Source: a virus
DNA: 64,000 nucleotides
IMG/VR virus record: IMGVR_UViG_3300034073_001700
Coordinates: 1-64,000 of that record
Reading direction: 5' to 3' (one strand)
Shown: one piece after another, positions 1-64,000 of the stretch
Numbering within the stretch: position 1 is the stretch's first letter
How the letters are laid out: each line of letters opens with the position of its first letter
Program-made: the position numbers and the translations under genes
The notes under the pieces: generated by a model
Database searches by the model: none
Seen by the model: the letters and a program-made list of their open reading frames with translations, nothing else
What the model was told of the DNA's origin: nothing

Positions 1-44
1 TCGCCAGATTCTCCTGGCTGGTTTTTCTTAATCTCTTCCGACAT
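1..44 (-). CDS. N-terminus of a gene running off the window (MSEEIKKNQPGESG...), probably major capsid protein
   Basis: ATG at 44 preceded by strong SD AGGAGGTG; directly downstream of protease/scaffold; product inferred from gene order only. Confidence 0.5.
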   Translation of the reverse strand, partial: MSEEIKKNQPGESG

Positions 45-67
45 ATTGTCACCTCCTAAGTGATTAC

Positions 68-1435
68 TTAATTAAATAAGTCGGCTGTTTTGAGGAAACG
101 TCCGCCCCATAGGGATTTTTCAACCATCTCTGGTTGCTCCTGTACGATCTCGCCTAGATCGCCAGACTTTCGGAAAGCGGTATCTGCTTCTACTGCGTCA
201 ACTCGCTTACCAAACTTACTAACTTGTTCTACTGTTGCAGCGATATCTTTGGCGACTGCATCTAGTGAACTCTTTACTGCTTCTGTATCAACCTTTGAAG
301 ACTTAAGCATTTCTACTTCTGTCTGCAAAGACTTGACGGTTTCAGTTAAATCGCTAAAGGCTGATGTAATTGTATTCTTTAGTTCTGCTATTGATTCAAC
401 AATAACATCATCTGATTTCTTTGCCTTCATCTCTTCTTCATCTTCCATATCATCTTCTGAAGAATCTTCTTCTTTTGATGATGAGGATGATGCTGCAGCC
501 TTTTCTGTTTCAACAACTTCAGTTGTTTCTACAACAACTTCATCTGCCTTTTCAGTTTCAACTACTGGAGTTTCAGCAACTGCCTCTGGAGCGATCTCTT
601 CTGACTTTTCAATTTCGGTTACTTCTTCAGCAACCTTTTTTGTTTTTGCCATAGGATTTTCCTCCTTTGAAGTCTTAGCACCAATGCCTTTAGCACTATC
701 TACTAAGAATTTGACTATATCCATTTTTTCGTTGTCTTCTTTTTCAACGAAACCTATATTTTTCATTTCATTACCAGTAATTGGACTGTTTACTGTTTCT
801 TGATCTGAAACCATTACTATTCCAGATTCTTCATCATAAAAAACATTTTCAAGTGCAACATCTGCACCTTTAACAACTTCTACTCCATCAACTTTTTCAA
901 CTGACATAATATTAGCAAACTGATTAGCAGGAGAATCTACAAGACTCAACTCTACTAAATCATAATCCTTAATAATTCTAATTGTGGAATCTGATTTCTC
1001 ATCATAACCATCATCCCATTTATTCATACGTCCACCAATTGAAAATCCTGTTAGTGTACCGTCCAAAACTTTTTCCCATGTATCTTGTGCACCCTTTGAA
1101 ACATATGCTGATACAAAAACTCCAGAATAAAACTTTTTTGTTTCTGGATCAAAATATCTATCTTCTTTAAAGTTAACCATTTTACCAACAGCAAGTGGCT
1201 GATGCATTTCACGAATGTTTCCACGAAACTTTGAAAACGCTTTCATTGATGCCTCTGCTGTAACAATATCACCTTGCTTATCAAGGTTATCGAGTGAGGC
1301 AAAGCCTGAGACGATACGTCTCTCCTTATCAACCTTCGCAAATGGAAGGGAAAGCCTTACTGATTCGCCATCGGTATCCCAATGGGCTTTAGATATAGTC
1401 ATACTAGAATATATTATAGAGCCTTTTTTACACAA
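68..1435 (-). CDS. HK97-type prohead protease fused to acidic/coiled-coil scaffold region
   Basis: Motifs IVSGFAS..LDKQGDIV, IREMHQ, GFSIGG, LVELSLVDSPAN; E/K-rich C-terminal half; likely real start MTISK near 1402. Confidence 0.85.
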   Translation of the reverse strand: MCKKGSIIYSSMTISKAHWDTDGESVRLSLPFAKVDKERRIVSGFASLDNLDKQGDIVTAEASMKAFSKFRGNIREMHQPLAVGKMVNFKEDRYFDPETKKFYSGVFVSAYVSKGAQDTWEKVLDGTLTGFSIGGRMNKWDDGYDEKSDSTIRIIKDYDLVELSLVDSPANQFANIMSVEKVDGVEVVKGADVALENVFYDEESGIVMVSDQETVNSPITGNEMKNIGFVEKEDNEKMDIVKFLVDSAKGIGAKTSKEENPMAKTKKVAEEVTEIEKSEEIAPEAVAETPVVETEKADEVVVETTEVVETEKAAASSSSSKEEDSSEDDMEDEEEMKAKKSDDVIVESIAELKNTITSAFSDLTETVKSLQTEVEMLKSSKVDTEAVKSSLDAVAKDIAATVEQVSKFGKRVDAVEADTAFRKSGDLGEIVQEQPEMVEKSLWGGRFLKTADLFN

Positions 1436-1468
1436 ATGTTAATAAACTGTGAATAAACCTGTGGAAAA

Positions 1469-3049
1469 CTATTCTGAAGATCTACCTTCACCCTTTGGGT
1501 TTCTACCGTTTAAAGTAGCAGGACCGTCAGACTGATTGTTAGTTCTCTCTCCATCCCTCGCACGTTCTGGATCTGGCTTAGGCTGGAAAGGCTCGTCTCC
1601 TCCTTCCCTTTGTGGAAGACCCAATACAGATCTTGCCTCGTTAGGAAGCATAACTTGAGTCTTTACATATCGTTCCAAAATCTGAGACTGTGCTATTTCG
1701 TCTGTCAAGGTTAGTTCTTTAAACTTTAAAACCAACACATCTGTTTTTTCTTTAATAATTTTATTTAATGTCTTTTCTAATTCTTTTTGTGCTGGTCTAG
1801 CAACTTGTTCTTTAAATGTACGGTCTTGTGCAAGTGCTGCTGCTATTGAGCCAGAGTCTCCTCCGCCAATTTTAGATAGCGGTACTTGGTGTGCTATTAA
1901 AATGTCATCACGGTTCTGATTACGATATCTCTCAAATGAGCCTTCCTGTACGCCATTCTCAATAGGCTCCATCTTAAACTCAACCTTATTTGTATCGCTA
2001 TCTCCAGGAAGGGGTATGTATAGCGTTCTGTGTGACTGTCCTTTAAGACTTGTCTGTAAAAATCTAAACATCTTATCTTCAGCGTCTGCCGAAAGTCTGG
2101 CGCCCTTTAGTGTCACAACATAACGAGGGACAGCCTTATTGCTAAAGTAGTCGATGTTATATTGTGACGCTAACTGGTCTCCATGGAGCGAGTTTATTGC
2201 CGACATTATATCTGGTACACCATAAAAAGTATTTAAAGGCGAATACTGTTTAAAGTGTATTATTTCATTAGGCCTTGGATCAGAGGTTACTGGATTAGTA
2301 TTCTTTGCTCCAAAGTTTCTGAAATAAACAACCTTTTGTCCAATGATTTGAACAAATCCATCACGTAGTCTACGAACACGCATAGTAGTTGCTGGAATAT
2401 GTCCTATATATCCAATTTCACCACGGGTGGTTCTGCCTACTTCTAAATATCCGTTACCAACGGCCTGCACGTCTGTATAAACTTTCATCATTGTTGTAGT
2501 AAATGAATCATCATCATTTAAAGATTCTATCCATTCGTGCATCTCAATCTTTGCACGTTCAATTCTATTTCTTGCTCTTTCAACTTGTCCAGAATCTTTA
2601 TTAGATTCCAAACGAAGCATTGTGCTTGGAGAAACCTCAAAGTCATATCCAAGGCCAACGATGTTTTCTACTTTTGCATCAATTGCAGCATGGTTAGCAA
2701 ACGATGTATCATAATAGTTAGCAAGTTCATAAACATTCCATGGTGGTGTTATTACATCAAATAATCCGTAGCCATTTCTATATACCGTGCCAGGATTTAT
2801 TTCTTTTGACTTAGCACCATCAATTCCAGACTGCTCTGCTCTTGCGCTATCAAGATATCCCTGGGTGGGATTCATTCTGTCTGCTTTTTCTACAAGCCTT
2901 GTTGTTCTTCTTCTAAAATTATTGTCCAAACCGTTGTATGACTTGAGTTCTCCCCAAGACTTATTAAACGGATCCTCTGCCTTAAATTGATCTAGTGGAT
3001 TAACTAAATTATCAATACTAGCCTTAATAACGTATTCTTTTTCTTCCAT
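1469..3049 (-). CDS. Phage portal protein (PBSX/HK97-like)
   Basis: GNGYLEV, EIIHFKQY..YGVPD, F..YR..NRDDILIAHQVP, PNEARSVLGLP; adjacent to prohead protease. Confidence 0.9.
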   Translation of the reverse strand: MEEKEYVIKASIDNLVNPLDQFKAEDPFNKSWGELKSYNGLDNNFRRRTTRLVEKADRMNPTQGYLDSARAEQSGIDGAKSKEINPGTVYRNGYGLFDVITPPWNVYELANYYDTSFANHAAIDAKVENIVGLGYDFEVSPSTMLRLESNKDSGQVERARNRIERAKIEMHEWIESLNDDDSFTTTMMKVYTDVQAVGNGYLEVGRTTRGEIGYIGHIPATTMRVRRLRDGFVQIIGQKVVYFRNFGAKNTNPVTSDPRPNEIIHFKQYSPLNTFYGVPDIMSAINSLHGDQLASQYNIDYFSNKAVPRYVVTLKGARLSADAEDKMFRFLQTSLKGQSHRTLYIPLPGDSDTNKVEFKMEPIENGVQEGSFERYRNQNRDDILIAHQVPLSKIGGGDSGSIAAALAQDRTFKEQVARPAQKELEKTLNKIIKEKTDVLVLKFKELTLTDEIAQSQILERYVKTQVMLPNEARSVLGLPQREGGDEPFQPKPDPERARDGERTNNQSDGPATLNGRNPKGEGRSSE

Positions 3050-3423
3050 TAGTCATCTGCTCCATACTTTTTAATAGTTTGCTGTGCAGCGTGTACAGCA
3101 CCAAGATCATTAAGGTTTGGTATTAGCCCTTCAGACATTCTTTGTTTCTGCTCTGCATATTCCTCGTCAGAAATTCTGCTTAGTCCAGCAAAAAATACCG
3201 CTTCTCCGTCTGGCTCGCCGTAGTGTGCTGCAGCCTGACTTAATTCTGCTAGTTTTGATAGGTCCCCTCGCATTGATGGTATGTTTAATATATTACCTTG
3301 TCCATCTGTAAACCATTTACCATTAGATTTTTTCCATACATAAATACCCCAGTCATAATTTTTATCTATAACCTTCATACGTGAATTGCCAATTTTGCCA
3401 GGTTTTTTGTTTTTCATATCCAC
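3049..3423 (-). CDS. Hypothetical protein upstream of portal
   Basis: Stop overlaps portal start; TATACT -10 a few nt upstream. Confidence 0.7.
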   Translation of the reverse strand: MDMKNKKPGKIGNSRMKVIDKNYDWGIYVWKKSNGKWFTDGQGNILNIPSMRGDLSKLAELSQAAAHYGEPDGEAVFFAGLSRISDEEYAEQKQRMSEGLIPNLNDLGAVHAAQQTIKKYGADD

Positions 3424-3435
3424 AAGTATACCATA

Positions 3436-6400
3436 TTATAAGGCTGAAGAGGTTGTCTGTTGCCACAAAACGTTCTGATATATATTATATTCACAACTAC
3501 CAATACTAAATATCCTATCTGACTCAACAGTTATCTTATTTGTTCCAGAGTAACTCTTATAAATGTCTTCTGGGTCAACCCCATAATAACTAATTGATGA
3601 CTGAACCAGTACCCCGTTCCACAAGAAAAACTCTGGTAACCAATAGTCCCAGTCCAGGGTTAATGGCCCAGATCTTTTAACCTGGAACCATGGCCTGGTA
3701 GAAACTCTCTGAACTTCTTGCAGATTTGTAGACTGATAATAAGAAATATTATTAAATAGCATTGGACCGTTTAGTTTGATTGACCCCATGACTCCAGAAA
3801 TATCCAAAAGGTTGGAAAATGATATTCCTAAAAAGGCCCACTGTTTAATAGTGATAGTTGGATCTTTTACGATATTTCCATTAAGGTAAAATGCTATACC
3901 ATTTTCAATCTTTCCAGTTAATGCATTGACTCCATAAATTCTACCTCGCTGACCAGTTTGATCATTTGCGACAATATAAAATCTTATGTAAGAATTTTTT
4001 GCCTCAATTTCAAATATCTGAGTTGGAGCATATGGAAAATAATCTTCGTCAAATCTCAAGGCAATTTGCATTGCCATAATTTTGTCAAAGTTGGTAAGTT
4101 GGTCTTCGTTAATTGGAATAAACAAACCTCTGTTAATAAGAGGATCTTGTTTGCCCCTTAATTGAATTCCGCTATTTCTTGTCATATATAAATACGGAGA
4201 ACTTTGTTTATATATGCTATATGGATTTTTACCGTTGTAATTGTAATATAATCCAGATTTTTTATAAGGATACATTTTGCTATAAGGACTAGTTCCAATA
4301 GGGTTGCTTGCCTCATTAAATGCCTGAGAACAATATTCTAATTTTTTAACTTTAACTTTATTTCTTAATATATTTTTTGCTTTAAATTCTAAATGAGTTA
4401 CGATTGCTAAGTCGTTAAAGTCAACATTGGTTGGTGGATATATAATCATATTATTTATAGTTTCATATTTTGTTGACAACCAATCATGACCTGGTTCAAT
4501 TGTTCCCTCTTTTGCTGGTGGCTCTGTTTTTGTAAAAAATCCTGCACTTGCATTTGCCCCAGCCTCTATGTATTGAAATGTAATGTAAGATCTAACATAT
4601 GCATTAGTGGTGTCATATTTAAAGGTTCTTGTTGTATTATACTGTAAGTCTTCGTAGTCCCTATATCCAGTAAATAAGAAATTATCCAAAGAGTCATAAT
4701 TACGCTTTCTTGGATAATTATATTTATTAAATAACTGTGCGTATGTCCAACTTTCTCCCTGTGTTTCTATTTCATAAAACTTGGATGGTGCTGGATAATC
4801 AATATTAAACTGTAAGAAATCTAAATCATAATAGGTATCTCCATCATAATCTTCTGTAAATTGTGCATAGTATGTAAGTGGTTGATAGTCTTCCCAATAT
4901 CCAGCACAGTCTATGTCTAAAGAATACTCGCCAAGATATCTAGATGCAACCAATGTGTACGATGCCGTATGATTTAGTACCTTATCGAATAGCATTAATC
5001 CAGGAGTTCCACCATCAATTAAATAATCCCACAGTTCTCGATCATATAGTCCAGCATCAACTACTAGGGCACTAGTATAATCATCAATACTAAAATAATC
5101 TGCAGGTAAGCCGTTAGTTCCAAATGCTGGAGCGATTAAAGAAGAATTTCTATCATTACATAACCCAACACTATATATATTGCCGTCAAACCAAGCACTA
5201 AAGAATTCATCATTGCCAATATATACTTTACATTGTGATATGTTTCCTAATATTGAGGCTACCTCGCCACCAAACCAATTTACTGCATTTGATATGTTAA
5301 ATCCAGCATAAAATTTTTCTCCTTTATTTATTTCAATGCTTTGTCGGTAAATTTGTTTTAATGGTTGATCTCCTAACTTAACAACGTAAGTCACCTTTGA
5401 ACTATCCTCATACAGGTAAATGTGAAAATAATTATTGTTTGGGTCTATAATTTTAAATAAAGTCATTGGCTGTTCTACGCCATTGATATATCTTGCATCA
5501 CCAGTTCTTTTAAACACACCATAAATACTTTTTACTTGTTGCTGTAAAAAGTTTACATTATCAAAATATACCTGTGCTGTATAACTATTATTAGGTCTTA
5601 CTCTAAAATATTCATCATCTAATTCTAGTGGAAGAGATGAGTTTGCATTTAACCACTCAGGGTAGTAGTCTTCTTTTGGTATACCTCCATAATTAATTAA
5701 AAAGTTAGGTAAGGCATAGTTAGGTGTTGATAATATGTTATTTTCTATTGACAGGTTATCATTTATACCCTGGCCCCACTTGCCAATATCTGGGTAGACA
5801 TAGTTATTAGAATAATCTGCAAAGGCATAATCTATAAGTAATGATTTTCCGCTATACGCAGTATTAATATTATCTGGAGACTCTACGCCCTGCCCATAAA
5901 CAAATCTACGCTTTGCTACAATATTTGAAACCTTATATGGATAAATTCCAACACAGTCTAACTCTAATGGGGTAACATCATCGTAAGCCCAAAAGCCTAA
6001 CCATTCTTTATCTGACTGAAAATCAATTTCTTCAGATTTTTGATAAATGGATAAAACTTCTTCGCCATTAATATATAACTTTGATGAGTCTTCTAAATAC
6101 AGAATATGAATAAGCATTGGCCTTACCCACTCACCAATGTAATGAGAGGCAGATTTGTTTCCTATTTTTAAAACTAAGAATGGTCCATCAACATACAGGC
6201 CATTATCATCTTCTATATTTCCAAATATTTTTTTAGGCTCTGTAGCATCTGAATTTATTCTTATCCACATTTCAACTGTATAAATTTTATACTTACCAGA
6301 ATTATTTAAAAATCCTAAAGACGGTAAAACTAAGGAAGGCTTGTTGTCGTTTGGAAATACAATGGTGCAGTTAGATGTTCCATAAACCATGGGGGCACCT

Positions 6401-7137
6401 GAATTTTTTGCTAACAGAGCATTGTTGTCAACCAAATAGTACCCGTCGTTTTCTTGAAGTCCGTATGATCTTGCTGGGTAACCGTATGTTGTTTGTTCAA
6501 ATATACCCTCAGGTATTTGTATTGGCTGAATGCCAAGGGAAACAGAGGCAAACTCCTCTGACCACTGACCAAAAGTTATTCCATTTACTAGTATTGAGTT
6601 TTCCTCTGGATCAGAATATCCAGTTAAAAAGTTTGCCTTTAGTACAAGCCTCATCTGACCTTCGTCATTTGGAATCTTAAAAGTTTCAGATAAGAACATC
6701 CACTTTTCCATAATTGTAGTATTAAAGATTCTAGTTTTTTGTATGTAGTCTCCGAGAGCCACGTCATAATATTCATATCCAAGTTCATAACTTGTTATGT
6801 ATGGACTATTTGAATAAACATAAACGCCTACTGAAAATGTTCCTAAGTTTAAACTTAATCCAGAAAAATCTAAAATGTCTGGGCTTACACAAGAAAAAGA
6901 TCCAGAGTCGCCAGATACTACGTTTCCCTTTATTTTAGTTACGCTAGAATTAATAAAAGGTTCATTTAAAATATTTGTAAAGTTTTCTACTTGACATCCT
7001 GCTGTAGCCCAAGTATAAACATTTCTATTTTCATTAGATATCAGAGAAACATAGTCTGCAGAGTCATCTAAGGACCAAAGACCTATTGGATGTTCTGCAA
7101 AGGCTTTATCTGCGTATAGATTAGAAGCAATAGACAT
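3436..7137 (-). CDS. Large virion structural protein with LamG/concanavalin-A-like domain
   Basis: 1233 aa; PIGLWSLDD, YTVEMWIR, SKLYINGEEV beta-sandwich signatures. Confidence 0.65.
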   Translation of the reverse strand: MSIASNLYADKAFAEHPIGLWSLDDSADYVSLISNENRNVYTWATAGCQVENFTNILNEPFINSSVTKIKGNVVSGDSGSFSCVSPDILDFSGLSLNLGTFSVGVYVYSNSPYITSYELGYEYYDVALGDYIQKTRIFNTTIMEKWMFLSETFKIPNDEGQMRLVLKANFLTGYSDPEENSILVNGITFGQWSEEFASVSLGIQPIQIPEGIFEQTTYGYPARSYGLQENDGYYLVDNNALLAKNSGAPMVYGTSNCTIVFPNDNKPSLVLPSLGFLNNSGKYKIYTVEMWIRINSDATEPKKIFGNIEDDNGLYVDGPFLVLKIGNKSASHYIGEWVRPMLIHILYLEDSSKLYINGEEVLSIYQKSEEIDFQSDKEWLGFWAYDDVTPLELDCVGIYPYKVSNIVAKRRFVYGQGVESPDNINTAYSGKSLLIDYAFADYSNNYVYPDIGKWGQGINDNLSIENNILSTPNYALPNFLINYGGIPKEDYYPEWLNANSSLPLELDDEYFRVRPNNSYTAQVYFDNVNFLQQQVKSIYGVFKRTGDARYINGVEQPMTLFKIIDPNNNYFHIYLYEDSSKVTYVVKLGDQPLKQIYRQSIEINKGEKFYAGFNISNAVNWFGGEVASILGNISQCKVYIGNDEFFSAWFDGNIYSVGLCNDRNSSLIAPAFGTNGLPADYFSIDDYTSALVVDAGLYDRELWDYLIDGGTPGLMLFDKVLNHTASYTLVASRYLGEYSLDIDCAGYWEDYQPLTYYAQFTEDYDGDTYYDLDFLQFNIDYPAPSKFYEIETQGESWTYAQLFNKYNYPRKRNYDSLDNFLFTGYRDYEDLQYNTTRTFKYDTTNAYVRSYITFQYIEAGANASAGFFTKTEPPAKEGTIEPGHDWLSTKYETINNMIIYPPTNVDFNDLAIVTHLEFKAKNILRNKVKVKKLEYCSQAFNEASNPIGTSPYSKMYPYKKSGLYYNYNGKNPYSIYKQSSPYLYMTRNSGIQLRGKQDPLINRGLFIPINEDQLTNFDKIMAMQIALRFDEDYFPYAPTQIFEIEAKNSYIRFYIVANDQTGQRGRIYGVNALTGKIENGIAFYLNGNIVKDPTITIKQWAFLGISFSNLLDISGVMGSIKLNGPMLFNNISYYQSTNLQEVQRVSTRPWFQVKRSGPLTLDWDYWLPEFFLWNGVLVQSSISYYGVDPEDIYKSYSGTNKITVESDRIFSIGSCEYNIYQNVLWQQTTSSAL

Positions 7138-7157
7138 TATGGGTCTATTTTATCATA

Positions 7158-9191
7158 CTACGCAGATATTTTTATTTCACAGGCATCTGTAGTACAGTAC
7201 ATTTCTCCCTGTGCCTCTAAATTTTCAGCGCCATCATAAATAGCAGACCAGTCAATCTTTTTAATCTGTCCAATGTAACTGTCATATTCTTCCTTGGTTA
7301 TTTGGGTATACGGTTGTTGTGGATATACTGTATTTCCCATCGGCAAGAATGAGACAGCCTTTAATTGTCCCTCGTACATGTGAAGCGCAGGCGCAACATG
7401 CTTTGCTTCAGTTTCTTTGTCAAATGAAAGCGTTACAGACACGCCGTTATCTGACCAATATTTCTGAGCAGTAGCAGCAAGCGCAATTTTCTCAAATAAG
7501 GTAACATCTTTTTCAGATCTTGGATGTCCAGAATGTACTGGGAAATATACGACAGTTGTATTCGCAGATACAAGGTCATCTTCCATCTTATATCCAGCAG
7601 CCTTGAACAAGTGAATCATTGGGTCAGTATTCCCAAATCTAATTGCTCTCAAGAAATAATCTCCACCTGGTGCCCAGTGAACTCCTGGCGTTGCGCCAGA
7701 AAGAATTGATACAGACCCTGATGGCTTAACAGTTGTGACTCTAATGGACTCACGAACACATAACCATTCTGAATATGAATGATCATATTTACGGATAGTC
7801 TTGTATCCTTCGTCCATCCATTCACGCACAACAGGCAAGCCAAATTTGTCTGAGAATGAAGCAATACCTGTAAGCGATGTTCCAATGCGACGATTACGCT
7901 GCATAATTCCATTTGTCTGCTGCCAGTGTGTTGGAATCAGCGTTACCGTCTTGCCATACAAATATGCAAACTTTAATGTACGCAAGAAATCTTCTTTAGA
8001 CTCATGACGATTTAAGTGCACTTCAACCAAGGTACACAATTCGTATGACTCCAATGGTTGCTCTGCACATGGATTAAAGCCCATCACACGATAATCCTTG
8101 CCATCCTTTGGATCAGCCAAACGACCATAATTTCTAGCCACATCAAGCCAAATGAATCCTGGCTCTCCGTTGTTTACTATTAGGTCTACGTAGTCTTCGT
8201 ACTTTGTACCTACCGTCGCAGCAATGGAGTTATTAGACATCCATGCCCAACCTGGTTTTTCTGGATCAAATGAATTACGCTCTGGAAAAACCTCAGCGTT
8301 CTTCAAATTCATAAAGTCTTGATCTTCTGCCCCACCCAAAGCCAAGGTAGCAGATCGTCTAACATTTCCTGATACCACACAAGTACCAATAAGGTTTACT
8401 AGGTCTACTATTGCTCTTGAGTCTAGGGTTTCTCCAGCCCTACCGCCGATTACAGCCCTGATCTGCTTGTGTAACTGTATAAGTGGTGCAGGACCGCTTG
8501 CGGTGCCTCCAAAACCCTTAATAGGGGCACCCAAAGGCCTAATAAGGTCATAGTTAAACTCTTGTATATACATATTAGGTTTTAAAAATGAATTGATAAT
8601 TAATCTAACAGACTCAACCCATCCTTCACGAGTATCTGGTATTTCATATACCTGTGGTGGTTCTGTTGGGTCATAAATAGGAAGATTTTTCTCCCCGCCC
8701 AAAGTATCGAATCCTACGCCTACACCCATCATTAAGGCATCCATAACCCAACCAAATAACTGTCCTGGATCGTTGCGATCTATGTCCTTTGTAGAAACCA
8801 TTGCACAGTTCTGTAAAGCAGCAGAGTTTTTCTTTTCCATAGTAAGAGAAGTACCGAAAGACCATAGACCTCTTCCTGGTGGTGTCCACTTTAATTCAAA
8901 CAAACGCTGATAGGCCTCTTTAGCAGAAGCCTGTGCTTTATAGTCATTCCATGGGAGTCTGTTTTCTTTAGCATGATTCTTCTGGGCTGAATACATACCC
9001 TCGATTACTCTACGACAAACCTCATGCCATCTTTCTTTAGTTCCATCCTCTTTCATACGGGAGTAGGTACGAATAAAAGTAATCTCTCCTAATGAATTAC
9101 CACCTGCGTCTGTGAAACCAAATGGAGGTTCCTTTGTTTTATACTCATTTATAAACTCTTCAGACAAACGAAAACTAAAAAAATCAGACAT
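7158..9191 (-). CDS. nrdJ: Class II (adenosylcobalamin-dependent) monomeric ribonucleoside-triphosphate reductase
   Basis: PPGRGLW, LQNC, GNVRRSA, NPCAEQ catalytic loop, TTVKPSGS, C-terminal CTTDAC. Confidence 0.92.
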   Translation of the reverse strand: MSDFFSFRLSEEFINEYKTKEPPFGFTDAGGNSLGEITFIRTYSRMKEDGTKERWHEVCRRVIEGMYSAQKNHAKENRLPWNDYKAQASAKEAYQRLFELKWTPPGRGLWSFGTSLTMEKKNSAALQNCAMVSTKDIDRNDPGQLFGWVMDALMMGVGVGFDTLGGEKNLPIYDPTEPPQVYEIPDTREGWVESVRLIINSFLKPNMYIQEFNYDLIRPLGAPIKGFGGTASGPAPLIQLHKQIRAVIGGRAGETLDSRAIVDLVNLIGTCVVSGNVRRSATLALGGAEDQDFMNLKNAEVFPERNSFDPEKPGWAWMSNNSIAATVGTKYEDYVDLIVNNGEPGFIWLDVARNYGRLADPKDGKDYRVMGFNPCAEQPLESYELCTLVEVHLNRHESKEDFLRTLKFAYLYGKTVTLIPTHWQQTNGIMQRNRRIGTSLTGIASFSDKFGLPVVREWMDEGYKTIRKYDHSYSEWLCVRESIRVTTVKPSGSVSILSGATPGVHWAPGGDYFLRAIRFGNTDPMIHLFKAAGYKMEDDLVSANTTVVYFPVHSGHPRSEKDVTLFEKIALAATAQKYWSDNGVSVTLSFDKETEAKHVAPALHMYEGQLKAVSFLPMGNTVYPQQPYTQITKEEYDSYIGQIKKIDWSAIYDGAENLEAQGEMYCTTDACEIKISA

Positions 9192-9281
9192 GTATTTCTC
9201 CTAATTGAAAACTGTAATTACTCAAGTATACCAGAGTTTTTGTTTTTATAAAACTCTAATGTTATTATTGAGGTTTATGGT

Positions 9282-9908
9282 TTAGTGAATCCAATGTTGT
9301 GGAACCATATACTTATAACCACTCTTAACTAAATGTGCAGTGTGGTGATAAGGTGGTGATGGAGGAAAAACAATTATACTTCCTGCCTTTGGCTTAACTG
9401 CAAAATGATATGATGCAGGATCTGCCTTTTCAAAATCTTCTGATGGAGTTGGTCCTTGTATTGGACCTTTTGGATCTCTAATGGTAAAAGAAATTTCGCC
9501 ACCTTCATAGTCATCATTAAGATACATAACAAAAGAAACTTTTAGCCTTTCATCACCTTCTTGCTGATCAAAGTGTGCCCCCATAAATGTTCCAGCCATA
9601 TACTTTTTAATTGGATATACTGGGAAAAGTTTTGGCTCATCTGTTATTCCCTGTGCTGTTGCATAGTCCCTTGCTACATCATCAAATGCTTTTCTTAGTG
9701 TTTCATAAATATATTTATCTTTTTCGTTAGAACTTGAGTCTAGCGCAATATTCTTGTCAGTTCCATAAACATATGGCTGTCCGCTACACGCCATCCATTC
9801 GCCCCATGGATCTTTGTTGTCATTTTCAATTGCCTCTACAAGTTTTGCAGGGTCCTCAATAACATCTGTGTAGTAGTAAACTTTTTCTTCTAGTATTTCT
9901 TTTTTCAT
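9282..9908 (-). CDS. 2OG-Fe(II) oxygenase, prolyl-hydroxylase-like
   Basis: HFD iron motif, YLNDDYEGGEI, KPKAG, distal His (YHH). Confidence 0.85.
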   Translation of the reverse strand: MKKEILEEKVYYYTDVIEDPAKLVEAIENDNKDPWGEWMACSGQPYVYGTDKNIALDSSSNEKDKYIYETLRKAFDDVARDYATAQGITDEPKLFPVYPIKKYMAGTFMGAHFDQQEGDERLKVSFVMYLNDDYEGGEISFTIRDPKGPIQGPTPSEDFEKADPASYHFAVKPKAGSIIVFPPSPPYHHTAHLVKSGYKYMVPQHWIH

Positions 9909-9917
9909 ATTTCTCCT

Positions 9918-10574
9918 TTAATATTTATTGTGATCATAAAAGCCTTTAACCTTTATGAATCCAACTAAGACGTATCTTATTGGGCCTGCTCCTACATGCC
10001 TAACTCCATGCTCATATTCCTCATTACCTGGAAATATAAGTAGTTCCCCTGGCTTTGGGCGTACATCTAAATTCTTATTTTTAAAAAATAAAGTACCTTC
10101 AGTGTAGTCGTCATTAAGGTAAAGAATAGCAGCATATCTAATAGAAGGATCTGTATGCTGATCTGTATGAGATTTTAACTGTACCCCCTCTTGCATTCTT
10201 TGCAATGTAGCAAAACCAGTTAATTGTAAATCTTTATGATTTATCTCAATAAGTCTGTGCATTCTTGCTTGTAGTTTGCCAGATATGGGATAGTTGCCAA
10301 TGCTAAGATTTTTGTCATCCCAATCTTTTGTAATCTCGTATTTTCCTTCTTTAACTAAATTTTCTACATCATCTCTACCAAACTTTTCTAGGCAAAACCT
10401 GGCAAGACTTGCTCTATATGCTTCAAACCAAACTTCTTCTGGTGTTGCTTCAATAATATCTAAAATTTCCTGCAGTTCATCCTTCGATATAAAATCATGG
10501 ACAACAAGTATTTCTTCTTGAACTATGTCTGTCTTAAAACCAGCATCTTTAAACTCTTGTTCTAGAAATAGCAT
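9918..10574 (-). CDS. 2OG-Fe(II) oxygenase, prolyl-hydroxylase-like
   Basis: HTD, YLNDDYTEG, HGV...RY. Confidence 0.85.
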   Translation of the reverse strand: MLFLEQEFKDAGFKTDIVQEEILVVHDFISKDELQEILDIIEATPEEVWFEAYRASLARFCLEKFGRDDVENLVKEGKYEITKDWDDKNLSIGNYPISGKLQARMHRLIEINHKDLQLTGFATLQRMQEGVQLKSHTDQHTDPSIRYAAILYLNDDYTEGTLFFKNKNLDVRPKPGELLIFPGNEEYEHGVRHVGAGPIRYVLVGFIKVKGFYDHNKY

Positions 10575-10575
10575 A

Positions 10576-11319
10576 TCAATTCTCCACCTTGTATTTATTT
10601 CCTTGTTGATCTATTTTATATCCATTTTTTAACAATTCTTGCCATTCGGCTCTTTCAACCTCTTGCTTGGCCCTTGTTTCTTTCATCTCTTCTGCCCAGG
10701 CATCTCTTAGTTCTTGTGGATACGCATCTTCTTCTCTGTCATCCCAGAAAGAGCCAATAGTATATCTAGTACCGCTTTCTATTAGAGTTACCTCATGCAT
10801 ATTGTTAAACCCGCCATCAAAAGCGGCAAGCATACCTACCTGTGGTTTAATAGTTATATTTTGACTTGGAAATTGTAATAGACCGCCATCAAAGTTATCA
10901 TTTAGGTATAAGAATGCAGCGTATCTACTTCTAGTAAAAGCACCAGAGTTGCCGTGTTCATCTGTGTTGTCTGAATGAATTCTTGCATATGCTCCTGGCT
11001 CCCACTTTTGCGTGTGATATCCAATCTGACAAATTATTTTTGGATCAAGATCGTGAACAGATGCAACTGCATTTATAATTCCTTGCTTTATTTGTGAGAA
11101 TATGTTTGATGGTAAACCTTCGGCAATTACATGTTCATCATTGTCTTGAGGAAGAACAGAAGAATATGATTCATAAAAAGAAATTGGCATCCATTGGATT
11201 GTTTTGAGTTCTGCATGCTTATCTAATACCTTTATAAGTTTTGCAGAGGTTTCTGCATCAATAAAGTTTTCATAAAGAACTATGTCCTTGGTTACTCTAT
11301 TTTTATTTTCTAAATTCAT
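10576..11319 (-). CDS. 2OG-Fe(II) oxygenase, prolyl-hydroxylase-like
   Basis: HSD, YLNDNFDGG, HEV...GTRY. Confidence 0.88.
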   Translation of the reverse strand: MNLENKNRVTKDIVLYENFIDAETSAKLIKVLDKHAELKTIQWMPISFYESYSSVLPQDNDEHVIAEGLPSNIFSQIKQGIINAVASVHDLDPKIICQIGYHTQKWEPGAYARIHSDNTDEHGNSGAFTRSRYAAFLYLNDNFDGGLLQFPSQNITIKPQVGMLAAFDGGFNNMHEVTLIESGTRYTIGSFWDDREEDAYPQELRDAWAEEMKETRAKQEVERAEWQELLKNGYKIDQQGNKYKVEN

Positions 11320-12077
11320 GAATTTCTCCTTATACCATTTTCTGGATCCCAGGCTTTTATTGATTCATCATCTGGAAAAATTCTATAATACTCCTTATTA
11401 AAGTCTGGTTTTACATCACCAGTATGCTCTAAAATTTCCCAGAAGAATGGACAAGTATATCTAATGCCATTTTTAATTTTAGTTACGCCGTGAACGTAGT
11501 TCATATCTCCTGGAAAGAAATATGCGGACCCTCTTTTAGGTTTAAATTGTATTCCTTGGTTTGGGAAATATAACTCTCCACCCTCATAATCGTCATTAAT
11601 ATAAAACAAACTTGCTATATCATAATTTGGAAAATCGTTTGGCGTACCTGCATCTGCACCTTGATGTAGTTCTTTATCTGCATGAGGCATCTGGAATTGT
11701 CCTGGATTCCATTTTACAATTGTTTGTCCTGTAGGCTGAACCTTTACATTAAAAAATTTTTCAATTACTGGTTGTAACTTATTAAATAGGCCAACTATAA
11801 CTGGGACAATATTGGGATCATTCTTATTAAGTGATGGGGCGCTTGCAACTCTATCTTTCCAGTATTCTGCGTCATATATTACTGTACCGTTTTCATTTTT
11901 GTGACTTTCTGTAACGTCCCATATAGTAATACTTCTTGCTGCTTTATCTAAAAAATCTACTTCTTCCTGAGTCATAAAATTTTCTAATTCAACAATATTT
12001 TCTGGACCGTGACCAAAAAATCCAGAGGGTGTGCTTGATGGTTTTCTGAATACTGTTACGGCATCTTCTGGTTTCAT
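11316..12077 (-). CDS. 2OG-Fe(II) oxygenase, prolyl-hydroxylase-like
   Basis: HAD, YINDDYEGGELYF, HGV...GIRY. Confidence 0.88.
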   Translation of the reverse strand: MKPEDAVTVFRKPSSTPSGFFGHGPENIVELENFMTQEEVDFLDKAARSITIWDVTESHKNENGTVIYDAEYWKDRVASAPSLNKNDPNIVPVIVGLFNKLQPVIEKFFNVKVQPTGQTIVKWNPGQFQMPHADKELHQGADAGTPNDFPNYDIASLFYINDDYEGGELYFPNQGIQFKPKRGSAYFFPGDMNYVHGVTKIKNGIRYTCPFFWEILEHTGDVKPDFNKEYYRIFPDDESIKAWDPENGIRRNS

Positions 12078-12085
12078 AATAATAA

Positions 12086-12568
12086 TTATATCACAGGATG
12101 ATAATCCTGAGCCTTTACCTTTATGCCTAAATTATCAAAAAACCTTTCAATATTAAATCTCCAGTTATCTCTTCCAAAAGATGCTCCTATTCTTATACAT
12201 AAAATTTCAAAATCTTCTTCTGGCAGTTTATCTTTAATTTGTAAAAGTGCATTGGTTACATCTATATAATTTTGCCTAACAAAAGATGGGTCCCCTGCCT
12301 GATTTCTTTTAAATACCTTGGTATTAACTTTTCCAGACGGCTCATATAGAGATACTGTTAAATAATTTTTAGCAAAACCAGCATCCTTATACATCTCATA
12401 TCCAGCAACTGCATCTACAACATTATCAAAAGATATTATTGATCTTGCTGGGGATTCTCCGTCTCTTGATACAGCAATAATATAATGAGAAACTTTTCCC
12501 AACTTTGCATTCTGTAAATACTCTTCTATCATATCTTGATGGTTTGGCCTAAGTTCGTTACTCATCAT
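12086..12568 (-). CDS. Hypothetical protein
   Basis: Co-oriented ORF tightly packed in the oxygenase cluster. Confidence 0.7.
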   Translation of the reverse strand: MMSNELRPNHQDMIEEYLQNAKLGKVSHYIIAVSRDGESPARSIISFDNVVDAVAGYEMYKDAGFAKNYLTVSLYEPSGKVNTKVFKRNQAGDPSFVRQNYIDVTNALLQIKDKLPEEDFEILCIRIGASFGRDNWRFNIERFFDNLGIKVKAQDYHPVI

Positions 12569-13287
12569 ATACCCGAATTATCAATAACAGAAAGTTTTAA
12601 TGTCTTTACCTCATGCTGACCTACAGACTTTCCAGTTTCATCAACTGCTTCTCTGTACCAATCAGTCCATTGACCAGAAGAGTTAAGTACTTGTGCTGCT
12701 TCTCCGTAACTTATATTTGCCTTTTCCCTTATTCTATCTGGATCCTTATAAGCAACTATATTAATTACTGTATTGTTTAGTGCGGTTAAGGAAATTGGAA
12801 TAATAGTCGCAACTGGAGTTCCTGCTTTAATTATTGTTTCTTCATTTGCCTTTTTTGCTTTTAGTGCAAGCGGAAGAGGATTATCATAAAAAGATGTACT
12901 AATAAGGTTTGACATTGTTTCAAATTCATCATTAAAATAATTTACAGGATTGATTGTTAAAATACTAACATCTGGGTCTGTTCTAAATACCAGCGATGTG
13001 TTTAAACTAATTGAAGATTGTCCTCTTCCAGAATAAGAGTTATCTGGACTTTTAATTTTTACATGTTGGTCTGTTTGATCATTAATTCCATCCCAGGTAA
13101 AAACTATATCCTTTTTACATGATAGGTACCAGCCAACAACGTTTGCTTGTGTTACTGGAAAACACCTATATGCATGATTTTCAGATGTTGCATCCATCCA
13201 ATCCCTTTTAATCGACATTGGTGTGATGTCAAACTGACAGCCGAACATCTTTTCAACTGTTATGTTGTACATTATTCGTTTTCCCAC
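12565..13287 (-). CDS. DUF6065-like protein
   Basis: KRDWMD...HAYRCFPVTQANVVGW and KAGTPVA motifs; true start probably MYNIT at 13272. Confidence 0.65.
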   Translation of the reverse strand: MGKRIMYNITVEKMFGCQFDITPMSIKRDWMDATSENHAYRCFPVTQANVVGWYLSCKKDIVFTWDGINDQTDQHVKIKSPDNSYSGRGQSSISLNTSLVFRTDPDVSILTINPVNYFNDEFETMSNLISTSFYDNPLPLALKAKKANEETIIKAGTPVATIIPISLTALNNTVINIVAYKDPDRIREKANISYGEAAQVLNSSGQWTDWYREAVDETGKSVGQHEVKTLKLSVIDNSGI

Positions 13288-13955
13288 TTTGGGTCATACA
13301 TATCTGGAGTATGATACTTTTTACTATAATCGAGCATTGTAACAATTGAGTATTTTGTTCCAGAGTTAACTGGCATAGCCTGATGAGGATACATATAGTT
13401 TGATGGAAATATATAAAGATCTCCAGCCTTTGGCTTTATGTTTAATCCTTGTAATCTAAAGTAAAGTTCTCCACCATCGTAATCATCATTAATATATGCC
13501 ACTAGTGAAACTGTACAGTTATACGAATATCCGTGATCATGATGCTCTTTAAAATGTTGACCTGGACCATATTTAATAAAGTTAAAAGACTCCCAATATT
13601 TTAATGGCATAATATTGTAGTCTCTCCTATAATCCTCAACTGCTGGAGCCTGTACATCATATACATCTTGCCAAATACTCTGAAGTAATTTAGAATCATT
13701 GCTTGTATCATGCTCTATATCTGTTTTCTTAAATTTAAAATCGTAGCAGTCACGATAATCTGGCATTAGTTGCTTATACCCAACATAGGCTGGAAGCCAG
13801 TGATATATCTTTCCATCTGATGACAATTCGCCCCAAGGTGCTGGTTCACCCAAAATACCTTCTAGTCTATTAATAATATCTAACTCTGGTTTAATTACAT
13901 TTCTATATACCGTAATACCATTTCCAAGGCTTTCTTTATTAGTCCAAGTTGTCAT
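13272..13955 (-). CDS. 2OG-Fe(II) oxygenase, prolyl-hydroxylase-like
   Basis: HHD, YINDDYDGGELYF, FPSNYMYPH, GTKY. Confidence 0.88.
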   Translation of the reverse strand: MTTWTNKESLGNGITVYRNVIKPELDIINRLEGILGEPAPWGELSSDGKIYHWLPAYVGYKQLMPDYRDCYDFKFKKTDIEHDTSNDSKLLQSIWQDVYDVQAPAVEDYRRDYNIMPLKYWESFNFIKYGPGQHFKEHHDHGYSYNCTVSLVAYINDDYDGGELYFRLQGLNIKPKAGDLYIFPSNYMYPHQAMPVNSGTKYSIVTMLDYSKKYHTPDMYDPKWENE

Positions 13956-13963
13956 TGCTACTC

Positions 13964-14758
13964 CTATTTATACTCTCTTCTTGTCCAAACCTTATCTTTA
14001 TATACCCCGCCATCTGGCTGACGATAAAAGTTTGCGTTATCTACTATTTTAGCATACATCGTTGATGAGTCTAAAATATCAATTTCATGACCCCAGTTTT
14101 CTCTTTTAAAGGGAAGTATTTGTAGATAAGGTGTTCCAGCAGGAATTGTTCCTTCCCACCCATCTATAATAAAGAATGGAAAACTACCCAAAAGTTCTAC
14201 TTTATCTGAATCTACAACACCAGTTGTATTCATAAATGGCAGATCAAACCTATTCATAGGTGTCATAAATAAAGCGCTATATCCTTCTGGAAGTTTTAAT
14301 CCCCAATCTGGCATCCATGCAAAATGATTTTTATAGTGTCCAATGGGATGTTCAAACTGTGGCATTGGAGGCCTTACTGTACAAAAATCTGCGTACATGG
14401 GATTTTCAACCTTTACATCTAAATACCCTGCGCTATTTTTTGTAAATGTTAGGTCACATGGAGTTTTAAATACATACCCAGTAATAAAAGCATCCATGAT
14501 TGCTGGACAGGCTTTCCATGTTGGGATCATTCCGTAGTCATCTGTTGTTCCAGATTTTGGAAAAGGACAAATGCTTGGTGGGGCCTTATAGTATTCACCA
14601 TTTGGCATTTTAGCAAATCTGTCTGCATCCTTATACCATTGAGGCATTTCTTTTTGTGTTGGAACTGGTACAGATTTACTTTCTTTTGTTAGCCATGGTC
14701 TGTATGACTTAAATACTATAGGGTTATACTCAATATCCACCCTTATGTCCCAACTCAT
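13964..14758 (-). CDS. DUF6065-related protein commonly found with phage 2OG oxygenases
   Basis: PQWYK, TWKACPAIMDAFITGY, PEGYSALF, AGTPYLQILPFKRE. Confidence 0.6.
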   Translation of the reverse strand: MSWDIRVDIEYNPIVFKSYRPWLTKESKSVPVPTQKEMPQWYKDADRFAKMPNGEYYKAPPSICPFPKSGTTDDYGMIPTWKACPAIMDAFITGYVFKTPCDLTFTKNSAGYLDVKVENPMYADFCTVRPPMPQFEHPIGHYKNHFAWMPDWGLKLPEGYSALFMTPMNRFDLPFMNTTGVVDSDKVELLGSFPFFIIDGWEGTIPAGTPYLQILPFKRENWGHEIDILDSSTMYAKIVDNANFYRQPDGGVYKDKVWTRREYK

Positions 14759-15446
14759 TAATATCAGTCATGATTACGACACAATACTTTGTACCGCTCT
14801 TCATCGGAAGAGACGCATGCTCATAAATGTAGTTAGATGGGAAGACGGCGATATCTCCTACTTTTGGAGTAAGTGTATAACCGTCAAGTCTTGGAAATTG
14901 TATCTCTCCACCTTCATAATCATCGTTTATATAGATTACTGCTGAAACTGTGCAGTTATATGCTGGTCCATGATCTGCATGTATGTTAAAGTGCTTTCCT
15001 TCACCTTCATACTTAACAAAGTTAAATGCTTCATAATAAATAACATTAATGCCCCAATAACGTGCATAATCATCAATACAATATTTTAACTTTTGATAAA
15101 TTTCTTCATGTAAGTCTATTAACTCTGCATTAAGATCATCTCGTGGTCCAAGATTTTCTTGCTTGTACTTAAAATCTACACAGTCCCTTGCTCTCTTTAT
15201 TGGGGTTGTAGAGTTAGTTACCTGTGCCTCTGACCAACTGTATCTTTTTGTACCGTCTAAATTTGATTCAAGAGTTTTAATATATCTATCTGCATCTTCT
15301 TTATTAAATACATTTCTATATATATTTAATCCAAGTCCAGGATTTTCAACAACTATGCCATTAGGCAAAGTTTTTGCAGGATACCTGTTTGATGCTGTTT
15401 CTGATCTATCTTTTGTAAACCAAGGATTTTGATTTTCATCGTACAT
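14730..15446 (-). CDS. 2OG-Fe(II) oxygenase, prolyl-hydroxylase-like
   Basis: HAD, YINDDYEGGEI, FPSNYIYEH, GTKY; paralog of 13272..13955 and 28523..29125. Confidence 0.88.
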   Translation of the reverse strand: MYDENQNPWFTKDRSETASNRYPAKTLPNGIVVENPGLGLNIYRNVFNKEDADRYIKTLESNLDGTKRYSWSEAQVTNSTTPIKRARDCVDFKYKQENLGPRDDLNAELIDLHEEIYQKLKYCIDDYARYWGINVIYYEAFNFVKYEGEGKHFNIHADHGPAYNCTVSAVIYINDDYEGGEIQFPRLDGYTLTPKVGDIAVFPSNYIYEHASLPMKSGTKYCVVIMTDINELGHKGGY

Positions 15447-15458
15447 GCTGTCTCTTTT

Positions 15459-15905
15459 CTATTGTTCTACAGCGACAAATCTTGTTCCATCCCAGCCATA
15501 AGTTTCTCCAACGAATACTATTTGGTCATTTGGAATTTTTACAAGCATAACATCGCTACTAAATGCTGCAGCAAATTTTAATGAATTAGGGCTGTCGTCA
15601 CCAACTATTACACTTGCCACTATTTTATTATCAGAAATAAAAGAATATTTTTTCTTATCTAACCAAAAAGACTCATCCGCTCTTGTTGCTTCGTCCACTT
15701 GATGTCCTCCAGAAAAAGAAGTGCCATTCCAGACTGCTCCATTTGAGGCATCATATTTATATTGTGTTGTCTCCATTCCAATAATTGGAAGACCACTATC
15801 TAAGGCATCGTCTATTAATTTTGCTTTTTCTGGCATAGAGTCATAATTAAATAATGAAAAAACATCCCAAGAGGTATCACCACTTTTTACTAATGCTGCG
15901 TACAT
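15459..15905 (-). CDS. Small protein with two copies of a WxWDGxxF-ending domain, possible fibre-assembly chaperone
   Basis: GAVWNGTSF and YGWDGTRF; similar to 29369..29575. Confidence 0.55.
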   Translation of the reverse strand: MYAALVKSGDTSWDVFSLFNYDSMPEKAKLIDDALDSGLPIIGMETTQYKYDASNGAVWNGTSFSGGHQVDEATRADESFWLDKKKYSFISDNKIVASVIVGDDSPNSLKFAAAFSSDVMLVKIPNDQIVFVGETYGWDGTRFVAVEQ

Positions 15906-15943
15906 ATATTCTCCTTTATACTTATCAGTATATCATAACTTTT

Positions 15944-15976
15944 AATGAGGGTACATTTTTTAGATATACCCTCATT
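15944..15976. terminator. Inverted repeat just after the PFF-protein stop codon
   Basis: AATGAGGGTA...TACCCTCATT. Confidence 0.45.
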
Positions 15977-15981
15977 ATTTT

Positions 15982-17043
15982 TTAGCAACAACAGTTACTG
16001 CAAGGGCATCGCCAGCAATATGTTGCAGAACACTGACATTGTGCTCCTGGTGTTGGTGCTGGTGCAAAAGATGGGAAGAATGGTGGGAAGAATGGGAAGA
16101 ATGGGAAGAACGGGAAGTACGGTGGGAAGAACGGGAAGAACGGGAAGAATGGGAAGAAAGGTGGGAAGAACGGGAAGAATGGGAAGAATGGGAAGAAAGG
16201 TGGGAAGAACGGGAAGAATGGGAAGAATGGGAAGAAAGGTGGGAAGAATGGGAAGAATGGGAAGAATGGGAAGAACGGTGGGAAGAATGGGAAGAATGGG
16301 AAGTATGGAAAGAATGGAGGGAAGAATGGGAAAAACGGAAAGAATGGGAAGAATGGCGGGAAGAATGGGAAGAACGGCGGGGTAGTTGTAACAGATCCAG
16401 TTGTAGATCCATCAGATGTACCATTAGCATTAATAGCAACAACTGTATAAGTTTGAGATCCTGGAGATGCTCCAGGGTCATTAGCATCATATGATGTTGC
16501 TGAGGCTGAAATACCAGTATAACTTGATCCATCTGAACCAGTAATAGTAAATGATGTTAATGCAGAGCCACCATTTTGATTTCCAGTATAAGCAGACCAA
16601 GTAATTCTATTTGTATTGGCAGATAACGCTGAAGCGCTAACATTTTGTGGGTTTAATGGTTTTGTAGTTACCGTAACTGACCCTGATACGGTATTAGGGG
16701 TTTTTGCTGATCCAGAAGCATTCTTTGGGGTAATGGTAAAAGTATAAGATACTCCAGAGGCTAAACCTTCAAAAGTATAACTTGTTGATGTTGTATTTGC
16801 AGTATAGGTTGAAGGGGTGGTGGTTATGTCATAACTTGTTGCTGGTGGAGATGTTTCTGGCAAGGACCAAGATAAACTAACTGCTCCACCAGTTCCTGCT
16901 GCAGTAGCAGAAGAAGTTTTTGCAGTTTCCAAATATGGTCGATTTGAACCCACATTTGTTGCTGTTAAATTAGTAACATTAAGTGGTTCCAAAAAGTTAT
17001 CTTGTGCTGAGGACTTAATACCCCTTTTCTTTGCTTGTGCCAT
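15982..17043 (-). CDS. Fibronectin type III protein with (Pro-Phe-Phe)n tract and Cys-rich C-terminus
   Basis: Two FN3-like units (VSLSW...YTFEGL..GVSYTFTIT; ITW...YTVVAINANG), about 105 aa PFF repeat, CQCSATYCWRCPCSNCCC end; SD GGAG upstream. Confidence 0.8.
   Translation of the reverse strand: MAQAKKRGIKSSAQDNFLEPLNVTNLTATNVGSNRPYLETAKTSSATAAGTGGAVSLSWSLPETSPPATSYDITTTPSTYTANTTSTSYTFEGLASGVSYTFTITPKNASGSAKTPNTVSGSVTVTTKPLNPQNVSASALSANTNRITWSAYTGNQNGGSALTSFTITGSDGSSYTGISASATSYDANDPGASPGSQTYTVVAINANGTSDGSTTGSVTTTPPFFPFFPPFFPFFPFFPFFPPFFPYFPFFPFFPPFFPFFPFFPFFPPFFPFFPFFPFFPPFFPFFPFFPFFPPFFPFFPFFPFFPPYFPFFPFFPFFPPFFPSFAPAPTPGAQCQCSATYCWRCPCSNCCC
16066..16381. repeat. Coding tandem repeat, 9-bp unit (GGGAAGAAY on +) with 39-bp higher-order period
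   Basis: Directly visible; encodes PPFF-PFF-PFF-PFF units on the minus strand with synonymous variation at Pro codons. Confidence 0.95.
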
Positions 17044-17073
17044 CTTGCTCTCCTTTGTCTATACTGAATTCTG

Positions 17074-19347
17074 TTATGCTGATAGGTCGCCCATTACAAT
17101 CCATTTATTTGTTCCACGCTTGAACAATGTAACAGATGAATACTGCGCTCTTAACTTAAGACCAGGGGTTCCATTTACAGTAACGGTTCCATCTGCTCCT
17201 GCAATTGTCACATTTCCAGTATTCATTCTAACTATATCGATAGAGGTTCCAACTGGGAATGCTGTTGTTGCATTGGTTGGAATATTAATAGTAATATCTG
17301 TTCCAGACTCATTATTACATTCTATTAAAGTATCTCTATAATCTAGATTACTTAAAGTAGTGGTTGCTGTTAATGCATTAGTATTAGTTTCACCATAAAT
17401 ATATGTTATGGATGGAACGCCTTGTTTTGTCTGTGTCCCATCTGTGAAAACTACTCCTGCTGTTGTTAGATTATTTACGGCCAGGTCATCGAGAGAACCT
17501 TGTCCAAAGTTTACAGTTGTTGCTGGTTCGTCTGCAACATCCTTAAATAGTTTCCATGTACTATCAGAAACATCTCTTACGATACCTGCATGTTTTGCAG
17601 ATCCATCGTTATATGCTACTACAAGACCAAGGTCTACTGTATTTGCTGCATTTTCATGTGCAAGTTGGACCATGTTATCTTCAATTGTAATAGATGTTGC
17701 GCTGGCACTAAAGGATGTACCGTTTACAGTTAAGTTTCCGTCAACTGTTAGGTTTTGATCAATTTCTACTGAGCCTGTGAATGTTGCTCCAGATAGTGAT
17801 GCCTTTGCATCAAGTGCTGTTTGTGTAGCAGTAGAAACTGGCTTGTCAGCATCAGAGGTATTATCTACGTTTCCAAGGCCAACCATGCCCTTTGTAATAC
17901 CAGAAACCGTGCCTGTGAATGTTGGGTCTGCAAGAGGAGCCTTTGCAGCAAGATCTGATGTAAGTCCAGAAATCTTTGACTGTGCAATTGCTGCTGATGC
18001 ATTAATGTCAGCATCTACAATTGTTCCGTCTGCAATCTTTCCAGATGTAACTGCTCCATCTTCAATTTTAGCAGTGGTTACAGAATCACCAGCAAGTTTA
18101 TCTGCGGTAACTGCAGAATTAACAATCTTTTCTGTTGAAACAGTATTATCTGTTGGTGTTCTTGTATCAGATAAACGAGCATCATCTGTAAGAACAAGGT
18201 TTGCTGTATCTGCAATTCCATGTACGCTTGTTGTATCTGCTCTGTGAGTTTCAATGTCTGCTGTGGTTGCTAGAAGTGATGTATCTGCAATACCATGTAT
18301 ATTTAAAGTTATGTTATGTGCAGTTATCGCATCATCTGCGTATGATTTTGTGGCAAGTTGGCCAACATCTGCAATTCCATGAACGTTGGTAGTCAAAGCA
18401 TTGTGTGTGCCTACTTCTCCTGTTGCAGCCACGCTAGATGAGTTATCTGCGTAGTCTTTTGTTGCAAGTTCTCCGACATCTGCAATACCATGTACGTTTG
18501 TGGTTAGCAAATTATGTGTTGATACCTCTCCTGATGCAGCGCTACTAGATGTATTGTCTACATATTGTTTTGTTGCTGCATGAGTAGCATCTGTTGGTGG
18601 TCCAACAAGTTCTAAATAACCTGTCATAATGTCGCCAGACTTTGAAACCTTAGTTGCTAATGATGCAACAACATCATTGGCAAAGTTTGCATCATCATTT
18701 AAGGCTGCTGCCAATTCATTGAGTGTATCTAATGCTTCTGGGGCTCCATTAATTAATGCAGCAATTTTTGATTGAACGAATTGTGTTGTTGCAATCTTAG
18801 TAGAGTTATCTGCAAGAATTGGTGTTGTGGCAAAAGAAAAACTTCCAAGATCTGCACCTTCAAATGTTTTATTAGTTAAAGTTTGTGTTCCATCTAATGT
18901 AACTACTGTTGAGTCAATGTCAAATTGTTCTGTACCTGAATTCCACTCTATTCCAGCACCAGCGAGTGCTGACTGGTCTACTGTTGCTCCTGATACTGCA
19001 TCAATAACATATTGCTGAGTAGCAAGGTCTGCTGTATCATCTATACCGTGCACATTTGTTGTTGCATCTGTGTGTGCTGAGAGATTTGTAGAAACTGTTG
19101 TTATAAAGGCAGGGTCATCGCCAAGGGCAGCAGCAAGTTCATTTAGTGTATCAAGAACTTCTGGTGCACCGTCTAGTAGTGCATTAGCGTCTACATAATA
19201 ATTAAGGGCAGACCACTGAGATGATCCATTACCAATCTTAAATTTACCAGTATCAGTCTCAAATCCAATTTCTCCTGCTGCTAAGACTGGGTTTACTTCT
19301 GTCCACTGTGCTGCAGTTCCTCTGCGCTGTTGCATTCTTGTTGCCAT
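17074..19347 (-). CDS. Tail fibre-like protein
   Basis: N-terminal RRGTAAQW...LAAGEIGFETDTGKFKIGNG (hyaluronidase-N/Mtd-N-like), two APExLDTLNELAAAL repeats, several TTNVHGIAD repeats. Confidence 0.8.
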   Translation of the reverse strand: MATRMQQRRGTAAQWTEVNPVLAAGEIGFETDTGKFKIGNGSSQWSALNYYVDANALLDGAPEVLDTLNELAAALGDDPAFITTVSTNLSAHTDATTNVHGIDDTADLATQQYVIDAVSGATVDQSALAGAGIEWNSGTEQFDIDSTVVTLDGTQTLTNKTFEGADLGSFSFATTPILADNSTKIATTQFVQSKIAALINGAPEALDTLNELAAALNDDANFANDVVASLATKVSKSGDIMTGYLELVGPPTDATHAATKQYVDNTSSSAASGEVSTHNLLTTNVHGIADVGELATKDYADNSSSVAATGEVGTHNALTTNVHGIADVGQLATKSYADDAITAHNITLNIHGIADTSLLATTADIETHRADTTSVHGIADTANLVLTDDARLSDTRTPTDNTVSTEKIVNSAVTADKLAGDSVTTAKIEDGAVTSGKIADGTIVDADINASAAIAQSKISGLTSDLAAKAPLADPTFTGTVSGITKGMVGLGNVDNTSDADKPVSTATQTALDAKASLSGATFTGSVEIDQNLTVDGNLTVNGTSFSASATSITIEDNMVQLAHENAANTVDLGLVVAYNDGSAKHAGIVRDVSDSTWKLFKDVADEPATTVNFGQGSLDDLAVNNLTTAGVVFTDGTQTKQGVPSITYIYGETNTNALTATTTLSNLDYRDTLIECNNESGTDITINIPTNATTAFPVGTSIDIVRMNTGNVTIAGADGTVTVNGTPGLKLRAQYSSVTLFKRGTNKWIVMGDLSA

Positions 19348-19405
19348 TTATCTCTCCTTGTGGTATTTCTACCATTTTATTTCTGTGCCAATTATAACAT
19401 CAATT

Positions 19406-19861
19406 TTAATTGAAATTATCTACTACACTACCACCGTCAAGAACTAGTGTCCATTCTGTGGTACTTGGACCACCACCATCTACTGGTGATCCTTGCGGAT
19501 CATTGAAACTACCGCCTTCAGTGAAAGTAGTAACAATTAATCCTGTTCCATCAATTGCAGTATCATGAATGTGCTGTGGCAAATTCAAAGTATCATCAAT
19601 TGTTGCCATTGTTAACCAAGAGCCCTCGTAATATACATTGACTCTTGATGTTAATGTATCAAACCACATATCACCATTATCTGGTGATTCGGGAGCGGTA
19701 GACCCTACTGGTAAACCGCCTACCAGGCCATCTACATAAGATTTTGTAACAGCATGACCATCCAATGTTGGAGTACCAACTGTTACAGCACCTCCGAAAC
19801 TACCGCCATTAGTGACGACTAGTCCGTTTTTGACCTTGAAATCTTTATCTACTGTTGACAA
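19406..19861 (-). CDS. Virion structural protein (fibre-associated)
   Basis: KDFKVKNGL start shared with 19892..21709; APESPDNGDMWFD motif. Confidence 0.65.
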   Translation of the reverse strand: MSTVDKDFKVKNGLVVTNGGSFGGAVTVGTPTLDGHAVTKSYVDGLVGGLPVGSTAPESPDNGDMWFDTLTSRVNVYYEGSWLTMATIDDTLNLPQHIHDTAIDGTGLIVTTFTEGGSFNDPQGSPVDGGGPSTTEWTLVLDGGSVVDNFN

Positions 19862-19891
19862 GATCTACCACTCCCTCTTTTATTTATTTTG

Positions 19892-21709
19892 TTATGCTAA
19901 AAGTGTTCCAACAACTGTAACTGTTGAGTTATTGTTGTCAGTTTCTACACGAAGACGAACATCGGTTCCACTAACATCTGCTGAAACAGATCCAAGTGCA
20001 CCATTTGTTCCTACCATCGCATATTCTGTAATTGCAATATTGTCAGATGTATCAAGTGTAAGAACTACCTTTGATACTTCTGTATGTGAGCCATTTGCAA
20101 TCTTTACAAGGAATTCAGCAGAGCGATAGTCTGCCTTAGCCCATGATACTGCTGTGTTTGTGCTTGCGGTTGCTACAGTTGCAGATGCTGCAACCTGCTT
20201 TGCTACAGATGCAATTTCTACTGCTGGGAAGTCAGGTGTGACTGCCTCAAGAGCAGATACTGCACGAGCATCTGTAAAGTAAAGGTTTGTTGTACCTTCA
20301 AGAAGATCATCAGTTGTTGAGTCTGCAACACCGTTTTCTGCGGTAATTGTAAGACCATTTCCGTCACCAGTGATCTGAATATTTGTTAATGTAGCACCTG
20401 TTAGTAGTGATGCTGCATCACCTTGAGCACGAGCAGTTGTGTAGTAAAGGTTTGAACCTTCTTCAATATCAGATGTTGAAAGCAAATCAATTGCGTTGTT
20501 TGTATATGTTGCCGCATTTGATTCTGCTGTATTTGCATATCCTTGTGCTGTTGAAAGAGCAGTTGTGATTTCGCCATCTGTATAAGAGTTAGCAGAAGTA
20601 ATAGCATCTGTCTCTGCTTGATCAGCGTAAGCCTCATATGCTGCTGTAATAGCAATCTCACGGCCATCTGTATAAGAATTTGCTGATGTTACAGCATCAG
20701 ATTCTGCAGTATCAACATAAAGTTTATTTGCAGCGTCTCCATTTGCTGTTGGTTCTGCAAGGCTTGTTACCTTGTTTGTACCACCAAAATCAAGGTTACC
20801 AGTCATGCTGTCTCCAGCCTTGGCTACCTTTTCACCAATTGATGCAGTTACTGTTGTTACGAAGTTAGCATCATCACCAATCGCTGCAGCAAGTTCATTC
20901 AATGTATCAAGAACTTCTGGAGCAGAATCTACAAGATTTGATACTGCTGTATCAACATAAGATTTTGTTGCAGCATCTTGGTTTGCAGCAGGTTCGGCAA
21001 GGCCAGAAACCTTATATCCGCCAGCAGCAAGATCGCTGCCAAGAGTTTTGTTTGAAAGTGTTTGTACATCAGTTGTACCAACAACATTTCCAGTTACTCC
21101 ATGAACTCCAGTTGTTAGGTCATTATGATCGTCAACTGCCCCATCAGCATAGTTTTGGTATGCAGTTGTAATTGCTGTTTCTCTTCCATCTGTATAAGAG
21201 TTAGCAGAAGTAATAGCATCTGCTTCTGCAGCATCTGCATATGCCTGATAAGCGGTAGTAATTGCTGTCTCACGACCATCTGTGTATGCTTCTGCTGCAT
21301 CAATTGCTTCGCCCTTTGCTGTAGCAACTTCTGCATCTGTTGCAAAAGAGCCATCAATTGTTGCTGTAATGCTTACGTTTGCTGTACCGTCAAAAGATAC
21401 AGAACCTGTTACATCTCCAGCCAAAGAAATTGTACGAGCAGTCTCAAGTGCTGTTGCTGTATCTGCATTACCAGTTACATCACCAACAAGGTCTGCTGTT
21501 ACTGTACCCGCAGCAAAATCGCCATTAGCATCACGCTTTACGACTGTATCTGCAGTATTGTTTGAGGTGGCTGTTCCACCGATTAAACCAATAATGTAAT
21601 TATCATCATCTGGTTTCTTTGTAAGAATGTCATAATTATTGATGGTACCTGTTGTGCCTTCAACAATCAGACCATTCTTTACCTTAAAGTCTTTTGTGAC
21701 TGTTGCCAT
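19892..21709 (-). CDS. Tail fibre-like protein
   Basis: GNADTATALETARTISLAGDVTGSVSFDG, APEVLDTLNELAAAIGDD, EGSNLYYT repeats. Confidence 0.8.
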   Translation of the reverse strand: MATVTKDFKVKNGLIVEGTTGTINNYDILTKKPDDDNYIIGLIGGTATSNNTADTVVKRDANGDFAAGTVTADLVGDVTGNADTATALETARTISLAGDVTGSVSFDGTANVSITATIDGSFATDAEVATAKGEAIDAAEAYTDGRETAITTAYQAYADAAEADAITSANSYTDGRETAITTAYQNYADGAVDDHNDLTTGVHGVTGNVVGTTDVQTLSNKTLGSDLAAGGYKVSGLAEPAANQDAATKSYVDTAVSNLVDSAPEVLDTLNELAAAIGDDANFVTTVTASIGEKVAKAGDSMTGNLDFGGTNKVTSLAEPTANGDAANKLYVDTAESDAVTSANSYTDGREIAITAAYEAYADQAETDAITSANSYTDGEITTALSTAQGYANTAESNAATYTNNAIDLLSTSDIEEGSNLYYTTARAQGDAASLLTGATLTNIQITGDGNGLTITAENGVADSTTDDLLEGTTNLYFTDARAVSALEAVTPDFPAVEIASVAKQVAASATVATASTNTAVSWAKADYRSAEFLVKIANGSHTEVSKVVLTLDTSDNIAITEYAMVGTNGALGSVSADVSGTDVRLRVETDNNNSTVTVVGTLLA

Positions 21710-21727
21710 TTTTATTATCTCCTTGTG

Positions 21728-22174
21728 TTACGCCTTAAGTCCAATTCGTGCATAACGAACTGTGACTGGCTTAATTGCAGGATCTGGAGTAACCGTTAAG
21801 GATACTGTATTTCCAGCCCTGGAGACGCTAATGGTGCCAATATTCCCATCGTTGTCTATTGTTCCGTATTCGCTGACATTTACATTTGTACCGTCAACTA
21901 ATACGGTCAACTCTGTTGCATAAAACTTATTGTCTCCCGCAGTTACCTTAGCGATTGAAACAATATACTTGATCATACGCCACTCTGTGGCATCAAAATT
22001 ATCAATTACTGTTGGATTCTCAATACCAGTAATTGTATTTTCATTATTGCCCATTGAGCCTAAATCGGTAGAACGAGCAGAGGCGGAATCAATTAAATCT
22101 TCGTAATCTTCCTGTGTAGGACGATCACCAGTCTCAAATTTTGTTTTTAGCGTAGGTATTGATATCTTAGCCAT
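21728..22174 (-). CDS. Virion structural protein
   Basis: LKTKFETGDRPTQEDYEDLIDS motif; C-terminal domain resembles that of 19892..21709. Confidence 0.65.
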   Translation of the reverse strand: MAKISIPTLKTKFETGDRPTQEDYEDLIDSASARSTDLGSMGNNENTITGIENPTVIDNFDATEWRMIKYIVSIAKVTAGDNKFYATELTVLVDGTNVNVSEYGTIDNDGNIGTISVSRAGNTVSLTVTPDPAIKPVTVRYARIGLKA

Positions 22175-22197
22175 GATCGTATTATAACTCCTTTTTA

Positions 22198-22446
22198 CTA
22201 TAAAATATAGTTACTATATCCTATAATTTGTAACGGTATGGGAGGTGGATTATTCTTAGAATACCCATACGTTCCAACATTGATAAACTGAACTCTAAAG
22301 GGCAAAACCTCTTCTAGTTTAACCTTTGGAGTTATGTCATTAATTTTTATATATCTTTTATCCAATTCATGTATTTGTGCATGTGATAAACGGTGAGTTG
22401 TATTATAAACTTCTTTATATGCTGGAGTTAGGTTTTGATTAATCAT
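22198..22446 (-). CDS. Hypothetical protein
   Basis: ATGA overlap with upstream gene. Confidence 0.6.
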   Translation of the reverse strand: MINQNLTPAYKEVYNTTHRLSHAQIHELDKRYIKINDITPKVKLEEVLPFRVQFINVGTYGYSKNNPPPIPLQIIGYSNYIL

Positions 22447-22832
22447 TCCGTAACATCTTCAATGATAACCATGGACCCTTTGGCTATCGTCCAGACTCTT
22501 CCTTCTGACAAAAGTTCTGTCAACTGAATATCAAAAATATCTCCAGTTTCTAAAAGTTCTGATTGTGATGATGTTAGGTTTACCGTGAAACTTCCTTCTA
22601 CATCCTGAAACTCAATTGGGTGGGGTTCTAATGAAACTATTACTTGATCTGTTGATGGACGATAAATGTCCATCTTAATTTCCCAATCTTCTAAGTATAA
22701 TGGCTCACGAGCATCGTTTGTGACATATACTCTAAATGCTGCAGAGTCTCCTCTAATTACCGTCCATCTTACTTCTGGTGGTAAAGCACCTAATGCATAA
22801 GAATCTGTTGTCTGATTTCGGAAGGTAGCCAT
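22443..22832 (-). CDS. BppU-N-like structural protein (paralog of 32940..33311 and 34574..34972)
   Basis: RGDSA...FDIQL...TIAKGSMVIIEDVT pattern. Confidence 0.55.
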   Translation of the reverse strand: MATFRNQTTDSYALGALPPEVRWTVIRGDSAAFRVYVTNDAREPLYLEDWEIKMDIYRPSTDQVIVSLEPHPIEFQDVEGSFTVNLTSSQSELLETGDIFDIQLTELLSEGRVWTIAKGSMVIIEDVTE

Positions 22833-22850
22833 GTGTTGATTATATCATAT

Positions 22851-23393
22851 TTAGGCTAATCCAGCCTTCAATGCTCCCCAAGTTCCATTACCCTTTGCCT
22901 CAACAATAATAATACCATTGGTTGTATGTGCATATGCAACTATTCCTACTGCCCCGCTTCCTGCTGTTGGCCTTGTTTGTGTAAGGCCTCCATCTGGTCT
23001 GCTTACATACAAAACATCTCCAGCAGAAAAAGAAGAGGTATTGACATTTGCTAATACTCCAGCAACAACTACTTTGCCAATCTCATTATTGTCAAGTGAT
23101 GACTTTAATAATCCCAATACTGGTTTTACAACCTCTGCATCCCATAAATCTTCAGTGTAGTGTTTTACACCAGGAAGTGTTTCTGAATAGTTAAAAATAT
23201 ATACTGGAGTTCCTGCTATTAAATTTATTCCGCTAATATTTTTAACATCTATCTGAATAATTGATACATCTATTGACTCTAAGGATTCCTTTACGTCTTC
23301 GGCTAATTGCTCCATATCTCCGTGTACGTTAACTGGATCTGTCGCTTTTGGGAAACTAATCTCAAATTGACCTGTTGTTTTGTCTGTTGCCAT
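22851..23393 (-). CDS. Virion structural protein
   Basis: NTSSFSAGDVLYVS...GGLTQTRP motif typical of phage fibre/decoration proteins. Confidence 0.6.
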   Translation of the reverse strand: MATDKTTGQFEISFPKATDPVNVHGDMEQLAEDVKESLESIDVSIIQIDVKNISGINLIAGTPVYIFNYSETLPGVKHYTEDLWDAEVVKPVLGLLKSSLDNNEIGKVVVAGVLANVNTSSFSAGDVLYVSRPDGGLTQTRPTAGSGAVGIVAYAHTTNGIIIVEAKGNGTWGALKAGLA

Positions 23394-23463
23394 AATAGAT
23401 TTATTATACCACTTTTACTCTATTTGACATAAGCCTCAAATTCATGTTATACTAAGTAGTAAT

Positions 23464-24087
23464 ATGACACCCTTAAAAAGGTGTCATTGTGTTTCTAAGG
23501 AGGAAACTATGATTAACTTTATGAAAAATAATAGGAAAATCATTGGTACACTCAGCATCATGGCTATGTTTTCCGTTTGGGCAAATATCGCTAATGCTTC
23601 TGAAAACCGATTAGAGGACATTAAACAGCCTGAACAGGTTGTTGTCCTGCTTGAGGAATCACTAAAGGCCACGGAAGTGGCCAAAGTCGTTTCTAAGGCT
23701 AAAGAAGATCAGTTAGAAAAATATGAAAACGCTACATCTCTATCTGATAAGGACCTTAAAGAACTGCTTAGGCTAGTAGGGTTTAAGGGACAAAGTCTCA
23801 AGGAGGCATGGGCTATTGTTAAAAAAGAAAGTAATGGTAGGCCATTTGCATTCAACGGAAATTCCAATACTGGAGACAGTTCATATGGTATTTTTCAAAT
23901 TAATATGATTGGAATGCTTGGCCCTGATCGTCGTAATAAATTCGAATTAGATCATAATGCAGACTTGTTTAATCCAGTTATAAACGCAAAAATTGCATAT
24001 CATATGTCCAAGGGTGGTGAAGACTGGAGAGCCTGGAAGGGTATCACTCCAAGAACCAAAGAACTAATGTCTGGGTTCCCACATTAA
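23464..24087 (+). CDS. Secreted lytic transglycosylase/lysozyme-like (SLT) protein
   Basis: Signal-peptide-like N-terminus after SD AAGGAGG (start likely 23509), KESNG catalytic Glu, YGIFQIN, W..W end. Confidence 0.8.
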   Translation: MTPLKRCHCVSKEETMINFMKNNRKIIGTLSIMAMFSVWANIANASENRLEDIKQPEQVVVLLEESLKATEVAKVVSKAKEDQLEKYENATSLSDKDLKELLRLVGFKGQSLKEAWAIVKKESNGRPFAFNGNSNTGDSSYGIFQINMIGMLGPDRRNKFELDHNADLFNPVINAKIAYHMSKGGEDWRAWKGITPRTKELMSGFPH

Positions 24088-24963
24088 AATACCAGATGGG
24101 TCCAGGCCTGCTACTTTATTCTTAAAGTGGTTGTGCCTGTGATCCATACCATTTTTTTCAGGCATTCCGATTACACTATTAGTTGAAAGTACCCCCGCAG
24201 ACTGACTAAATGCAGAGTTTCCAACTATTAAAACTTTGGCAGTTAACATAAATATAAAAGAGTCATATGTGTCCATATCATCTTTGATTATTATGTCTGG
24301 AATAATATTTTTAAATCTATCAGCGTTAATGCTTGTATGGGGGTATGACCCAGAATTATCCTTGTATAGGTGTGGTTGATGCCACATTCTCTCCTGGTCA
24401 AACCCTTTTGGAGAAAAGTTATTATTTGTTGAGTCTGTACAGATAAATATTTTTGGATTGTCTAATTTAAGTTTATCTATTATTTCTGGTATTTGTTTTA
24501 AAACATTTTCGTAGAACTCATCTGGGACATATCTTGGATTTTCTGGTATTGCATTTCCTCTTCGTATATGAATAACTATAGAATTATGGGTAGCGTTGAC
24601 AAACTTATTAAATGTTGGCCCCTCTTTTATAAAATCTTTATCATAATCATGCTTGGCAAATCCTGGAGCCTCTGCTCCTGCTCCTACATTAGTGCATAAT
24701 CTTTTATATGGTATTTGTTCAAAGTCTATATTTGCCCAGGGATTATATAAAACATTATTAAATTTATTTAATAAGTCTAAATATTTTGGATCTGACTCAT
24801 CTACAATGTTATCAGATTCATGAATTAGAAACCAATCAATTGGGGTGTTTTGAAATAACTTTCCATAGTACTTAGAATAACACATGGCATAAATTTTTTT
24901 CCACAGCATTGCGCCCAATCCATCCATGGTTTTAAATTCTTTTACTATCTCTGTCATATCCAA
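24064..24963 (-). CDS. Glycosyltransferase, alpha-1,2-fucosyltransferase (GT11)-like
   Basis: DGLG, IVIHIRRG, ICTD, LIVGNSAFS motifs. Confidence 0.65.
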   Translation of the reverse strand: MDMTEIVKEFKTMDGLGAMLWKKIYAMCYSKYYGKLFQNTPIDWFLIHESDNIVDESDPKYLDLLNKFNNVLYNPWANIDFEQIPYKRLCTNVGAGAEAPGFAKHDYDKDFIKEGPTFNKFVNATHNSIVIHIRRGNAIPENPRYVPDEFYENVLKQIPEIIDKLKLDNPKIFICTDSTNNNFSPKGFDQERMWHQPHLYKDNSGSYPHTSINADRFKNIIPDIIIKDDMDTYDSFIFMLTAKVLIVGNSAFSQSAGVLSTNSVIGMPEKNGMDHRHNHFKNKVAGLDPSGILMWEPRH

Positions 24964-25910
24964 TCTCTCTTTACTAATTCATTGTAATAAAACTCTTCCC
25001 AATGTAGTTGTCTGTGTATTCCAGGGTGCGGTCTGTGTGATCCAGGACCCCACGGACCTTTTATCATGTGATAGTCATAAGCCATATCAAAAATTTCTGG
25101 ATATTTGTCATTATATTCTTTGTGACACATTATGTCATTCCAATTATTCATTTGATAGTACGGTAATAATTTTTCTCTTTTTACTAAGTCTATCGTAAAC
25201 TCAAAATCTGGTGGAAATTCTTTTCTTGTATAGTCTCTTACATAATTTTTAAAATTACTTTCTAAAAACCTTTCATTATCTTCTGTTAATGCATTTGACC
25301 ATGAACTCCAAATCATTTTAATTTTATGAGAATTACAAAAAGTTTCTAACATTTTTAAATGGTCTAAATTTTGATAATATACCCATTCATATGGAAGTAT
25401 TTCTTGATAATTCCAGGGTGCAGAAACTTTTGTTTTTTTAGGAGAATAGTTTATGTACCAGTCTTGTAAATGTGTTGCATCTGGAGATACAAAATAAAAT
25501 CTTTCAAAATTTGCAAAATTACAAATTACAATTTCAGGAACATAATCATATTTATTAATTAAGCCAAAGAAACTGGAAACCAATTTATTGACTGCTGCAC
25601 CGCTATAAGATATATTTCCTATAAGATATTTGCCATAACCAATTCTTTCTTGTAAAAGGTTTGACCATCTAAGATTTTCTGGAAGTCCTTGGCCCAATGT
25701 TAAAGAACAACCAATAACTACTATATTTGGCTTTTGACTAAAGTCAACCGATCTTAAGCCATCTTCATTCCATTGGTAACTATACTCTGGCCTTGGAATT
25801 TCTGCATGCCCCGCAATTATTGGGCTATTAGATTTATAGTTTCTATTTTTATCTAATTTATTATATCCATTATGTGGTATTGGTCCAGGGATAAATAGGT
25901 CATCGAACAT
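24954..25910 (-). CDS. SGNH-hydrolase-like protein (possible acyl-modifying enzyme)
   Basis: GCSLTLGQG block I and C-terminal HPG. Confidence 0.55.
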   Translation of the reverse strand: MFDDLFIPGPIPHNGYNKLDKNRNYKSNSPIIAGHAEIPRPEYSYQWNEDGLRSVDFSQKPNIVVIGCSLTLGQGLPENLRWSNLLQERIGYGKYLIGNISYSGAAVNKLVSSFFGLINKYDYVPEIVICNFANFERFYFVSPDATHLQDWYINYSPKKTKVSAPWNYQEILPYEWVYYQNLDHLKMLETFCNSHKIKMIWSSWSNALTEDNERFLESNFKNYVRDYTRKEFPPDFEFTIDLVKREKLLPYYQMNNWNDIMCHKEYNDKYPEIFDMAYDYHMIKGPWGPGSHRPHPGIHRQLHWEEFYYNELVKRDWI

Positions 25911-25985
25911 ATTACTAGTATAGCAAATTACTTTTTTTAATTTTTCTATATTTTTTCCACATACGGTATTTAAATATAAGCCTCT

Positions 25986-27023
25986 TTACAATTTTAATTT
26001 TGACTCACTCCATTCTCTCCACCACATCTTTCTGCCCAAGTCTAGCGGGTAGTTATTCCAAGAATACGGATGTCCTTCGGCTTTTGGCGGGTTATCAAAA
26101 AAGTCCCAAGTTTCTATGCCCTTTTCATGTCTAATTCTATGAATATAGGCGGTATATGTACTTCCAGATGTTCCAACAAAATTAATTGAATCATGTAAAA
26201 CTAAATTACATATGAGCCCAAATACCACTTCGTCCTGAAAAGGCAAAGATCTAAAATCTTCTGTAAAATTATTAACAATATATTCATCTAGTAATATAAA
26301 TCTATTTTTATTTTTTTCTATCATTTCGTGTCCTGGCTCACAAGTAGAAACAACTATCTTGTGTCCATTATTTTCATAACTATCTAACCATGACTCAAAC
26401 ATATCTTGTGTTGTATTAAACATATTAACATGATCTGATAATCTTAAATGCATTCCCTGAAATGTTCCCAAGGAATTAGATATTTTTTTGGCTAGATCAA
26501 CGTATTCTTTTTTAAATTTTACTGAAGATAATGACATATCTAAACTTTGACTTCTATTATAAAAAAATCTTGAGTACCAACCTAATGTTCTTTTAAGATG
26601 AACATTTTTATCTAATGGTAGTCTTTCTCTTCCTTCTGCAAACAGCAGTTCATCTTCTGTTATTTCTTTTTCTTTACTATAATAATATCTTGACATAAGT
26701 TCATCAGCAAGAAAGTCTTGTTGCCTAAAAAAATCTATCTTCTGATCTATAAATGTTATATTTTGATTAAACTCTACAAGGTCAAGTAGGTGAGGAAATT
26801 GTTCCTTATTTGTAAAATCTTTTCTTTGTGGATTGTACCAAAGGCTTGGGGTAAATATTGGAACCTGCTTAAAATCGTAAAGTTTATCCCCCGAATTACT
26901 TACATAATGAACTATTACATCTTTTTTAGTTTCATGAGCAAGACCTACCGCAAGTTCAAGGCTCATTACTTGATTAATCATTCCAGTGGGGTTATATAAC
27001 TGAAAAAATATTTTATTTGACAT
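25986..27023 (-). CDS. GDP-fucose protein O-fucosyltransferase-like glycosyltransferase
   Basis: GMINQ (GxxNQ), HLRLSD, FVGTSGSTYT. Confidence 0.7.
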   Translation of the reverse strand: MSNKIFFQLYNPTGMINQVMSLELAVGLAHETKKDVIVHYVSNSGDKLYDFKQVPIFTPSLWYNPQRKDFTNKEQFPHLLDLVEFNQNITFIDQKIDFFRQQDFLADELMSRYYYSKEKEITEDELLFAEGRERLPLDKNVHLKRTLGWYSRFFYNRSQSLDMSLSSVKFKKEYVDLAKKISNSLGTFQGMHLRLSDHVNMFNTTQDMFESWLDSYENNGHKIVVSTCEPGHEMIEKNKNRFILLDEYIVNNFTEDFRSLPFQDEVVFGLICNLVLHDSINFVGTSGSTYTAYIHRIRHEKGIETWDFFDNPPKAEGHPYSWNNYPLDLGRKMWWREWSESKLKL

Positions 27024-27981
27024 TTTTAATTTGATCGCTTATCCAGTTATAAGTTTGTGTCAAACCATATTCTAAATCTTCACTTGGCCTGTAACCTAAA
27101 ACTTTTGTAATTAACTCATTATGAGATGTTCTTGCATGAACACCAAGTGGGCCAGGGATATGCTTTTTATTTAATTTCTTTCCTGCTATACTACAAACAA
27201 TATCTACTAATTCATTTATAGAGACATTTCTCTCCGAACCTATATTTATTGGCTCAAAGTAATTTTGCTCTCTATAAAAATCTATGGTAGCCTTTACTGC
27301 TTCATCTATATATAAAAATGATCTATGCTGTTCTCCACTACCCCAAATTTCTATTTCATCAGTTGCTTTTGCTACCTTGCGACAAATGGCTGCTGGAGCC
27401 TTTTCTTTGCCTCCGTCCCAAGTTCCATATGGTCCATAAACATTGTGGTAGCGGGCTATTTTGTTTTTCATTCCATAATTACGATTGTATGCAAGATAAA
27501 GTCTTTCACTAAATAATTTTTCCCATCCATATTCTGTATCTGGTTCTGCTGGGTAAACAGTATCCTCACGAGTATTTATTGATCCTGGGTCCATTTGATT
27601 ATACTCTGGATAAACGCAAGCGGTAGAAGAAAAGAATACTGACTTAATACCAATTTTTTCTGCTTGCTTTAAAACATTTACATTTATTAAAATTGAATTT
27701 CCCATAACCTCTGCATCATTATCTCCAGAGTTTATATATCCAGCACCCCCCATATCTGCTGCTAATTGATAAACTTCATCAAATCTTTTATCTAAAACAT
27801 TTTCAACAACTTCTTTAATTCTTAAGTCTCCAATAACAAAATCATCTGCGTAGGTATCCCAATGTTCTGGATACTTTAAATCTACACCACGAACCCAAAA
27901 TCCTTGTTCTTTTAGTTTTTTAACAAGATGGCTTCCAATAAACCCACCTGCTCCAAGTACTAATGCTGTTTTTGATTCCAT
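27013..27981 (-). CDS. NAD-dependent epimerase, GDP-mannose 3,5-epimerase-like
   Basis: GAGGFIG, QLAADMGGAGYI, SSTACVYPE, YGWEK, KEKAPAAICRKV, IWG..EQHRSF. Confidence 0.88.
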   Translation of the reverse strand: MESKTALVLGAGGFIGSHLVKKLKEQGFWVRGVDLKYPEHWDTYADDFVIGDLRIKEVVENVLDKRFDEVYQLAADMGGAGYINSGDNDAEVMGNSILINVNVLKQAEKIGIKSVFFSSTACVYPEYNQMDPGSINTREDTVYPAEPDTEYGWEKLFSERLYLAYNRNYGMKNKIARYHNVYGPYGTWDGGKEKAPAAICRKVAKATDEIEIWGSGEQHRSFLYIDEAVKATIDFYREQNYFEPINIGSERNVSINELVDIVCSIAGKKLNKKHIPGPLGVHARTSHNELITKVLGYRPSEDLEYGLTQTYNWISDQIKNVK

Positions 27982-28535
27982 TCTTCCTCCGTTATATTAC
28001 CACGAATTACATCTAAATAATCTTTACCTTTTGCAATATACCAATGATCTGGTTCAACAAAATGAAAAAATATCATTGCAACATGACTAGAATCTGGGTT
28101 TGGGAATTCTTCTCTCCAATGTAATTGATCATTTCCATAATATGCCAATGCTTGATTTTCTTGTAGTCGATATGGCTTATCAATAACATATAGATCCCAA
28201 GGCTCTGTTTGATATACACAATAGTCAATTGTATATGTGCATGCATTATCGTCTTTGTGAGCATGCAACGAAGCCCCTGGTCCTTCATAATGTGCAAACA
28301 ATGAGTATGATGGTAATAAAGTCTCACTGTTAAAGTGTTTTCTTGCAATAGGAAGTAACTTTTCTGTGTATTGATCTATTACACTGTCTGTAAAACAATA
28401 TCTTCCAAAGGATCCAGAGTAATTTGCTTCAAGTTTGGGCTGTGCAAACAAATGGTGTTTAAGATAAAGATAATCTTCATGCAAAAACACATGTTGCATT
28501 ATTTCTGGATCTTTTAAACTAGTCATCTTAGCCAA
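27960..28535 (-). CDS. 2OG-Fe(II) oxygenase-like protein
   Basis: LHAHKD, HWRE, IFFHF; similar to 56569..57126. Confidence 0.7.
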   Translation of the reverse strand: MAKMTSLKDPEIMQHVFLHEDYLYLKHHLFAQPKLEANYSGSFGRYCFTDSVIDQYTEKLLPIARKHFNSETLLPSYSLFAHYEGPGASLHAHKDDNACTYTIDYCVYQTEPWDLYVIDKPYRLQENQALAYYGNDQLHWREEFPNPDSSHVAMIFFHFVEPDHWYIAKGKDYLDVIRGNITEEEWNQKQH

Positions 28536-29125
28536 CTCACCACGGCATATCTAGTACCGTTAGTAACTGGAACCACAGAATGATTATAAACAAAAGTAGA
28601 TGGAAAAATCAATAATTCATTTTTTTCTGGTTTATGATTTAAATTAAATCTAGGAAATAAAATCTCTCCACCTTCATAATCATCATTCATATAAAAAGTA
28701 GTAGATATTCTTCTATGGTGATCTTTATGGTCATCAATGTGATTGGTAAATTTTTGACCAATTCCATATTTTAAAATACCATACTGGTCATGCCAATTTG
28801 TTTCGCACTGAAACATTGCTTTATAGTCTTTTTCTCTTGGATCAAATGCTTCAAAAAAAATACTTGATAATGTTTTATAAAATGCATCACGCATACCCAT
28901 AAAATCACTTACGGTTTCTCCAACATATGGAACGCCAAATGTTTGTGTGTCTCTCGATTTAGTATCTACAGTAACTTTATCATAAGTTTGAACTTGTGAC
29001 TGTTGCCATTCTGTATTTATAGTTTTCATACCCTCTTCTATTTCAAAAATAAGAGTATCTATAGTATTGGAATCTAAAACATTTTTATATGAAACAATTC
29101 CTGGAGCCAATTCAACTTTTTCCAT
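28523..29125 (-). CDS. 2OG-Fe(II) oxygenase, prolyl-hydroxylase-like
   Basis: HID, YMNDDYEGGEI, FPS..YNHSV, GTRY. Confidence 0.88.
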   Translation of the reverse strand: MEKVELAPGIVSYKNVLDSNTIDTLIFEIEEGMKTINTEWQQSQVQTYDKVTVDTKSRDTQTFGVPYVGETVSDFMGMRDAFYKTLSSIFFEAFDPREKDYKAMFQCETNWHDQYGILKYGIGQKFTNHIDDHKDHHRRISTTFYMNDDYEGGEILFPRFNLNHKPEKNELLIFPSTFVYNHSVVPVTNGTRYAVVSWLR

Positions 29126-29126
29126 A

Positions 29127-29366
29127 CTACCATTTCCCTAACGGACATGTTGCTTTTTCTAATTTAGTTTTTCCGTACATAAAACAACCACACTGTTTGC
29201 ATTGTTTTGTTAGTTTGAATAATTCTGGACATCCTAAACAAATATTAAATCTTTCTTTAGCCTTTTCTTCGGAAGCCCATTCTGTATTAGGATTTACTAA
29301 ATCCCATGGCCTAGTTTCGCCTAGTTTTTCTTTATATTGTTGCCAAGCAGATTTTTCTTCTGACAT
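29127..29366 (-). CDS. Small Cys-rich DUF6171-like protein
   Basis: R..ICxxC...CxxCGC...K......CPLGKW; paralog of 36314..36514. Confidence 0.7.
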   Translation of the reverse strand: MSEEKSAWQQYKEKLGETRPWDLVNPNTEWASEEKAKERFNICLGCPELFKLTKQCKQCGCFMYGKTKLEKATCPLGKW

Positions 29367-29368
29367 TA

Positions 29369-29575
29369 TTACTCCTGTGGAGGAGTAAAATTAGTACCGT
29401 CCCAGTTCCAACCATGCGTAATGTCAGAATTAGAATCAACTTCAACTATCTTTGGATCTGAGGAAAGTCCAGAAACAAGTCTAATGCCATTAGGATTGAT
29501 TTCTGGATTATCTTCAACCTCTATCATTCCAAATACATCATTGTCAACAATTAAAGCATATTTATGTTTTGTCAT
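29369..29575 (-). CDS. Small protein, single WxWDGxxF domain, possible fibre chaperone
   Basis: YALIVDNDVF...GWNWDGTNF; similar to both halves of 15459..15905. Confidence 0.6.
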   Translation of the reverse strand: MTKHKYALIVDNDVFGMIEVEDNPEINPNGIRLVSGLSSDPKIVEVDSNSDITHGWNWDGTNFTPPQE

Positions 29576-29610
29576 TTTTGAATCTCCTTATTATTACAGT
29601 ATATCATAAA

Positions 29611-31800
29611 CTATGTAAGACACATACTTCCTGTCCATGAGCCTCCGCTTGCATAGCATTCCCAACATGTACAGTTTCCTCCGCATCCAAAGTCAAAACA
29701 GTCAATAACTGGTGCTGCTACTGGTGTTGGGGCAGCAGGGCTAGGTGCTGCAGGGCTAGGCGCTACTGGTGTAGGCGCAACTGGAGTAGGTGCTACTGGA
29801 GTAGGTGCTACTGGAGTAGGTGCTACTGGTGTAGGCGCTACTGGACTTGGTGCTGCTGCTGGAGAAGGTGTAAAGAATGGGAAGTATGGGAATGATGGTG
29901 GGAAGAATGGTGGTGCTACAGGGCTAGGTGCTACAGGTGAAGGAGCGACTGGGCTTGGTGCTACTGGGCTTGGTGCTACTGGTGCAGGCGCTGGTTCGTA
30001 GCAACTTGTCCATGTACTGGAAAGTATTGAACCAGTATAGTCTGGTTGATCATAGCAAACTGTATAATTTGCGAAGCCAGAAGAGCATGAGAATGTGCCA
30101 TCTTCTTGAACTTCATTTCTGCAATAACTTTGAACTGGTGCAGGTGCAGGGGCAGGGGCAGGTGCTGGGGTTGGTGCTGGGGTTGGTGTTGGAGCAACTG
30201 CTACAGGAGTGGGTGCTACAGGAGTAGGTGCTACAGGAGTAGGTGCTGCTGGTGCAGGTGCTGGAGTTGGAGTGCTTCCACAATTCTGTGGTGTTGTGTA
30301 AACTCCGCCCTGTAAAGTATTTCCTGGTTCATCATTTTGACAAGCAGTCGTTAGTCCTGTTACTGCTGCTGATTCACTAGAGTATGAACCACTTACTGCT
30401 GTTCCATTAACACAACAAGCATAATAAGTTGTTAATCCTACTGGTGCAGGAGAAGCAGGTGCAGGAACAGGTGCTGCTGGTGCTGGTACAGGTATTGGTG
30501 CTTCACAGGTTATTGAAGGAACAGTTCCAGTACCACTTTGAGTATTGGTTAGAGTTGTTCCACATTGTGCGTCTAAGTCTAAGAATGCTAATTGTTCTGT
30601 TTCTCCAGCGCCAGTTAATTGAACGCCATCACAGCATCCTGTATACCACCATCCCTCTGACTGTACTGGTGCTGGTGCTGGTGCAGGCGCTGGTGCTGGC
30701 GCAGGCGCAGGAGTAGGAATAGGAGTAGGTGCTGGGGTTGGTGACCCAGAACACGTTAATGTTGGAATAGTACCATCAACTCCGCTTTGTTGATCTGTAA
30801 CAGTTCCAGAACACTGACTATTCATTAAGTTAAATGCTGTTGTAAAGTCAACTGTGCTTGTTCCAGTTACTTGTGATCCAGTGTCACTGCAGCAACCAGT
30901 GTACCAATATGTTGTAGAGGGTGAGGTTGGTACTGGGGTAATAACTGGTGCTGGTGTTGGCGTGGGTGCTGGTGCTGGTGCAGGTGTTGGTGTTGGAGTA
31001 GGGGTTGGAGTAGGGGTTGGGACTGGGACAGGTGTTGTAACTGGTGCAGGCGCTACAGGAGCAGGCGCTACAGGAGCAGGTGCTACTGGGGCTGGTGCAA
31101 TAGGTGCTGGCGCAGGTGTGGGAGCAGGTGTAGGTGCAGGAGCAGGAGTTGGTGCAGGTGCAGGTGCTGGAGCAATACCTTCATTTATATCTCCATAAAC
31201 AACCCATGTATTTGTATCAATTTTTAATACTGTTACTTTTCCATACTGCTCATCTATTTTTGCAGAAGTGCCTTTTGAATTAACCGTAACTCCATCTTCT
31301 CCAGAAATTGTTACATCTCCAGATCCAAGTCTTACTATCTCTACCTTATATCCATTATCAATTGCTTCCAAAGAATTTAGTGGTATTGTAATTATTGTTT
31401 CTGATGTGTTATCTACGGTTATTACTTTACCTGCATCGGATGCAGTGATTGTATAGTCAGATAACTTTGCCTGTATTAAAGAATATCCATTTATGTACTT
31501 CCATTTAGTCCCATCATAATATTGGACTTGATTTATTACTGTACCGCCACCAGATTGTTGCCTAACAAAACAAACTGCACCGTTAGACGGGGAAGGTAAT
31601 GCTAAATCACGTTCTTCTGGTGTTTGAAAATTATTTATTCCAGCCCTAGACTTTAAGACCTCTTCAAATGTGACTGGTGATGAAAATGTTTGGCTTGCTG
31701 TCCAGGTGTAAGAAGCATTTGTATTAATAGCACCACTAATTGCATACCAAGTACCGTCTTTATAAACATATGCGACTTTTCCATCTGTATTAATTGCCAT
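29611..31800 (-). CDS. Fibre-like protein with long Pro/Ala/Thr repeats and Cys-rich modules
   Basis: N-terminal fibre-type domain, (PA)n/(PT)n/(PVAPT)n tracts, three Y..CC..C..C modules, PPFFPPSFPYFPFF segment, Cys-rich tail. Confidence 0.8.
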   Translation of the reverse strand: MAINTDGKVAYVYKDGTWYAISGAINTNASYTWTASQTFSSPVTFEEVLKSRAGINNFQTPEERDLALPSPSNGAVCFVRQQSGGGTVINQVQYYDGTKWKYINGYSLIQAKLSDYTITASDAGKVITVDNTSETIITIPLNSLEAIDNGYKVEIVRLGSGDVTISGEDGVTVNSKGTSAKIDEQYGKVTVLKIDTNTWVVYGDINEGIAPAPAPAPTPAPAPTPAPTPAPAPIAPAPVAPAPVAPAPVAPAPVTTPVPVPTPTPTPTPTPTPAPAPAPTPTPAPVITPVPTSPSTTYWYTGCCSDTGSQVTGTSTVDFTTAFNLMNSQCSGTVTDQQSGVDGTIPTLTCSGSPTPAPTPIPTPAPAPAPAPAPAPAPVQSEGWWYTGCCDGVQLTGAGETEQLAFLDLDAQCGTTLTNTQSGTGTVPSITCEAPIPVPAPAAPVPAPASPAPVGLTTYYACCVNGTAVSGSYSSESAAVTGLTTACQNDEPGNTLQGGVYTTPQNCGSTPTPAPAPAAPTPVAPTPVAPTPVAVAPTPTPAPTPAPAPAPAPAPVQSYCRNEVQEDGTFSCSSGFANYTVCYDQPDYTGSILSSTWTSCYEPAPAPVAPSPVAPSPVAPSPVAPSPVAPPFFPPSFPYFPFFTPSPAAAPSPVAPTPVAPTPVAPTPVAPTPVAPTPVAPSPAAPSPAAPTPVAAPVIDCFDFGCGGNCTCWECYASGGSWTGSMCLT

Positions 31801-31906
31801 CAGATGTCAACCCCAATGCTCTTAATTCAGACTCTGTTAATCCTAAAGCAACTAATTTTGCTATGGCTCTTTCTTTAAGTATTTGATTAGTGTTATCTTC
31901 AGACAT
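31790..31906 (-). CDS. 38-aa protein MSEDNTNQILKERAIAKLVALGLTESELRALGLTSDGN (not in ORF track)
   Basis: Fills the gap with overlapping start/stop; KLxALGLT.xE motif seen next to phage fibre genes. Confidence 0.6.
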   Translation of the reverse strand: MSEDNTNQILKERAIAKLVALGLTESELRALGLTSDGN

Positions 31907-32340
31907 TATTCACCAATCACCCGCCATTCTGAGCCAGACCAAACATACATTTTTAGCGGGGTAGAGTCAGAATCAACCCATAAAGTTCCAGCAGTAAGAT
32001 CAGTAGTTGGAGCACTAGCAGAATATGTGGCAGTTCCATATGTTGGTGCATTTCCAGTTACTGATGTAGAATCAACCCAGATATATCCATTTACAAGGTT
32101 TGTGCCAGTTGGTGCGGTATCTGAATAAATAGAACGAGCAGGATCATCCTCAATAAAATCAACCCTAGTATCTAATGCCTTAAAATGACCAGCAATAGAG
32201 TTTGCAATAACATCTTCTTCTGTTGTTGGGGCAGTTGTAGATCCATAATGATAAGTTCTTAAAGCAGCCTGAATATCAGCAGCGTCCTCATAACCTGGTA
32301 CCTGCGTTTTATAAATTTGTCCAATATCTTCAGAAGCCAC
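31906..32340 (-). CDS. Virion structural protein
   Basis: Two AP.....G.(I/L)WVDS repeats. Confidence 0.65.
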   Translation of the reverse strand: MASEDIGQIYKTQVPGYEDAADIQAALRTYHYGSTTAPTTEEDVIANSIAGHFKALDTRVDFIEDDPARSIYSDTAPTGTNLVNGYIWVDSTSVTGNAPTYGTATYSASAPTTDLTAGTLWVDSDSTPLKMYVWSGSEWRVIGE

Positions 32341-32358
32341 CCTTGATCACCACCTGAA

Positions 32359-32943
32359 TTATACCACCCTAATATCAAGGTGTACTGTTCTAGTTCCTGA
32401 TATATTGCTCCAAGATCCTTCATCATATTCTATTGCTTTTAATGTTATCACTAGGTTTATAAATTCTGTCTCTGCATCTGGAACTACCTGAATAGAGTCT
32501 ATAGATGTAGATAAAGGGTTTTGGTTTTCTATGCTATATACAATATTAAAATTTTCTGGCTCTGGTAGTGAACCGATTAGAGATAGTGGCAATATGTCAG
32601 TAACATTTATAGTTTTAATAGCAAAACCATCTACAAAATCTAAAGCATAATTTTTTCTTAACTCATTGGGGAATATCTTAAATACTTTTTGCCATGTTCC
32701 GCCTAAAACTGGAACAGATATAAATTGATAAACTGTTAAATATTCGCTATCTAATGGGTTTAAATTAAAAAATAAATCATATGGCAATGGGGTTCCTTCA
32801 AAAACTTCTGTAGGCTTTCCTATTCCTAAAAATATCTGACTTCCTCTTTGTCCTTTTTGTCCGATATCTAAATCTACTTCTATTGTTGTTGGTGGTCCAA
32901 CAACCAACATATCCTCCGTAGATAATAGAACTTCAGTTGTCAT
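32359..32943 (-). CDS. Virion structural protein
   Basis: GQKGQRGS short collagen-like start; operon context. Confidence 0.6.
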   Translation of the reverse strand: MTTEVLLSTEDMLVVGPPTTIEVDLDIGQKGQRGSQIFLGIGKPTEVFEGTPLPYDLFFNLNPLDSEYLTVYQFISVPVLGGTWQKVFKIFPNELRKNYALDFVDGFAIKTINVTDILPLSLIGSLPEPENFNIVYSIENQNPLSTSIDSIQVVPDAETEFINLVITLKAIEYDEGSWSNISGTRTVHLDIRVV

Positions 32944-33311
32944 GTTGTAATACTCACCTGATCAGTAATTGATATTGTTCCAGTGAGAACTGTATATACA
33001 TAACTATAGGGGCTGGACGCTTTTCTAATTTCTACATCATAAACATATGTTTTACTAGCATCTAAAGAGTTTCCGTCATCTGGTCTAATGGCACATCTAA
33101 TATAGTTTGGAAATGAAGAACTATCAGTGTCAGTTGGAATTATCGCATAACATTCTGCTGTGTAGGCTACACCTCGTGACTCTGCAATTCTAAAAGTAAC
33201 CGTATAGTCAGTTAGGTCCATAGCAGATCCGCCTGCTAATTTAGGGTATACGTTAAATTCGTAAGTGTCACCTTTATAATAATTAATGTTTAACTCGCCT
33301 GGAAATGCCAT
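32940..33311 (-). CDS. BppU-N-like structural protein
   Basis: KGDTY...YVYDVEI...VLTGTISITDQV. Confidence 0.6.
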   Translation of the reverse strand: MAFPGELNINYYKGDTYEFNVYPKLAGGSAMDLTDYTVTFRIAESRGVAYTAECYAIIPTDTDSSSFPNYIRCAIRPDDGNSLDASKTYVYDVEIRKASSPYSYVYTVLTGTISITDQVSITT

Positions 33312-33328
33312 GGGTTCCTCCTAGATTA

Positions 33329-34057
33329 TTATACCACGCTGACGTATATAGAATTCATGATTAAGGAGGAGTCGTAATCTGCCCTAATTTGTGGAATTGC
33401 TCCATTAGACCACATATGACTATCTTCAATGAAAAAGTGCTGAGTTACATACATATTGTAGACATACTGATATTTTAAGGTAGCAACATATTGTGAAATT
33501 TCGGTGGTAGATTTAGGGAAAAAAGTTCTAATCCAAACCTCTGTATTGTTATTATGTGTGGTCAGTTCAAAATTATATGTAACAAATACTTGAGACCCTA
33601 TTTTTAAACCATGAAAATTTAGCATTTTTTGGTGCTCGTTCCATAGACTAGTGCATCCTTGTGGTAAATATTTTTCGTTTGTATTTATGCCTTTTGAATC
33701 TACCGAAACATTAACCCATCCATCTTCACCTTGGCTTGCTCCTAATTTTATATCTTTCCTATTTTGATTAAAATATGCCCCCCATCCAGCCTGTTGTCCA
33801 GAAGAAGATAAAGAACTTAAGCCGTCTTTACCAGGTGTACCTCTTTCGCCTTTAGGACCCTGAATGCCGTCCTTTCCTGCAGGCCCTTGAGGTCCAGGTA
33901 CCCCTTGCACTCCTTGAGGTCCCTGTGGACCCATTGGGCCAGGAACGGGTACATAATTAATTAAAACATCAGCATTAGTACTTTGAGTTTCTACAACTTG
34001 TGCAGCATAACTTGATTTTTTACTTGAAGGGAAGTCCATGGATTTAGACATTGCCAT
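33329..34057 (-). CDS. Collagen-like (Gly-X-Y) structural protein
   Basis: GPMGPQGPQGVQGVPGPQGPAGKDGIQGPKGERGTPGKDG. Confidence 0.8.
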   Translation of the reverse strand: MAMSKSMDFPSSKKSSYAAQVVETQSTNADVLINYVPVPGPMGPQGPQGVQGVPGPQGPAGKDGIQGPKGERGTPGKDGLSSLSSSGQQAGWGAYFNQNRKDIKLGASQGEDGWVNVSVDSKGINTNEKYLPQGCTSLWNEHQKMLNFHGLKIGSQVFVTYNFELTTHNNNTEVWIRTFFPKSTTEISQYVATLKYQYVYNMYVTQHFFIEDSHMWSNGAIPQIRADYDSSLIMNSIYVSVV

Positions 34058-34067
34058 GGTTTATTTT

Positions 34068-34574
34068 TTATTCCTCTGACTCGTAAACAAATGACATGTG
34101 AAATAAGTCAGATGTGGTTAAATTAATTGGAGCGTTGTGAATAAATGGCTCATCTTTTGATGATCCAGAAACATACCATAATGTAGCAGTATTACTTCCT
34201 ACATTTAAATGTCCTTTAATGCTATAGTGATCATTTCCGCTTGTATCATGAATTGATCCACCATAAACATCTGTGTGCCATCTTGATGTAAACGGTAAAG
34301 TAATTGAGTATTGTCCGCTTCCAAAATTTGTAACATTTGTCATGTCTACAGAAATTTGAACAAAAATCATTGTTCCATTTTTAATATAAGAACCAAATGC
34401 TGGTGCTCCTGTATAAGAAAGACCTGTTCCAGACCATGTTGGTACATATAATTCTGGCTCTGATGCTGGACCTGCTGGACCTACTGGGCCAATCTCTCCT
34501 TGTGGACCTTGCGGACCCTGTTCTCCTTGCTGTCCTTCTGCACCTGGCATAGGAACAATCTTAATTACTGCCAT
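34068..34574 (-). CDS. Collagen-like structural protein
   Basis: GAEGQQGEQGPQGPQGEIGPVGPAGPA then beta-rich domain. Confidence 0.75.
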   Translation of the reverse strand: MAVIKIVPMPGAEGQQGEQGPQGPQGEIGPVGPAGPASEPELYVPTWSGTGLSYTGAPAFGSYIKNGTMIFVQISVDMTNVTNFGSGQYSITLPFTSRWHTDVYGGSIHDTSGNDHYSIKGHLNVGSNTATLWYVSGSSKDEPFIHNAPINLTTSDLFHMSFVYESEE

Positions 34575-34972
34575 TATAAAGTACCTCCTGGTGTAATATC
34601 ACCTAATACATAAATAGTTCCAATAACTGGAGTCCACACTGTGTCTTCAATTTCGTTTGGAATAATAACCTGTAAATCAAAAGGAAGTTCTGCAACATTT
34701 GCTGCATACTTCAATCCCCAATTTTTAGTTACTGAGGGATAGGCAGTAATATCAACATAGCCAGGCTCTGATGCACAATCGAGGGCATCTAAAATATCTC
34801 CAGACTGATCGTATGCTGTTGCTCTATAGATCCATCCCTCAGTATCATAGTAAGTAGCCTCGTCGTCTTCATAAAATTCTACTCGTAATGTTGCGGTATC
34901 TCCACGTACAACTCGCCATTGAATATTTGCTGGGTCAGCACCAAATTTTTCGGGAGCACAGAGATTTGCCAT
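34574..34972 (-). CDS. BppU-N-like structural protein
   Basis: WRVVRGDTA...FDLQV...VWTPVIGTI; paralog of 22443..22832. Confidence 0.6.
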   Translation of the reverse strand: MANLCAPEKFGADPANIQWRVVRGDTATLRVEFYEDDEATYYDTEGWIYRATAYDQSGDILDALDCASEPGYVDITAYPSVTKNWGLKYAANVAELPFDLQVIIPNEIEDTVWTPVIGTIYVLGDITPGGTL

Positions 34973-35001
34973 AATAAAAGATTATACCATGAAAATATGG
35001 A

Positions 35002-35047
35002 CTTGCCCCTTGATCGGTGGGTATGAGAGACAGACCAAAGGGGCAAG
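35002..35047 (-). ncRNA. Candidate small hairpin RNA
   Basis: 10-bp stem CTTGCCCCTT/AAGGGGCAAG starting about 7 nt downstream of a minus-strand TGnTATACT promoter; no ORF. Confidence 0.35.
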
Positions 35048-35252
35048 CATTAAAAGTATATCATAACGGATAAAACGGACATACTTATTTGAAGTAAAAA
35101 ATTACATGTGGTATAGTGTTTAAATGGGTTTGTAGGGGCTTTGCACTGAGAGATATGCAACGCTCCCTTTCTCACCATTAGATTGTAGTATAAAAATCTA
35201 TGGGGGGAGGGGGGGCTTTCCCTAAGAGATATTACTTATATATTATATATAA

Positions 35253-35519
35253 CTACTTGGTGGTTTTAGAAATATGGTCTAACAAAACTTCAAACATCTT
35301 GTCTATTTTTCTGTGTAATTCTTTTCTATCTTCTTCTGCGTCTTCTGATTTTTTTTCTAATCTGTTAATTTGATCTTTCAATGATGATCCTCCGTTAGGC
35401 TTTAGTTCTGCTCTTATTTCGTCAAAATAATGTTTTGTTAACCACTTGACTGAACCTACAGCAAATGCTACAATAGAACATATTGAAACTATTAACGCTG
35501 CCCAGGATTCAATTGACAT
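35253..35519 (-). CDS. Holin-like membrane protein
   Basis: One N-terminal TM helix, ELKPNGGSSLKD motif typical of actinophage lysis-region proteins, coiled coil. Confidence 0.6.
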   Translation of the reverse strand: MSIESWAALIVSICSIVAFAVGSVKWLTKHYFDEIRAELKPNGGSSLKDQINRLEKKSEDAEEDRKELHRKIDKMFEVLLDHISKTTK

Positions 35520-35552
35520 TATGAAAGATATTATAAGGGGAATTTTTAAAAA

Positions 35553-36320
35553 ATGAAATCTCGTATACTGGAAACGCTGGAGTATTCTACAAATTTAATA
35601 ATATCCCCAGATATGGATGGTTTCGTTTCGGCGCAGTTACTAAATCGTTATAACGGTGCAAAGGTTGTTGGCACTTACGATAAGAATATTCTTTGTCTTT
35701 CGCCAGGAATTAGTCCTAAAGATTGTTTGTTCGTCGACTGCGATATGAATCATCCAGAATACGTGTCGATTGGCAATCATATGCGTTTGCAAAATGACAA
35801 TATGTCGGCGAAAAGTTTTAACCCCAATATTCATTTCGGTATAACTAAGTACAGCGACAAATTTCCATTCGCAACCGCTTATTTAATTGCTTACGCTACA
35901 GATATTAAAACATCGGCGTCAGAGATGATACGCATGGCCTACGCTGACTCTACCCTACGCAATATGGATAATTACAGCGATAACATGCGAACATGGTCTG
36001 ATAGGATGATTTGCCCTGCAGTGGATTATGTTATTTATGAAACCGAAGATGCCAGAGAAATTGACGACGGTATACGAAACATCTATCCAAACCAATCCTT
36101 TACGTCAAAGCGGTATGGCAAAGAGCGGTATATACAAACCCTCAATGAGGCATTTGTCCAAGAGAAGATATACCACGAAGTCCTCAATAAGGGATATAAA
36201 TATAAAACCGATAAAGTTGGTTTGACAACCGTAAATAAATATATGTGTGATATTTTCTCATATGCTGAAGTGTTTGGGGGAGAGTATTCTATTACGTATT
36301 ATGATAGAATAGAATGGTGA
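35553..36320 (+). CDS. DHH-phosphoesterase-like protein
   Basis: SPDMDG (DxDG), LFVD, GNH in place of DHH. Confidence 0.5.
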   Translation: MKSRILETLEYSTNLIISPDMDGFVSAQLLNRYNGAKVVGTYDKNILCLSPGISPKDCLFVDCDMNHPEYVSIGNHMRLQNDNMSAKSFNPNIHFGITKYSDKFPFATAYLIAYATDIKTSASEMIRMAYADSTLRNMDNYSDNMRTWSDRMICPAVDYVIYETEDAREIDDGIRNIYPNQSFTSKRYGKERYIQTLNEAFVQEKIYHEVLNKGYKYKTDKVGLTTVNKYMCDIFSYAEVFGGEYSITYYDRIEW

Positions 36321-36514
36321 GAGACGTAAGGTTTAGTGATTTGTTTGATCCTTCTCAGCCAAGAAGTGATAGGCAGTTAATTGAATCCCGCCTCGAAATT
36401 TGCAATACGTGTGAATGGTTTAACAAGCGTATGGTAAAATGTAAGAAATGCGGTTGTTTCATGAAATTGAAGTCAACCTTAAAACAAGCAAAATGTCCTA
36501 TAGGAAAGTGGTGA
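36314..36514 (+). CDS. Small Cys-rich DUF6171-like protein
   Basis: RLEICNTC...CKKCGCFM...CPIGKW. Confidence 0.7.
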   Translation: MVRDVRFSDLFDPSQPRSDRQLIESRLEICNTCEWFNKRMVKCKKCGCFMKLKSTLKQAKCPIGKW

Positions 36515-36517
36515 AAC

Positions 36518-36703
36518 ATGAGTAAGGAAGAAGTAATCAAGATCATGTTGGACAGCATCAATGCTGACAACAGAGAATTGTCTAAGAAGGCTGGAATTAA
36601 GGAAGAAGACGCTGAAGCGCAAATTGCACAAAGTCAGCCAAGTCTTGTTTTTATTCTAGGTAATGTTTACGATAAGTTGAAGAGCAACAACATTATTGCT
36701 TAA
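36518..36703 (+). CDS. Hypothetical protein
   Basis: Follows previous gene by 3 nt; hairpin downstream. Confidence 0.6.
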   Translation: MSKEEVIKIMLDSINADNRELSKKAGIKEEDAEAQIAQSQPSLVFILGNVYDKLKSNNIIA

Positions 36704-36723
36704 TTTATTGTACAATAATAATG

Positions 36724-36762
36724 CCCCAGTATCAAATAGATATTTGGGGTATTATTTTTTTA
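36724..36762 (+). terminator. Intrinsic terminator between convergent units
   Basis: CCCCAGTATC...GATATTTGGGG followed by T-rich run. Confidence 0.55.
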
Positions 36763-37042
36763 TGATTCTTGTACGTTAACCTCAGGTGTGTTATCTTCTT
36801 CTACAGGTGTTGATCTATGAGGATTATCACATGTACAGGCATCACAGCACCGTGGTGGGGTTTCGATTGTCTCAGTCATAGCAATCATTATAGCACCTAA
36901 TTATTATCCTTGCAGGAGCAGTTTTCACAGCATTGTTCTTGGAACATCTTTAGGGCTAAACCGTCGTTTTCTGGCCTACCCAGATCTTCCCAAAATTTTT
37001 CACGACCCATATTGTCATTTTCTGAAATTTTTTCTGATTCGC

Positions 37043-37435
37043 TCATTTTTGTTCCTTTGATATATAGATATCCTCTACCACAAAGCCATCTTCTCTATCA
37101 TATATAACCCAGTCTATAGACTTAATATCAAACCGTTCATTGAGTGCATTAAGTACCGTGAATTTATCTAGGCTACCGCATGTGTATAGGTCGAATTGTA
37201 GTAATCCTGGATCTACCTCGTCCCAGATGTGAAATGCTATATGGCTTGTCTCAATCATAACAATTGCTGTCAAACCTTTGTTTCCAGGAGCATCTACATA
37301 TGAGGCAAATGGTCCTTTGATTATTTTCATATCTACCCTGCGAACTAGGTCTTTTAAGAACTCTACCGCCTCATCCTCTGATCGGATCGGATTTGATACC
37401 TTGGCGTTTACGAGCATGTGCTTGTGGAATATCAT
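37043..37435 (-). CDS. speD: S-adenosylmethionine decarboxylase proenzyme family
   Basis: GLTAIVMIETSHIAFHIW, FDLYTCG. Confidence 0.8.
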   Translation of the reverse strand: MIFHKHMLVNAKVSNPIRSEDEAVEFLKDLVRRVDMKIIKGPFASYVDAPGNKGLTAIVMIETSHIAFHIWDEVDPGLLQFDLYTCGSLDKFTVLNALNERFDIKSIDWVIYDREDGFVVEDIYISKEQK

Positions 37436-37630
37436 GTGTTTATTATACCCTAAGTCCTTGTAGGTAGGCTAAATAGTTTAATATTAAAAATATTACCAGT
37501 ACCCCGCCTATTGTGTATTTCATAAATTCATTATACCAAAAATCTGAATTTTTTGCTGATATGCATGATGCGTGTAATTGTAATAAAAAGATAAAAAAAT
37601 AGTGAGCACTTTTTGCTCACGATCTTTTAT

Positions 37631-37819
37631 TTATTCTTTTGGCATTTTTCCAACGACCCAGCCGTTATGGATTCCGACCAGTGGGGCGTCAATACATACG
37701 GCATACCCCTGCGGCAATTTAGATGGAAAGAAAGCAATAAACTTTTCTACATGCTCTCTTGTATAAAACGGAATAGTTTTACTCTCTCCGTTAGTTGTTG
37801 TTAGTTTTACTTGTATCAT
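37631..37819 (-). CDS. Small early-type hypothetical protein
   Basis: SD AGGAG upstream. Confidence 0.65.
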   Translation of the reverse strand: MIQVKLTTTNGESKTIPFYTREHVEKFIAFFPSKLPQGYAVCIDAPLVGIHNGWVVGKMPKE

Positions 37820-37914
37820 TTTTATTTTCTCCTAATTCTATTTTATCATAATGAGAGCGGTCATAGTTAGCAAGTGTGCCACCATTTTCAAGGTGGGCTT
37901 TTCTTCTTAGTTGT

Positions 37915-38040
37915 TCAGTTGAATAATTCATCTGCTACACACTCGCAAGGTTCAATCCAAAAATCGTCATTGTCTCCAATGAAGATGTAGCCTCTACCTG
38001 AGCAAGGCTGACATTCAATTGTTTTTACTGAGTTTATCAT
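37915..38040 (-). CDS. 41-aa zinc-finger-like protein (CQPCSGRG...CEC), not in ORF track
   Basis: Hand-translated; SD GGAGG; resembles 40803..41021. Confidence 0.6.
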   Translation of the reverse strand: MINSVKTIECQPCSGRGYIFIGDNDDFWIEPCECVADELFN

Positions 38041-38186
38041 TAGCGCACCTCCATGCTATCTACTGTGTAGCCATGAGCAACAAGGCTATCCATAAGGTTA
38101 TTTATTTGATACTCATTGAGCATGAGTCTATCTTTTACTGTGATGAGGTTGCCCTCTTTTTCTACTGTGTAATTTAGTGTTAGCAT
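38040..38186 (-). CDS. 48-aa hypothetical protein (MLTLNYTVEKEG...), not in ORF track
   Basis: SD AGAAAGG and promoter at 38213-38234. Confidence 0.6.
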   Translation of the reverse strand: MLTLNYTVEKEGNLITVKDRLMLNEYQINNLMDSLVAHGYTVDSMEVR

Positions 38187-38212
38187 TTTGCTACCTTTCT
38201 TTTGATAATCTT

Positions 38213-38234
38213 ATTCTATACCCTGCCACTGACA
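38213..38234 (-). promoter_or_regulatory. PafBC-type promoter TGTCAG-N10-TAGAAT
   Basis: Exact spacing match to TGTCRG-N10-TAnnnT. Confidence 0.6.
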
Positions 38235-38431
38235 TTTTGGGGTGTCTGTGGGCTATCCCCTTTGTGATTTACCTCACATTGGAGGAGCGAAGATAGCGAG
38301 AAGCGTAAGTTCAATTGTGATAATTGTCACAAAAGCGACAAGCGCCCAAGGCGAATCGGAGGTGAGTAGGTCAAAAGTTTTATTCATAATGTTTTTCATT
38401 TTTAGTTTACCTTTCATTTTGTTATAGGAGA

Positions 38432-38460
38432 ATAATAACATAATAAACTGACAAAGTCAA
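38432..38460 (-). promoter_or_regulatory. Promoter TTGACT-17-TATTAT with embedded TGTCAG-N10
   Basis: Leftward member of the divergent promoter pair. Confidence 0.6.
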
Positions 38461-38580
38461 GAATAAACACGCCCAAGTTTTGTGGTGTTGGTCACATGTC
38501 CCAAATGTCCGATTTTGCTAGGCGATCTCCTAGCCCACGCAGTCGGGCGTGTCGCAGTGTCCGTTTTGTTACGTTTTACG

Positions 38581-38596
38581 TGTGATAATCCTCACA
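38581..38596. promoter_or_regulatory. CRP-family palindrome TGTGA-N6-TCACA
   Basis: Perfect consensus; further copies at 38263, 38316, 39955 and near-perfect at 38481, 39927, 42914, 44186. Confidence 0.65.
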
Positions 38597-38637
38597 AAAA
38601 AAGTTTTTAAAATGTCCGATTTGTTAGCATTTTGGAT

Positions 38638-38666
38638 TTGATTTTGTCGGTCTTTTATGTTAAACT
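38638..38666 (+). promoter_or_regulatory. Promoter TTGATT-17-TAAACT with embedded TGTCGG-N10 (PafBC-type)
   Basis: Rightward member of the divergent pair; SD AGAAAGG follows. Confidence 0.65.
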
Positions 38667-38699
38667 TACAGAGTAAGAAAATAAGAAAGGTGGTCTAAA

Positions 38700-38879
38700 A
38701 TGACTAACACTAAAATTAAAGTTAATGAGAATTATTATTCTACTAATGAAACTTTCTTTTGTTGTGATGAACAAGTAATTAAAATGTATTGCGAGCCTCA
38801 CGGCGAGGCTATGGGTTGCTACTATTGCGAGTTTGACTACACCGAGCCTTGCGAGTGTGAGCCAATTCACACAAACTAA
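38700..38879 (+). CDS. 59-aa Cys-rich protein (FFCCDE...YCEPH...GCYYCE...CEC), not in ORF track
   Basis: Hand-translated; SD AAGAAAGG; first gene after promoter. Confidence 0.65.
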   Translation: MTNTKIKVNENYYSTNETFFCCDEQVIKMYCEPHGEAMGCYYCEFDYTEPCECEPIHTN

Positions 38880-38947
38880 GTGGCGTGTCGTTTTGACTTT
38901 TGCCCTAAAAAATGAAATAATAGCAGTATAAAGAAAGGAAAACTTAA

Positions 38948-39148
38948 ATGAAATCATACTCAATTCCAGACCTTCTAATTGGTCACATCTACTACCCTTC
39001 CTCTATGGCGAGGAAATACCAATACGGCGAGATTAACTACGCCTCTAAGCGTGATGACATCTATTTATCAGAAGGCTATGAAGCCTACGCTATCCGTTTC
39101 AATGGTTGGAAATGGGCTACTATTGCGGTGAAAGTAGAGGATAACTAA
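38948..39148 (+). CDS. Small early-type hypothetical protein
   Basis: SD AAGAAAGGA, own promoter. Confidence 0.7.
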   Translation: MKSYSIPDLLIGHIYYPSSMARKYQYGEINYASKRDDIYLSEGYEAYAIRFNGWKWATIAVKVEDN

Positions 39149-39266
39149 ATGAAACTTCACGAATTCGTTGAAATGGTTGAGCGTGAGCGAGAGGCTACAC
39201 GCTTGACAAACTTAGAAAAAATCGCTAAAATTAATAATAACAATAAAGAAAAGGAAAAGAACTAAA

Positions 39267-39524
39267 ATGACTAACGCTACTTATACCGATTACCCCTTCA
39301 CCCTTAATGGTGTAAATTTTATCTCACGAGTATTTACTCACTCACACATGGCGCAAACTATTGCGAGCCTGCCTGAAGGTATCTTTGCTCAATTAAATCA
39401 AGACGCAGTTTCAGAAATTATTGGTGACCCTGCTCAATTAACTATTGAAGAATTAGAAGATGAGTTAAATAGAGTTAATGAAGGTGGCACTCATGCGTTT
39501 ATTTTGTTAGGAGAAAACGCCTAA
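39267..39524 (+). CDS. Hypothetical protein
   Basis: SD AAAGGA. Confidence 0.7.
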   Translation: MTNATYTDYPFTLNGVNFISRVFTHSHMAQTIASLPEGIFAQLNQDAVSEIIGDPAQLTIEELEDELNRVNEGGTHAFILLGENA

Positions 39525-39715
39525 TGATGACACGAAAAGACTATGTAAAAACTTCAAACATCCTAAAAGGATTTGCGGATGAAATTCATCCACAAGTCTT
39601 TGAGGATTTAGTGGAAGAATTCGCTCAATACTTTCAGAGCGACAATGATAGATTTGACAAAGCAAAATTTGAAAAGGCTTGCGGTGTTGATGAGTTAGGA
39701 CTAATTCCAGTATGA
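39524..39715 (+). CDS. Hypothetical protein (MTRKDY...DRFDKAKFEKAC)
   Basis: Coupled start/stop; recurrent phage small-protein pattern. Confidence 0.7.
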   Translation: MMTRKDYVKTSNILKGFADEIHPQVFEDLVEEFAQYFQSDNDRFDKAKFEKACGVDELGLIPV

Positions 39716-39904
39716 GAATTCTAACTACAATTGTTCAAATTGCGCTTATTGTTTCTATTTATTACACAATAAAAATTGCTAATGAAGAAAACTAAATTCG
39801 CAACATGCGAGATTTGCGGTAGAATTTTTATCGCAGATCTCAAATGCTTTGCTTGCGCTGCTAAACAAAATTAATTTAATTTTCAACAAAAACCGCCTAG
39901 GGGG

Positions 39905-39925
39905 TTATCCACAGGGTTATCCACA
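39905..39925 (+). promoter_or_regulatory. Two perfect DnaA boxes TTATCCACA, 12-bp period
   Basis: 39905-39913 and 39917-39925, intergenic. Confidence 0.7.
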
Positions 39926-39989
39926 ATGTGAATTAAGACACAATTTACGTATTTTGTGAATTTCCTCACAGATTTACGGCGTGTCTGAT

Positions 39990-40018
39990 TTGAAATTGTC
40001 AGTAGAAAATGATAGGAT
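39990..40018 (+). promoter_or_regulatory. Promoter with TGTCAG-N10-TAGGAT (PafBC-type)
   Basis: TGTCAG 39997-40002, TAGGAT 40013-40018. Confidence 0.62.
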
Positions 40019-40219
40019 AAAATCCTAAAATAAAGAAAGGAAAAACTAATGAAAAAAATTGTTCTTGTTAGTTATGTTGCTGAAGCAGATACAGATGTCG
40101 CTGCTATTTTCGCTCTACGCCGTTCTCTCGCTTATTTACCTGAAAGCGAATTAGAAAAGTTTGAAGCGTTTAATGTTGTTGATTTTGAAGGTAATCAAGT
40201 AGAAGGGTTGTTGGTATAA

Positions 40220-40717
40220 ATGGGTTTGGACATGTATCTAAGTGCCCGTAAGCACGTTGAAAAAATTCAATGGGATAAACTTGATCGTGATAGCGATACA
40301 AGGTATTCTGATGCTACCGCTCCACAATGGTTTGATGTAGTCAATGCTGCTGGTGTTGCTACTCTTGTCGATAAAGAAAGTATCTATGGTGTAGATGTAT
40401 CCGTCAATGTTGCTTATTGGCGTAAGTCTAATCAGATACACAATTGGTTTGTGATTAATGTTCAGCGTGGCGAAGATGATTGCGGTGAATACTATGTATC
40501 TAATAACAAGATAAAAGAATTGTTAGATACCTGCCGTGAGGCTTTGTCTAAGAAAGACCCTAATTTGCTACCGCCACGAGAAGGATTTTTCTTTGGCTCT
40601 ACTGATGTAGATGAGTGGTATTGGGCAGACATAAAGGACACTATCAAGCAATTAGATAGGCTTGTAAGTCTACCTGATTTTGATAAACTATCGTTCTACT
40701 ATCAATCATCTTGGTAA
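40220..40717 (+). CDS. Conserved phage protein (MGLDMYL...YWRK.NQIH.WF family)
   Basis: Characteristic N- and C-terminal motifs (GFFFGS, YYQSSW). Confidence 0.75.
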   Translation: MGLDMYLSARKHVEKIQWDKLDRDSDTRYSDATAPQWFDVVNAAGVATLVDKESIYGVDVSVNVAYWRKSNQIHNWFVINVQRGEDDCGEYYVSNNKIKELLDTCREALSKKDPNLLPPREGFFFGSTDVDEWYWADIKDTIKQLDRLVSLPDFDKLSFYYQSSW

Positions 40718-40747
40718 AACGGACAATTCGGACATGGTGTGTCTGAT

Positions 40748-40776
40748 TTGATTTTGTCAGCGCACCATGATAGGAT
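40748..40776 (+). promoter_or_regulatory. Promoter with TGTCAG-N10-TAGGAT (PafBC-type)
   Basis: TGTCAG 40755-40760, TAGGAT 40771-40776. Confidence 0.62.
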
Positions 40777-40802
40777 TTCAGTATTGAAAGAAAGGAAATA
40801 AA

Positions 40803-41021
40803 ATGGATAAATTGGAATACGCACTTCGTCAGATTGCTAACTGCGACCTATGCTTAGGCAGAGGTGTTGATTATTGGGCTAATGGCGAGGACTATGATTT
40901 TGAGGATTGTGTTTGTAATCCTTATGGAATTATCCTTGATGAAACTGGAGAGGTAATTTGGGATAATGGCTTATCAAGCGAGGCAGAATTATCTATCTTT
41001 GCTACTGCGGAGGCTAACTAA
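40803..41021 (+). CDS. Zinc-finger-like small protein
   Basis: CDLCLGRG...CVC; SD AGAAAGGA. Confidence 0.7.
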   Translation: MDKLEYALRQIANCDLCLGRGVDYWANGEDYDFEDCVCNPYGIILDETGEVIWDNGLSSEAELSIFATAEAN

Positions 41022-41023
41022 TA

Positions 41024-41305
41024 ATGGGAAGTAATTTTGCTAATGATTTGGCTTTGGCTGATAATCTAACTATTGAAACTCAGATAGAGATACACTTATC
41101 TGCTAATCACTACCCGCCCGTTCCTAAGACTATGGTTCAGCCTTGTGTTGAAGCCATAGATGCGGTCAATGACTTAGGGCTATGGGATTTGGAAATACCG
41201 CTACCCGAAGGCGTGTCATGGAAAGGTTTGACAACTGCCCCTGCTCATGCCATAATTGAAGCACACCACCTAAATGCGTGGATTATTGAAAGAGAGGAAT
41301 ACTAA
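41024..41305 (+). CDS. Hypothetical protein
   Basis: HL..NHYPPVP and HHL motifs; SD GGAGG. Confidence 0.7.
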   Translation: MGSNFANDLALADNLTIETQIEIHLSANHYPPVPKTMVQPCVEAIDAVNDLGLWDLEIPLPEGVSWKGLTTAPAHAIIEAHHLNAWIIEREEY

Positions 41306-41446
41306 AATGGCTAAAGTAAAAGAGATTTGGTCGTCTAAAATAACTTCAGACATGGTTTCTAACCTTGATGAAGATACTATTGAAGAATTAGTGGAAGCAC
41401 TAAATGATACAGTAATGGCAACCTGCGAGGATTTTGGAGTAGAATA

Positions 41447-41662
41447 ATGGAATACTTATACTCAGTAACTTGTACCTATGACGGAGAGCGCACCCCTCGT
41501 TGGGTGGGTCGTTATAGTGACGCACTATCGGCGGTAGAAACTTATCAAAAGTTTGTAGACCACGGAACTGCCTTAGAATACGCAACAATAAACTTGGCAG
41601 AGCCTAATGGAAAATTACATACCAAAAATCTCTATGCTAATGGAGAGATGAGCACTCGCTAA
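41447..41662 (+). CDS. Hypothetical protein
   Basis: SD GGAG; operon packing. Confidence 0.65.
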   Translation: MEYLYSVTCTYDGERTPRWVGRYSDALSAVETYQKFVDHGTALEYATINLAEPNGKLHTKNLYANGEMSTR

Positions 41663-41893
41663 ATGTCTGCTACAATGTTAAGCATGGAAGATTTCACTGC
41701 GGTAGACATTCTCAATGCCGACCAATTAGAAGTAGGAGATCTAATTGGTATCGGTGATGAGGTTGTAAAAGTTCTCGGTATTCAACCACTTCACTATGGA
41801 TTTAATCTTGCTATTGAAAATAATTTTGGCGAAAAAGATTTTGTTGATGTAAGCGAAGATGATAAATTTAATTTATATATAGAAAATTTCTAA
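41663..41893 (+). CDS. Small SH3/KOW-like beta-barrel protein
   Basis: ADQLEVGDLI...VVKV. Confidence 0.55.
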   Translation: MSATMLSMEDFTAVDILNADQLEVGDLIGIGDEVVKVLGIQPLHYGFNLAIENNFGEKDFVDVSEDDKFNLYIENF

Positions 41894-41960
41894 AACCGCC
41901 TAGCCAATTCGGACATTTCGGGCATTTGCATTTTTTGTATTTTTATGATAAGATTAATTT

Positions 41961-42098
41961 ATGTTTAAGAAAACGGCTGAAGAAATTCGGAGATTACAAG
42001 ACCTCCGCAGATCTAATGCTGCCCAACCATTAAGGAACAAAAAACAATACTCTCGCAAGATTAAGCACAAAAAATTTGACTTCACAGAAAATAAATGA
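41961..42098 (+). CDS. 45-aa basic protein ending NKKQYSRKIKHK, not in ORF track
   Basis: Hand-translated; apparently leaderless after TGATAAGAT. Confidence 0.6.
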   Translation: MFKKTAEEIRRLQDLRRSNAAQPLRNKKQYSRKIKHKKFDFTENK

Positions 42099-42124
42099 TA
42101 GAATTGTAAAAAAGAAAGGACCCA

Positions 42125-42844
42125 ATGAAACTAAAACGTTCAATGGATAGGAAGGTGACTAATGCAGTCTCAAGAAATGGAAAAACCCCAACAATTGCCA
42201 ACACTTTTGGACTCCCTGCTGGAAAGGCTTTCTCGTGCCCTGGTGCCACTAACACTTGTGAGAGCGTATGCTACGCAGGAAAACTCGAAAGAGTATACAA
42301 AGGAGTAAAAGCAGTATTATTACACAATTGGGAATTACTCAAAGACGCAGACCATGACACTATGGAAGCGTTATTGCAAGATATGATTGATGATTTCAAG
42401 AAAGATTGCGATAAGCGTAATGCGCCTAAGTTATTCCGTATTCACTGGGATGGAGATTTCTTTAGTGATGAGTATGCATTCGTATGGAAGCATATCGTAC
42501 TAAATAATCCTGATGTTAAATTTTGGGTATACACTCGTGTGGCTACCGCCGCAAATATCCTAAAGGGTATTGAAAACCTATCTCTCTATTTCTCTACTGA
42601 TAAAGATAATAAAGAGATTGCTATTAGTCTTAATAAGGACAAAGGAATTAGATTAGCATACCTTGCAGATACCTTCGCAATTGGGCAGGAAGACCTAAAA
42701 GCAATGATTGGAAAAGTAGGTGCTAAGTGTCCTGAGAATAAAAAGGCTATTCCATTAATCTCACAGGCTGGCAGCGCATGCGTGTCGTGTGGCTTGTGTA
42801 TTGACGAGAAAACTGATATAGTATTCTCTGCTAAGAAAAGGTAA
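42125..42844 (+). CDS. Gp88-like (radical-SAM-related Fe-S) phage protein
   Basis: SCPGAT..C..VCYA, FRIHWDGDF, FWVYTR, CVSCGLC. Confidence 0.7.
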   Translation: MKLKRSMDRKVTNAVSRNGKTPTIANTFGLPAGKAFSCPGATNTCESVCYAGKLERVYKGVKAVLLHNWELLKDADHDTMEALLQDMIDDFKKDCDKRNAPKLFRIHWDGDFFSDEYAFVWKHIVLNNPDVKFWVYTRVATAANILKGIENLSLYFSTDKDNKEIAISLNKDKGIRLAYLADTFAIGQEDLKAMIGKVGAKCPENKKAIPLISQAGSACVSCGLCIDEKTDIVFSAKKR

Positions 42845-43025
42845 ACTAAATGAAAATAATACTATTACTTGTGTGGGCATTGTTCTTGTTGTCAATATTC
42901 CATGCCCCGCTAAAGTGATCTACCTCACAAATCTCAAAATATGAGAAAATGTCAAAAATAACTTGACAAACCCAAAAATAAATGAAATAATAAATACCAT
43001 AACCGAAAACAAAGGAGAAATACAA

Positions 43026-43193
43026 ATGGCAGTATCAACAGCAACTTACAAGGTAGGCGACCTCTACACCTCACAGAAGTCAAAGGTGACAGGCACAATT
43101 ACCGAAATCAAGCCAAACAAAGACGGAAGTTCCGTTCGTGTAAAACTTGATGTCAATGGTAGCCCACGCTGGACTACTTGGACAGCAAAGTAA
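43026..43193 (+). CDS. 55-aa SH3/KOW-like protein (start re-called to MAVST)
   Basis: SD AAAGGAG before ATG 43026; YKVGDLY...VTG.I..I. Confidence 0.7.
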   Translation: MAVSTATYKVGDLYTSQKSKVTGTITEIKPNKDGSSVRVKLDVNGSPRWTTWTAK

Positions 43194-43209
43194 TTCTCAA
43201 TACGAGAAA

Positions 43210-43238
43210 TGTCCTGAGCATGACAACTAAAACTGCTC
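43210..43238 (+). ncRNA. H-type pseudoknot element copy 1
   Basis: TGTC-CTGAGCA-T-GACA-ACTAAAAC-TGCTC. Confidence 0.6.
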
Positions 43239-43297
43239 AACTTGATTTTCTAACATTTTTGTGTTAGACTAAATACAACCCAAACGAAAGGATAACA

Positions 43298-43720
43298 ATG
43301 GCAAGAAATGGAAAAGCCATAAATGTCAAGATTGCTACAACCAAAGTAATCAAGGCACTTGAAACTAAGTTAGCCGAAATCAACAAGAATAAGGCTAATC
43401 AAAAAGTCAATGAGGAGAAACACTCAAAGGCTATGGAGAAGTATAATAAGGAAGTCGCTAAACTTGCGGTATCCGCTATCGCTAAGGCAACTGACTTGTC
43501 TGCTCACACTCGCTATAATGGTGAAATCGCAGTATCTTTCAACTTACCTAAAGATACTATTGAACTACCTGCTGAACCTGAAAAGGATTTTGATACCTAC
43601 CACGATTGGCAGTATCGTGAGATGATAGAGGAAATTGAGAACGCAATTCGTATTCTCAAGATGACAGATGAGGAAGTAGTTTCTACTTCTACTTACAACG
43701 CTATCGCAAGATACCTATAA
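43298..43720 (+). CDS. Hypothetical coiled-coil protein
   Basis: SD GAAAGGA, own promoter. Confidence 0.75.
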   Translation: MARNGKAINVKIATTKVIKALETKLAEINKNKANQKVNEEKHSKAMEKYNKEVAKLAVSAIAKATDLSAHTRYNGEIAVSFNLPKDTIELPAEPEKDFDTYHDWQYREMIEEIENAIRILKMTDEEVVSTSTYNAIARYL

Positions 43721-43802
43721 TTGGTTGGGGGAGGGTATTTGACTCCCCCTTCTAAAAATGCTAAAATTAAATAAATAACCCAATAAACAGAAAGGCAAGT
43801 AA

Positions 43803-43970
43803 ATGACACTCGGAGGATACACTTATCAAGTAGGAGATTTATTCACTACTTCTAAAACAGGTGTTACAGGAAGAATAAACTCTTTCACACCTATTCGTCA
43901 AAATGTAACTCGTGTAGGTCTTACACTTAGCAACGGCGCAAAGCGTTTTGCTATGGTAAAAACTTACTAA
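43803..43970 (+). CDS. 55-aa SH3/KOW-like protein, paralog of 43026..43193, not in ORF track
   Basis: MTLGGYTYQVGDLFTTSKTGVTGRI...; SD AGAAAGG. Confidence 0.7.
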   Translation: MTLGGYTYQVGDLFTTSKTGVTGRINSFTPIRQNVTRVGLTLSNGAKRFAMVKTY

Positions 43971-44123
43971 TACAATTGTGGCGGGTTTCGGGTGTGTAAT
44001 CGGAATTCCCCCCGCCACAACTAAAAACTAAATAGAATTGGGTGATCGTCTGCGTTCACGGCAAACTGCGACATAATTCATGGTTGTGTTGATCTTTTTG
44101 CGAAAGTCCCTTGACACTCCCTA

Positions 44124-44165
44124 ACGCCTGAGTATGGAGGAAATCCTTTAGCGTCTAAACTGCTC
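44124..44165 (+). ncRNA. H-type pseudoknot element copy 2 (with inserted hairpin)
   Basis: ACGC-CTGAGTA-(16 nt)-GCGT-CTAAAC-TGCTC. Confidence 0.55.
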
Positions 44166-44289
44166 CCCAAAAATCCCCTAGGGGGTGTGATAATAAACAC
44201 AGTCCAATATGTGAGATTATTTACGTACTCGACTTGCTTTCCCCCCTAAAAAATGTTATGATTAGATTATCTAAAGAAAGGATAACCCA

Positions 44290-44553
44290 ATGATAGCAAC
44301 CGCTATTGCTTTACAAGAAACCAGCAAAGAGGCAGTATATGATGAAACCTCAATGATGATGGCTTCTGCTTTATTTCATGGCAGACACGAGATGGATGAT
44401 GAACAATTCCAAAGAGCAATTTTTATGTATTCCGCTCACCTCTCTGCTGTTGCCACAACTCTCGCTACAAATGTCCTCTTGACAAAAGAGCAGGTAGATG
44501 AGATGATTAATACCATACAAGAAATGGAAACAATGGGAAAGGACATTGAATAA
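44290..44553 (+). CDS. Hypothetical protein
   Basis: SD AAGAAAGGA, promoter TTGCTT-17-TATGAT. Confidence 0.7.
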   Translation: MIATAIALQETSKEAVYDETSMMMASALFHGRHEMDDEQFQRAIFMYSAHLSAVATTLATNVLLTKEQVDEMINTIQEMETMGKDIE

Positions 44554-44999
44554 TGGAAATGACTGAAACATTAGTGCCTGAGCACTATAATCCAAATCAA
44601 TTGGTAACCTATAAGGTTATCAATAATGGTGAAACCACATATCCAACCAGCAAGGTTGTTGATATCGAATGGAAATTAGAAAGTGCACGGGCTGCAGATA
44701 GACAACTATCATCTCTAAGACTTAGTGTCAGCAACTTAGAAGACATGCTGCCCAACTGGTTAGAAAATGAACCAGATACTGGCGAGATTGTCTCTGACAT
44801 CTGTCAACTATTCGGATTCAATCCTACCAAGGATGTTGAGTTTGAGGCCACGGTAACAATTAGCGGAATCATAACTGTTCCACTTGCAGAACTAAATGAT
44901 TTTGATATTGATAGTGTTGATTTAAATATCGATGCAAATTCTTATTCACATGATGTCGATATTCAGAATGTAGAAGTCGACACAATCACAACGCTATAA
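44553..44999 (+). CDS. Hypothetical acidic protein
   Basis: TAATG coupling with upstream gene. Confidence 0.7.
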   Translation: MEMTETLVPEHYNPNQLVTYKVINNGETTYPTSKVVDIEWKLESARAADRQLSSLRLSVSNLEDMLPNWLENEPDTGEIVSDICQLFGFNPTKDVEFEATVTISGIITVPLAELNDFDIDSVDLNIDANSYSHDVDIQNVEVDTITTL

Positions 45000-45077
45000 T
45001 AAATTTGCGGGGTTCATGAAAGGCCCCGCAATGTACGCAGCATCCCTCTTTCATCCTTTCTTATAGGGATCTGCAAG

Positions 45078-45106
45078 GGACCTGAGCACGTCCACGTAAA
45101 CTGCTC
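45078..45106 (+). ncRNA. H-type pseudoknot element copy 3
   Basis: GGAC-CTGAGCA-C-GTCC-ACGTAAAC-TGCTC. Confidence 0.6.
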
Positions 45107-45177
45107 CAATCAATCTCCTAGCAGGTCGATCTTGAAAAGTCAAATTTATGGCGTGTCGGTGCATTAAGTAATAGGAT

Positions 45178-45206
45178 TTGCTTTTGTCGCTGGTTTATGC
45201 TAAGAT
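45178..45206 (+). promoter_or_regulatory. Promoter with TGTCGC-N10-TAAGAT (PafBC-like)
   Basis: One mismatch to TGTCRG; same spacing. Confidence 0.5.
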
Positions 45207-45233
45207 TAGTTTATCTACAGAAAGGAAATAAAA

Positions 45234-46244
45234 ATGGCTCACGAATTAGAAACGCAAAATGGCGTTGCTTCTTTCGCTTCTTTTAGAGAACCTGCTTGGC
45301 ATGGTCTTGGCACAGTTTTCACAGAAGAAAAAAATACAGCAGAAATGCTTGCTGCTGCTAATCTAAACAATTGGAATGTTAGATTGGTTGATGTTGAAAT
45401 TCCAAATACTCTTACATCAGATAAGAATTATTCTTATGTTGTAAGAACTAACCCTACCGATAAATCTCAGACCGATGTTCTCGGTGTTGTCGGTGAGCGT
45501 TATCATGTTCTACAAAATGAGGATTTATTCTCTTTTGGTGACACTATGCTTGACGGCGGTGGCCGTTGGGAAACTGCTGGCTCCATTCGTGGTGGTCGTG
45601 TAGTATTCGGCTCTCTTGCTCTTGAGCGTGAGACAATTCTTGACCCTAATGGTGTTGCGGATAAGGTAAAGACTTATCTTCTAATCAATACCTCTCATGA
45701 TGGGTCTATCGCAATTCAGGCTTCAATCACGCCCGTTCGTGTTGTATGCGCTAACACTCTCAATCTTGCGTTAGGTCGTAAGGGTAAAGGCCCTAAGCAA
45801 TCTTTCAAGATTAGACACACACAGACCGCTAACGGCAAAGTTCAAATTGCTCGTGAGGCTCTTGGTCTTGCTAATACTTACATGGACGAATTCGATAAAA
45901 TGGCTAAGGCTATGATTGAAAAAGAAATCACAGCACAGCAATTTAACGACATCGTTCTCGCTGCTTATCCTAAGCCTGACAGCGACAAGAAAATCGCTAT
46001 CACAAAATGGACTAACAAGATTGATGTTATCAATGACATCTACACAGGCCAATTTAATGGCATGATTGCTAACACCGCTTGGGGTGCGTTCAATGCGCTA
46101 ACCGAAAGATTGGATTGGCATCGTTCTGCTCGTGGTGGTAATACTGAGGCAATGCTCGCTGCTGCTTCTGGTTTTGACCCATCAATTACAGCAGAAAAAA
46201 ATCGTTTGCTAAAAGTTGTAAAAGATGTTTTAGCCGTAGCGTAA
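45234..46244 (+). CDS. DUF932 / phage-plasmid-like protein (TIGR03299-like)
   Basis: REPAWHGLG, ETAGS..GG, LINTSHDGS, TPVRVVCANTL, TAWGAFNALTE. Confidence 0.88.
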   Translation: MAHELETQNGVASFASFREPAWHGLGTVFTEEKNTAEMLAAANLNNWNVRLVDVEIPNTLTSDKNYSYVVRTNPTDKSQTDVLGVVGERYHVLQNEDLFSFGDTMLDGGGRWETAGSIRGGRVVFGSLALERETILDPNGVADKVKTYLLINTSHDGSIAIQASITPVRVVCANTLNLALGRKGKGPKQSFKIRHTQTANGKVQIAREALGLANTYMDEFDKMAKAMIEKEITAQQFNDIVLAAYPKPDSDKKIAITKWTNKIDVINDIYTGQFNGMIANTAWGAFNALTERLDWHRSARGGNTEAMLAAASGFDPSITAEKNRLLKVVKDVLAVA

Positions 46245-46255
46245 TAAAATACGCA

Positions 46256-46282
46256 ACTCCTGAGCATGAGTATAAACTGCTC
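46256..46282 (+). ncRNA. H-type pseudoknot element copy 4
   Basis: ACTC-CTGAGCA-T-GAGT-ATAAAC-TGCTC followed by T-run. Confidence 0.6.
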
Positions 46283-46633
46283 TATTTTTTATTGATCAAA
46301 AAATCGCCTAGGCAAACGGACAAATCGGACATAACATTTTTGATTTATTTTTATTACGTACGACTTGATTTTTTTGCTGGATTGTGGGATAATTAAATAT
46401 ACCCAATGAAAGGAAAATATGTTAGGCTATAAAATAACAGACATAGTAGATATGCAGATCTCTATTAATGAGGCTACTAAATATATACCCGCCGATGACC
46501 CTGAAACCAAGCGGGATCTATACAAAGCCTTTGACTTCTTACAAGGATTAATAGTAGAGGGCCACATTCAATAGTTGACATTCCCCTACATTTTTGCTAA
46601 AATTTAATTACGAACCCAATAGAAAGGCCCACG

Positions 46634-47005
46634 GTGCAAGAGCAGTTTATTGAAATGTCATTCGATGAGTGGCTTACTACATATAAACCTATACTTAATC
46701 ATATTGATAAGAATGCCTCATTCCAATCAGATGACGGAGGCATAATGTTTGAAACCTATGGTGATGAGGTAGAGTTTGTTAAGTCTCAGCCGCCTGCCAA
46801 TATATGGACATACGGTGACGGTGACATGGGTGTAGGCTATATTTGGTCTGGTTGGTCCTTTGTTAACAGGATTGGTTATTTTATTACTGAGGTACCGTGC
46901 CCTGAAAATACTATTATTCAAATACAACTTGACGAATTCCCCGAAGAATGCGATACTTGTGGGGTATTCATTTATAACGAGGAGGACGACCATGAGTGCG
47001 AGTAA
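46634..47005 (+). CDS. Hypothetical protein
   Basis: SD AGAAAGG, GTG start; FETYG.E, VNRIGYFIT. Confidence 0.7.
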   Translation: MQEQFIEMSFDEWLTTYKPILNHIDKNASFQSDDGGIMFETYGDEVEFVKSQPPANIWTYGDGDMGVGYIWSGWSFVNRIGYFITEVPCPENTIIQIQLDEFPEECDTCGVFIYNEEDDHECE

Positions 47006-47210
47006 TTACTTGCTTGAATATATGAAGATACATCTTGTTAGTTTGGAGCAAGACCAAGCAGATGTAGCAGAACAAATGGAGGCACTTGACCCTAATAGCA
47101 AAGACTATCAAGAGTTAGACTTCGAGTATAACTGGCTTGCTGGTCAGATTATTGCTACCCGTCATTTTATAGAGATTGCAGAAGGAGCAGAGTATGAAGC
47201 CAAAGCCTAA
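46992..47210 (+). CDS. Hypothetical protein (start re-called to MSASNY)
   Basis: SD GGAGGA upstream of ATG 46992. Confidence 0.6.
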   Translation: MSASNYLLEYMKIHLVSLEQDQADVAEQMEALDPNSKDYQELDFEYNWLAGQIIATRHFIEIAEGAEYEAKA

Positions 47211-47481
47211 TGAGTTACCAGATAATCTAATTAAGTCTGTCCAAGCAGGTGTATCAGGTCTTGATATTATCCATGGTGAACTTAAGAACTGGATGTATGA
47301 AACAGAACAAGAACTAAATCCATTGCTGCAGCAATCAGAAGAGATTGGCTCAGATGAAGACTACTCAGATACAGAAGATAGACTATGGCTGTCAGGGTAT
47401 ATGGAGGCACTTGCAGATGTATACAATTTGACATATCAACTCTCATTTGCTATTATGGACAAGGAAAAGGAGCAAGAATGA
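47176..47481 (+). CDS. Hypothetical protein
   Basis: Likely start MKPKP after SD AAGGAG. Confidence 0.6.
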   Translation: MQKEQSMKPKPNELPDNLIKSVQAGVSGLDIIHGELKNWMYETEQELNPLLQQSEEIGSDEDYSDTEDRLWLSGYMEALADVYNLTYQLSFAIMDKEKEQE

Positions 47482-47822
47482 TTAAAGTAGATAACCTACA
47501 ATTAGTTGGCGAGTTTAATGTAGATAGCGGACAGGCTATCATTGGTGACCCATGCTATTTAGATAGTTGGAAGCCTTGGAATCAGGATACTGGTGAGGAG
47601 TTTGACGAGTATAAGAACCGTCAAGGCGAATACGGATATCTTGGTGCTTGTGAGGCTACCATTAGCAAAGGTCATGGCACATTAGGCATGGGAAGCGCAG
47701 TTGCTATTAGCACAGGCTATGGTGACGGTGTCTATCCAGTCTATGCACAACTTAATGATGATAACAGGGTAGCCCTTGTTGTTATCGATTTCACTGGCGA
47801 GTATCTAACAGAGGATAATTAA
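47478..47822 (+). CDS. DUF4241-like protein (start re-called to MIKVD)
   Basis: VDSGQ..IGDPCY and STGYGDGVYPVY. Confidence 0.65.
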   Translation: MIKVDNLQLVGEFNVDSGQAIIGDPCYLDSWKPWNQDTGEEFDEYKNRQGEYGYLGACEATISKGHGTLGMGSAVAISTGYGDGVYPVYAQLNDDNRVALVVIDFTGEYLTEDN

Positions 47823-47823
47823 T

Positions 47824-48180
47824 ATGGGAGCACGTTGTACATTCGTTTTTAAACAGTCCAAAAACCAGGCTGTGGCCTTATACAGTCACTGGGGTGAGGA
47901 TACCATGTATGAAGACCTGGCAGCAGCATTACAGCATGCAGCGCCACGTAAGGGTGATGAGTCATACTACACCCGCATGGCTGTTAGTTACCTCCTGAAG
48001 GACGACCTTCTGGATGAGTTACACTACGGTCTCTATGCATGCAATCCCAAAGACCTTGGATTCATGGACCACCCAATCGTAATCGACTTAACTGACAGTA
48101 CTGTTACAGATGACACTGGTACCCACAGTATTGATGAATTTATTAATTACCATGGCTTAGTGGCGACGGCCACTTCATAA
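47824..48180 (+). CDS. Hypothetical protein (MGAR...LYSHWG)
   Basis: Recurrent phage motif; operon packing. Confidence 0.7.
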   Translation: MGARCTFVFKQSKNQAVALYSHWGEDTMYEDLAAALQHAAPRKGDESYYTRMAVSYLLKDDLLDELHYGLYACNPKDLGFMDHPIVIDLTDSTVTDDTGTHSIDEFINYHGLVATATS

Positions 48181-48270
48181 AAGAGGGTTGGGTCCCCTCT
48201 TCAATGGGGCGTGAGTAACTTGCCACTTGCGCCCCTCTATCTTTTTTGATACAATCCAATAGGAGGAACT

Positions 48271-48516
48271 ATGAGTTATAGAATTAGAAGCAAACCTGAG
48301 AATACCAAAGAAATAGCATACGCAGGTAGATTTGCCAAATTGCTTACTGAGGACATGGGGCTCAATTTGGAGGCTGTTGGCTTTCACATTGTCCGTAATC
48401 ACCCTGTCATTGTGGCACGGCGTTTAGATGTCATGGCCTTGACAGCAGGCGAGGAGTATGATAAACTTATGGTAGAGTATTTAGGAGAAAATCATGCCAA
48501 TCAGTATGTCAGATAA
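48271..48516 (+). CDS. Hypothetical protein
   Basis: SD AGGAGG. Confidence 0.65.
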   Translation: MSYRIRSKPENTKEIAYAGRFAKLLTEDMGLNLEAVGFHIVRNHPVIVARRLDVMALTAGEEYDKLMVEYLGENHANQYVR

Positions 48517-48781
48517 ATGTGGGATCTTGGGTCAGTTCTGGTTTCAGTTCAGAGATGACGAAAATCTCAAGAGTTTCATTGAGTATAACGATGTTGGTCT
48601 GCCATTAGGATGGTTTATTGCTTCTGGTTTGGTAACTGGCAGTGATCTGGCTGATGACTACATTATTGAAACCTTCAATCATTTTCTTGCTGCCTTAGAG
48701 GTAACAGAGGAAGAGGTTGAGGGTGCTACTAATCTTGATGAAGTCCTTGCTATCGTAGCAGAGAAAAAAGAAGAACTATAA
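48494..48781 (+). CDS. Hypothetical protein
   Basis: SD AGGAG; FIEYNDVGLPL. Confidence 0.65.
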   Translation: MPISMSDKCGILGQFWFQFRDDENLKSFIEYNDVGLPLGWFIASGLVTGSDLADDYIIETFNHFLAALEVTEEEVEGATNLDEVLAIVAEKKEEL

Positions 48782-48823
48782 AAATCTCAGCCCTAACGGG
48801 CGCCTAGAGGATATTTGTATATA

Positions 48824-49620
48824 AAACCATCAAACCATTTTTACGAATGTATTACGAACCATTACCAAATTTTTCCTGAAAGTTTATTACGATCCAAACC
48901 ATAATATCCCCAAACCTTCTATCATAATATTTTTGTTTTGTCAAACCATCAAACCATAGTGTATGATTGTATCTCTATGTATTGTACTAGATGTATTACG
49001 ATCTCTTCTTCTATACCCCGCCGTTTTTGCGGGGGCTTTTAAAAAAGATTAAGAACGCCGATTTCTTCCCCCCCTCAGAAGTTATCAAACCAGGGTTATA
49101 ATGTATATATGAGTCCAGGACGCTTTAGCCAACTATCAAAAGAAGAATGGAAAGCATTTGATAAGGATATGAAGGTTTTGACGGGTATGTTATATACCGT
49201 TACTACTTGGCCATTGAAGCCCTTTATTCCTGCCCTGCGAAAAAAGGCGGGGACAGATAAAAAACATTACGAACCTCTATATAATCCCCCTATAGATCAA
49301 TAACAAACCATATTTCCTGGTTTTCTGGTTTTTTAAAACATTTTAAAAAGTATTACGAACTTATTGGAATTTTTCCTGGATATTTGGCAATTTTCATCCA
49401 AAAATAGATTACGAGCCTATTGACAAACCATGGTTTTGGATGTATAATGCCCAAACCTTGATACAATGGTTTGACAGATATGGGGGATATGTGGTATAAG
49501 GATACAATGGTTTGGGATATAGGGTTTGATAGATAGATCAATTTGTCCCCGCCCATTACGAGCCGCCCTATAGAAAACGTTCCATCCTCCACTATCCTCC
49601 ACTTCACTCCACTTTACGAC
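48824..49620. repeat. Iteron-like region: dispersed TTACGA and CAAACC repeats
   Basis: Nine co-oriented TTACGA; many AAACC(A); palindrome AAACCATGGTTT at 49425-49436. Confidence 0.7.
49109..49303 (+). CDS. Possible small leaderless gene inside repeat region
   Basis: TATAAT 6 nt before ATG. Confidence 0.45.
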   Translation: MSPGRFSQLSKEEWKAFDKDMKVLTGMLYTVTTWPLKPFIPALRKKAGTDKKHYEPLYNPPIDQ

Positions 49621-49697
49621 TATATAGAAATAATATCAGTAAGATTTTTATATTACCAATAGTTGACAATTACTTATCAAAATGGTATTCTTTTTAT

Positions 49698-50075
49698 ATG
49701 GAAAACATAGACTTTGGATCATTTGATATAACATTTTCTAACATAATGTTCTATTTAGGCGCATTATTATTTTTTTATTTTGCATTTATTTCAAAAGCAA
49801 ATGATTGGTCCACCCTAAAGGGATTTGGAAGATTTTGTGTATCTGCTTGGACCATAGCCTCATTGATTAAATTAATAAGAACTCAGACAACAGTCATAGA
49901 TGTTATAGATTGGACCCTTATTATGTTTATGGCCTCTTACTTAGTAGCAATTATATTTAAGGCTATACATAAAACTGCTGTAGAGAATGCTGAAGAACAG
50001 TTAAAAATATTAGAACAAGAAGAGGCAGATAAAGAACTAATTCGGCAGGCTGCTAAAAAGATTATTCAAGGATAA
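49698..50075 (+). CDS. Membrane protein, three TM helices
   Basis: Hydrophobic segments; promoter TTGACA-17-TATTCT directly upstream. Confidence 0.65.
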   Translation: MENIDFGSFDITFSNIMFYLGALLFFYFAFISKANDWSTLKGFGRFCVSAWTIASLIKLIRTQTTVIDVIDWTLIMFMASYLVAIIFKAIHKTAVENAEEQLKILEQEEADKELIRQAAKKIIQG

Positions 50076-50128
50076 ACCTGTGGATAAACATACTTGCCAA
50101 ACCTCTGTATTCATGGTATCCTGAAAGA

Positions 50129-50569
50129 ATGAACAAACCATTTAGCCCTACCCTATATGCCATAAATGATGATGCCAAGGTCTTGGTCATTGACTATCTA
50201 CAAGCGAATGGATTTTTGGCAAAGGTAAATCCAGATGACTATGGCATTGATCTGTTAGCCAAACATATTGAAACTAACAATAGGTATGAATTTGAGGTAG
50301 AGGTTAAGCATAACTGGAAGGGTGAAAGGTTTCAGTATCCAACCCTACATTTTCCAGGTAGAAAACAAAAGTTTATTAAGAATTCTCCACATACAGTATT
50401 CTTTATCTTAAATCACGAAAGAACTCATGCATATTGGGTAGATGGAACAACCCTATCTACTTGTCCCATAGTTACTAAAAATACAATCTATACCAAGAAT
50501 GAGCAGTTTATCGAGGTATCCATAAACAAATGCAAACTTATAGATTTGAGTAAAAATCTAACACTTTAA
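50129..50569 (+). CDS. PD-(D/E)XK nuclease-like protein
   Basis: YGIDL...FEVEVK motif. Confidence 0.6.
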   Translation: MNKPFSPTLYAINDDAKVLVIDYLQANGFLAKVNPDDYGIDLLAKHIETNNRYEFEVEVKHNWKGERFQYPTLHFPGRKQKFIKNSPHTVFFILNHERTHAYWVDGTTLSTCPIVTKNTIYTKNEQFIEVSINKCKLIDLSKNLTL

Positions 50570-50586
50570 CAGGTTATAATGGGTGT

Positions 50587-51114
50587 ATGGATATCGAAAC
50601 CATAAAAAACGCAGGGTACATAGTAAAACCAAATCACTTTGAGGTCAAAACCGATTGGCCAACAGTATTAGACCTTATATACAAAAACTCAGACAATACC
50701 AAGACTAATGGTAGAGACCTGTGGATAAAGATAAAAGATCGTAGACCATTTGGCCACATACCTGACCTTAGAGATTTTTGTCATCAATTAAATAAAGACT
50801 TTGAATCAAAATATATTGAAGGCTGTGACTTTAACAAAGATTGGGACAAACCATGTAGTTGTTTTGGTATCTGGCATATAGATGGACCAGTTGTATCTTT
50901 GTCCAATATCCACATAAGCAAGCATAAGGATATTAAAATAGCAGCCTATATTCAAATCTTGGGAAACTCTTTTTGGAAACTTAATGATAACAAAACCATA
51001 ACCCTAAAGCCATCTGATGTTATTTTTCTAAATAAGGATATAGAACATGAGGTTTGGGGAGAAGGTCCAAGGTTTGGTGTATTGTTGTTTGCTATGGATA
51101 AGAAGACTAAGTAA
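50587..51114 (+). CDS. Cupin/JmjC-like oxygenase
   Basis: HKD, QILG.S.W, LKPSDVIF...HEV...R. Confidence 0.6.
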   Translation: MDIETIKNAGYIVKPNHFEVKTDWPTVLDLIYKNSDNTKTNGRDLWIKIKDRRPFGHIPDLRDFCHQLNKDFESKYIEGCDFNKDWDKPCSCFGIWHIDGPVVSLSNIHISKHKDIKIAAYIQILGNSFWKLNDNKTITLKPSDVIFLNKDIEHEVWGEGPRFGVLLFAMDKKTK

Positions 51115-51145
51115 TACTTCTATAGGGGATGATGGGGTATATTCT

Positions 51146-51973
51146 CTATACCGCCCCAAATTTCTCCTTGTATCCCCAAATACCCCTAAACTCTCTATCT
51201 TCTGGTTTAAAACCACCTGTAACGGCATGGGCTAACTTAAACATATCTGGTATTACCAGATCCCCTTGTTGCCACTTATGGACAATACGGATATCCTCAT
51301 TGTTCCATATAATATCTTCGATCTTTCTAATTACCGCCTCAAAATATGATAGGTTGTCCTCAGTTGGCACTTGACCCTTATAGGACACAAGCCTGACTAT
51401 ATATGGTTTGGGCAAAATAGTAAATCTGATAATTGGTTTTCCTGTTAGCCAGTGTTCTGCCACAATAGGGTAATCATCTGCAAAGTTTAAATTAGCACTT
51501 GCAAAACCATGTTCCAACTGTGGACCCTTAATAAAATCTGGTTCGGTGATTCTGCTATTTAAAAGAAAATCTTTTTCATCATCTGTGAGCATCTCAAATA
51601 CTACATTAGTATCTACAAAGTATGTCTTGCCATTCTCATTGTTTGTCTTGAAGTTATACATATTCCAAGTAGAGCCTACGATAGGATTAATATAATATGT
51701 GTGCTCTACATGCCACTCTACAATAATATCATCTGGGCCAGAGACCACCTCTGACTTCCGCTCATGATTTTCTATGTACTTACTTTCATCATTCATGAGA
51801 TACCAGCCAAAGGACTCACCTAATTTTTGAGCAAAATCAAACTGTTCCTTTTCGGTTAGGTTGGCATTTCTAAAGCATATGACAGAATCACTAATAAGTT
51901 TATCTTTATAGTAGTTGGCATTTTCTAATACTTGGTCAACACCAGGAAACTCTACAGGTTCTACGTATATCAT
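51146..51973 (-). CDS. TauD/TfdA-family 2OG dioxygenase
   Basis: WHVE, GKTYFVD, HKWQQGDLVIPD, HAV. Confidence 0.8.
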   Translation of the reverse strand: MIYVEPVEFPGVDQVLENANYYKDKLISDSVICFRNANLTEKEQFDFAQKLGESFGWYLMNDESKYIENHERKSEVVSGPDDIIVEWHVEHTYYINPIVGSTWNMYNFKTNNENGKTYFVDTNVVFEMLTDDEKDFLLNSRITEPDFIKGPQLEHGFASANLNFADDYPIVAEHWLTGKPIIRFTILPKPYIVRLVSYKGQVPTEDNLSYFEAVIRKIEDIIWNNEDIRIVHKWQQGDLVIPDMFKLAHAVTGGFKPEDREFRGIWGYKEKFGAV

Positions 51974-51974
51974 A

Positions 51975-52346
51975 TTACTCCTTTTTGGCTGTGCAAGGTT
52001 CGTCTACTTTATGGGCTACATATGCTCCACATTTGCATGATGTTGTTGTACACTGGCAGTCCCAGGTTCTTGTTTGCTTGTCTGGTTCATCATTAATAAC
52101 ATCACATGGCTCATTTGCTGGATGGGTTATATAGTCTCCACATGGACAAAATCCAGGTGCATCGTTACAAACACTACGATCAATGGGTTCGTATACACCT
52201 AAATGTGTTGGAAAGGGAAGTTTATTTTTATTTTCTTTTGTAACCTGAGTAAACTTATTACCCTCACAAATATGACATATCAAGCCCTCATCTGTTTCTA
52301 AGGTAAAATGATTGCCACATTTATCACATCTATATAGATTTTCCAT
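51975..52346 (-). CDS. Cys/His-rich metal-binding protein
   Basis: CxxC pairs and two CxCG...H....PC units. Confidence 0.6.
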   Translation of the reverse strand: MENLYRCDKCGNHFTLETDEGLICHICEGNKFTQVTKENKNKLPFPTHLGVYEPIDRSVCNDAPGFCPCGDYITHPANEPCDVINDEPDKQTRTWDCQCTTTSCKCGAYVAHKVDEPCTAKKE

Positions 52347-52466
52347 TATCTTTAGTATATCAGATAGGGCGATATATGATATATTAACCCCTATTGCTCG
52401 TTTAGAGCATAGGAGGGTGTTTATTTCTATTTACCGCCGAACTCAAAGCCTGCTATAATTGAACAT

Positions 52467-53222
52467 ATGAATGATAACCTATCCATCGCCGAACTTCAAG
52501 AAATTTGGGAACCCCGCAAAGAATACATAGAAAAAGATCTTTGGGTAATACGAAACTTTTTGACCGAAGAAGAGTTAGTTTTGCTTAATAAAGAGGCCAA
52601 CGAACCAGAAGGTTGGTATACCACAATGAGGTCACCATACGGAGGCAACACAAAGAATAAATTTATTGGTTATATTCCAGAGTATAATGAAAATGGAGAT
52701 ATGCTCGTTCCAGGTCCAGGCTCAAAATGGCATGGACAGATCCAAGACGTTATGTCTGTTATTGAAAAAAGAATAGAAGCCGTAGTCCCTAAATATTTTG
52801 GTGGAGCAGGAGCACTTCAATCATTCTTTGAAGTTCCTGACGAGCAAATCATGGCAGAACTTGGAAGAATACCAGATTACGCTATGGGGTGGCACTATGA
52901 AAGAGATCATGAAGATGATGAAGAAACACAAAAAACTATTGTTGAACATTCTAAAACTCAGGGCAAGCAAATACTTAGCGAAGGTAAAATATCAGCATCA
53001 TTTAATGTTTATATAAATGATAATTTTGATGGCGGTATATTAGAGTTCCAAAATAAAGATTATGTTATAAAACCAGAAGTTGGAATGTTAGTTAATATTC
53101 CTATATACAAGGAGTTTATGCATAGAGTTACAAAGGTTACTAATGGCAACAGACATACGATTTATGGAAGATGTTGGGATACCCCAAATGGCAAATACTT
53201 TTCAACGAATGAAGATTGCTAA
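52467..53222 (+). CDS. 2OG-Fe(II) oxygenase
   Basis: WH, YINDNFDGG, HRV..V..GNRH; paralog of 59005..59688. Confidence 0.8.
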   Translation: MNDNLSIAELQEIWEPRKEYIEKDLWVIRNFLTEEELVLLNKEANEPEGWYTTMRSPYGGNTKNKFIGYIPEYNENGDMLVPGPGSKWHGQIQDVMSVIEKRIEAVVPKYFGGAGALQSFFEVPDEQIMAELGRIPDYAMGWHYERDHEDDEETQKTIVEHSKTQGKQILSEGKISASFNVYINDNFDGGILEFQNKDYVIKPEVGMLVNIPIYKEFMHRVTKVTNGNRHTIYGRCWDTPNGKYFSTNEDC

Positions 53223-53470
53223 TGGCGAATAAAAGAATTTTACAAGATGGAACAGAGGTGCCATCATACGATCATCCAATTGATCTTATAATTCATACTA
53301 AAGCACCTGCCAAATGGAAATTAATTGATCTTGAAACAGGTCAAGAATATATTGGGTCTGAAATAACCCATCCATCATTTGGAGAACTTCTAAGGCAAAA
53401 GGTTATGGAGTGTAAAATAGGTTCATGGAAAAAAACAAAAGGGAGACAAAGTGAATCAAATAGTATTTAA
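53216..53470 (+). CDS. Hypothetical protein
   Basis: Coupled; HTKAPAKWKLIDLETGQEY. Confidence 0.65.
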   Translation: MLMANKRILQDGTEVPSYDHPIDLIIHTKAPAKWKLIDLETGQEYIGSEITHPSFGELLRQKVMECKIGSWKKTKGRQSESNSI

Positions 53471-54041
53471 TTCTTTTCCAAGATCTGGAAATGTATATTC
53501 TGGACATTGCTATCCTGCATTTATAAATGGTATGTATGCTACTGTTCATATACCAGAAATTTTTAGTGTAGAGGAGATTGACAATATAACCATTTTTAGA
53601 AAACCAGAAGATGCTATATCCTCTCTTATTAATAAACAATTTGAGTACGCCCCTCCTGGAACTAATATACATATATCTGGAATGACAAGTGCGATAGATG
53701 AAAACATAAAGTTATATCGCCAATACATGGAATATGCAGCCAAATACAAAGATATTGTCTATATAGGTAAGTTTGATGATCTGATTAATAATACCGTTTC
53801 ACATTTTGAAAATGTTTCTAAATGGTTTGAAAGACCTTTGATTGCTGGCTATAAAGAAAGGTTTGAGAATATTTCTTTTAATGGTAAATTGTGGGAGGAT
53901 AGGCATGATGGTCATGTACCAAGACCTAAAGATGAGACTCGACTTAAAATTGAGTCAGAAGTCGCCAAACTAAACAACATTCAGAAGTTAAATAAAGATT
54001 ACGAAGACTTTATAGCGGAGTATGCTACCAAGGTAGACTAA
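53451..54041 (+). CDS. Sulfotransferase-like P-loop protein
   Basis: SFPRSGN (5'-PSB-like) and RKPEDAISS (3'-PB-like). Confidence 0.6.
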   Translation: MNQIVFNSFPRSGNVYSGHCYPAFINGMYATVHIPEIFSVEEIDNITIFRKPEDAISSLINKQFEYAPPGTNIHISGMTSAIDENIKLYRQYMEYAAKYKDIVYIGKFDDLINNTVSHFENVSKWFERPLIAGYKERFENISFNGKLWEDRHDGHVPRPKDETRLKIESEVAKLNNIQKLNKDYEDFIAEYATKVD

Positions 54042-55166
54042 TATGAAACAGTCGAATGAGCAAAAATCTCAATCTGGTCGTAAGCGGTATGAAAAAAATA
54101 AGGATCGCCTGTCAGATAAACCATCCATGTCCAAGCAAGAGCGCTGGGAAGCCCGTGAAAGGCTAAGAATAATCTCACAGGCTTTATCAAAAGACCCCCT
54201 ATAATTATCTATATGCTATCTCATGAATCAAAGGTTGATATTATTGCTGATATTATTTCTGACTACCTTAAGGGCAAGCATAAGGATAAGATCGCTAAAG
54301 ATTTAGCAGAACAAATAATAGAGGCATTGGACGAAGAGCCTCCAAGTTGGTATACTCATGGGTAAACTTACCTTAAATATATTATGTCATAAGTGTGGGG
54401 TCATGTTTACTGTTTCTGTCGATACCCCGAATCTTATACAGCAATGTCCAAGATGCTATAATAAATAGATGGATAAAGTAAAATGTTATTATTGTGATAA
54501 CGAGGCAAAGTATACTCAGCCAGGACAAACCACTGGTAAGATTATTGATGTATGCGAAAAACACTTTACCTTTAAACATTGGGGATAGGAGATATCATGG
54601 CGATTGATACTAAAGAATGGTCTAAGGAAACAAAGCAAAAGATTGTTATTTCTGTTATGATCATTGCTGCAGCAGCCGTATTTTTTGTACTTATCTAATA
54701 CTAATCAGTAACATTAAATGGAGGTAAAATACTCCATTGTGCATACTGTTCATTCTATGTGGCTTAGTGTAGAAACGGTTGTAGTTGATGATGTTTCATA
54801 TACCCGCACATCGTGCGCCAGATGTGGATATCATTCACTTCGGCCAAGTTGACTGCAACGGCCACGCTTCCGCCAAACTTTACAAACAGTCGTTTTTGCT
54901 GTATAATAAAAGTATGTCACAAAAAATTGTAATATGTACAATATGTAAAAAAGAAATAGAGGTGCGCTCTGGCATTTTTGCACATGATACACTTAATAGG
55001 CATATGAAGGAGCATAAGTGAAAGAATATTTAGATGATTATGATATTGAATTTGACATACCCCGCAGTGTTAAAAGGCAAATAGAAAAAGATTATATTCA
55101 GCGCACATACTACTGGACTGTAGGCCTTGGCTGTTTAATCATAGGATTTTTATTAGGAATATTGAT

Positions 55167-55511
55167 ATGACCGATGATAGTTTAAAGATTAATAAATCCC
55201 GTCCACCCTTACGTTGGTTTGCTAATATGTGTGGATCAATTGCAGGATGGGCAATTATGCGTATCTCATATCAGGATGAATTAGAAGATTTTGGATGGCG
55301 GTATAAATTACACTCAACTATTTGGAAGATAACATGGCCAGTATATTACAAGTTCGGCACATTCTATGAATTTAGTTATGATATGAGTGGAGATGGATGG
55401 AATGACTACGATGAAAATGGAATTCCCTATTGGGAAAAATGGGTAGATTGGGATTTTGAAGATGCATGGACAGGCGATGCATTTAGGATTATAAACAAGG
55501 GAGATAAATAA
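55167..55511 (+). CDS. Hypothetical Trp-rich protein
   Basis: ORF in + strand run. Confidence 0.6.
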   Translation: MTDDSLKINKSRPPLRWFANMCGSIAGWAIMRISYQDELEDFGWRYKLHSTIWKITWPVYYKFGTFYEFSYDMSGDGWNDYDENGIPYWEKWVDWDFEDAWTGDAFRIINKGDK

Positions 55512-55512
55512 T

Positions 55513-55704
55513 ATGCAATGCGGATGTGGTTTTTCAACAGAATATCCAACGTGTAATGGTACACATAAGGTTGTAAAGGAAGTTAAAGATAAAATTATCG
55601 CAGCGATTGAAAATATACCTACAGAAAGCAATGGTGCACAACTAAATGCAATAGGAATGAAGATGCTTGTGATAGATGCTATCAAAAAAACAAGAGGTAT
55701 TTAG
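55513..55704 (+). CDS. CDGSH-type iron-sulfur protein
   Basis: CGCGFS...PTCNGTH. Confidence 0.7.
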   Translation: MQCGCGFSTEYPTCNGTHKVVKEVKDKIIAAIENIPTESNGAQLNAIGMKMLVIDAIKKTRGI

Positions 55705-55718
55705 GGTATAATACCAAC

Positions 55719-56582
55719 ATGAAGTTTTGTTATTTTGGTGGAAATGTTTCTTTAACACAATCAAATATAGATCAACTTGAGGATGCCCATTTTGAATCAG
55801 TGCTATTTACATATAGGCAAATGCAAGGAGATTTTTTCACTACTATAGCAAGAACAATGAGGTTAGATCAAAAAATAAAATATATGGTTGCTATTAGGCC
55901 GCATGCTTTGTCAGCACAATATTTAACTATGATAAACAAATCAATCAATAGCATACAAAAAAATAGGCTACAAATTAATATCATTGCGGGACATATAAAG
56001 CCTGATGAAGTTGACTTTGGAGGAATTATTGGTGCAGTAACTGATCGTTCTTCAGTTCCAGATAGAACAGATTACATGATAGACTACATTAAAGAACTTG
56101 ACAATATGAAAAAAAATAATATTGATATTCCAGACTGTTATGTTTCTTGTACCAATAACTTTTCCTTAGAGGCAGCAGCCGAACTTGACTATAAAATAAT
56201 TTTTTCTTACAAAGATTACAAGTTTGGATATTTTTTAGATAAAAGCGTAGAAGGTCAGGAAAAGCCTGGGGATACTTTTGATTTATCTGGTAAAAAGATA
56301 ACATTGGCAATATCTCCAATCATAAGAGAGACCCAGGAAGAAATAGACAGCGAGTTTCCAAAAGATGTAATTGTTCACCTATACGGTGGCAAGTCATATA
56401 AAGATAGACCAAGATTTGCAAAAGATACAGCATATTTTACGTATGACAGGTTTGTTACTTTTATAAAAGAATTAGAAGAAAGTGGTATTAAAGAAATTCT
56501 TCTAAACGGAATACCTGAATCTGAAAGAAATAATTTAATTAGTTACGTTAAGAGGTATATAGAAGAACATGGAAATAATTAA
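55719..56582 (+). CDS. Luciferase-like (LLM) flavin-dependent monooxygenase-like protein
   Basis: IKYMVAIRP, RLQINIIAG resemble SsuD/LLM family. Confidence 0.6.
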   Translation: MKFCYFGGNVSLTQSNIDQLEDAHFESVLFTYRQMQGDFFTTIARTMRLDQKIKYMVAIRPHALSAQYLTMINKSINSIQKNRLQINIIAGHIKPDEVDFGGIIGAVTDRSSVPDRTDYMIDYIKELDNMKKNNIDIPDCYVSCTNNFSLEAAAELDYKIIFSYKDYKFGYFLDKSVEGQEKPGDTFDLSGKKITLAISPIIRETQEEIDSEFPKDVIVHLYGGKSYKDRPRFAKDTAYFTYDRFVTFIKELEESGIKEILLNGIPESERNNLISYVKRYIEEHGNN

Positions 56583-57126
56583 ATTTGAAAATGTTTTTAC
56601 TAAAGAGCAACTAAAAACAATTAAAGAAGTAATTAGTTCTTCTGAAATAGACCAAATAAATACAGAATTAGGAAGATTACAATATAAGTCACCTTTGGAT
56701 TTTCCATTTGATTTATTAAATGAAATTAATTATTTAATTTTTAAAAATTTTAACAACTTAGCATTAGGCCCTGTTTCGGTAGTAGAATATAGTGCAAAAT
56801 ATGGTAAGCCAAATTTGCCAGTACATTACGATCATGATTCAAGTGACCTGGTATTTAATTTTCAACTGGAATCAAACACATCTTGGGATATTGGCATAGA
56901 TAAAACTGTTTATAGTTTAAAAGATAATGAGGCTATCCTATTTAATCCAAATAAATACACTCATTGGAGACCGCATAAAACCTTTAAGGATGGTGAATAT
57001 GTTAAGATGATATTCTTTAGGTTTCATAATCCAACAGAAATATCAGATTATTCTCACCTTGATTTGAGTCAAGAGAATGAAATTTTTAAAGAAGTTCGTG
57101 AATTTAGGGATAGCCTGGGCACTTGA
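56569..57126 (+). CDS. 2OG-Fe(II) oxygenase-like protein
   Basis: LPVHYD, HWRP, MIFFRF. Confidence 0.65.
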   Translation: MEIIKFENVFTKEQLKTIKEVISSSEIDQINTELGRLQYKSPLDFPFDLLNEINYLIFKNFNNLALGPVSVVEYSAKYGKPNLPVHYDHDSSDLVFNFQLESNTSWDIGIDKTVYSLKDNEAILFNPNKYTHWRPHKTFKDGEYVKMIFFRFHNPTEISDYSHLDLSQENEIFKEVREFRDSLGT

Positions 57127-57190
57127 CAAATACCCCCACTCTGTTCTATAATTAATACTGTAAGCACACAACCTAACAGAAAGATATAAC

Positions 57191-57352
57191 ATGAGCAGAT
57201 CATTTGCAGAGGCAGTTAAGTATAACGATACATATTCATCAATGTTTGGACAAGATACAGTAATGGATCAGCCTACATGGGGAATTTTTCAAGATGCCCC
57301 CAGATTTCATGATGATTGGAACGAAGATCTATTTGAAGATGGTGAGGAATAA
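57191..57352 (+). CDS. 53-aa acidic protein, not in ORF track
   Basis: Promoter TTGACA..TATAAT and SD-like AGAAAGA upstream. Confidence 0.55.
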   Translation: MSRSFAEAVKYNDTYSSMFGQDTVMDQPTWGIFQDAPRFHDDWNEDLFEDGEE

Positions 57353-57354
57353 TA

Positions 57355-58569
57355 ATGAAAAAGTTAATCGCTATTGTTTTTGCAGTTTCTTTAATTGCTC
57401 CCTCGCCTGCTCAGGCTGATGATTTTTCTGACAAGACAAAGTTACAACAAGAGGCAGAGACTTTATACAGAACATCTCTTGAGCAAATTAATCAACAATA
57501 CTCTAAAAATGTTTTAGATATTAAAAATAATTATGACCTAAATTTACAAAAAATCAAAAACACTGCTGGTGTTAAAGAAACACAATCTATTTCTGACTAT
57601 AACAATGCATTGTTAAAGTGGAAAGAAGTAGATCAGGTCAAGTTAAATAATTTTAGACCATATTCATGGCCTCTTGATGCAGGGAAATCATTTACATACA
57701 CAATCAATAGTCCGTTTGTTGCGGGTGGGGTTTTGTCAGATACCTTATCTTATCAAGATGATCCTCATGCTTTTAAAAATATCTTTAATGTAGTAAATTT
57801 TGATTCATGCTATGCAAATAATACATGGGCATGTCCACAAAACAATATCTATCAACTCAAAGAAAGAGTTGATCGTAGACCAACATGGGATTTTGAAGGT
57901 ATATCAAAAGGTGCAGTTTTTCATAAAACAACAGTCGCTTCTACCATAGTTGCGTTTAATAACTCTTTATTAATTTCAGTAAAAGATGATGGATCGGCGG
58001 TACCTTTTTCAGAGTTTAGTTCTATTAGAAATAATGCAAAAACATCTTACCTTAATATGCTATCTGCTCAGTCTGAACACCAAGCATTGATTGCATCAGT
58101 AAATACCGAATATGCTAATCAAATGTCAAATGCTGAAAAGTCTAAAAATTCTTTAATTGCAAAAGCAGAGTCGGACAGATCTGGCACATTATCTTCTATT
58201 AGTTGGGTTGATAATGCTAACAAGACACTGATTTCACATTTTCCAGACAAAGTTAAGTCTGAATTGATGAAAGATGGATACTTTAAACCATTAAAGCCAT
58301 TTTATTATACTTCAAAAACTGGAAGGTATATTGTAAGTGCTACAATGATTGATAACTATACTGTAGTTGCTACGGCTGGTCCAGAATACAAAAGATATAA
58401 GTATGTTTATACAAAAAAAGAACAGGCTGATCATATCAAAAGTTCTAAAAATTTGCTAAAGAAGCAAACAAAACCATATTACGATACAATTAATCAGGCA
58501 AAATCTATGGGATGGAAGGTAGAGTGTAAGGATAAAACCCCTTGCAAAATTAAATATATCAAAAACTAA
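57355..58569 (+). CDS. Secreted protein of unknown function
   Basis: Signal peptide MKKLIAIVFAVSLIAPSPAQA; coiled-coil segments. Confidence 0.7.
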   Translation: MKKLIAIVFAVSLIAPSPAQADDFSDKTKLQQEAETLYRTSLEQINQQYSKNVLDIKNNYDLNLQKIKNTAGVKETQSISDYNNALLKWKEVDQVKLNNFRPYSWPLDAGKSFTYTINSPFVAGGVLSDTLSYQDDPHAFKNIFNVVNFDSCYANNTWACPQNNIYQLKERVDRRPTWDFEGISKGAVFHKTTVASTIVAFNNSLLISVKDDGSAVPFSEFSSIRNNAKTSYLNMLSAQSEHQALIASVNTEYANQMSNAEKSKNSLIAKAESDRSGTLSSISWVDNANKTLISHFPDKVKSELMKDGYFKPLKPFYYTSKTGRYIVSATMIDNYTVVATAGPEYKRYKYVYTKKEQADHIKSSKNLLKKQTKPYYDTINQAKSMGWKVECKDKTPCKIKYIKN

Positions 58570-58576
58570 GGTTTAA

Positions 58577-58650
58577 GGAGCAGTAGCCAAGTTGGTCAAG
58601 GCCCCGAACTCATAATTCGGTTATCGTAGGTTCGAGTCCTACCTGCTCTA
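58577..58650 (+). tRNA. tRNA with CAT anticodon (elongator Met or Ile2)
   Basis: Cloverleaf; CCGAA-CTCATAA-TTCGG; GTTCGA T-loop. Confidence 0.88.
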
Positions 58651-58670
58651 CAGTGATACAATAGAATAAT

Positions 58671-58743
58671 TGATCTGTAGTTCAGTTGGTAGAACACTCG
58701 ACTGTTAATCGAGATGTCGCAGGATCGAGACCTGCCAGATCAG
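58671..58743 (+). tRNA. tRNA-Asn(GTT)
   Basis: CTCGA-CTGTTAA-TCGAG; atypical T-loop GATCGA. Confidence 0.88.
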
Positions 58744-58747
58744 CGAA

Positions 58748-58821
58748 GGTCCGTTAGTTCAGTTGGTTAGAACGCTACCCTGTCACGGTAGAGGTCGTGA
58801 GTTCAAGTCTCATACGGATCG
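58748..58821 (+). tRNA. tRNA-Asp(GTC)
   Basis: CTACC-CTGTCAC-GGTAG; GTTCAA T-loop. Confidence 0.9.
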
Positions 58822-58823
58822 CA

Positions 58824-58896
58824 GAGAAGGTAGGTGCTGTATGTGTGCCAGGGAAAAGGGAAACACATGTATAGCAAGTTGCAACCCTACCTTCTC
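58824..58896 (+). ncRNA. tRNA-sized structured element within tRNA cluster
   Basis: GAGAAGGTAGG/CCTACCTTCTC outer stem plus inner TGCTGTATGTGT/ACACATGTATAGCA stem. Confidence 0.45.
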
Positions 58897-58904
58897 CCTA
58901 TTTT

Positions 58905-58976
58905 GGCACTATCGTCTATCGGCTAGGACATCGCCCTTTCACGGCGGAAAGACGGGTTCGATTCCCGTTAGTGCTA
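58905..58976 (+). tRNA. tRNA-Glu(TTC)
   Basis: TCGCC-CTTTCAC-GGCGG; GTTCGA T-loop. Confidence 0.9.
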
Positions 58977-59004
58977 CACTTTAAAGTTATGGTATTATAT
59001 AGAG

Positions 59005-59688
59005 ATGGAAAAAATATATTTAGATGAAGACAAAAAGGTTTGGATTATTGAAAACTTCCTTACCGAAGAAGAACTAAAATGGTTTAAAGAGCAAACCGAC
59101 GATGAAAATGGGTGGTACCCAACAATGAGGTCTCCATATAGAAATATATTAAATAAATTTTTAAATATCGTTCCAAGATATGACGACACTGGTAACATTA
59201 TATTCCCAGATGAAAACTCTCAAGTATTACAACTAGAAATTTTTACTAAACCTGGCGGAATTTGGGATAGACTTGAATCTGTATTGCCACCAGTATATGG
59301 AAGACATGCTACATTACAATCTTTTAAGTATATGACAGATGAAGAAATAAAGGAAGCAGTAAACGATACATTATTAAGAGAATATAAGATTAAAGTTGAA
59401 GATATAGACTTTGCTATGTACTGGCATCAAGATCCAGATGAAGAGCAGAACATAATTTGTTCTTTTAGTCTTTACCTAAACGACGACTTTGAAGGTGGAG
59501 AATTGGAATTTGCAGAAGTTCCAATCAAACTAAAGCCAAAGGCTGGGACCTTGGCCGTAATACCTGGCGGACATAAGTATCGACATAGGGTAAATAAGGT
59601 GTTAGGCCCTAATTCACGTCATACCCTATATGGAAACTCTTTTATAGATGCTTCTAAGATACCTCAAAGCACAAAAGATGACTGCTAA
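59005..59688 (+). CDS. 2OG-Fe(II) oxygenase
   Basis: WHQD, YLNDDFEGGELEF, HRV...RH. Confidence 0.85.
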   Translation: MEKIYLDEDKKVWIIENFLTEEELKWFKEQTDDENGWYPTMRSPYRNILNKFLNIVPRYDDTGNIIFPDENSQVLQLEIFTKPGGIWDRLESVLPPVYGRHATLQSFKYMTDEEIKEAVNDTLLREYKIKVEDIDFAMYWHQDPDEEQNIICSFSLYLNDDFEGGELEFAEVPIKLKPKAGTLAVIPGGHKYRHRVNKVLGPNSRHTLYGNSFIDASKIPQSTKDDC

Positions 59689-59727
59689 AAGAGTGTTATA
59701 ATAATCCCATAACCCCACAGGAGGTAA

Positions 59728-60546
59728 TTGATGAAATCAATTTACGATATCGAATTGGAATCAGCCGAAGGCGTTCCACACTTTATGCAACAGTTTAAGG
59801 GCAAAGCGATCATGCTTATCAACACAACAGTTGGTTGTGGAAATGCTGGTCAAATGCAACCCATTCAATGGATACAGGAAGACCTTGCGGGAGAAGATTT
59901 CTCCGTTGTTGCAATCCCAACAAATGATTTCTGTGGCCCAAGCATTACAAAAGGCAAGTGGTCTAAAGGAATTGAAAAAGGTTTAGACTCAAAGAACTAC
60001 GGAGAAGATGTATACGGAGTTACATTCCCATTCTCACAAATGATTACATCTAATCCAGCAGAGATTCCATTAGAGGCTCCATGGCTTGGAAAAGGCCCAG
60101 GACTTAACGGAAATGGAGAGCCTTTTGGAGAAAGACACGAACTTTATTTAGAAGTTTCAGAACAAATTAAAGCAATACAGTTAAAGAAAATAGAACTTGG
60201 TATTGTAGAAAGGACAGATTACGAATCACGTTATTTAAATGAACACAACGGTGGCTTGTATATGAACTGTAACTTTGAAAAATATTTAATTGATAAGGAC
60301 GGATATGTTGTTAAGCACTATCCTTGCACAACATTAAATTATGATGTTGAAAAGACACTCAAAGAAGACCTTTTAGAAAAGGGAATTTTTGCAAAAATGG
60401 GTCCAGATAGATCCCCTTCTATTTTTGACGAAGAAAACAGAGTTATCCGTGACCACATTCAGCGTCTTATGAATGGAGAAAAATCAATTATTAATCCTAG
60501 TAATACGCTAACAGAAAAGTCTAAAGAACCACTGACAATCTCATAA
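59728..60546 (+). CDS. Divergent glutathione peroxidase-family protein
   Basis: FKGK..LINT..GCG, IPTNDF, YGVTFP, NFEKYLID. Confidence 0.75.
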   Translation: MMKSIYDIELESAEGVPHFMQQFKGKAIMLINTTVGCGNAGQMQPIQWIQEDLAGEDFSVVAIPTNDFCGPSITKGKWSKGIEKGLDSKNYGEDVYGVTFPFSQMITSNPAEIPLEAPWLGKGPGLNGNGEPFGERHELYLEVSEQIKAIQLKKIELGIVERTDYESRYLNEHNGGLYMNCNFEKYLIDKDGYVVKHYPCTTLNYDVEKTLKEDLLEKGIFAKMGPDRSPSIFDEENRVIRDHIQRLMNGEKSIINPSNTLTEKSKEPLTIS

Positions 60547-60604
60547 AAATATAAACTATTTTCTCCTATGGTATACTTAATATATAGCATAGGAGAAAAT
60601 TTTT

Positions 60605-61036
60605 ATGAGCATATATGATTTATCATTTACTGATAACAATAAAAATGTTATACAGTTAAAGAATTTTGAAGGAAAAAATATATTAATAGTCAACACTGCA
60701 AGTCATTGTGGAAATACCCCACAGTATGCAGATTTACAAAAAATACAAAGTGATTCGTTGGTTGTTATTGGCTTTCCTTGCAACCAGTTTGGTAATCAGG
60801 AGCCAGGAACCAATGATGAAATTAAGGCTTTTTGTACAACTAATTACGGTGTAACCTTCCCAGTGTCTGAAAAGGTAGAGGTTAATGGTCCTAACGCTCA
60901 CCCTATATATAAGTACTGCAAAGAGGCTACTGGAGTAAGTAATATTGGATGGAACTTTGAGAAGTTTTTAATATCTGCTGATGGGTCCATCTCTCATTAT
61001 CCTACATCTTGCCCAGTATCTGATATAATAAAATAA
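60605..61036 (+). CDS. gpx: Glutathione peroxidase (Cys type)
   Basis: VNTASHCG.TPQY, GFPCNQFG.QEPG, WNFEKFLI. Confidence 0.92.
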   Translation: MSIYDLSFTDNNKNVIQLKNFEGKNILIVNTASHCGNTPQYADLQKIQSDSLVVIGFPCNQFGNQEPGTNDEIKAFCTTNYGVTFPVSEKVEVNGPNAHPIYKYCKEATGVSNIGWNFEKFLISADGSISHYPTSCPVSDIIK

Positions 61037-61057
61037 CTACTAGTAGAAAGAAGCATA

Positions 61058-63142
61058 ATGTCAGAAGCAAAATGCCCATTCACAGGCAATAGCCTAACAA
61101 ACGAAGGAACATATAATAAGGATTGGTGGCCAAACCAGTTAGATTTGTCTCCTTTAAGAAAAAATTCAGAAAAATCTGATCCTATGGGAGAAGACTTTGA
61201 CTACGCTAAAGAGTTTAATAGTTTAGATCTTGATACTCTTAAGGCTGATATTGAGGAAGTTATGACTACCTCGCAAGATTGGTGGCCTGCCGATTACGGT
61301 AACTACGGCCCACTATTCATTCGTATGGCATGGCACTCTGCAGGTACATACAGAACAACTGATGGTCGTGGTGGCGCAGGAGAAGGCCTACATAGATTTG
61401 CTCCACAAAATTCATGGCCAGATAATGGTAATTTAGATAAGGCTCGAAGACTTCTTTGGCCTATTAAGAAGAAGTATGGAAAGAAGATTTCATGGGCAGA
61501 CCTCATGATTCTTGCTGGTAACGTTGCTTTAGAAAACATGGGCTTTAAGACTTTCGGTTTTGGTGGAGGTCGTGAAGATGTTTGGGAAGCAGATGATACT
61601 TACTGGGGTAGTGAAAAGGAATGGCTTGCAGACAATCGCTATAGCGGAGATCGTGAGTTAGAGAATCCTCTTGCTGCAGTTCAGATGGGTTTGATTTATG
61701 TAAACCCTGAGGGTCCAAATGGTAATCCAGATCCACTTCTATCTGCTCGTGATATTCGTGAGACATTTGCTCGTATGGCAATGAACGATGAAGAGACTGT
61801 AGCACTTATTGCTGGAGGACATGCATTTGGTAAAGCACATGGTGCTGGAGATCCTAAGCATGTTGGTCCAGAACCAGAAGGTGCACCAATTGAAGAACAA
61901 GGTCTTGGATGGAAAAATTCATTTGGAAAGGGTAATGCAGAAGATACTATTACAAGTGGTATCGAAGGTGCATGGACTCCAACTCCAACAAAGTGGGATA
62001 ACACCTACCTTAAACTATTATTTAAGTATGACTGGAAGCAGGTAAAGAGTCCTGCTGGTGCTACACAATGGATTCCCACAGATGAGTCTGCTGCTAATTT
62101 AGTTCCAGACGCACACGTTGAGGGTAAATTCCATGCTCCAGTTATGACAACTGCAGACTTAGCACTTAAGTTTGATCCAGAATATGAAAAGATTTCAAGA
62201 CGATTCCTTGAAGACTTTGACTATTTCTCTGATCAATTTGCTCGTGCCTGGTTTAAGTTGACGCATAGAGATATGGGTCCAATTGCAAGGTATCTTGGTA
62301 AAGAGGTTCCTGTAGAAGAACTAATTTGGCAGGACCCAGTTCCTGTATCAATTACAAAGGATATTGATGTAGAGAGTATTAAGAATAGAATTAAATCTTC
62401 TGATATTCCTATGTATCATTTTGTCTATACGGCATGGGCTTCTGCGTCTACCTTCCGCAAAACAGATAAGCGTGGTGGTGCAAATGGCGCTCGTATACTA
62501 CTTGAGCCACAGCGTAGTTGGGAAGTAAATGATAACTCAATAATTTCTAGCGCTGTTGATTTCCTTAGCACGGTTCAAAAAGAACATATGATTTCTATGG
62601 CAGATTTAATTGTTCTTGCTGGATGTGCAGCAATCGAAAAGGCTTCTGGAGAAAGAGTTAAGGTTCCATTTACTCCTGGTCGTGGAGATGCAACTCAAGA
62701 GCAGACCGATGTTGAGTCTTTCAAAGTTCTTGAACCTATCGCAGATGGCTTTAGAAATTATTTAGGAAAAGGCACTACAGTTCCTTCAGAAATTTTGTTG
62801 GTAGAGAAGGCTAATATGCTAAATCTAACCCCAGTAGAGATGGTTGTTCTTCTTGCTGGAATGAGAACATTAGTGATTGATACACTAAATAATGGCTATC
62901 TGATTAGTCTTTTGTCTGGACAAATTTCTTGGAAGCAAACATCTATTGATAATTTCCAAGGATATGTCAACGGAGAACTAGTTGGTAATGCAACTCGTGT
63001 TGATCTGATTACTGGATCAAACTCAGAACTCCGTGCTATTGCAGAGGTATATGCTTCTGACGATGCAAATGATAAGTTTGTGTCTGACTTTGCTAAAGCA
63101 TGGAATAAGGTAATGATGCTTGATAGGTTTGATGTCAAGTAA
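61058..63142 (+). CDS. katG: Catalase-peroxidase
   Basis: [43 protein letters not shown]. Confidence 0.97.
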
Positions 63143-63154
63143 TAAGTAGGGGTT

Positions 63155-63226
63155 GCCTCCTTAACTCAGGGGTAGAGTACCCGCCTTGTAAGCGGGTTGT
63201 CGTAGGTTCAAATCCTACAGGAGGCT
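63155..63226 (+). tRNA. tRNA-Thr(TGT)
   Basis: CCCGC-CTTGTAA-GCGGG; GTTCAA T-loop; acceptor GCCTCCT/AGGAGGC. Confidence 0.9.
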
Positions 63227-63242
63227 CTGATATAATTTAATT

Positions 63243-63425
63243 ATGGATTTAGAAAAAGAAATTAAAAATATATTATTTAATATAGGAAAAGATATACAGA
63301 TCCATAAACTTATTGATGGCAACATGATTATTGAAATAGATTATGACAAATACGTATCTGAAATTAAAAATCTAATAGATAATTATTTACTGGAAGATGG
63401 ATTCCAGAATAAAGAATCATTGTAA
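63243..63425 (+). CDS. Hypothetical protein
   Basis: Leaderless-type TGATATAAT-6-ATG. Confidence 0.55.
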   Translation: MDLEKEIKNILFNIGKDIQIHKLIDGNMIIEIDYDKYVSEIKNLIDNYLLEDGFQNKESL

Positions 63426-64000
63426 TATATTTCTTTATCAAACATAAAATGATTATAAATATAATCTTTTTCCTCTTGACTTAGTTTATTAAATAAAGAT
63501 TCGGAGGCATAGTTTTTAAATGTTAGACTATCTGTTTCTCCTAAATTTATCTTTATATCTACGCCTAAGTCTGAAGATATTTTGTTGACTAGATCATAAT
63601 AGTTCATATTTTTTAAATCTTTGTGCCTAAGCATCAAGTTAGTTCTTTTAATTCTTTTATATACTAATTCTTTATTTATTATAAAGTTATCTTTATGCTT
63701 CACCCTTGACTCATATATAGTATTGCCTATGCTTGGCTCTAAAATAAAGTTTTGTGATTGAAAATCTTTTAAGTAAGTAAACTCAGACAAAGCCTTATAT
63801 ATTTGATATTTCTCTATTTCTAGACTAGCGCCATTATGTTTTAGTATAAAGTTATTATTTTTATCTATTAGCCCAACTTCATCTGAAATCATATGTGCGA
63901 GGGCACTTATAAAAAATTCTACTGGATCTCTAAATATTGTAATAACATATGTTTCATCATCTATATCTTTATACCAGCCACCATGCTTATGAATATTAGA
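63383..64000 (-). CDS. Sulfotransferase-like protein, 5' end outside the window
   Basis: Frame stays open to 64000 and reads ...YVITIFRDPVEFFIS (3'-PB motif); ends FD.EIY. Confidence 0.6.
   Translation of the reverse strand, partial: SNIHKHGGWYKDIDDETYVITIFRDPVEFFISALAHMISDEVGLIDKNNNFILKHNGASLEIEKYQIYKALSEFTYLKDFQSQNFILEPSIGNTIYESRVKHKDNFIINKELVYKRIKRTNLMLRHKDLKNMNYYDLVNKISSDLGVDIKINLGETDSLTFKNYASESLFNKLSQEEKDYIYNHFMFDKEIYYNDSLFWNPSSSK

Follow-up and report, generated by a model that had tools for sequence, protein, structure and literature searches.

The window, a 64,000-nucleotide stretch of viral DNA, encodes on its minus strand (15982..17043) a 353-aa protein that joins a pair of FN3 domains to a tract of Pro-Phe-Phe repeats and a cysteine-rich C-terminal tail; all features located below lie on the same strand. 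The protein belongs to a large family from uncultured phages, and comparison of its members argues that this family is real and under selection. In every locus examined the gene ends the tail-fiber block, and in the window it is followed by an array of 2OG-Fe(II) oxygenase and DUF6065 genes. We propose, with confidence evenly balanced, that the product is a fiber-associated accessory protein made up of a docking peptide, an FN3 pair, a (Pro-Phe-Phe)n stalk that would be hydroxylated by the adjacent oxygenases, and an exchangeable cap.

The best-conserved portion of the family protein is its 220-aa FN3 front (alignments A1 and A3). The first FN3 domain (aa 24-108, 16720..16974) matches Pfam fn3 (PF00041) over aa 50-113 with an E value of 6.3e-10 and 39.6 bits against a cut-off of 25, and AF2 models it as a beta-sandwich. 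A second, FN3-like domain (aa 136-205, 16429..16638) is modeled in the same way, with strands in both domains at pLDDT >90, and is conserved in A1 and A3. A preliminary description of this DNA had spoken of an FN3 protein; that assignment holds, with two FN3 domains in place of one. The named structural neighbors of the pair outside the family are mostly minor tail proteins of actinophages, and FN3 domains on phages are said, after Fraser et al. 2006, to be typically surface-exposed decorations. At the N terminus lies a conserved peptide (aa 1-21, 16981..17043) that is Lys-rich and then carries an AQDNFLEP motif. K5, G8, F17, L18 and P20 are invariant or nearly so in A1 and A3, and AF2 predicts a short helix at aa 14-17 within a segment of pLDDT 54-71. 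This is probably a docking peptide. Prediction of a complex between the C-terminal domain of the upstream 757-aa fiber (A5, aa 60-200) and the N-terminal 125 aa returned a score of 0.00, that is, no answer.

Downstream of the FN3 pair is the aromatic-proline tract (aa 222-326, 16066..16380), which consists of seven 13-aa units of the PPFF-PFF-PFF-PFF type and two flanking 7-aa units. Its 105 residues comprise 61 Phe, 41 Pro, 2 Tyr, 1 Ser and no Gly; peptides of the tract can be written (PPFFPFFPFFPFF)n. At the DNA level, TRF found a period of 39 nt (7.8 copies, 91% matches, score 482). The Pro codons are mixed (26 CCA, 11 CCG and 4 CCT), and pairwise comparison of the seven 13-aa units gave 73 synonymous versus 12 non-synonymous codon differences. 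Substitutions are confined to F to Y (2) and F to S (1). These data bear out the preliminary description, which had read in this ORF a PFF tract of about 105 residues with a 13-aa superperiod and had taken the synonymous Pro-codon variation and the rare F to Y or S changes as signs of selection on the protein. The Cys cluster that it placed at the C terminus is also confirmed: a short Ala/Pro/Thr linker (aa 327-335, 16039..16065) leads into an 18-aa tail (15985..16038) with 8 Cys and a YCW motif, both plain from the translation. AF2 models the tract as coil at low confidence (pLDDT 49-57). It is not collagen-like, because Gly does not occur at each third residue. Separately, a supply of phage tRNAs for the tract was rejected because none of the five phage tRNAs (Met, Asn, Asp, Glu and Thr) is specific for Pro or Phe.

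The tract is neither an artefact nor a chance reading: hundreds of independent contigs carry homologs in which an aromatic-proline tract stays in the same frame, with the FN3 pair on one side and a conserved C-terminal module on the other. Applied to the 120 proteins among the matches listed, a strict regular expression finds it in frame in 109. The reads, examined as Logan unitigs from four runs, three of which may stem from the source sample, cover the inner array by short pieces alone: in 4/4 runs the unitigs are interrupted within 16110-16249, and no listed piece extends across the array. On both sides the flanking sequence continues into the repeat, and in-frame variants with 3-nt indels are present. 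The copy number is that of the assembly, which the unitigs neither confirm nor refute. Across 196 unique family proteins, a set pooled from the 120 among the matches listed, 77 proteins from loci and that of the window, tract length ranges from 0 to 184 aa. Unit boundaries vary as well: periods of 7, 10 or 13 aa occur, as do PPHF, PPGFF and PMF variants, and in some relatives FGFSPFGV repeats replace the PFF tract.

The family is sizeable. Of 8000 scored candidate proteins, 371 match at E<=1e-3, and at least 467 IMG/VR loci were confirmed out of 599 candidate stretches, with the best 80 per scan kept for detailed comparison; a locus scan with P0089 as query gave 1 locus. An attempt to size the family by a profile search (A3) of a representative library was dropped: it returned 40,531 matches at E<=1e-3, and the 150 listed are all 1,084-7,602 aa long with 10-63 matched stretches each, which we read as multi-FN3 proteins. 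Deposited phage records, a set from which near-identical entries may be missing, gave no megablast match to 13900-19400, and protein tblastn of 50,697 such records found no homolog under BLAST masking of the tract. A search outside subscription journals found no published description of an FN3-(PFF)n phage family. Among genome contigs, 5 of 97 stretches were confirmed, all on MAG contigs of mixed taxonomy, which for that reason provide neither a host call nor an isolate prophage. Their labels are Bacteroidetes, Chitinophagaceae, Actinomycetota, Methylococcus and an actinobacterium. The phage host is probably an actinobacterium.

The far end of the protein is exchangeable. Among the 196 unique proteins, 94 end in a Hint/BIL domain, 62 in a Cys-rich tail, and 40 in neither, the last having nothing there or a short tail that is acidic in some. 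Cap type differs even between close relatives in a quick tree. The window protein is of the Cys-tailed class, with 27 residues after the tract and no match to the Hint profile. Within this class the Cys count is even in 52 of 62 members, and YCW[QR] occurs in 11 of 62. A 148-aa protein of no known family, p148 (15459..15905 in the window), accompanies Cys-tailed members only: among unique proteins with at least 1 kb of downstream sequence, it lies directly downstream of 34/55 Cys-tailed members, 0/50 with Hint and 0/26 with neither. For p148, curated Pfam and PHROG families gave no match, the Atlas gave none at >=0.9 or at structural TM >=0.5, and no relation was found to p148b, the other 148-aa gene. 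The Hint caps carried by half of the family, the restriction of p148 to Cys tails and the dUTPase-like fold of the DUF6065 proteins, treated below, had escaped the preliminary description.

Homology of the alternative cap to Hint domains was evident from a profile of 12 sequences (A2), which matches the BIL domain 2lwy from Clostridium thermocellum at E 1.7e-8, the gp41-1 intein at 3e-7 and the Pho RadA intein at 3e-5; single-sequence Pfam search gave 27.5 bits, under the cut-off of 35.8. In hmmalign columns, 65 of the 94 domains have Cys as the position 1 nucleophile and the other 29 have Ser. At the Thr-x-x-His of block B, 93 of 94 have Ser or Thr, and the His is kept in 45, replaced by Gln in 47 and other or a gap in 2. 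The likeness to the C. thermocellum BIL domain thus concerns the C-terminal domain of about 150 aa found in relatives, not the window protein, and it has limits: the phage domain is terminal and lacks a C-extein, block B has Gln in 47/94, and the HN end is present in 19/94. Because of the block-B Gln, self-cleavage is not assured in half of the Hint members, and the missing C-extein leaves only cleavage or transfer at the N-terminal junction. Peptidase_S74, a self-cleaving C-terminal intramolecular chaperone of phage tailspikes and fibers that uses a serine-lysine dyad, offers an analogy only, as a C-terminal domain of a fiber protein that helps maturation and then removes itself; its fold and chemistry are unrelated to Hint, and the 5 Hint-bearing homologs scanned had no Pfam match to it.

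Gene order places the family among fibers. In nearly all loci with upstream sequence the order is p148b, fiber, p151, fiber and then this gene. The fiber immediately upstream in the window (757 aa, 17074..19347) matches Mtd_N and tail-fiber PHROGs. Its C-terminal domain recurs in a 729-aa protein of the same genome (aa 601-755 against aa 45-205, 34% identity, E 1e-12), where it is fused to Pro-rich linkers of the PA, PT and PVAPS types with one PFF-like segment and a similar Cys tail. This second Pro-rich protein sits about 0.5 kb upstream of another P4H-like gene.

On the other side of the gene, beyond p148, lies the array. It begins with OX1 (14730..15446), a P4H-like 2OG-Fe(II) oxygenase (Pfam 2OG-FeII_Oxy_3, PF13640, 8.2e-11) whose best sequence matches in the PDB are the B. 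anthracis P4H 5hv0/3itq (E 5e-4), followed by LH3 and P3H1. D7a (13964..14758, phrog_7084), the 2OG-Fe(II) oxygenase OX2 (13272..13955, phrog_61, 6.7e-27) and D7b (12565..13287, Pfam DUF6065 1.2e-27, phrog_7084) come next, and a variable outer portion (9282..12568) holds p160, which has no family, and OX3, OX4, OX5 and OX6, with phrog_61 matches at 11316-12077, 10576-11319, 9918-10574 and 9282-9908. In total, 9282-15446 contains six 2OG-Fe(II) oxygenases, OX1 and five further phrog_61 genes. The HxD...H...K pattern is present in OX1 and OX2, and OX4 has no clear HxD...H at the usual position. The DUF6065 genes between the oxygenases are, by predicted structure, proteins of a dUTPase-like fold and not oxygenases: for D7a (AF2 pLDDT 85.9) the top 10 VIA-align hits are all dUTPases (Z 9.4-8.0), and Foldseek against the PDB gave nothing at E<=1e-3. 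C84 of D7a is invariant in 25 sequences (alignment A4). Array gene order and ordered paralogue groups recur in related loci. Scanned against PHROGs or Pfam, all ORFs of 100 aa or longer within 9282-15905 prove to be oxygenases, DUF6065 proteins or without family, and no halogenase, NRPS or similar gene was found there.

The presence of this array tracks the composition of the tract. Using ORFs of at least 230 aa with the N-terminal family motif on the + strand and merging identical proteins, as for the p148 counts, we compiled 111 unique full-length proteins for which the RNR gene was reached or at least 6 kb of downstream sequence was available; genes truncated by a contig end, such as L018, L022, L040 and L079, were left out. 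Array genes were counted before RNR, since another oxygenase lies after it. All 101 loci with PFF-type Pro-rich tracts carry at least one oxygenase and at least one DUF6065 gene (oxygenase median 7, range 2-10; DUF6065 median 2). By contrast, 0/8 loci with Pro-poor FxFxP or FGFSPFGV tracts have an oxygenase, 4 having DUF6065 alone and 4 neither. The 2 remaining loci, one with a frameshifted PFF tract and one with a (PPGFFx)n tract, carry both. In the quick tree the array-less Pro-poor loci (7 rows) form two clades, each separately supported (100*). Because most loci are relatives with conserved synteny, the coupling amounts to two, perhaps three, independent evolutionary contrasts. These comparisons suggest that the Pro-rich tract is the likeliest natural target of the adjacent P4H-like enzymes, which we regard as probable. 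The structural or adhesive polymer linked to the downstream oxygenases that the preliminary description had put forward is thus strengthened by fiber-block position and by comparative coupling; the hydroxylation of Phe that it included found no support.

In our model, the N-terminal peptide would dock the protein to the tail-fiber apparatus, and the non-globular (Pro-Phe-Phe)n stalk could change length readily through in-frame slippage. The far end would bear the exchangeable cap, here an 8-Cys knot of a disulfide or metal type; in relatives, a Hint/BIL cap with a Cys or Ser nucleophile may cut itself off at the stalk end. The stalk would be the substrate of a core of two oxygenases resembling collagen-type prolyl hydroxylases, each followed by a DUF6065 protein of predicted dUTPase fold, with further oxygenase paralogues following the core. 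Once hydroxylated, this very hydrophobic polymer would become stiffer and more soluble, a Hyp/Phe rod or an adhesive whisker that serves adsorption to the host. The 729-aa protein, with a P4H-like neighbor of its own, supports hydroxylation of the stalk. The known substrates of P4H enzymes, namely X-Pro-Gly, poly-Pro and PAPK-type repeats, weaken it.

A viral precedent for such an enzyme-substrate pair is found in the chlorovirus PBCV-1, for which the primary paper on the prolyl 4-hydroxylase is reportedly that of Eriksson et al. 1999. According to a review (PMC3634087), the PBCV-1 P4H hydroxylates Pro-Ala-Pro-Lys repeats of the same virus, so that there, too, one virus encodes a P4H-type 2OG oxygenase together with proteins that have short Pro-containing tandem repeats. 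OX1 falls into the same Pfam family, 2OG-FeII_Oxy_3. The phage system differs in that the repeat is Pro-Phe-Phe, the host is bacterial, hydroxylation is suggested by gene coupling, and 2-10 paralogous enzymes stand in an array with DUF6065 proteins between them.

We also considered that the protein is structural and the array unrelated to it, making or modifying a small molecule or host proteins, with the tract an unmodified hydrophobic or flexible spacer. We think this unlikely. A precedent comes from the Synechococcus phage Syn9, whose 10 tandem, non-identical classical 2OG-Fe(II) dioxygenases and dUTPase-fold protein with a conserved Cys are, by Iyer, Abhiman, de Souza and Aravind 2010 (PMC2938197), ascribed to secondary metabolism, a small-molecule role that also weakens the case for stalk hydroxylation. 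The likeness lies in the tandem oxygenases and in the predicted fold and invariant Cys of D7a. Absence of the family from the 50,697 deposited phage records means that arrays exist without it and have other substrates elsewhere. DUF6065 homologs occur in 49 haloarchaeal virus records, and in the one neighborhood inspected, that of HRTV-8, no oxygenase is annotated beside the homolog. Moreover, what looks like functional coupling can arise from synteny conserved in a single phage lineage. Against these points, the array comes and goes with the Pro content of the tract (101/101 versus 0/8) while fibers and RNR stay, and it is lost in two separately supported clades. The solved proteins closest in sequence to the enzymes have peptidyl Pro or Lys as substrates, and a second Pro-rich fiber protein of the same genome has its own P4H-like neighbor. 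Finally, the Syn9 array has a JmjC-type member and two Trp halogenases (PMC2938197); the window array (9282-15905) has neither, nor any NRPS or similar gene, and a candidate protein substrate stands immediately upstream of it.

An improbable alternative makes the tract a device that penetrates membrane or envelope, or an ejected protein, rather than an external whisker. A 105-residue extended chain would by arithmetic measure about 30 nm if PPII, enough to cross the envelope of a Gram-positive cell. The tract is also extremely hydrophobic (61 Phe of 105) and variable in length, and a self-removing Hint cap or a Cys cap could hold it inert until use. However, a transmembrane helix is excluded by the Pro at every third residue, the Pro-poor variants retain their aromatics and are not obviously membrane-like, phage FN3 domains are reportedly surface-exposed, and the gene is grouped with fibers and not with tape-measure or ejection genes. 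Still further down the scale, and very hard to credit, is the RiPP-like multi-core precursor raised in the preliminary description, with the FN3 domains as carrier or leader, and with PFF or PPFF units being cut out, hydroxylated and perhaps also cyclised. Cyclolinopeptide A has PPFF as its core (PMC9266943, PMC9182219), and identical repeated units beside tailoring-type enzymes fit such a precursor. The family data do not support that claim: the best-conserved part is the 220-aa front that would be the leader, unit boundaries are not conserved, tract length falls as low as 0 aa, FGFSPFGV repeats can take its place, the gene is located in the fiber block, and the neighbors scanned (9282-22174) include no protease, macrocyclase, RRE or exporter gene. 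A non-coding or mis-assembled minisatellite with a fortuitous ORF has negligible probability, for although three long ORFs read through the array in a different frame or along the opposite strand and no listed unitig piece spans it, the P/F frame alone joins the conserved FN3 front to the conserved tail, hundreds of homologs keep the tract in frame, and synonymous variation dominates.

Returning to the fiber-associated, hydroxylated stalk, we can tentatively, and with somewhat less than even confidence, take the model a step further. The family may represent a natural covalent (Hyp/Pro-Phe-Phe)n polymer on the fibers of freshwater-type phages, tailored by an ordered line of P4H-like and DUF6065 proteins and interchangeably capped, either by a Hint domain that removes itself or by a Cys knot that has a 148-aa helper of its own. 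Hydroxyproline-rich structural proteins include plant extensins, mussel foot proteins and collagen. The tract would resemble them in having Pro-rich repeats with aromatics and in properties that depend on hydroxylation, and it differs from collagen in lacking Gly at every third residue. Synthetic Pro-Phe-Phe and its Hyp-Phe-Phe counterpart differ in being free tripeptides in crystals, in place of the covalent polymer encoded here.

Few unexplained genes of aquatic phages are as common as those for tandem 2OG-Fe(II) oxygenases. With a conserved candidate substrate encoded beside the oxygenases, the function of such an array becomes directly testable, as a shift of +16 Da. If the polymer reading is true, the abundant and hitherto unexplained 2OG-oxygenase arrays of aquatic phages would have in the tract the first of their natural substrates to be identified, and the tract would constitute a structural protein repeat of a new class, akin to collagen and extensin but aromatic. 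The terminal Hint domain of these phages, in half of whose members the canonical block-B His is missing, is of interest for protein-ligation chemistry. For the phages themselves, the family shows the ends of what would be adsorption organelles being swapped.

The gene at 15982..17043 (minus strand) encodes a 353-aa protein whose Lys-rich N-terminal peptide leads into a motif; K5, G8, F17, L18 and P20 are invariant or nearly so in family-wide alignments. AlphaFold2, run with a 30-row alignment, predicts, with pLDDT above 90, two beta-sandwich domains whose strands span aa 24-108 and 136-205, and domain 1 matches Pfam fn3 at 39.6 bits (cut-off 25). The same model predicts no regular structure in aa 222-353, where pLDDT falls from 57 to 40. 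Here lies the aromatic-proline tract (aa 222-326; window 16066-16380, minus strand), 105 residues comprising 61 Phe, 41 Pro, 2 Tyr and 1 Ser, arranged as seven 13-aa units between two 7-aa units. After the tract come 9 aa of Ala/Pro/Thr linker and a final stretch of 18 aa containing 8 Cys. The preliminary description had proposed an FN3 protein with a (PFF)n tract of 13-aa superperiod, closed by a Cys cluster and varying as if under selection on the protein, and each of these points held. TRF finds a 39-nt period with 7.8 copies in the present assembly and 91% matches, and pairwise codon differences among the units are 73 synonymous versus 12 non-synonymous. Phe is encoded by TTC at 57 of 61 positions in the tract and by TTT at 4 of 4 elsewhere in the gene, a bias that could come from selection on decoding or from slippage homogenising the units. 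G+C content is 49% in the tract versus 37% in the genome. The remaining long ORFs crossing the array are by-products of the repeat.

The protein belongs to a large family. Of 8000 candidates scored in a word-seeded search, 371 qualified as members at E<=1e-3, and a scan of IMG/VR confirmed at least 467 of 599 candidate stretches. No homolog was found in deposited phage records, only five MAG contigs (of mixed taxonomy) carry one, and the only public name of family members is "Fibronectin type III [uncultured Caudovirales phage]". We found no paper on the PFF repeat or the protein family. We compared 196 unique proteins: 120 among the matches listed, those encoded in the related loci, and the window protein. 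Their tracts range from 0 to 184 aa and are built from PFF/PPFF, PYF, PPHF, PPGFF or PMF motifs. The C-terminus is a domain of ~150 aa in 94 proteins and a Cys-rich tail in 62 (with an even number of Cys in 52 of these); 40 have neither cap, some ending in a short acidic tail. When the first 200 aa are placed on a quick tree, proteins with the ~150-aa domain stand beside Cys-tailed close relatives with support of 97 and 96, so the C-terminal end is a swappable module.

Several related loci hold variants of this layout. In L116 and L117 (also L015), a 313-aa ORF upstream of p148b, a 148-aa gene that precedes the fibres, contains two PFF tracts with a (PT)n linker between them and a Cys tail at its end, so that PFF tracts and ordinary Pro/Thr linkers are interchangeable in one chain. 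In L134, L135 and L138 the family query also matches much longer ORFs (909-1021 aa) that lie upstream of p148b. One member (L067:3393-4139) is frameshifted within the tract and continues in a Leu/Ser/Pro frame to an early stop; it could be a genuine pseudogene, a variant produced by slippage or a mistake of assembly.

By its sequence, the ~150-aa domain is a Hint/BIL domain. A profile built from 12 domains matches the solved bacterial intein-like domain 2lwy (E 1.7e-8) as well as mini-inteins, while single-sequence Pfam matches fall short of the cut-off. The first residue past the tract is Cys or Ser in 94 of 94 (65 Cys, 29 Ser). Block B has Ser or Thr in 93 of 94, together with His in 45 and Gln in 47. 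The block-B histidine is usually regarded as essential in inteins. All 47 Gln-type domains keep Cys at position 1; 41 of them have no His-Asn/Gln end, three end in HN, two in HQ and one in V. The other subclasses are Ser1/His, ending in FD or YD (29 domains), and Cys1/His, ending in HN (16 domains). The Cys tail has a correlate of its own. Among 131 unique proteins, 34 of 55 Cys-tailed members have the 148-aa gene p148 (15459-15905 in the window) immediately downstream, compared with 0 of 50 Hint-capped members and 0 of 26 with neither cap. We found no recognisable family for p148, and infer that it helps the Cys cap or acts as its partner.

In nearly all loci with adequate flanks the gene order is p148b, fibre, p151, fibre, PFF gene, (p148), an oxygenase/DUF6065 array, RNR and a large protein. 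In the window, the array runs from 14730 down to 9282 as OX1, D7a, OX2, D7b, p160, OX3, OX4, OX5 and OX6, where OX denotes 2OG-Fe(II) oxygenases and D7 DUF6065-type proteins. OX1 is a 2OG-FeII_Oxy_3 protein whose closest solved relatives in sequence are Bacillus anthracis prolyl 4-hydroxylase, lysyl hydroxylase LH3 and prolyl 3-hydroxylase 1. The HxD...H...K/R signature is at its usual place in OX1, OX2, OX3, OX5 and OX6, and is not clear there in OX4. D7b (12565-13287) matches DUF6065 in Pfam. D7a (13964-14758) has a confidently predicted fold (pLDDT 85.9), and dUTPases take all ten top places among its structural matches (Z 9.4-8.0). DUF6065 proteins have a predicted dUTPase-like fold with one invariant Cys. 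Homologs in deposited viruses are confined to 49 records, all haloarchaeal tailed viruses. In Halorubrum tailed phage 8 (HRTV-8, gene 36), the one neighbourhood inspected, the DUF6065 gene has the tail/baseplate block on one side and RNR on the other, with no annotated oxygenase nearby. Among L035/L037/L102/L104, L059/L155, L042, L145 and L150, some loci have an extra oxygenase/DUF6065 set upstream of the fibres and others a second fibre and PFF-family gene beyond the array, indicating that the module was duplicated or moved as a unit.

The presence of this array goes with a Pro-rich tract. Our comparison covered 111 unique full-length proteins whose downstream sequence extends to RNR or for 6 kb or more. 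Where the tract is Pro-rich, of PFF type and 30 aa or longer, OX and D7 genes both occur before RNR without exception (101 of 101; OX median 7, range 2-10; D7 median 2, range 2-4). Two of the 10 others, with a frameshifted PFF tract and a (PPGFFx)n tract, both Pro-rich, also keep OX and D7. By contrast, none of the eight loci with Pro-poor aromatic tracts (FxFxP, PYSFT or FGFSPFGV repeats) has an OX gene before RNR; four have one D7 gene and four have none. These loci retain the fibres, RNR and a single oxygenase beyond RNR. Pro-poor loci account for seven rows of the quick tree and fall into two clades, each with its own support of 100, providing two, perhaps three, independent contrasts. Such contrasts are suggestive, not proof. 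The array may serve a substrate other than the tract, as Iyer et al. (PMC2938197) proposed for the Syn9 array, although a coupling that depends on the Pro content of the tract argues against this. The link to the downstream oxygenases drawn in the preliminary description stood as an association, with hydroxylation itself a proposal. A role of the tract in envelope penetration is possible, though unlikely. No accessory gene for the suggested RiPP-like multi-core precursor was found among the neighbours scanned (9282-22174), and the conservation of the FN3 front and the fluid make-up of the units contradict that reading.

An artefactual array is excluded, as homologs conserve the tract, placing its existence beyond doubt. 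The virus record is complete (120,142 bp, with terminal repeats) and holds a single family copy. Four public runs contain the region, all as short-read unitigs: three possibly derive from the source sample, one represents another sample of that study, and one of the four belongs to a different study. Unitigs enter the array from both flanks, but the middle (16110-16249) is represented only by short, collapsed pieces, with 3-nt in-frame indel variants, so the unit number of the present assembly is provisional.

The genome supplies a second case of a Pro-rich protein close to an oxygenase-type gene, a protein of 729 aa (29611-31800). Its N-terminal, fibre-tip-like domain is a paralogue of the domain that ends the 757-aa upstream tail fibre (17074..19347, minus strand; 34% identity, E 1e-12). 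It also has long PA/PT/PVAPS linkers, one short PFF-like segment and three Cys modules, with a Cys tail resembling some in the PFF family. Some 0.5 kb downstream are genes for a P4H-like protein and for a sugar epimerase.

The host is probably an actinobacterium, since the virus record carries a WhiB-family gene outside the window (record positions 73047-73220, minus strand; 45.9 bits), and this family is linked to actinobacteria and the phages that infect them. The window also holds, clustered at 58577-63227, tRNA genes for five amino acids (Met, Asn, Asp, Glu, Thr).

Most simply, the PFF protein is a fibre-associated appendage. It would start with a docking peptide and two FN3 domains that act as spacers, continue as a long aromatic-proline stalk, non-globular and drifting in length through slippage, and finish in a cap. 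The caps would be alternative endings for a very sticky chain, which some members would close with a Cys knot, others with a Hint domain and some with an acidic tail. The Hint cap might remove itself or pass the C-terminus of the chain to a nucleophile; tailspikes carry self-cleaving C-terminal chaperone domains, which offer an analogue by analogy only. The core enzymes OX1 and OX2 would hydroxylate stalk prolines with the D7 proteins as partners, and the outer OX paralogues would contribute additional modifications or ones specific to certain positions. By extrapolation, hydroxylation could plausibly stiffen the stalk or make it adhesive.

Follow-up and report, generated by a model that had tools for sequence, protein, structure and literature searches.

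A compact H-type pseudoknot RNA behind the stop codons of phage and other mobile-element genes

Background

Several small structured RNAs resemble the element described here in architecture, position or genomic habit. The preQ1-I RNA, about 34 nt long, ranks with the smallest H-type pseudoknots in nature and is only marginally stable; it combines a short P1 helix, an L1 loop of 2 to 3 nt, an A-rich L3 loop in the groove of P1, a P2 helix completed by the 3' tail and conserved bases at the junction of the helices. The frameshift pseudoknot of luteoviruses (BWYV) is about 28 nt long, has a two-base L1 that begins with C, a single junction base (mostly U) and a long A-rich loop, and is located 5 to 8 nt downstream of the A-site codon, a spacer of about 5 nt being the geometry of recoding pseudoknots. 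REP/BIME elements and the RNase III sites of phage T7 are multi-copy, transcribed intercistronic structures that delimit and protect the upstream message.

Hammerhead arrays of prophages, according to Perreault et al. (2011, PMC3088659), place several copies around single genes or short blocks of changing identity, including anti-restriction genes; they have a wide phylogenetic spread, and their likely role is the cutting or delimiting of polycistronic RNA. A second source (PMC5737381) offers the rule of thumb that a pseudoknot with many invariant unpaired bases that is present in many phyla marks a 'biochemically sophisticated' RNA, and considers a U-tract or terminator immediately downstream to be inconsistent with self-cleavage. 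No description of a pseudoknot-type terminator was found among the papers listed by a literature search.

The DNA analysed here, called the window, is the whole stretch of 64,000 nucleotides taken from one phage genome. It contains an element that is almost certainly a cis-acting RNA of about 27 nt with the fold of a classical H-type pseudoknot, of which no description was found in the literature. If it is as undescribed as this suggests, it is among the shortest widely conserved structured RNAs, with hundreds of instances.

Copies of the pseudoknot in the source genome

A covariance model search of the whole source genome (120,142 bp, hereafter the 120-kb genome) identified six copies of the pseudoknot in total, the next-best match reaching at most 15 bits. 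The pattern CTGAGYA-N(1-30)-AAACTGCTC has exactly four matches in the window, all on the plus strand (43214-43238, 44128-44165, 45082-45106 and 46260-46282), and 0 of 100 dinucleotide-preserving shuffles of the window contained any match. The first-pass annotation had reported four copies starting at 43210, 44124, 45078 and 46256, and these starts are reproduced once the four P1 bases are prefixed to the pattern matches. It had also observed that P1 differs yet pairs in every copy, and this was confirmed (TGTC/GACA, ACGC/GCGT, GGAC/GTCC and ACTC/GAGT in copies 1 to 4). The two further copies are found outside the window on the minus strand (65291-65317 and about 76158-76183), and the intergenic, sense placement claimed for the four is true of all six, each co-directional with the genes around it. 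One copy of the genome carries a variant P2, GGGCA/UGCCC.

Copy 1 (43210..43238, plus strand) was found by both pattern and model, with scores of 43.5 bits (R2) and 39.3 bits (R1), and is located 16 nt beyond the TAA (43191-43193) that ends the preceding ORF. Its 5' part is formed by P1 TGTC (43210-43213), L1 CT (43214-43215), P2 GAGCA (43216-43220) and the junction base at 43221, and its 3' part by P1 GACA (43222-43225), L3 ACTAAAAC (43226-43233) and P2 TGCTC (43234-43238). Copy 2 (44124..44165, plus strand, pattern and model, 26.5 bits) consists of the 5' strand of P1 (44124-44127), L1 (44128-44129), P2 GAGTA (44130-44134), which gives a U-G wobble, the junction with an insert (44135-44150), the 3' strand of P1 (44151-44154), L3 (44155-44160) and the 3' strand of P2 (44161-44165). 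The insertion that this copy had been said to tolerate lies between the 5' strand of P2 and the 3' strand of P1, and the covariance model still recovers the copy by handling it as a 16-nt loop insertion; the ortholog of copy 2 in a related contig (locus L244) keeps the insert and shows a compensatory change in P1, from ACGC/GCGT to ACAC/GUGU. Copy 3 (45078..45106, plus strand, 35.1 bits) has C as junction base and ACGTAAAC as L3, and near-identical versions occur in two related contigs (L013 and L076). Copy 4 (46256..46282, plus strand, 44.9 bits) has ATAAAC as L3 and is located 11 nt past the stop of a DUF932 gene (45234-46244), the product of which matches PF06067 / phrog_1221.

An accessory hairpin, P0, can precede the knot. 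It occupies 43194..43208 at copy 1 (plus strand, TTCTC-aatac-GAGAA) and 46239..46254 at copy 4 (plus strand, GCGTA-ataaaa-TACGC), in both cases ending 1 nt ahead of P1, and at copy 4 it encloses the DUF932 stop codon (46242-46244). Related contigs also have hairpins at the copy 1 site, with different sequences, and the relatives of copy 4 have at the same position stems of the type GAAATT.../...AATTTC or GCGATTGC.../...GCAATCGC. A P0-like hairpin is present in 46 of 238 instances, compared with a mean of 18.6 (maximum 28) in shuffles and with 24 when the anchor was shifted 20 nt upstream; the stop codon is often inside it.

Fold and covariation

The P1 helix has 4 bp (NNNC/GNNN) and is free in sequence except for an invariant closing C-G pair, L1 is CU, P2 has 5 bp (GAGYA/UGCUC) and is often lengthened by a U8-A(+1) pair, and L3 is A-rich and terminates in an invariant AAAC. 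The helical junction is a single base that is U, A or C (147, 22 and 22 instances) and never G. About eight or more invariant bases concentrate at the P1/P2 junction (C6-G15, C7, U8, A13-U32 and AAAC). Both helices are weak, with mean nearest-neighbour energies of -2.05 kcal/mol for P1 alone and -3.14 kcal/mol for P2 alone.

The free positions of P1 are paired in 134/134, 134/134 and 114/134 sequences, with 4 to 6 pair types each; 0 of 500 shuffles reached the P1 covariation score, and sliding controls set 1 to 3 columns off gave at most 45% paired. For P2 we used a descriptor that did not require this helix, so that its pairing was not built in. Among the 33 sequences with a non-canonical P2 obtained in this way, 26 keep 5/5 pairs, two keep 4/5 and five keep 0-1, which is the chance level; the shuffled control for the descriptor produced 14 matches, 0 of them with five pairs. 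Double-sided changes are seen at all five P2 pairs (in 6, 9, 4, 2 and 1 sequences), and 99.7% of the P2 cells are paired even though P2 was not required. Helix 1 and the loop-to-3' helix 2 that together define the H-type class thus both have compensatory support. The first-pass annotation had described a compact H-type pseudoknot with one covarying stem, and both stems covary in homologs; the pairing it proposed between the loop and the 3' TGCTC is constant within the window and covaries elsewhere. Its preference for RNA over a protein-binding DNA site also holds. A U-G wobble occurs at one P2 pair in 28 of 129 distinct sequences, and RNA is favoured because this pair would be an A-C mismatch on the opposite strand, and because the orientation is strictly sense and the loop lengths vary.

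The earlier statement that the element belongs to no named family stands after comparison with Rfam 15, in which no family matches the pseudoknot in the window or the motif-bearing loci. Scans of the window and about 200 kb of related loci at the gathering threshold returned only tRNAs and one borderline tmRNA, and E-value scans at the motif returned nothing at E<=10 (window 42900-46500) or at E<=1 (27 kb of other motif-bearing loci). The motif is present in at least 131 viral loci and in at least 119 loci of prokaryotic genomes from many phyla; its carriers are phages, prophages and other mobile elements (including conjugative-type elements) of many bacterial phyla, with 1 to 8 copies per genome.

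Genomic placement and flanking sequences

A same-strand ORF stops at most 40 nt upstream of the knot in 92 of 160 instances, versus 12 of 160 in a mirror test. The spacer between stop codon and P1 (n=102) has its mode at 5 nt (21 instances), followed by 6 nt (8), 7 nt (5) and 8 nt (9), and is never shorter than 5 nt. It is longer than 10 nt in about half of the cases and longer than 100 nt in some, including window copies 2 and 3, where a GC-rich hairpin precedes the knot in this interval. For comparison, the ordinary terminator-like hairpins of these loci (n=83) begin at a median distance of 22 nt from the stop, 13% of them at less than 5 nt. On the downstream side, a tRNA gene begins 4-14 nt after the knot in 18 of 238 instances and a start codon follows within 40 nt in roughly a third; about a quarter of the measured instances have the next start codon 20-36 nt past the knot with a Shine-Dalgarno sequence at 10-15 nt. 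The distance to the next start is broad, with a median of about 70-120 nt and values up to 250 nt or more. The stop codon of a 20-aa ORF falls within the knot at ten bacterial loci, which have a strong canonical terminator further downstream, and in one phage group the knot is in a 5' leader, behind a TATAAT box and 21-23 nt ahead of the start codon of an SNase gene.

The upstream ORFs (n=101) include DUF932 (15) and HSP20 (6), and also ArdA, DUF2958, DUF3768, DUF4192 and DUF7249. The downstream ORFs (n=60) encode SNase, scaffold, DUF932, ThyX, SSB, PcfJ, Fur and other proteins, with ArdC-N also found downstream; these 60 ORFs have no consistent class and include no queuosine gene. No protein was found to co-occur with the motif; of 18 near-complete genomes that carry it, only 4 contain DUF932. 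The knot separates a minor-capsid-type gene from a scaffold gene in Lacticaseibacillus prophages and in one viral contig.

The 3' flank is often U-rich. TTTT occurs within positions +1 to +10 in 57 of 238 instances, versus 9 and 8 of 238 in internal controls and 3.9-5.6% of windows at motif-free gene ends (n=567). These T-runs begin at +1 to +7 (0-6 nt past the last helix) and are about 14-fold rarer per position further on; G makes up 9.5% of the 3' flank versus about 20%, a bias limited to about 10 nt. At least five T in 9 nt are found in 86 of 238 instances, and about two thirds of all instances have no U-rich flank. The +1 base is A in 61-71%, and in 9/9 of the subtype with P2 UGAGC/GCUCA. 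T-rich flanks show no link with the distance to the next gene (medians of 64 versus 120 nt, p = 0.42), and 37% of the T-rich cases have a start within 40 nt. A separate hairpin-plus-T terminator is present at most 70 nt from the knot in only 10 of 238 instances.

Copy 4 is directly followed by the U-rich tract TATTTTTTATT (46283..46293, plus strand), unlike copies 1-3, which have no directly adjacent T run, and a consensus scan detected no canonical plus-strand terminator at the four window sites. The next promoter had been placed just downstream of each copy. This is borne out behind copy 4, where a promoter-like site (46365..46393, plus strand, TTGATT-17-GATAAT, TG-extended, 9/12 consensus matches) passes the consensus scan between the knot and the gene at 46419. 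It did not hold to the same standard behind copy 1, where the boxes read from the sequence 3 nt past the knot (43242..43270, plus strand, TTGATT-17-TAGACT, with TGn before the second box) fall under the scan threshold, yet recur behind the orthologous motif in related contigs and may act as a promoter.

Comparison with described RNAs

The pseudoknot shares with preQ1-I (RF00522) a small H-type fold, a short P1, an A-rich L3, a conserved junction and marginal stability, and differs from it in following the stops of varied genes and in having several copies per genome. It does not appear to be a preQ1-I RNA: the scans at the motif gave no RF00522 covariance match at either E-value limit, the conserved bases differ, and it is not located upstream of queuosine synthesis or transport genes among the 60 downstream ORFs. 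With the BWYV knot it has in common compactness, L1, the single junction base, the A-rich loop and a short spacer, but here a stop codon is upstream, no overlapping frame is seen, P1 is AU-rich and weak, and it is DNA phages and bacterial mobile elements that carry the knot. The slippery heptamer (X XXY YYZ) expected 5-9 nt upstream of a -1 frameshift stimulator is not enriched, occurring in 8 of 238 instances versus 6 of 238 when the window was moved 20 nt upstream.

Like intrinsic (Rho-independent) terminators, the knot is sense-oriented, stands at the ends of genes behind an A-rich 5' flank and, in the 57 instances with TTTT, is followed by a U-rich, G-poor tract of about hybrid length, and in the source genome it stands in the terminator's place ahead of promoter-like boxes. 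Unlike them, it is a weak two-helix knot rather than a GC-rich hairpin of at least 5 pairs before the U-tract, most copies have no clear U-tract, many require read-through, and it is much nearer the stop codon than the ordinary terminators of the same loci. REP/BIME elements and T7 RNase III sites are likewise multi-copy transcribed structures between or after genes, but each is a long, stable hairpin that belongs to a single host lineage or enzyme, whereas the knot is 27 nt long with an invariant junction and occurs in many phyla. The likeness to prophage hammerhead arrays (PMC3088659) lies in multi-copy flanking of changing phage genes, among them anti-restriction genes, and in the wide spread. 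The element lacks a hammerhead core: CUGAGYA has Y where the core CUGANGA given in that paper needs G8, and stems II and III are absent. None of the Rfam self-cleaver models (hammerhead, twister, twister-sister, pistol, hatchet, HDV-like) matched the window or the roughly 200 kb of related loci.

Possible functions

The roles listed in the first-pass annotation (3' cap, terminator substitute, ribozyme, ligand or protein binding) have been narrowed and not settled. From the fold, conservation, orientation and placement described above we tentatively propose, as a possibility short of an even chance, that the knot is a transcript-punctuation element at the 3' boundary of cistrons, acting as a terminator or pause site and as a 3' cap. 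The knot would be placed nearest to the stop codon at which a terminating ribosome would not unwind it, 5 nt being approximately the reach of the mRNA entry channel, and it would fold once RNA polymerase has completed the UGCUC strand. The U-rich stretch that can follow has about the length of the RNA-DNA hybrid, so that knot and U-rich, G-poor stretch together would pause or terminate a fraction of the polymerases. After read-through into a tRNA or the next gene, downstream cleavage would leave the knot as the 3'-terminal structure of the upstream message. RNase P cleaves at tRNAs, and where a tRNA follows at 4-14 nt its cut would put the new 3' end of the upstream RNA close behind the knot.

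Several observations bear on the punctuation proposal. The tight spacing behind stop codons, the U-rich, G-poor 3' flank, the preference for A at +1, the scarcity of separate terminators nearby and the promoter-like boxes behind knots in the source genome speak for it. On the other side are the two thirds of instances without U-rich flank, the tRNA-adjacent and start-within-40-nt cases, which require read-through, the T-rich flanks that are not tied to a longer distance to the next gene, the 20-aa-ORF loci with their own strong terminator, the 5'-leader phage group, and copies 2 and 3 with a GC-rich hairpin already ahead of the knot. A passive cap needs no set of at least eight invariant junction bases, and a brute-force block to nuclease or polymerase is poorly supported because the helix energies are weak.

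An RNA-processing site, either a tiny self-cleaving ribozyme or a fold recognised by a universal endonuclease such as RNase P, would divide the long transcripts of phages or mobile elements into single-gene messages; we consider it unlikely. Weak helices suit chemistry more than stability, the spread over many phyla argues for host-factor independence, and the arrangement of U8|G9-C36 with A(+1) behind it is similar to the -1/+1/discriminator layout seen in RNase P substrates. However, at 27 nt the knot is about half the size of any natural self-cleaver known to us, known ribozymes are absent from about 200 kb of motif-bearing loci, ACCA after the knot is not enriched (13 of 191, with ACTT 13 and ATTT 13), and the knot has no counterpart of a T-loop for RNase P. 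The genomic habit is that of the prophage hammerheads, whose multiple copies flank single genes of changing identity, including ardA (PMC3088659), the genes here being DUF932, HSP20, ArdA, DUF2958, DUF3768, DUF4192 and DUF7249, with ArdC-N, PcfJ, SSB and SNase downstream. The knot fits the rule of thumb for 'biochemically sophisticated' RNA, but by the same source a U-tract or terminator immediately downstream of an RNA speaks against self-cleavage (PMC5737381). A related claim, which we also regard as unlikely, is that the knot is a new minimal functional RNA, being the smallest natural self-cleaving ribozyme or a ligand- or factor-gated switch of about 27 nt, that would cut or gate mobile-element transcripts behind stops independently of host factors in many bacterial phyla and possibly in archaeal elements. 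Distinctly unlikely in our view is an aptamer, a marginal knot locked by a small molecule, an ion or a universal protein and serving, with the U-tract, to terminate conditionally or, with a ribosome binding site at 10-15 nt, to act on translation. Size and architecture resemble preQ1-I (short P1, 2-nt L1, 1-nt junction, A-rich L3, tail-completed P2), the invariant bases gather at the P1/P2 junction, the helices are weak, the junction accepts a 16-nt insert, a U-tract is directly 3' in a quarter of cases, and the SNase leader knot would fit; yet the downstream genes have no consistent class, the multiple copies per genome are tied to the upstream stop rather than the downstream start, the junction base varies and is therefore not a fixed specificity determinant, and no co-occurring protein was found.

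The sharp limit and mode at 5 nt could instead reflect the ribosome, with the knot located at the mRNA entry channel while the stop occupies the A site, modulating termination, recycling or post-termination scanning, or shielding the stop from 3'-to-5' decay and thereby preventing non-stop messages. We think this improbable. The spacing fits recoding-pseudoknot geometry by analogy, ordinary terminators in the same loci are not so placed, the loops resemble those of luteovirus frameshift knots (C-first L1, single junction U, A-rich L3) and P0 often encloses the stop codon, whereas about every second spacer is longer than 10 nt, slippery heptamers show no enrichment, no reading frame is conserved across the knot, the stop inside the knot at the 20-aa-ORF loci is a different geometry, and weak helices offer little hindrance to a ribosome. 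Equally improbable to us is a function for the downstream RNA, in which cleavage in the A-rich spacer would make the knot a 5'-terminal protection and the U-rich flank a ribosome standby site or enhancer for the next gene. The quarter of instances with a nearby start and Shine-Dalgarno sequence, the 5'-leader phage group, and the order minor-capsid-type gene, knot, scaffold gene, where higher downstream expression is expected, are consistent with it, but the distance to the next start is broad while the upstream spacing is tight, and promoter-like boxes lie between knot and next gene in the source genome. A DNA-level element, such as a protein-binding operator or a folded single-stranded site for a nuclease, recombinase or primase, is already disfavoured and highly improbable: GAGCA/TGCTC is an inverted repeat, some copies adjoin promoter-like boxes and many carriers are mobile elements with single-stranded stages, but the arms of this repeat stand anywhere from 11 to 26 nt apart in a single genome, two interleaved helices covary, the T-G wobble would be A-C on the other strand, orientation is strictly sense and the position with respect to stop codons is fixed.

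If a module of 27 nt can end, cut, protect or gate RNA with no need for host-specific factors, it would be a compact portable part for synthetic biology, and the tight 5-nt placement behind stops makes the interplay of terminating ribosome, RNA polymerase and nascent fold directly testable. The carriers often set the knot beside early and anti-restriction genes (DUF932, ArdA, ArdC-N, DUF2958 and DUF3768), and knowledge of its function would therefore help to explain the way in which mobile elements, on entering a new host, shape the transcripts they make first.

Copies of the pseudoknot in the phage genome

A search of the window with the pattern CTGAGYA-N(1-30)-AAACTGCTC returned exactly four matches, all on the + strand (43214-43238, 44128-44165, 45082-45106 and 46260-46282), while none of 100 dinucleotide-preserving shuffles of the window contained any match. 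These matches plus the four bases preceding each give the starts 43210, 44124, 45078 and 46256, at which the first-pass annotation had placed four copies of a compact pseudoknot RNA of about 27 nt (the knot; copies 1 to 4). The whole record is complete, with 120,142 bp, direct terminal repeats and 37% G+C, and the window is its first 64 kb. Covariance-model searches of the whole genome identified two more copies on the minus strand beyond the window, one at 65291-65317 with the first helix (P1) CGTC/GACG and one at about 76158-76183 that reads CCTGGGCATG...AAAACTGCCC. All remaining genome matches scored 15 bits or less; a 15-bit partial match at 50498-50523 (minus strand), which covers the 3' half only, was left out of the copy count. 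In a crude ORF map a + strand gene block extends over about 37.6-63.1 kb with minus-strand blocks on either side, and because the strands of these blocks match those of the knots, all six copies are sense-oriented to their neighbors; all six also lie between ORFs.

The nearest cultured relatives are the 130-kb Streptomyces BE-cluster phages (portal 47% and DUF932 protein 52% identity), and the window phage is only distant kin of cultured phages. The relative Jay2Jay does not contain the knot (best match 11 bits), and neither the window region nor a Lacticaseibacillus locus had a megablast or blastn match in the phage collection. Jay2Jay carries CCCCTAGG directly 3' of its DUF932 gene. In the window the palindromes CCCCTAGGGG (44175-44184) and GCCTAGGC (46306-46313) are found 10 and 24 nt 3' of copies 2 and 4, and CCTAGG is depleted elsewhere (3 sites vs 9.3 expected). 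GC-rich hairpins without a clear T-run are located at 43722-43760, 43978-44018 and 45005-45030, 3' of genes with ends at 43720, 43970 and 44999. The phage encodes a ribonucleotide reductase, two 2OG-Fe(II) oxygenase-like proteins, an S-adenosylmethionine decarboxylase-like protein and five tRNAs (58577-58976 and 63155-63226; four genes are clustered and one ends the + strand block), and most of its early-region proteins have no PHROG family.

Fold and covariation

An exact-pattern scan of viral contigs, in which the second helix (P2) was fixed, gave at least 131 loci and at least 140 matches; the matches listed comprise 121 distinct sequences by a narrower key and 131 by a wider key. The 131 distinct viral instances among the matches listed were aligned with three window copies (alignment A1, 134 rows). 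At the three free P1 positions, 114, 134 and 134 of these rows form a pair, and each position shows four to six pair types; just outside P1, 90 of 129 rows are unpaired. None of 500 shuffles of the columns attained the observed covariation score, and when the partner was slid by 1-3 columns as a control, pairing fell to 26-45%.

Because the search pattern behind A1 fixed P2, this helix was tested separately. A covariance model with P2 as its sole helix, applied to 50 viral records in their entirety and to 20 fetched regions, recovered the variants AAGCA/UGCUU, GGGCA/UGCCC, GAACA/UGUUC, GAGUA/UACUC, GGUCA/UGACC, AGUCA/UGACU, AGGCA/UGCCU, UAGCA/UGCUA and AGACA/UGUCU. Since a model alignment favors its own structure, P2 was retested over 894 kb of sequence, loci and genome together, with a script descriptor that required P1, CCU, G and AAAC and made no demand on P2. 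It returned 214 distinct matches, 181 with the canonical P2 and 33 with a non-canonical one, of which 26 have five of five pairs, 2 have four and 5 have none or one; the block-shuffled control gave 14 matches, none with five pairs. In a gap-free 27-column alignment of the fixed-length class (A3; 150 of 171 matches, namely all 26 non-canonical and the first 124 of 145 canonical), P2 is 99.7% paired with both-side changes at all five pairs, P1 being 100% paired by construction. The description of a compact H-type pseudoknot with a covarying stem is thus borne out for both helices, P1 in A1 and P2 in the P2-free search and A3. On this comparative evidence we consider the structure settled, that of a "structurally proven" RNA pseudoknot family with the consensus 5'-NNNC-CU-GAGYA-H-GNNN-(N)2-AAAC-UGCUC-A.

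The junction is occupied by U in 147 of 191 instances, by A in 22 and by C in 22, and in no instance by G. The A-rich loop that ends in AAAC (L3) is mostly 6 nt long and reaches 17 nt in one instance, and a 16-nt insert at the junction is tolerated in window copy 2 and its ortholog. In 61-71% of main-type instances the base directly 3' of the knot (+1) is an A. A second subtype of nine instances has the 3' end AAAAGGCUCA, P2 displaced by one base (UGAGC/GCUCA) and A13 opposite G; it includes one compensatory UAAGC/GCUUA case, and it shows that U8 is able to pair with the base 3' of the knot. This subtype is found at L251:4069-4100, L246:1554-1585, L253:3561-3592 and L258:4040-4071 and 4236-4267 on the minus strand, at L255:1609-1640 and 1959-1990 and L254:4438-4469 on the + strand, and also in L169 (L-numbers denote other knot-bearing loci). 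An accessory hairpin (P0) ends 0-2 nt 5' of P1 in 46 of 238 instances, against a shuffle mean of 18.6 (maximum 28) and 24 with a shifted anchor; it is present in window copies 1 and 4 and frequently contains the stop codon. The nearest-neighbor helix energies are weak, with means of -2.05 kcal/mol for P1 alone and -3.14 kcal/mol for P2 alone.

RNA or DNA

A U-G wobble occupies one P2 pair in 28 of 129 distinct sequences and would be A-C on the opposite strand, and inside a single genome the GAGCA and UGCUC arms are separated by anything from 11 to 26 nt. In 92 of 160 instances the 40 nt upstream contain the end of a same-strand ORF of 60 aa or longer, compared with 12 of 160 in a mirror test. 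Interleaved covarying helices, wobble pairing, variable arm spacing and gene-tied orientation together argue for RNA and against a protein-bound DNA site; the first-pass annotation had argued from covariation for RNA (or ssDNA) over such a site. On these sequence grounds a duplex-DNA protein site is in practice excluded. A DNA-level role such as folded single-stranded DNA is very improbable. Eleven metatranscriptome runs contain 5-8% of the sampled words; the contigs (4 runs, at least 88% likeness), which derive from relatives and cannot show RNA ends, include some that span copy 1, and their cover drops after 46167, which may merely reflect intergenic divergence.

Known families and distribution

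Rfam searches of the window and about 200 kb of related loci at the gathering threshold gave no match at the knot, nor did Rfam E-value scans, so that Rfam 15 has no family for it, in agreement with the earlier failure to recognize a named one. With this, and with the pattern scan, the covariation and the RNA-versus-DNA tests, both the observation and the interpretation of that annotation are upheld overall. A weak SAM-II-like match at 43722-43774 (22.6 bits vs a gathering score of 44), given by the first of the three GC-rich hairpins above, was rejected; it is a terminator-like hairpin away from the knot. Literature searches with motif strings and on phage pseudoknots, ribozymes and stop codons found no description of the knot, and the searched part of the PMC10690425 supplements (8,495 viral RNA candidates) gave 0 matches, where an unnamed entry may exist.

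Each of fifty viral records searched whole (22.6-183 kb) has between 1 and 8 matches at E <= 0.05, and 22 of them have a single one. A scan of prokaryotes (one genome per species) gave at least 119 loci and at least 122 matches; these raw counts mean little because our own arithmetic from information content predicts roughly 200 chance matches in the collection of about 596 Gb. Among the 122 prokaryote matches listed, all three free P1 pairs are formed in 66 (about 5% by chance) and the commonest single loop length is found in 84 (one in nine by chance), and since both values are far above chance most of the listed matches are evidently real. The well-formed ones listed carry record titles of Saccharibacteria, Aminicenantes, Lachnospiraceae, Eubacteriales, Anaerolineae, Calothrix, Lacticaseibacillus, Ligilactobacillus, Clostridium, Alistipes, Polynucleobacter, Omnitrophota, Atribacterota, Spirochaetota and others. 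Methanobrevibacter MAGs account for two of them (L317 and L372), with P1 TGAC/GTCA, ATTTTTTATT after the knot and, in L317, an ArdC-N/IrrE-like gene downstream; these two stem either from a mobile element of archaea or from contaminated bins. Matches in Pseudomonas and some GC-rich MAGs have P1 unpaired, lie in genes and look like chance. The knot family is real, widespread in phages and mobile elements, and apparently undescribed.

Genomic context

Pfam families of the 101 distinct upstream ORFs were DUF932 (15), HSP20 (6), DUF7249 (3) and, once each, ArdA, DUF2958, DUF3768, DUF4192, YjcQ, YkuD, DUF669 and a minor capsid protein, with no family for most. The 60 downstream ORFs gave SNase (4), scaffold (3), PcfJ (2) and, once each, ArdC-N/IrrE, SSB, ThyX, Fur, DUF932, ferritin, CHAP and GP88. 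DUF932 was considered as an obligate protein partner and rejected, being present in only 6 of 30 knot-bearing records; because it is found in only 4 of the 18 that are at least 90% complete, no single gene family is obligatory for the knot.

The spacer between the stop codon and P1 (n = 102, long flanks) is 5 nt in 21 instances, 6 nt in 8, 7 nt in 5, 8 nt in 9, 9 nt in 4, 10 nt in 2 and 11 nt in 5; it is 34 nt or less in 79 and below 5 nt in none. At 1,229 knot-free gene ends in the same loci there are 83 terminator-like hairpins with a median start of 22 nt, and 13% of these begin less than 5 nt from the stop or overlap it. Next start codons lie at widely varying distances, which cluster at 20-36 nt and have a long tail past 250 nt. 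A tRNA gene begins 4-14 nt 3' of the knot in 18 of 238 instances, and a separate hairpin-plus-T terminator lies within 70 nt in only 10 of 238.

The first ten bases 3' of the knot contain 9.5% G and 38% T, against about 20% and 29% at 567 knot-free gene ends, and the bias stops about 10 nt 3' of the knot. TTTT is present in +1 to +10 in 57 of 238 instances (9 and 8 of 238 in internal controls, 3.9-5.6% in a matched control); the first TTTT begins within +1 to +7 in all 57, and most positions beyond have at most 2 instances each. This 3' flank belongs to the extended consensus of the knot. The T-rich flank is unlinked to next-gene distance (p = 0.42) and was discarded as a mark of operon ends. 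Pairing of A-tract with U-tract across the knot was likewise dropped (no association, Fisher p = 0.29), as was a tRNA-like CCA end, ACCA following the knot in 13 of 191 instances and being no commoner than ACTT or ATTT.

Three contexts bear on the interpretation. A 20-aa ORF, consensus MKRYxVPRxxHCxxGCxxxS, with a strong Shine-Dalgarno box is found in ten bacterial loci (a looser test gives 17); its last codons form the 5' strand of P1, and U8-G9-A10 of the knot serve as its UGA stop. The ten loci, all from prokaryote genomes, are L267:943-1002 (+), L276:109-168 (+), L285:1023-1082 (-), L304, L332, L337, L344, L350, L358 and L361, with titles from Aminicenantes, Thermodesulfobacteriota, Spirochaetota, Eubacteriales and other phyla. 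A clear canonical terminator is next at several of them, and the peptides have no family match in Pfam or NCBIfam. In a phage group with adjacent HSP20 and SNase genes (L146, L149, L162, L193, L154, L166 and L187, about 1830-2030 in each) a TATAAT box after the HSP20 stop is followed by one or two conserved hairpins (e.g. CUGCACCCC...GGGGAGUCGCAG), the knot, a Shine-Dalgarno box and the SNase start, so that the knot is the last leader element, 21-23 nt before that start. This region may be a larger structured leader; it has no family match in Rfam. Window copies 2 and 3 each have a GC-rich hairpin that separates the knot from the stop codon.

Possible functions

Our best reading, a tentative one, is that the knot punctuates the 3' boundary of a cistron as a terminator or pause site and 3' cap. 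The knot would sit at the nearest point to the stop codon that a terminating ribosome leaves folded, a U-rich tract of hybrid length beginning within a few bases would act with it in pausing or termination, and RNase P cleavage at a following tRNA would place the knot close to the 3' end of the upstream RNA. Canonical + strand terminators are absent at the four window sites and in the window phage promoter-like boxes come after the knots, both in favor of punctuation. The knot would work like an intrinsic terminator but lacks the GC hairpin and has a U-tract only in a minority of instances; read-through would be needed at many copies, and T-rich flanks are not accompanied by longer downstream spacers (p = 0.42). 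The helices are weak, the invariant junction exceeds the needs of a passive block, and the contexts of the 20-aa ORF, the HSP20-SNase leader and the hairpins of copies 2 and 3 need neither terminator nor cap.

A ribosome-linked element would fit the 5-nt geometry and resemble luteovirus frameshift knots, but no reading frame traverses the knot, and long spacers make up half of the total. Slippery sites show no enrichment (8 vs 6 in the control), and a frameshift signal was rejected; a ribosome link of any kind is improbable. A role in serving the downstream RNA also has little likelihood. A ligand- or factor-gated aptamer, distinctly unlikely in our view, would draw on a preQ1-I-like architecture, weak helices and conserved bases at the junction; the knot would work much as preQ1-I aptamers do but has no match to their model and a different gene context, a regulated gene class is absent, and the junction base varies. 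Somewhat easier to entertain, yet still unlikely, is a processing site or ribozyme. To our knowledge every known self-cleaver is about twice the size of the knot or larger, so that the knot would be half the size of any of them. In its genomic habit it resembles prophage hammerheads, which according to passages of PMC3088659 flank single genes, ardA included, and it would work like hammerhead arrays but without the catalytic core. PMC5737381 recognizes sophisticated RNAs, as a rule of thumb, by their spread over many phyla, a pseudoknot and many invariant bases, all of which the knot has, but also considers downstream U-tracts to be at odds with self-cleavage. The boldest reading that survives, a new minimal ribozyme or gated switch, would be something of a long shot.

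Follow-up and report, generated by a model that had tools for sequence, protein, structure and literature searches.

A conserved hairpin-pseudoknot RNA module with a loop complementary to early Shine-Dalgarno sequences in a lake phage

We describe a conserved, predicted structured RNA module, composed of two stem-loops (H1 and H2) and an H-type pseudoknot (PK), at 45005-45107 of the genome of an uncultured lake phage. The module is far more than chance would give, because its relatives keep the hairpins through compensatory changes, and both the H1/H2 structure and its conservation are firm. The loop of H2 is complementary to an extended Shine-Dalgarno (SD) sequence confined to early genes, and the module, which looks like the 3' UTR of the operon at 44290-44999, probably damps translation of the phage's early genes. 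If this is true, an RNA that mirrors a private early-gene ribosome-site tag would constitute a new layer of phage gene timing.

The window, by which we mean the whole stretch of 64,000 nucleotides that was analysed, makes up the first 64 kb of a virus record that is complete at 120,142 bp and carries direct terminal repeats; the G+C content is ~37%. The phage belongs to a family of ~120-kb lake phages of actinobacteria. It encodes a WhiB gene (73047-73220 of the record, minus strand), a gene whose search signal among control genomes was confined to the actinobacterial control, and among named phages those closest to it in DNA are Streptomyces phages (67-70% identity across one gene); together these make an actinobacterial host very probable. 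Leaderless messages are common in actinobacteria, and actinobacterial sRNA biology is little known. A search of genomes for the host by WhiB returned one lake-MAG contig, which is probably phage DNA, and yielded no host genome. Within the window, 38-47 kb is a plus-strand early block made of short operons, each preceded by a promoter of sigma-70-like type and by a promoter-plus-RBS cassette that recurs (family D12). The features on which the analysis draws are as follows.

38931-42120, plus strand: four further AAGAAAGGA early-gene SDs (at 38931, 40033, 40788 and 42112), candidate trans targets
44274-44283, plus strand: SD region AAGAAAGGAT of the first gene of the module's operon, a 10-nt complement of the H2 loop
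44290-44553, plus strand: early operon gene 1, 87 aa, no family found
44553-44999, plus strand: early operon gene 2, 148 aa, no family found
45005-45031, plus strand: H1 stem-loop, with an 8-bp stem of TTGCGGGG (45005-45012) and CCCCGCAA (45024-45031)
45037-45074, plus strand: H2 stem-loop, 10 pairs and one bulged C
45078-45106, plus strand: H-type PK with an A-rich third loop
45178-45206, plus strand: promoter-like TTGCTT-17 nt-TAAGAT with TG ahead of the -10, for the DUF932 gene
45219-45226, plus strand: SD of the DUF932 gene, AGAAAGGA, an 8-nt complement of the H2 loop
45234-46244, plus strand: DUF932 gene, 336 aa

The 148-aa gene ends in a TAA at 44997-44999 that is followed by a second TAA. 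H1 begins 5 nt past this stop codon, and its 11-nt loop, TTCATGAAAGG, contains ATGAAAG and the SD-like GAAAGG. In H2, the 5' arm (GCAG 45037-45040, the bulged C45041 and ATCCCT 45042-45047) pairs with the 3' arm (AGGGAT 45065-45070 and CTGC 45071-45074) around the 17-nt loop CTTTCATCCTTTCTTAT at 45048-45064. This loop contains TCCTTTCTT at 45054-45062, and its 15-nt invariant core, CTTTCATCCTTTCTT, bears the 8-nt anti-SD word CCTTTCTT. The PK is formed by P1 (GGAC 45078-45081 with GTCC 45090-45093) and P2 (GAGCA 45084-45088 with TGCTC 45102-45106). An earlier, sequence-only reading of this DNA had described the hairpins, the loop and the PK, and all of their coordinates, including that of TCCTTTCTT, check out. 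The next promoter lies ~70 nt downstream of the module, in a family D12 cassette common to 39987 and 40745.

The minimum free energy fold of 45003-45130 returns both H1 and H2 at -39.9 kcal/mol (z = -2.73), a stability matched by 2 of 200 shuffles, and the H2 loop is predicted to be mostly unpaired (0.54-1.0). To follow the structure among relatives, we gathered copies from related phage contigs by the H1-loop word and the PK tail, leaving the H2 loop out of the selection, and aligned the resulting 17 distinct modules. Across these copies, 99.6% of 459 cells are paired for the named structure, and 14 of its 27 base pairs show changes on both sides, namely 6 of 8 in H1 and 8 of 10 in H2; the 17 copies are kin, such that independent events are fewer than the cell counts suggest, with at least 7 different H2 stems present. 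None of 500 shuffles reached the observed pairing values, and partners slid out of register pair in 30-43%. RNAalifold predicts H1, H2 and P2 independently. Conservation of the loop in relatives had been named beforehand as a check on the sequence-only reading; among the 17 distinct copies, not one departs from the 15-nt core CTTTCATCCTTTCTT, while the stems around it covary.

The same sequence could in principle serve the other strand, as the ribosome site of a minus-strand small gene, or act as DNA, its inverted repeats forming a protein site or a cruciform. The minus strand does read AAGAAAGGATG, its fold is stable (z = -2.52), and ORFs of 31 and 37 aa overlap the module there. However, the ATG on the minus strand directly adjoins the SD and leaves no room for a spacer, the peptide meets stops in two copies (L015 and L016) and is altered wherever the stems have changed in concert, and G-U pairs in H2, in its variants and in the PK become A-C mismatches on the other strand. 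Within the module these are three pairs in H2 and one in P2, valid on the plus strand only. Stems that change in sequence and yet still pair argue for a folded single strand rather than a protein-binding site. We regard the antisense or DNA reading as largely refuted, and what is left of it as very improbable. That the loop might simply be the RBS of an antisense gene had also been raised beforehand, and with no SD-ATG spacer and an ORF broken in relatives, it is not. More generally, the small ORFs that we tested, a plus-strand one from the H1 loop and a minus-strand one from the H2-loop complement, carry stops or frame changes among the 17 copies, and a protein-coding small ORF was rejected, as frame and length vary on both strands.

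The sequence-only reading took the module for a candidate sRNA, whereas its surroundings make it look like a 3' UTR: it begins 5 nt past a stop codon, no promoter was recognised directly in front of it, and contigs from RNA libraries join it to the upstream gene. Metatranscriptome contigs over the module come from 4 runs in 4 studies; as assembled contigs rather than reads, they place the module in RNA libraries and in one piece with the upstream gene, and may derive from DNA. One (X15, record 8) spans 45003-45073 and a 95-nt contig (X16) spans 45000-45094, while a 288-nt contig (X17) consists of 44967-45092 linked to 162 nt of upstream sequence from a relative, and a 403-nt contig (X18) spans 44784-45108 and extends 65 nt further. 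In two runs the contigs end at 45092-45094, which coincides with a polymorphic site, and for this reason we do not read these stops as a 3' end. Nor is the lack of contig cover at 45109-45228 evidence of an end, because relatives differ there.

This placement, 5 nt past a stop codon and ~70 nt ahead of the next promoter, is also what would be expected of a purely structural 3'-end element, whether a terminator, an insulator between tandem early promoters or an exonuclease block. Its loops would then be conserved by mutual contact (H1 AUGAAAG with H2 CUUUCAU) or by protein binding, and the anti-SD likeness would have no role in mRNA pairing. We consider such an element rather doubtful as the full explanation, and it nevertheless deserves real weight. 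The PK speaks for it, as does the presence of another small hairpin at the same place in 53 of 79 relatives. A termination function finds less in its favour: on the plus strand, TGTACGCA comes after H1 and AAGGGACC after H2, neither of which provides a U-run, an intrinsic terminator was sought in 45005-45110 and none was called, and one RNA-library contig, as noted, extends 65 nt beyond the PK. On the minus strand, the sequence behind H1 is ATTTATTAT, and H1 may act there as an antisense terminator.

The PK is found on the plus strand of the window at 43213, 44127, 45081 and 46259, with two more copies elsewhere in the genome, and thus recurs after many genes and before promoters; its typical site is just past a stop codon and ahead of a promoter. 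When hits were selected by P2 only, P1 was fully paired in 139 of 163 distinct hits, with 30 helices (control 7/585); when they were selected by P1 only, P2 was fully paired in 139 of 152, with 15 helices (control 4/454). P1 (4 bp) and P2 (5 bp) both pair, and the CCU and AAAC linkers are conserved. We conclude from these pairing patterns that the PK is real. It is a very widespread motif that is not yet described, and a literature search on it found no description. It probably closes or protects the 3' end, and processing of that end is a further candidate role.

We next consider what the H2 loop resembles. The window contains 6 copies of the extended SD AAGAAAGGA, the complement of the loop, where 1.04 would be expected, a count reached by 0 of 100 shuffles. 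Five copies are on the plus strand (38931, 40033, 40788, 42112 and 44274), each a few bases before an ATG, and the remaining one is the H2-loop complement itself. On the plus strand of 38.0-46.4 kb, all 8 occurrences of AGAAAGG precede an ATG. With a start region taken as the 22 nt before a start, at least 8 contiguous loop-complementary nucleotides are present in 5 of 13 early start regions and in 1 of 144 others, counts that carry a bias, since the gene calls were crude (ORFs of 70 aa or more) and SD strength had a part in the choice of starts. The claim that the loop complement is the RBS of early genes is borne out by this comparison, in that the complement is specific to early-region ribosome sites. 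Such specificity to early SDs counts against a loop conserved for structural reasons only.

The AAGAAAGGAT SD region is the longest contiguous H2-loop complement (10 nt) within 1.3 kb upstream. Over that distance, 15 of the 17 loci have their best complement at the first-gene SD of the module's own operon (L092 is one exception). The loop matches its own first-gene SD over 8-12 nt in all 16 loci in which this SD was located, the window's match being 10 nt. Duplexes of the loop with early SDs are predicted at -10.4 to -12.9 kcal/mol, compared with ~-10 kcal/mol for the 16S tail motif. Read as its reverse complement, the whole H2 loop is an SD fused to AUGAAAG, and 3 of the 5 AAGAAAGGA-led genes start with AUGAAA. 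The loop could clamp both SD and start codon in this way; AUGAAA starts are common in A+T-rich genomes, and the match to the start may be chance.

We tentatively propose, with a confidence somewhat short of even, that the H2 loop base-pairs with early SDs, either within its own operon (in cis) or on further early messages (in trans), or in both ways. The candidate partners of the exposed loop would be the first-gene SD of its own operon (10 nt), other early messages in trans and, where transcription reads through, the DUF932 SD. With the ribosome site masked in this way, translation of early genes would be throttled, in the manner of the icaR 3' UTR or of sRNAs with anti-SD loops. The 5' half of the loop, CUUUCAU, could also lie over a start of the AUGAAA type or form a kissing contact with the H1 loop.

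Statistical tests of this pairing give it no clear lift. In a duplex-energy target prediction over 157 start regions, the observed count at -10 kcal/mol or below was reached by 41 of 200 loops shuffled at constant composition. Any CU-rich loop binds purine-rich start regions, and duplex energies are no better than those of shuffled loops. The global shut-off by a mimic of the 16S tail that had been suggested from the sequence thus lacks statistical support. Covariation between loop and SD was not significant: own pairs match over 9.94 nt and swapped pairs over 9.83 nt (p = 0.32 for length and 0.16 for energy, n = 16), which favours the structural element. An incomplete 11-locus set had given p = 0.059 for length and 0.001 for energy and is superseded by the 16-locus set. 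Individual loci differ: in L011 the loop (CCC) and the SD (GGG) have changed together and keep a 10-nt match, while L015 and L033 have GGG SDs with loops unchanged. The word CCTTTC is only modestly more frequent in hairpin loops than its 19 permutations (29 vs 8-27). Cofolding of the module with start regions was uninformative, as nested folding must open H2.

A contact between the two loops is an alternative source of constraint. AUGAAAG of the H1 loop complements CUUUCAU of the H2 loop over 7 bp at -6.8 kcal/mol, a duplex energy that shuffling seldom matches (2% when the H1 loop is shuffled, 6% when the H2 loop is). This contact may explain the invariance of the H1 loop and of the 5' half of the H2 loop, rather than mRNA targets, as the structural element would have it. 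Since both loops are invariant, covariation cannot test the contact. Among the distant variants described below, those without a matching H1 loop keep the 3' half, CCUUUCUU, while the 5' half drifts, which suggests that selection acts on the anti-SD half and argues against mutual loop contact as the whole reason for conservation.

The same two loops may be viewed as a decoy for a protein or ribosome factor, in which the H2 loop copies the 16S tail, or the H1 and H2 loops together mimic an SD-anti-SD duplex; a platform protein, a maturation or toxin RNase, or S1 would be the kind of target. The H2 loop and the 16S tail motif, in its textbook form, share 8 nt, and GAAAGG in the H1 loop is able to pair with CCUUUC. 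There is a precedent in the 600-nt OLE RNA, for which the cited account describes an exact copy of the 16S anti-SD beside an SD-like partner in stem P6, a mimic that binds bS21 (PMC12054373). The comparison with the OLE RNA as described there shows a difference in that the SD-like and anti-SD strands of the phage module sit in two separate loops. We find the decoy highly unlikely, however, because S21 was not found in the phage nor in the Corynebacterium (actinobacterial) control genome, because the stronger kissing register uses CUUUCAU rather than the anti-SD half, and because the search for a candidate partner protein found none, a RegB-like lead having failed.

That lead was the ORF at 43298-43720, which matches Pfam REGB_T4 (E = 0.005, below the cut-off) and PHROG 1323 'endoribonuclease' (E = 0.0017). 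A RegB identity was rejected: only 1 of 60 family members matched REGB_T4, neither the single sequence nor a 60-sequence profile found RegB among solved structures, and an alignment-based AlphaFold model (pLDDT 94.6) had no Foldseek match at E up to 0.001. An alignment-free model of the ORF was poor (pLDDT 55).

The phage mechanisms known to shut off early translation are protein-based; in phage T4, the proteins RegA and RegB shut down translation of early messages at their ribosome-binding sites. Our module resembles this system in that a phage would act on the RBSs of its own early messages, and differs in that the T4 effectors are proteins and an RNA is proposed here. An RNA counterpart in the full sense, a copy of the ribosome tail that silences all AAGAAAGGA early messages while late ones escape, is an attractive reading that we judge unlikely. 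Were it true, the tail copy would accumulate with early transcription, host messages with long SDs would perhaps be silenced too, and the escapees would be leaderless (TGGTATAAT 7-8 nt before ATG) or carry GGAG-type SDs with a 4-6 nt match. The early-to-late switch would then be partly RNA-programmed, through the choice of ribosome site. The sequence-only reading held that leaderless late messages would be spared, and this is half right. Some operon-first genes do lie 7-8 nt behind a TGGTATAAT-type -10 box and are, by this spacing, probably leaderless, but most late genes have AAGGAG or GGAGG as their SDs.

How widely relatives keep the module was followed with a DUF932 protein search of viral contigs. 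We inspected 330 nt upstream in the best 80 of 448 related stretches, and locus counts rest on the 79 of these 80 with at least 300 nt upstream. By regular-expression patterns, 15 of the 79 loci have an H2-type hairpin at the module's place, and in 53 a small hairpin whose loop contains a run of G overlaps the stop codon; no locus has both, and 11 match neither expression. A PK-like motif is present in 74 of 79. The relatives without H2 retain the same early SDs. We conclude from this distribution that the module is an accessory and not an essential switch, because only 15 of 79 relatives have the hairpin there, yet all 79 have the same early SDs. The RNA-based translational switch of the sequence-only reading is hence not upheld as an essential one.

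A hairpin-plus-PK element lies upstream of DUF932 in all of the relatives that were fetched via the DUF932 protein, and a scan for the H2-PK junction added further loci. The anti-SD word CCTTTCTT occurs in loops of unrelated stems in L011, L033, the L096/L107/L162/L176/L200 group, L179, L232 and L154/L182. These variant hairpins, with at least 5 further unrelated stems, all precede the same PK. In the distant ones the 5' half of the loop drifts (UUCAU, UUUAU, CUUAUU) while the 3' half CCUUUCUU is fixed. All lie upstream of DUF932 except those of L154/L182, which precede another gene, and on this shared position some of them may be old homologues with fully replaced stems. Scanning viral contigs with a 14-nt loop word gave at least 111 new loci, of which one among the matches listed (L232) belongs to this family; the other matches are chance.

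The recurrent position before DUF932 raises the possibility that the module is a cis insulator: on read-through RNA, the H2 loop would mask the AGAAAGGA SD 165 nt downstream, and DUF932 would be translated only from messages of its own regulated promoter. An anti-SD hairpin with the PK precedes DUF932 in the core group, in L011, in L033, in the L096 group and in L179 despite differing upstream genes, a promoter lies between the module and DUF932, and the loop complements the DUF932 SD over 8 nt in 14 of 16 loci and over 7 nt in the other 2. Yet this match of 7-8 nt is shorter than the 8-12 nt match to the own first-gene SD, the hairpin of L154/L182 precedes a different gene, and 53 of 79 relatives do without the H2 hairpin. 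We hold the insulator to be distinctly unlikely. Pairing with early SDs accommodates the DUF932 SD as one candidate partner among several.

In relatives, a second hairpin family is found ~3.6 kb further on, with covarying stems of 7-14 bp and CCCUUUCU-type loops, and has a terminator-like U-run behind it; a search for a copy of it in the window found none. In the weighing of a structural 3'-end element, the U-run behind these CCCUUUCU-loop hairpins of relatives is a point on its side.

Several known RNAs share parts of this design. In the icaR mRNA of Staphylococcus aureus, according to the cited account, a pyrimidine motif in the 3' UTR pairs with the message's own SD, blocks initiation and provides an RNase III substrate (PMC3868564). 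The likeness is close: the phage module also has a pyrimidine motif complementary to an SD of the same mRNA (8-12 nt, 16 of 16 loci), and in the window the H2 loop, placed 5-75 nt past the stop codon, is complementary to the operon's first-gene SD over 10 nt. The icaR case stands for a mode of action and not for a sequence family. In contrast to icaR, whose motif is given in that account as UCCCCUG, the phage module bears CCUUUCUU in the loop of a covarying hairpin, is phage-encoded with a PK behind it, and matches a whole set of early SDs.

The Cuckoo RNAs (RSs0680/CcsR) of Alphaproteobacteria are described in the cited account as free-standing bacterial sRNA genes with 2-4 adjacent hairpins whose loops all carry CCUCCUCCC (PMC4615179). 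They resemble the module in having adjacent hairpins with variable stems and a fixed anti-SD-like loop, and are thought in that account to occlude RBSs (PMC4615179). The phage module, however, has one anti-SD loop of two, with another motif, and appears to sit in a phage 3' UTR capped by a PK. Membership in the Cuckoo family was rejected, as the loops TTCATGAAAGG and CTTTCATCCTTTCTTAT are not CCUCCUCCC and Rfam gives no match. The 6C sRNA shares the host phylum of the phage; the cited report portrays it as a chromosomal RNA of actinobacteria whose C-run hairpin loops bind mRNAs directly, without a chaperone (PMC6486639). Compared with the 6C RNA so portrayed, the phage loop is CU-rich and an exact complement of a private phage SD; with no C-run longer than 2 in either loop and no Rfam match, 6C membership was likewise rejected. 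Judged by these motifs, the module belongs to none of the icaR, Cuckoo and 6C families. No published account of an anti-SD-loop RNA from a phage emerged from a literature search that took in few subscription journals.

The module is a small, clearly delimited and conserved element. Phages of this kind belong to lake communities of great abundance, one neighbouring gene family alone having given at least 7970 matches. Searched with Rfam 15 at the gathering score, the window yielded tRNAs only, and with E up to 10 over 42900-46500 there was no match in 45005-45107. The latter search did return a weak SAM-II-like match at 43722-43774, plus a miRNA match.

A compact H-type pseudoknot, with the pattern N3C-CU-5 nt-N-4 nt-...AAAC-5 nt, recurs 3' of stop codons and 5' of promoters. 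One copy follows the stem-loops H1 and H2, the latter with the anti-SD loop, upstream of the DUF932 gene.

Pseudoknot copies in the window and further along the phage genome (G000)
43213-43238, plus strand
44127-44165, plus strand, with an extra hairpin inserted
45081-45106, plus strand, after H1 and H2
46259-46282, plus strand
G000 65291-65314, minus strand
G000 76158-76180, minus strand

Covariation was found in both helices, with 30 and 15 different helices across 211 sources, and the motif had no match in Rfam. In 53 of 79 relatives, a small hairpin with a G-run loop, GATAGGGGGCTATC or TAGTAGGGGGCTACTA, stands in place of H1 and H2 upstream of DUF932 and overlaps the stop codon (for example at loci L002:2860-2880, L007 and L052 on related viral contigs). 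The G-loop and anti-SD hairpins never co-occurred among these 79. Because the G-run is SD-like, both alternatives may concern the ribosome.

The relatives also carry a second hairpin family, with covarying stems of 7-14 bp, loops of the types CCCUUUCU, CCCCUUUCUU and AUUUCCUUUCUUUC, and a U-rich run and a promoter 3' of the hairpin. These elements look like terminators bearing an anti-SD loop; the window holds no copy.

Members of the second hairpin family
L002:6608-6639
L016:6624-6661
L126 6996, minus strand
L027:6712-6740

RNA-library contigs from three metatranscriptome runs (X16, X17 and X18) begin 3-5 nt 5' of the DUF932 ATG, at 45229-45231, and the X17 contig has an adapter-like tail ahead of its start. 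This shared start may be the 5' end of the message, or merely the point at which relatives diverge. Several operon-first genes have a -10 box, of the TGGTATAAT type or TATAAT, 7-8 nt ahead of the ATG, the spacing expected of leaderless messages; genes internal to late operons carry the SDs AAGGAG or GGAGG.

Examples of operon-first genes with a near -10 box
22832, 23393, 34972, 35519 and 37435, minus-strand starts
49698 and 55719, plus-strand starts

Within the early block, 43298-43720 (plus strand) encodes a 140-aa protein whose metagenomic family is very abundant, with 7970 or more close matches and 311 representatives at 50% identity. Its confident AlphaFold model (pLDDT 94.6) comprises a long helix, a beta-hairpin and two helices, and matched no PDB fold; a RegB-like identity was rejected, the profile matches being weak and failing on follow-up. 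A SAM-II-like match at 43722-43774 (plus strand), which overlaps an A-rich stretch resembling a promoter as well as a G-rich hairpin, scored 22.6 bits against the 44 needed (E = 0.43) and is probably due to chance. At 43975-44021 (plus strand), a strong 11-bp hairpin, TTGTGGCGGG...CCCCGCCACAA, lies 3' of a gene end without a U-run, and such tail-less hairpins seem common at gene ends in this block.

Elsewhere, structural genes on the minus strand contain long in-frame arrays of 9/12-nt and 15-nt repeats (AAGAATGGG-type and GGTGCTACTGGAGTA-type; 16032-16416 and 29699-31176), which suggest fibre proteins of a collagen-like or Gly-rich kind. The plus strand carries five tRNA genes, for Met, Asn, Asp, Glu and Thr, at 58577-58977 and 63155-63227.
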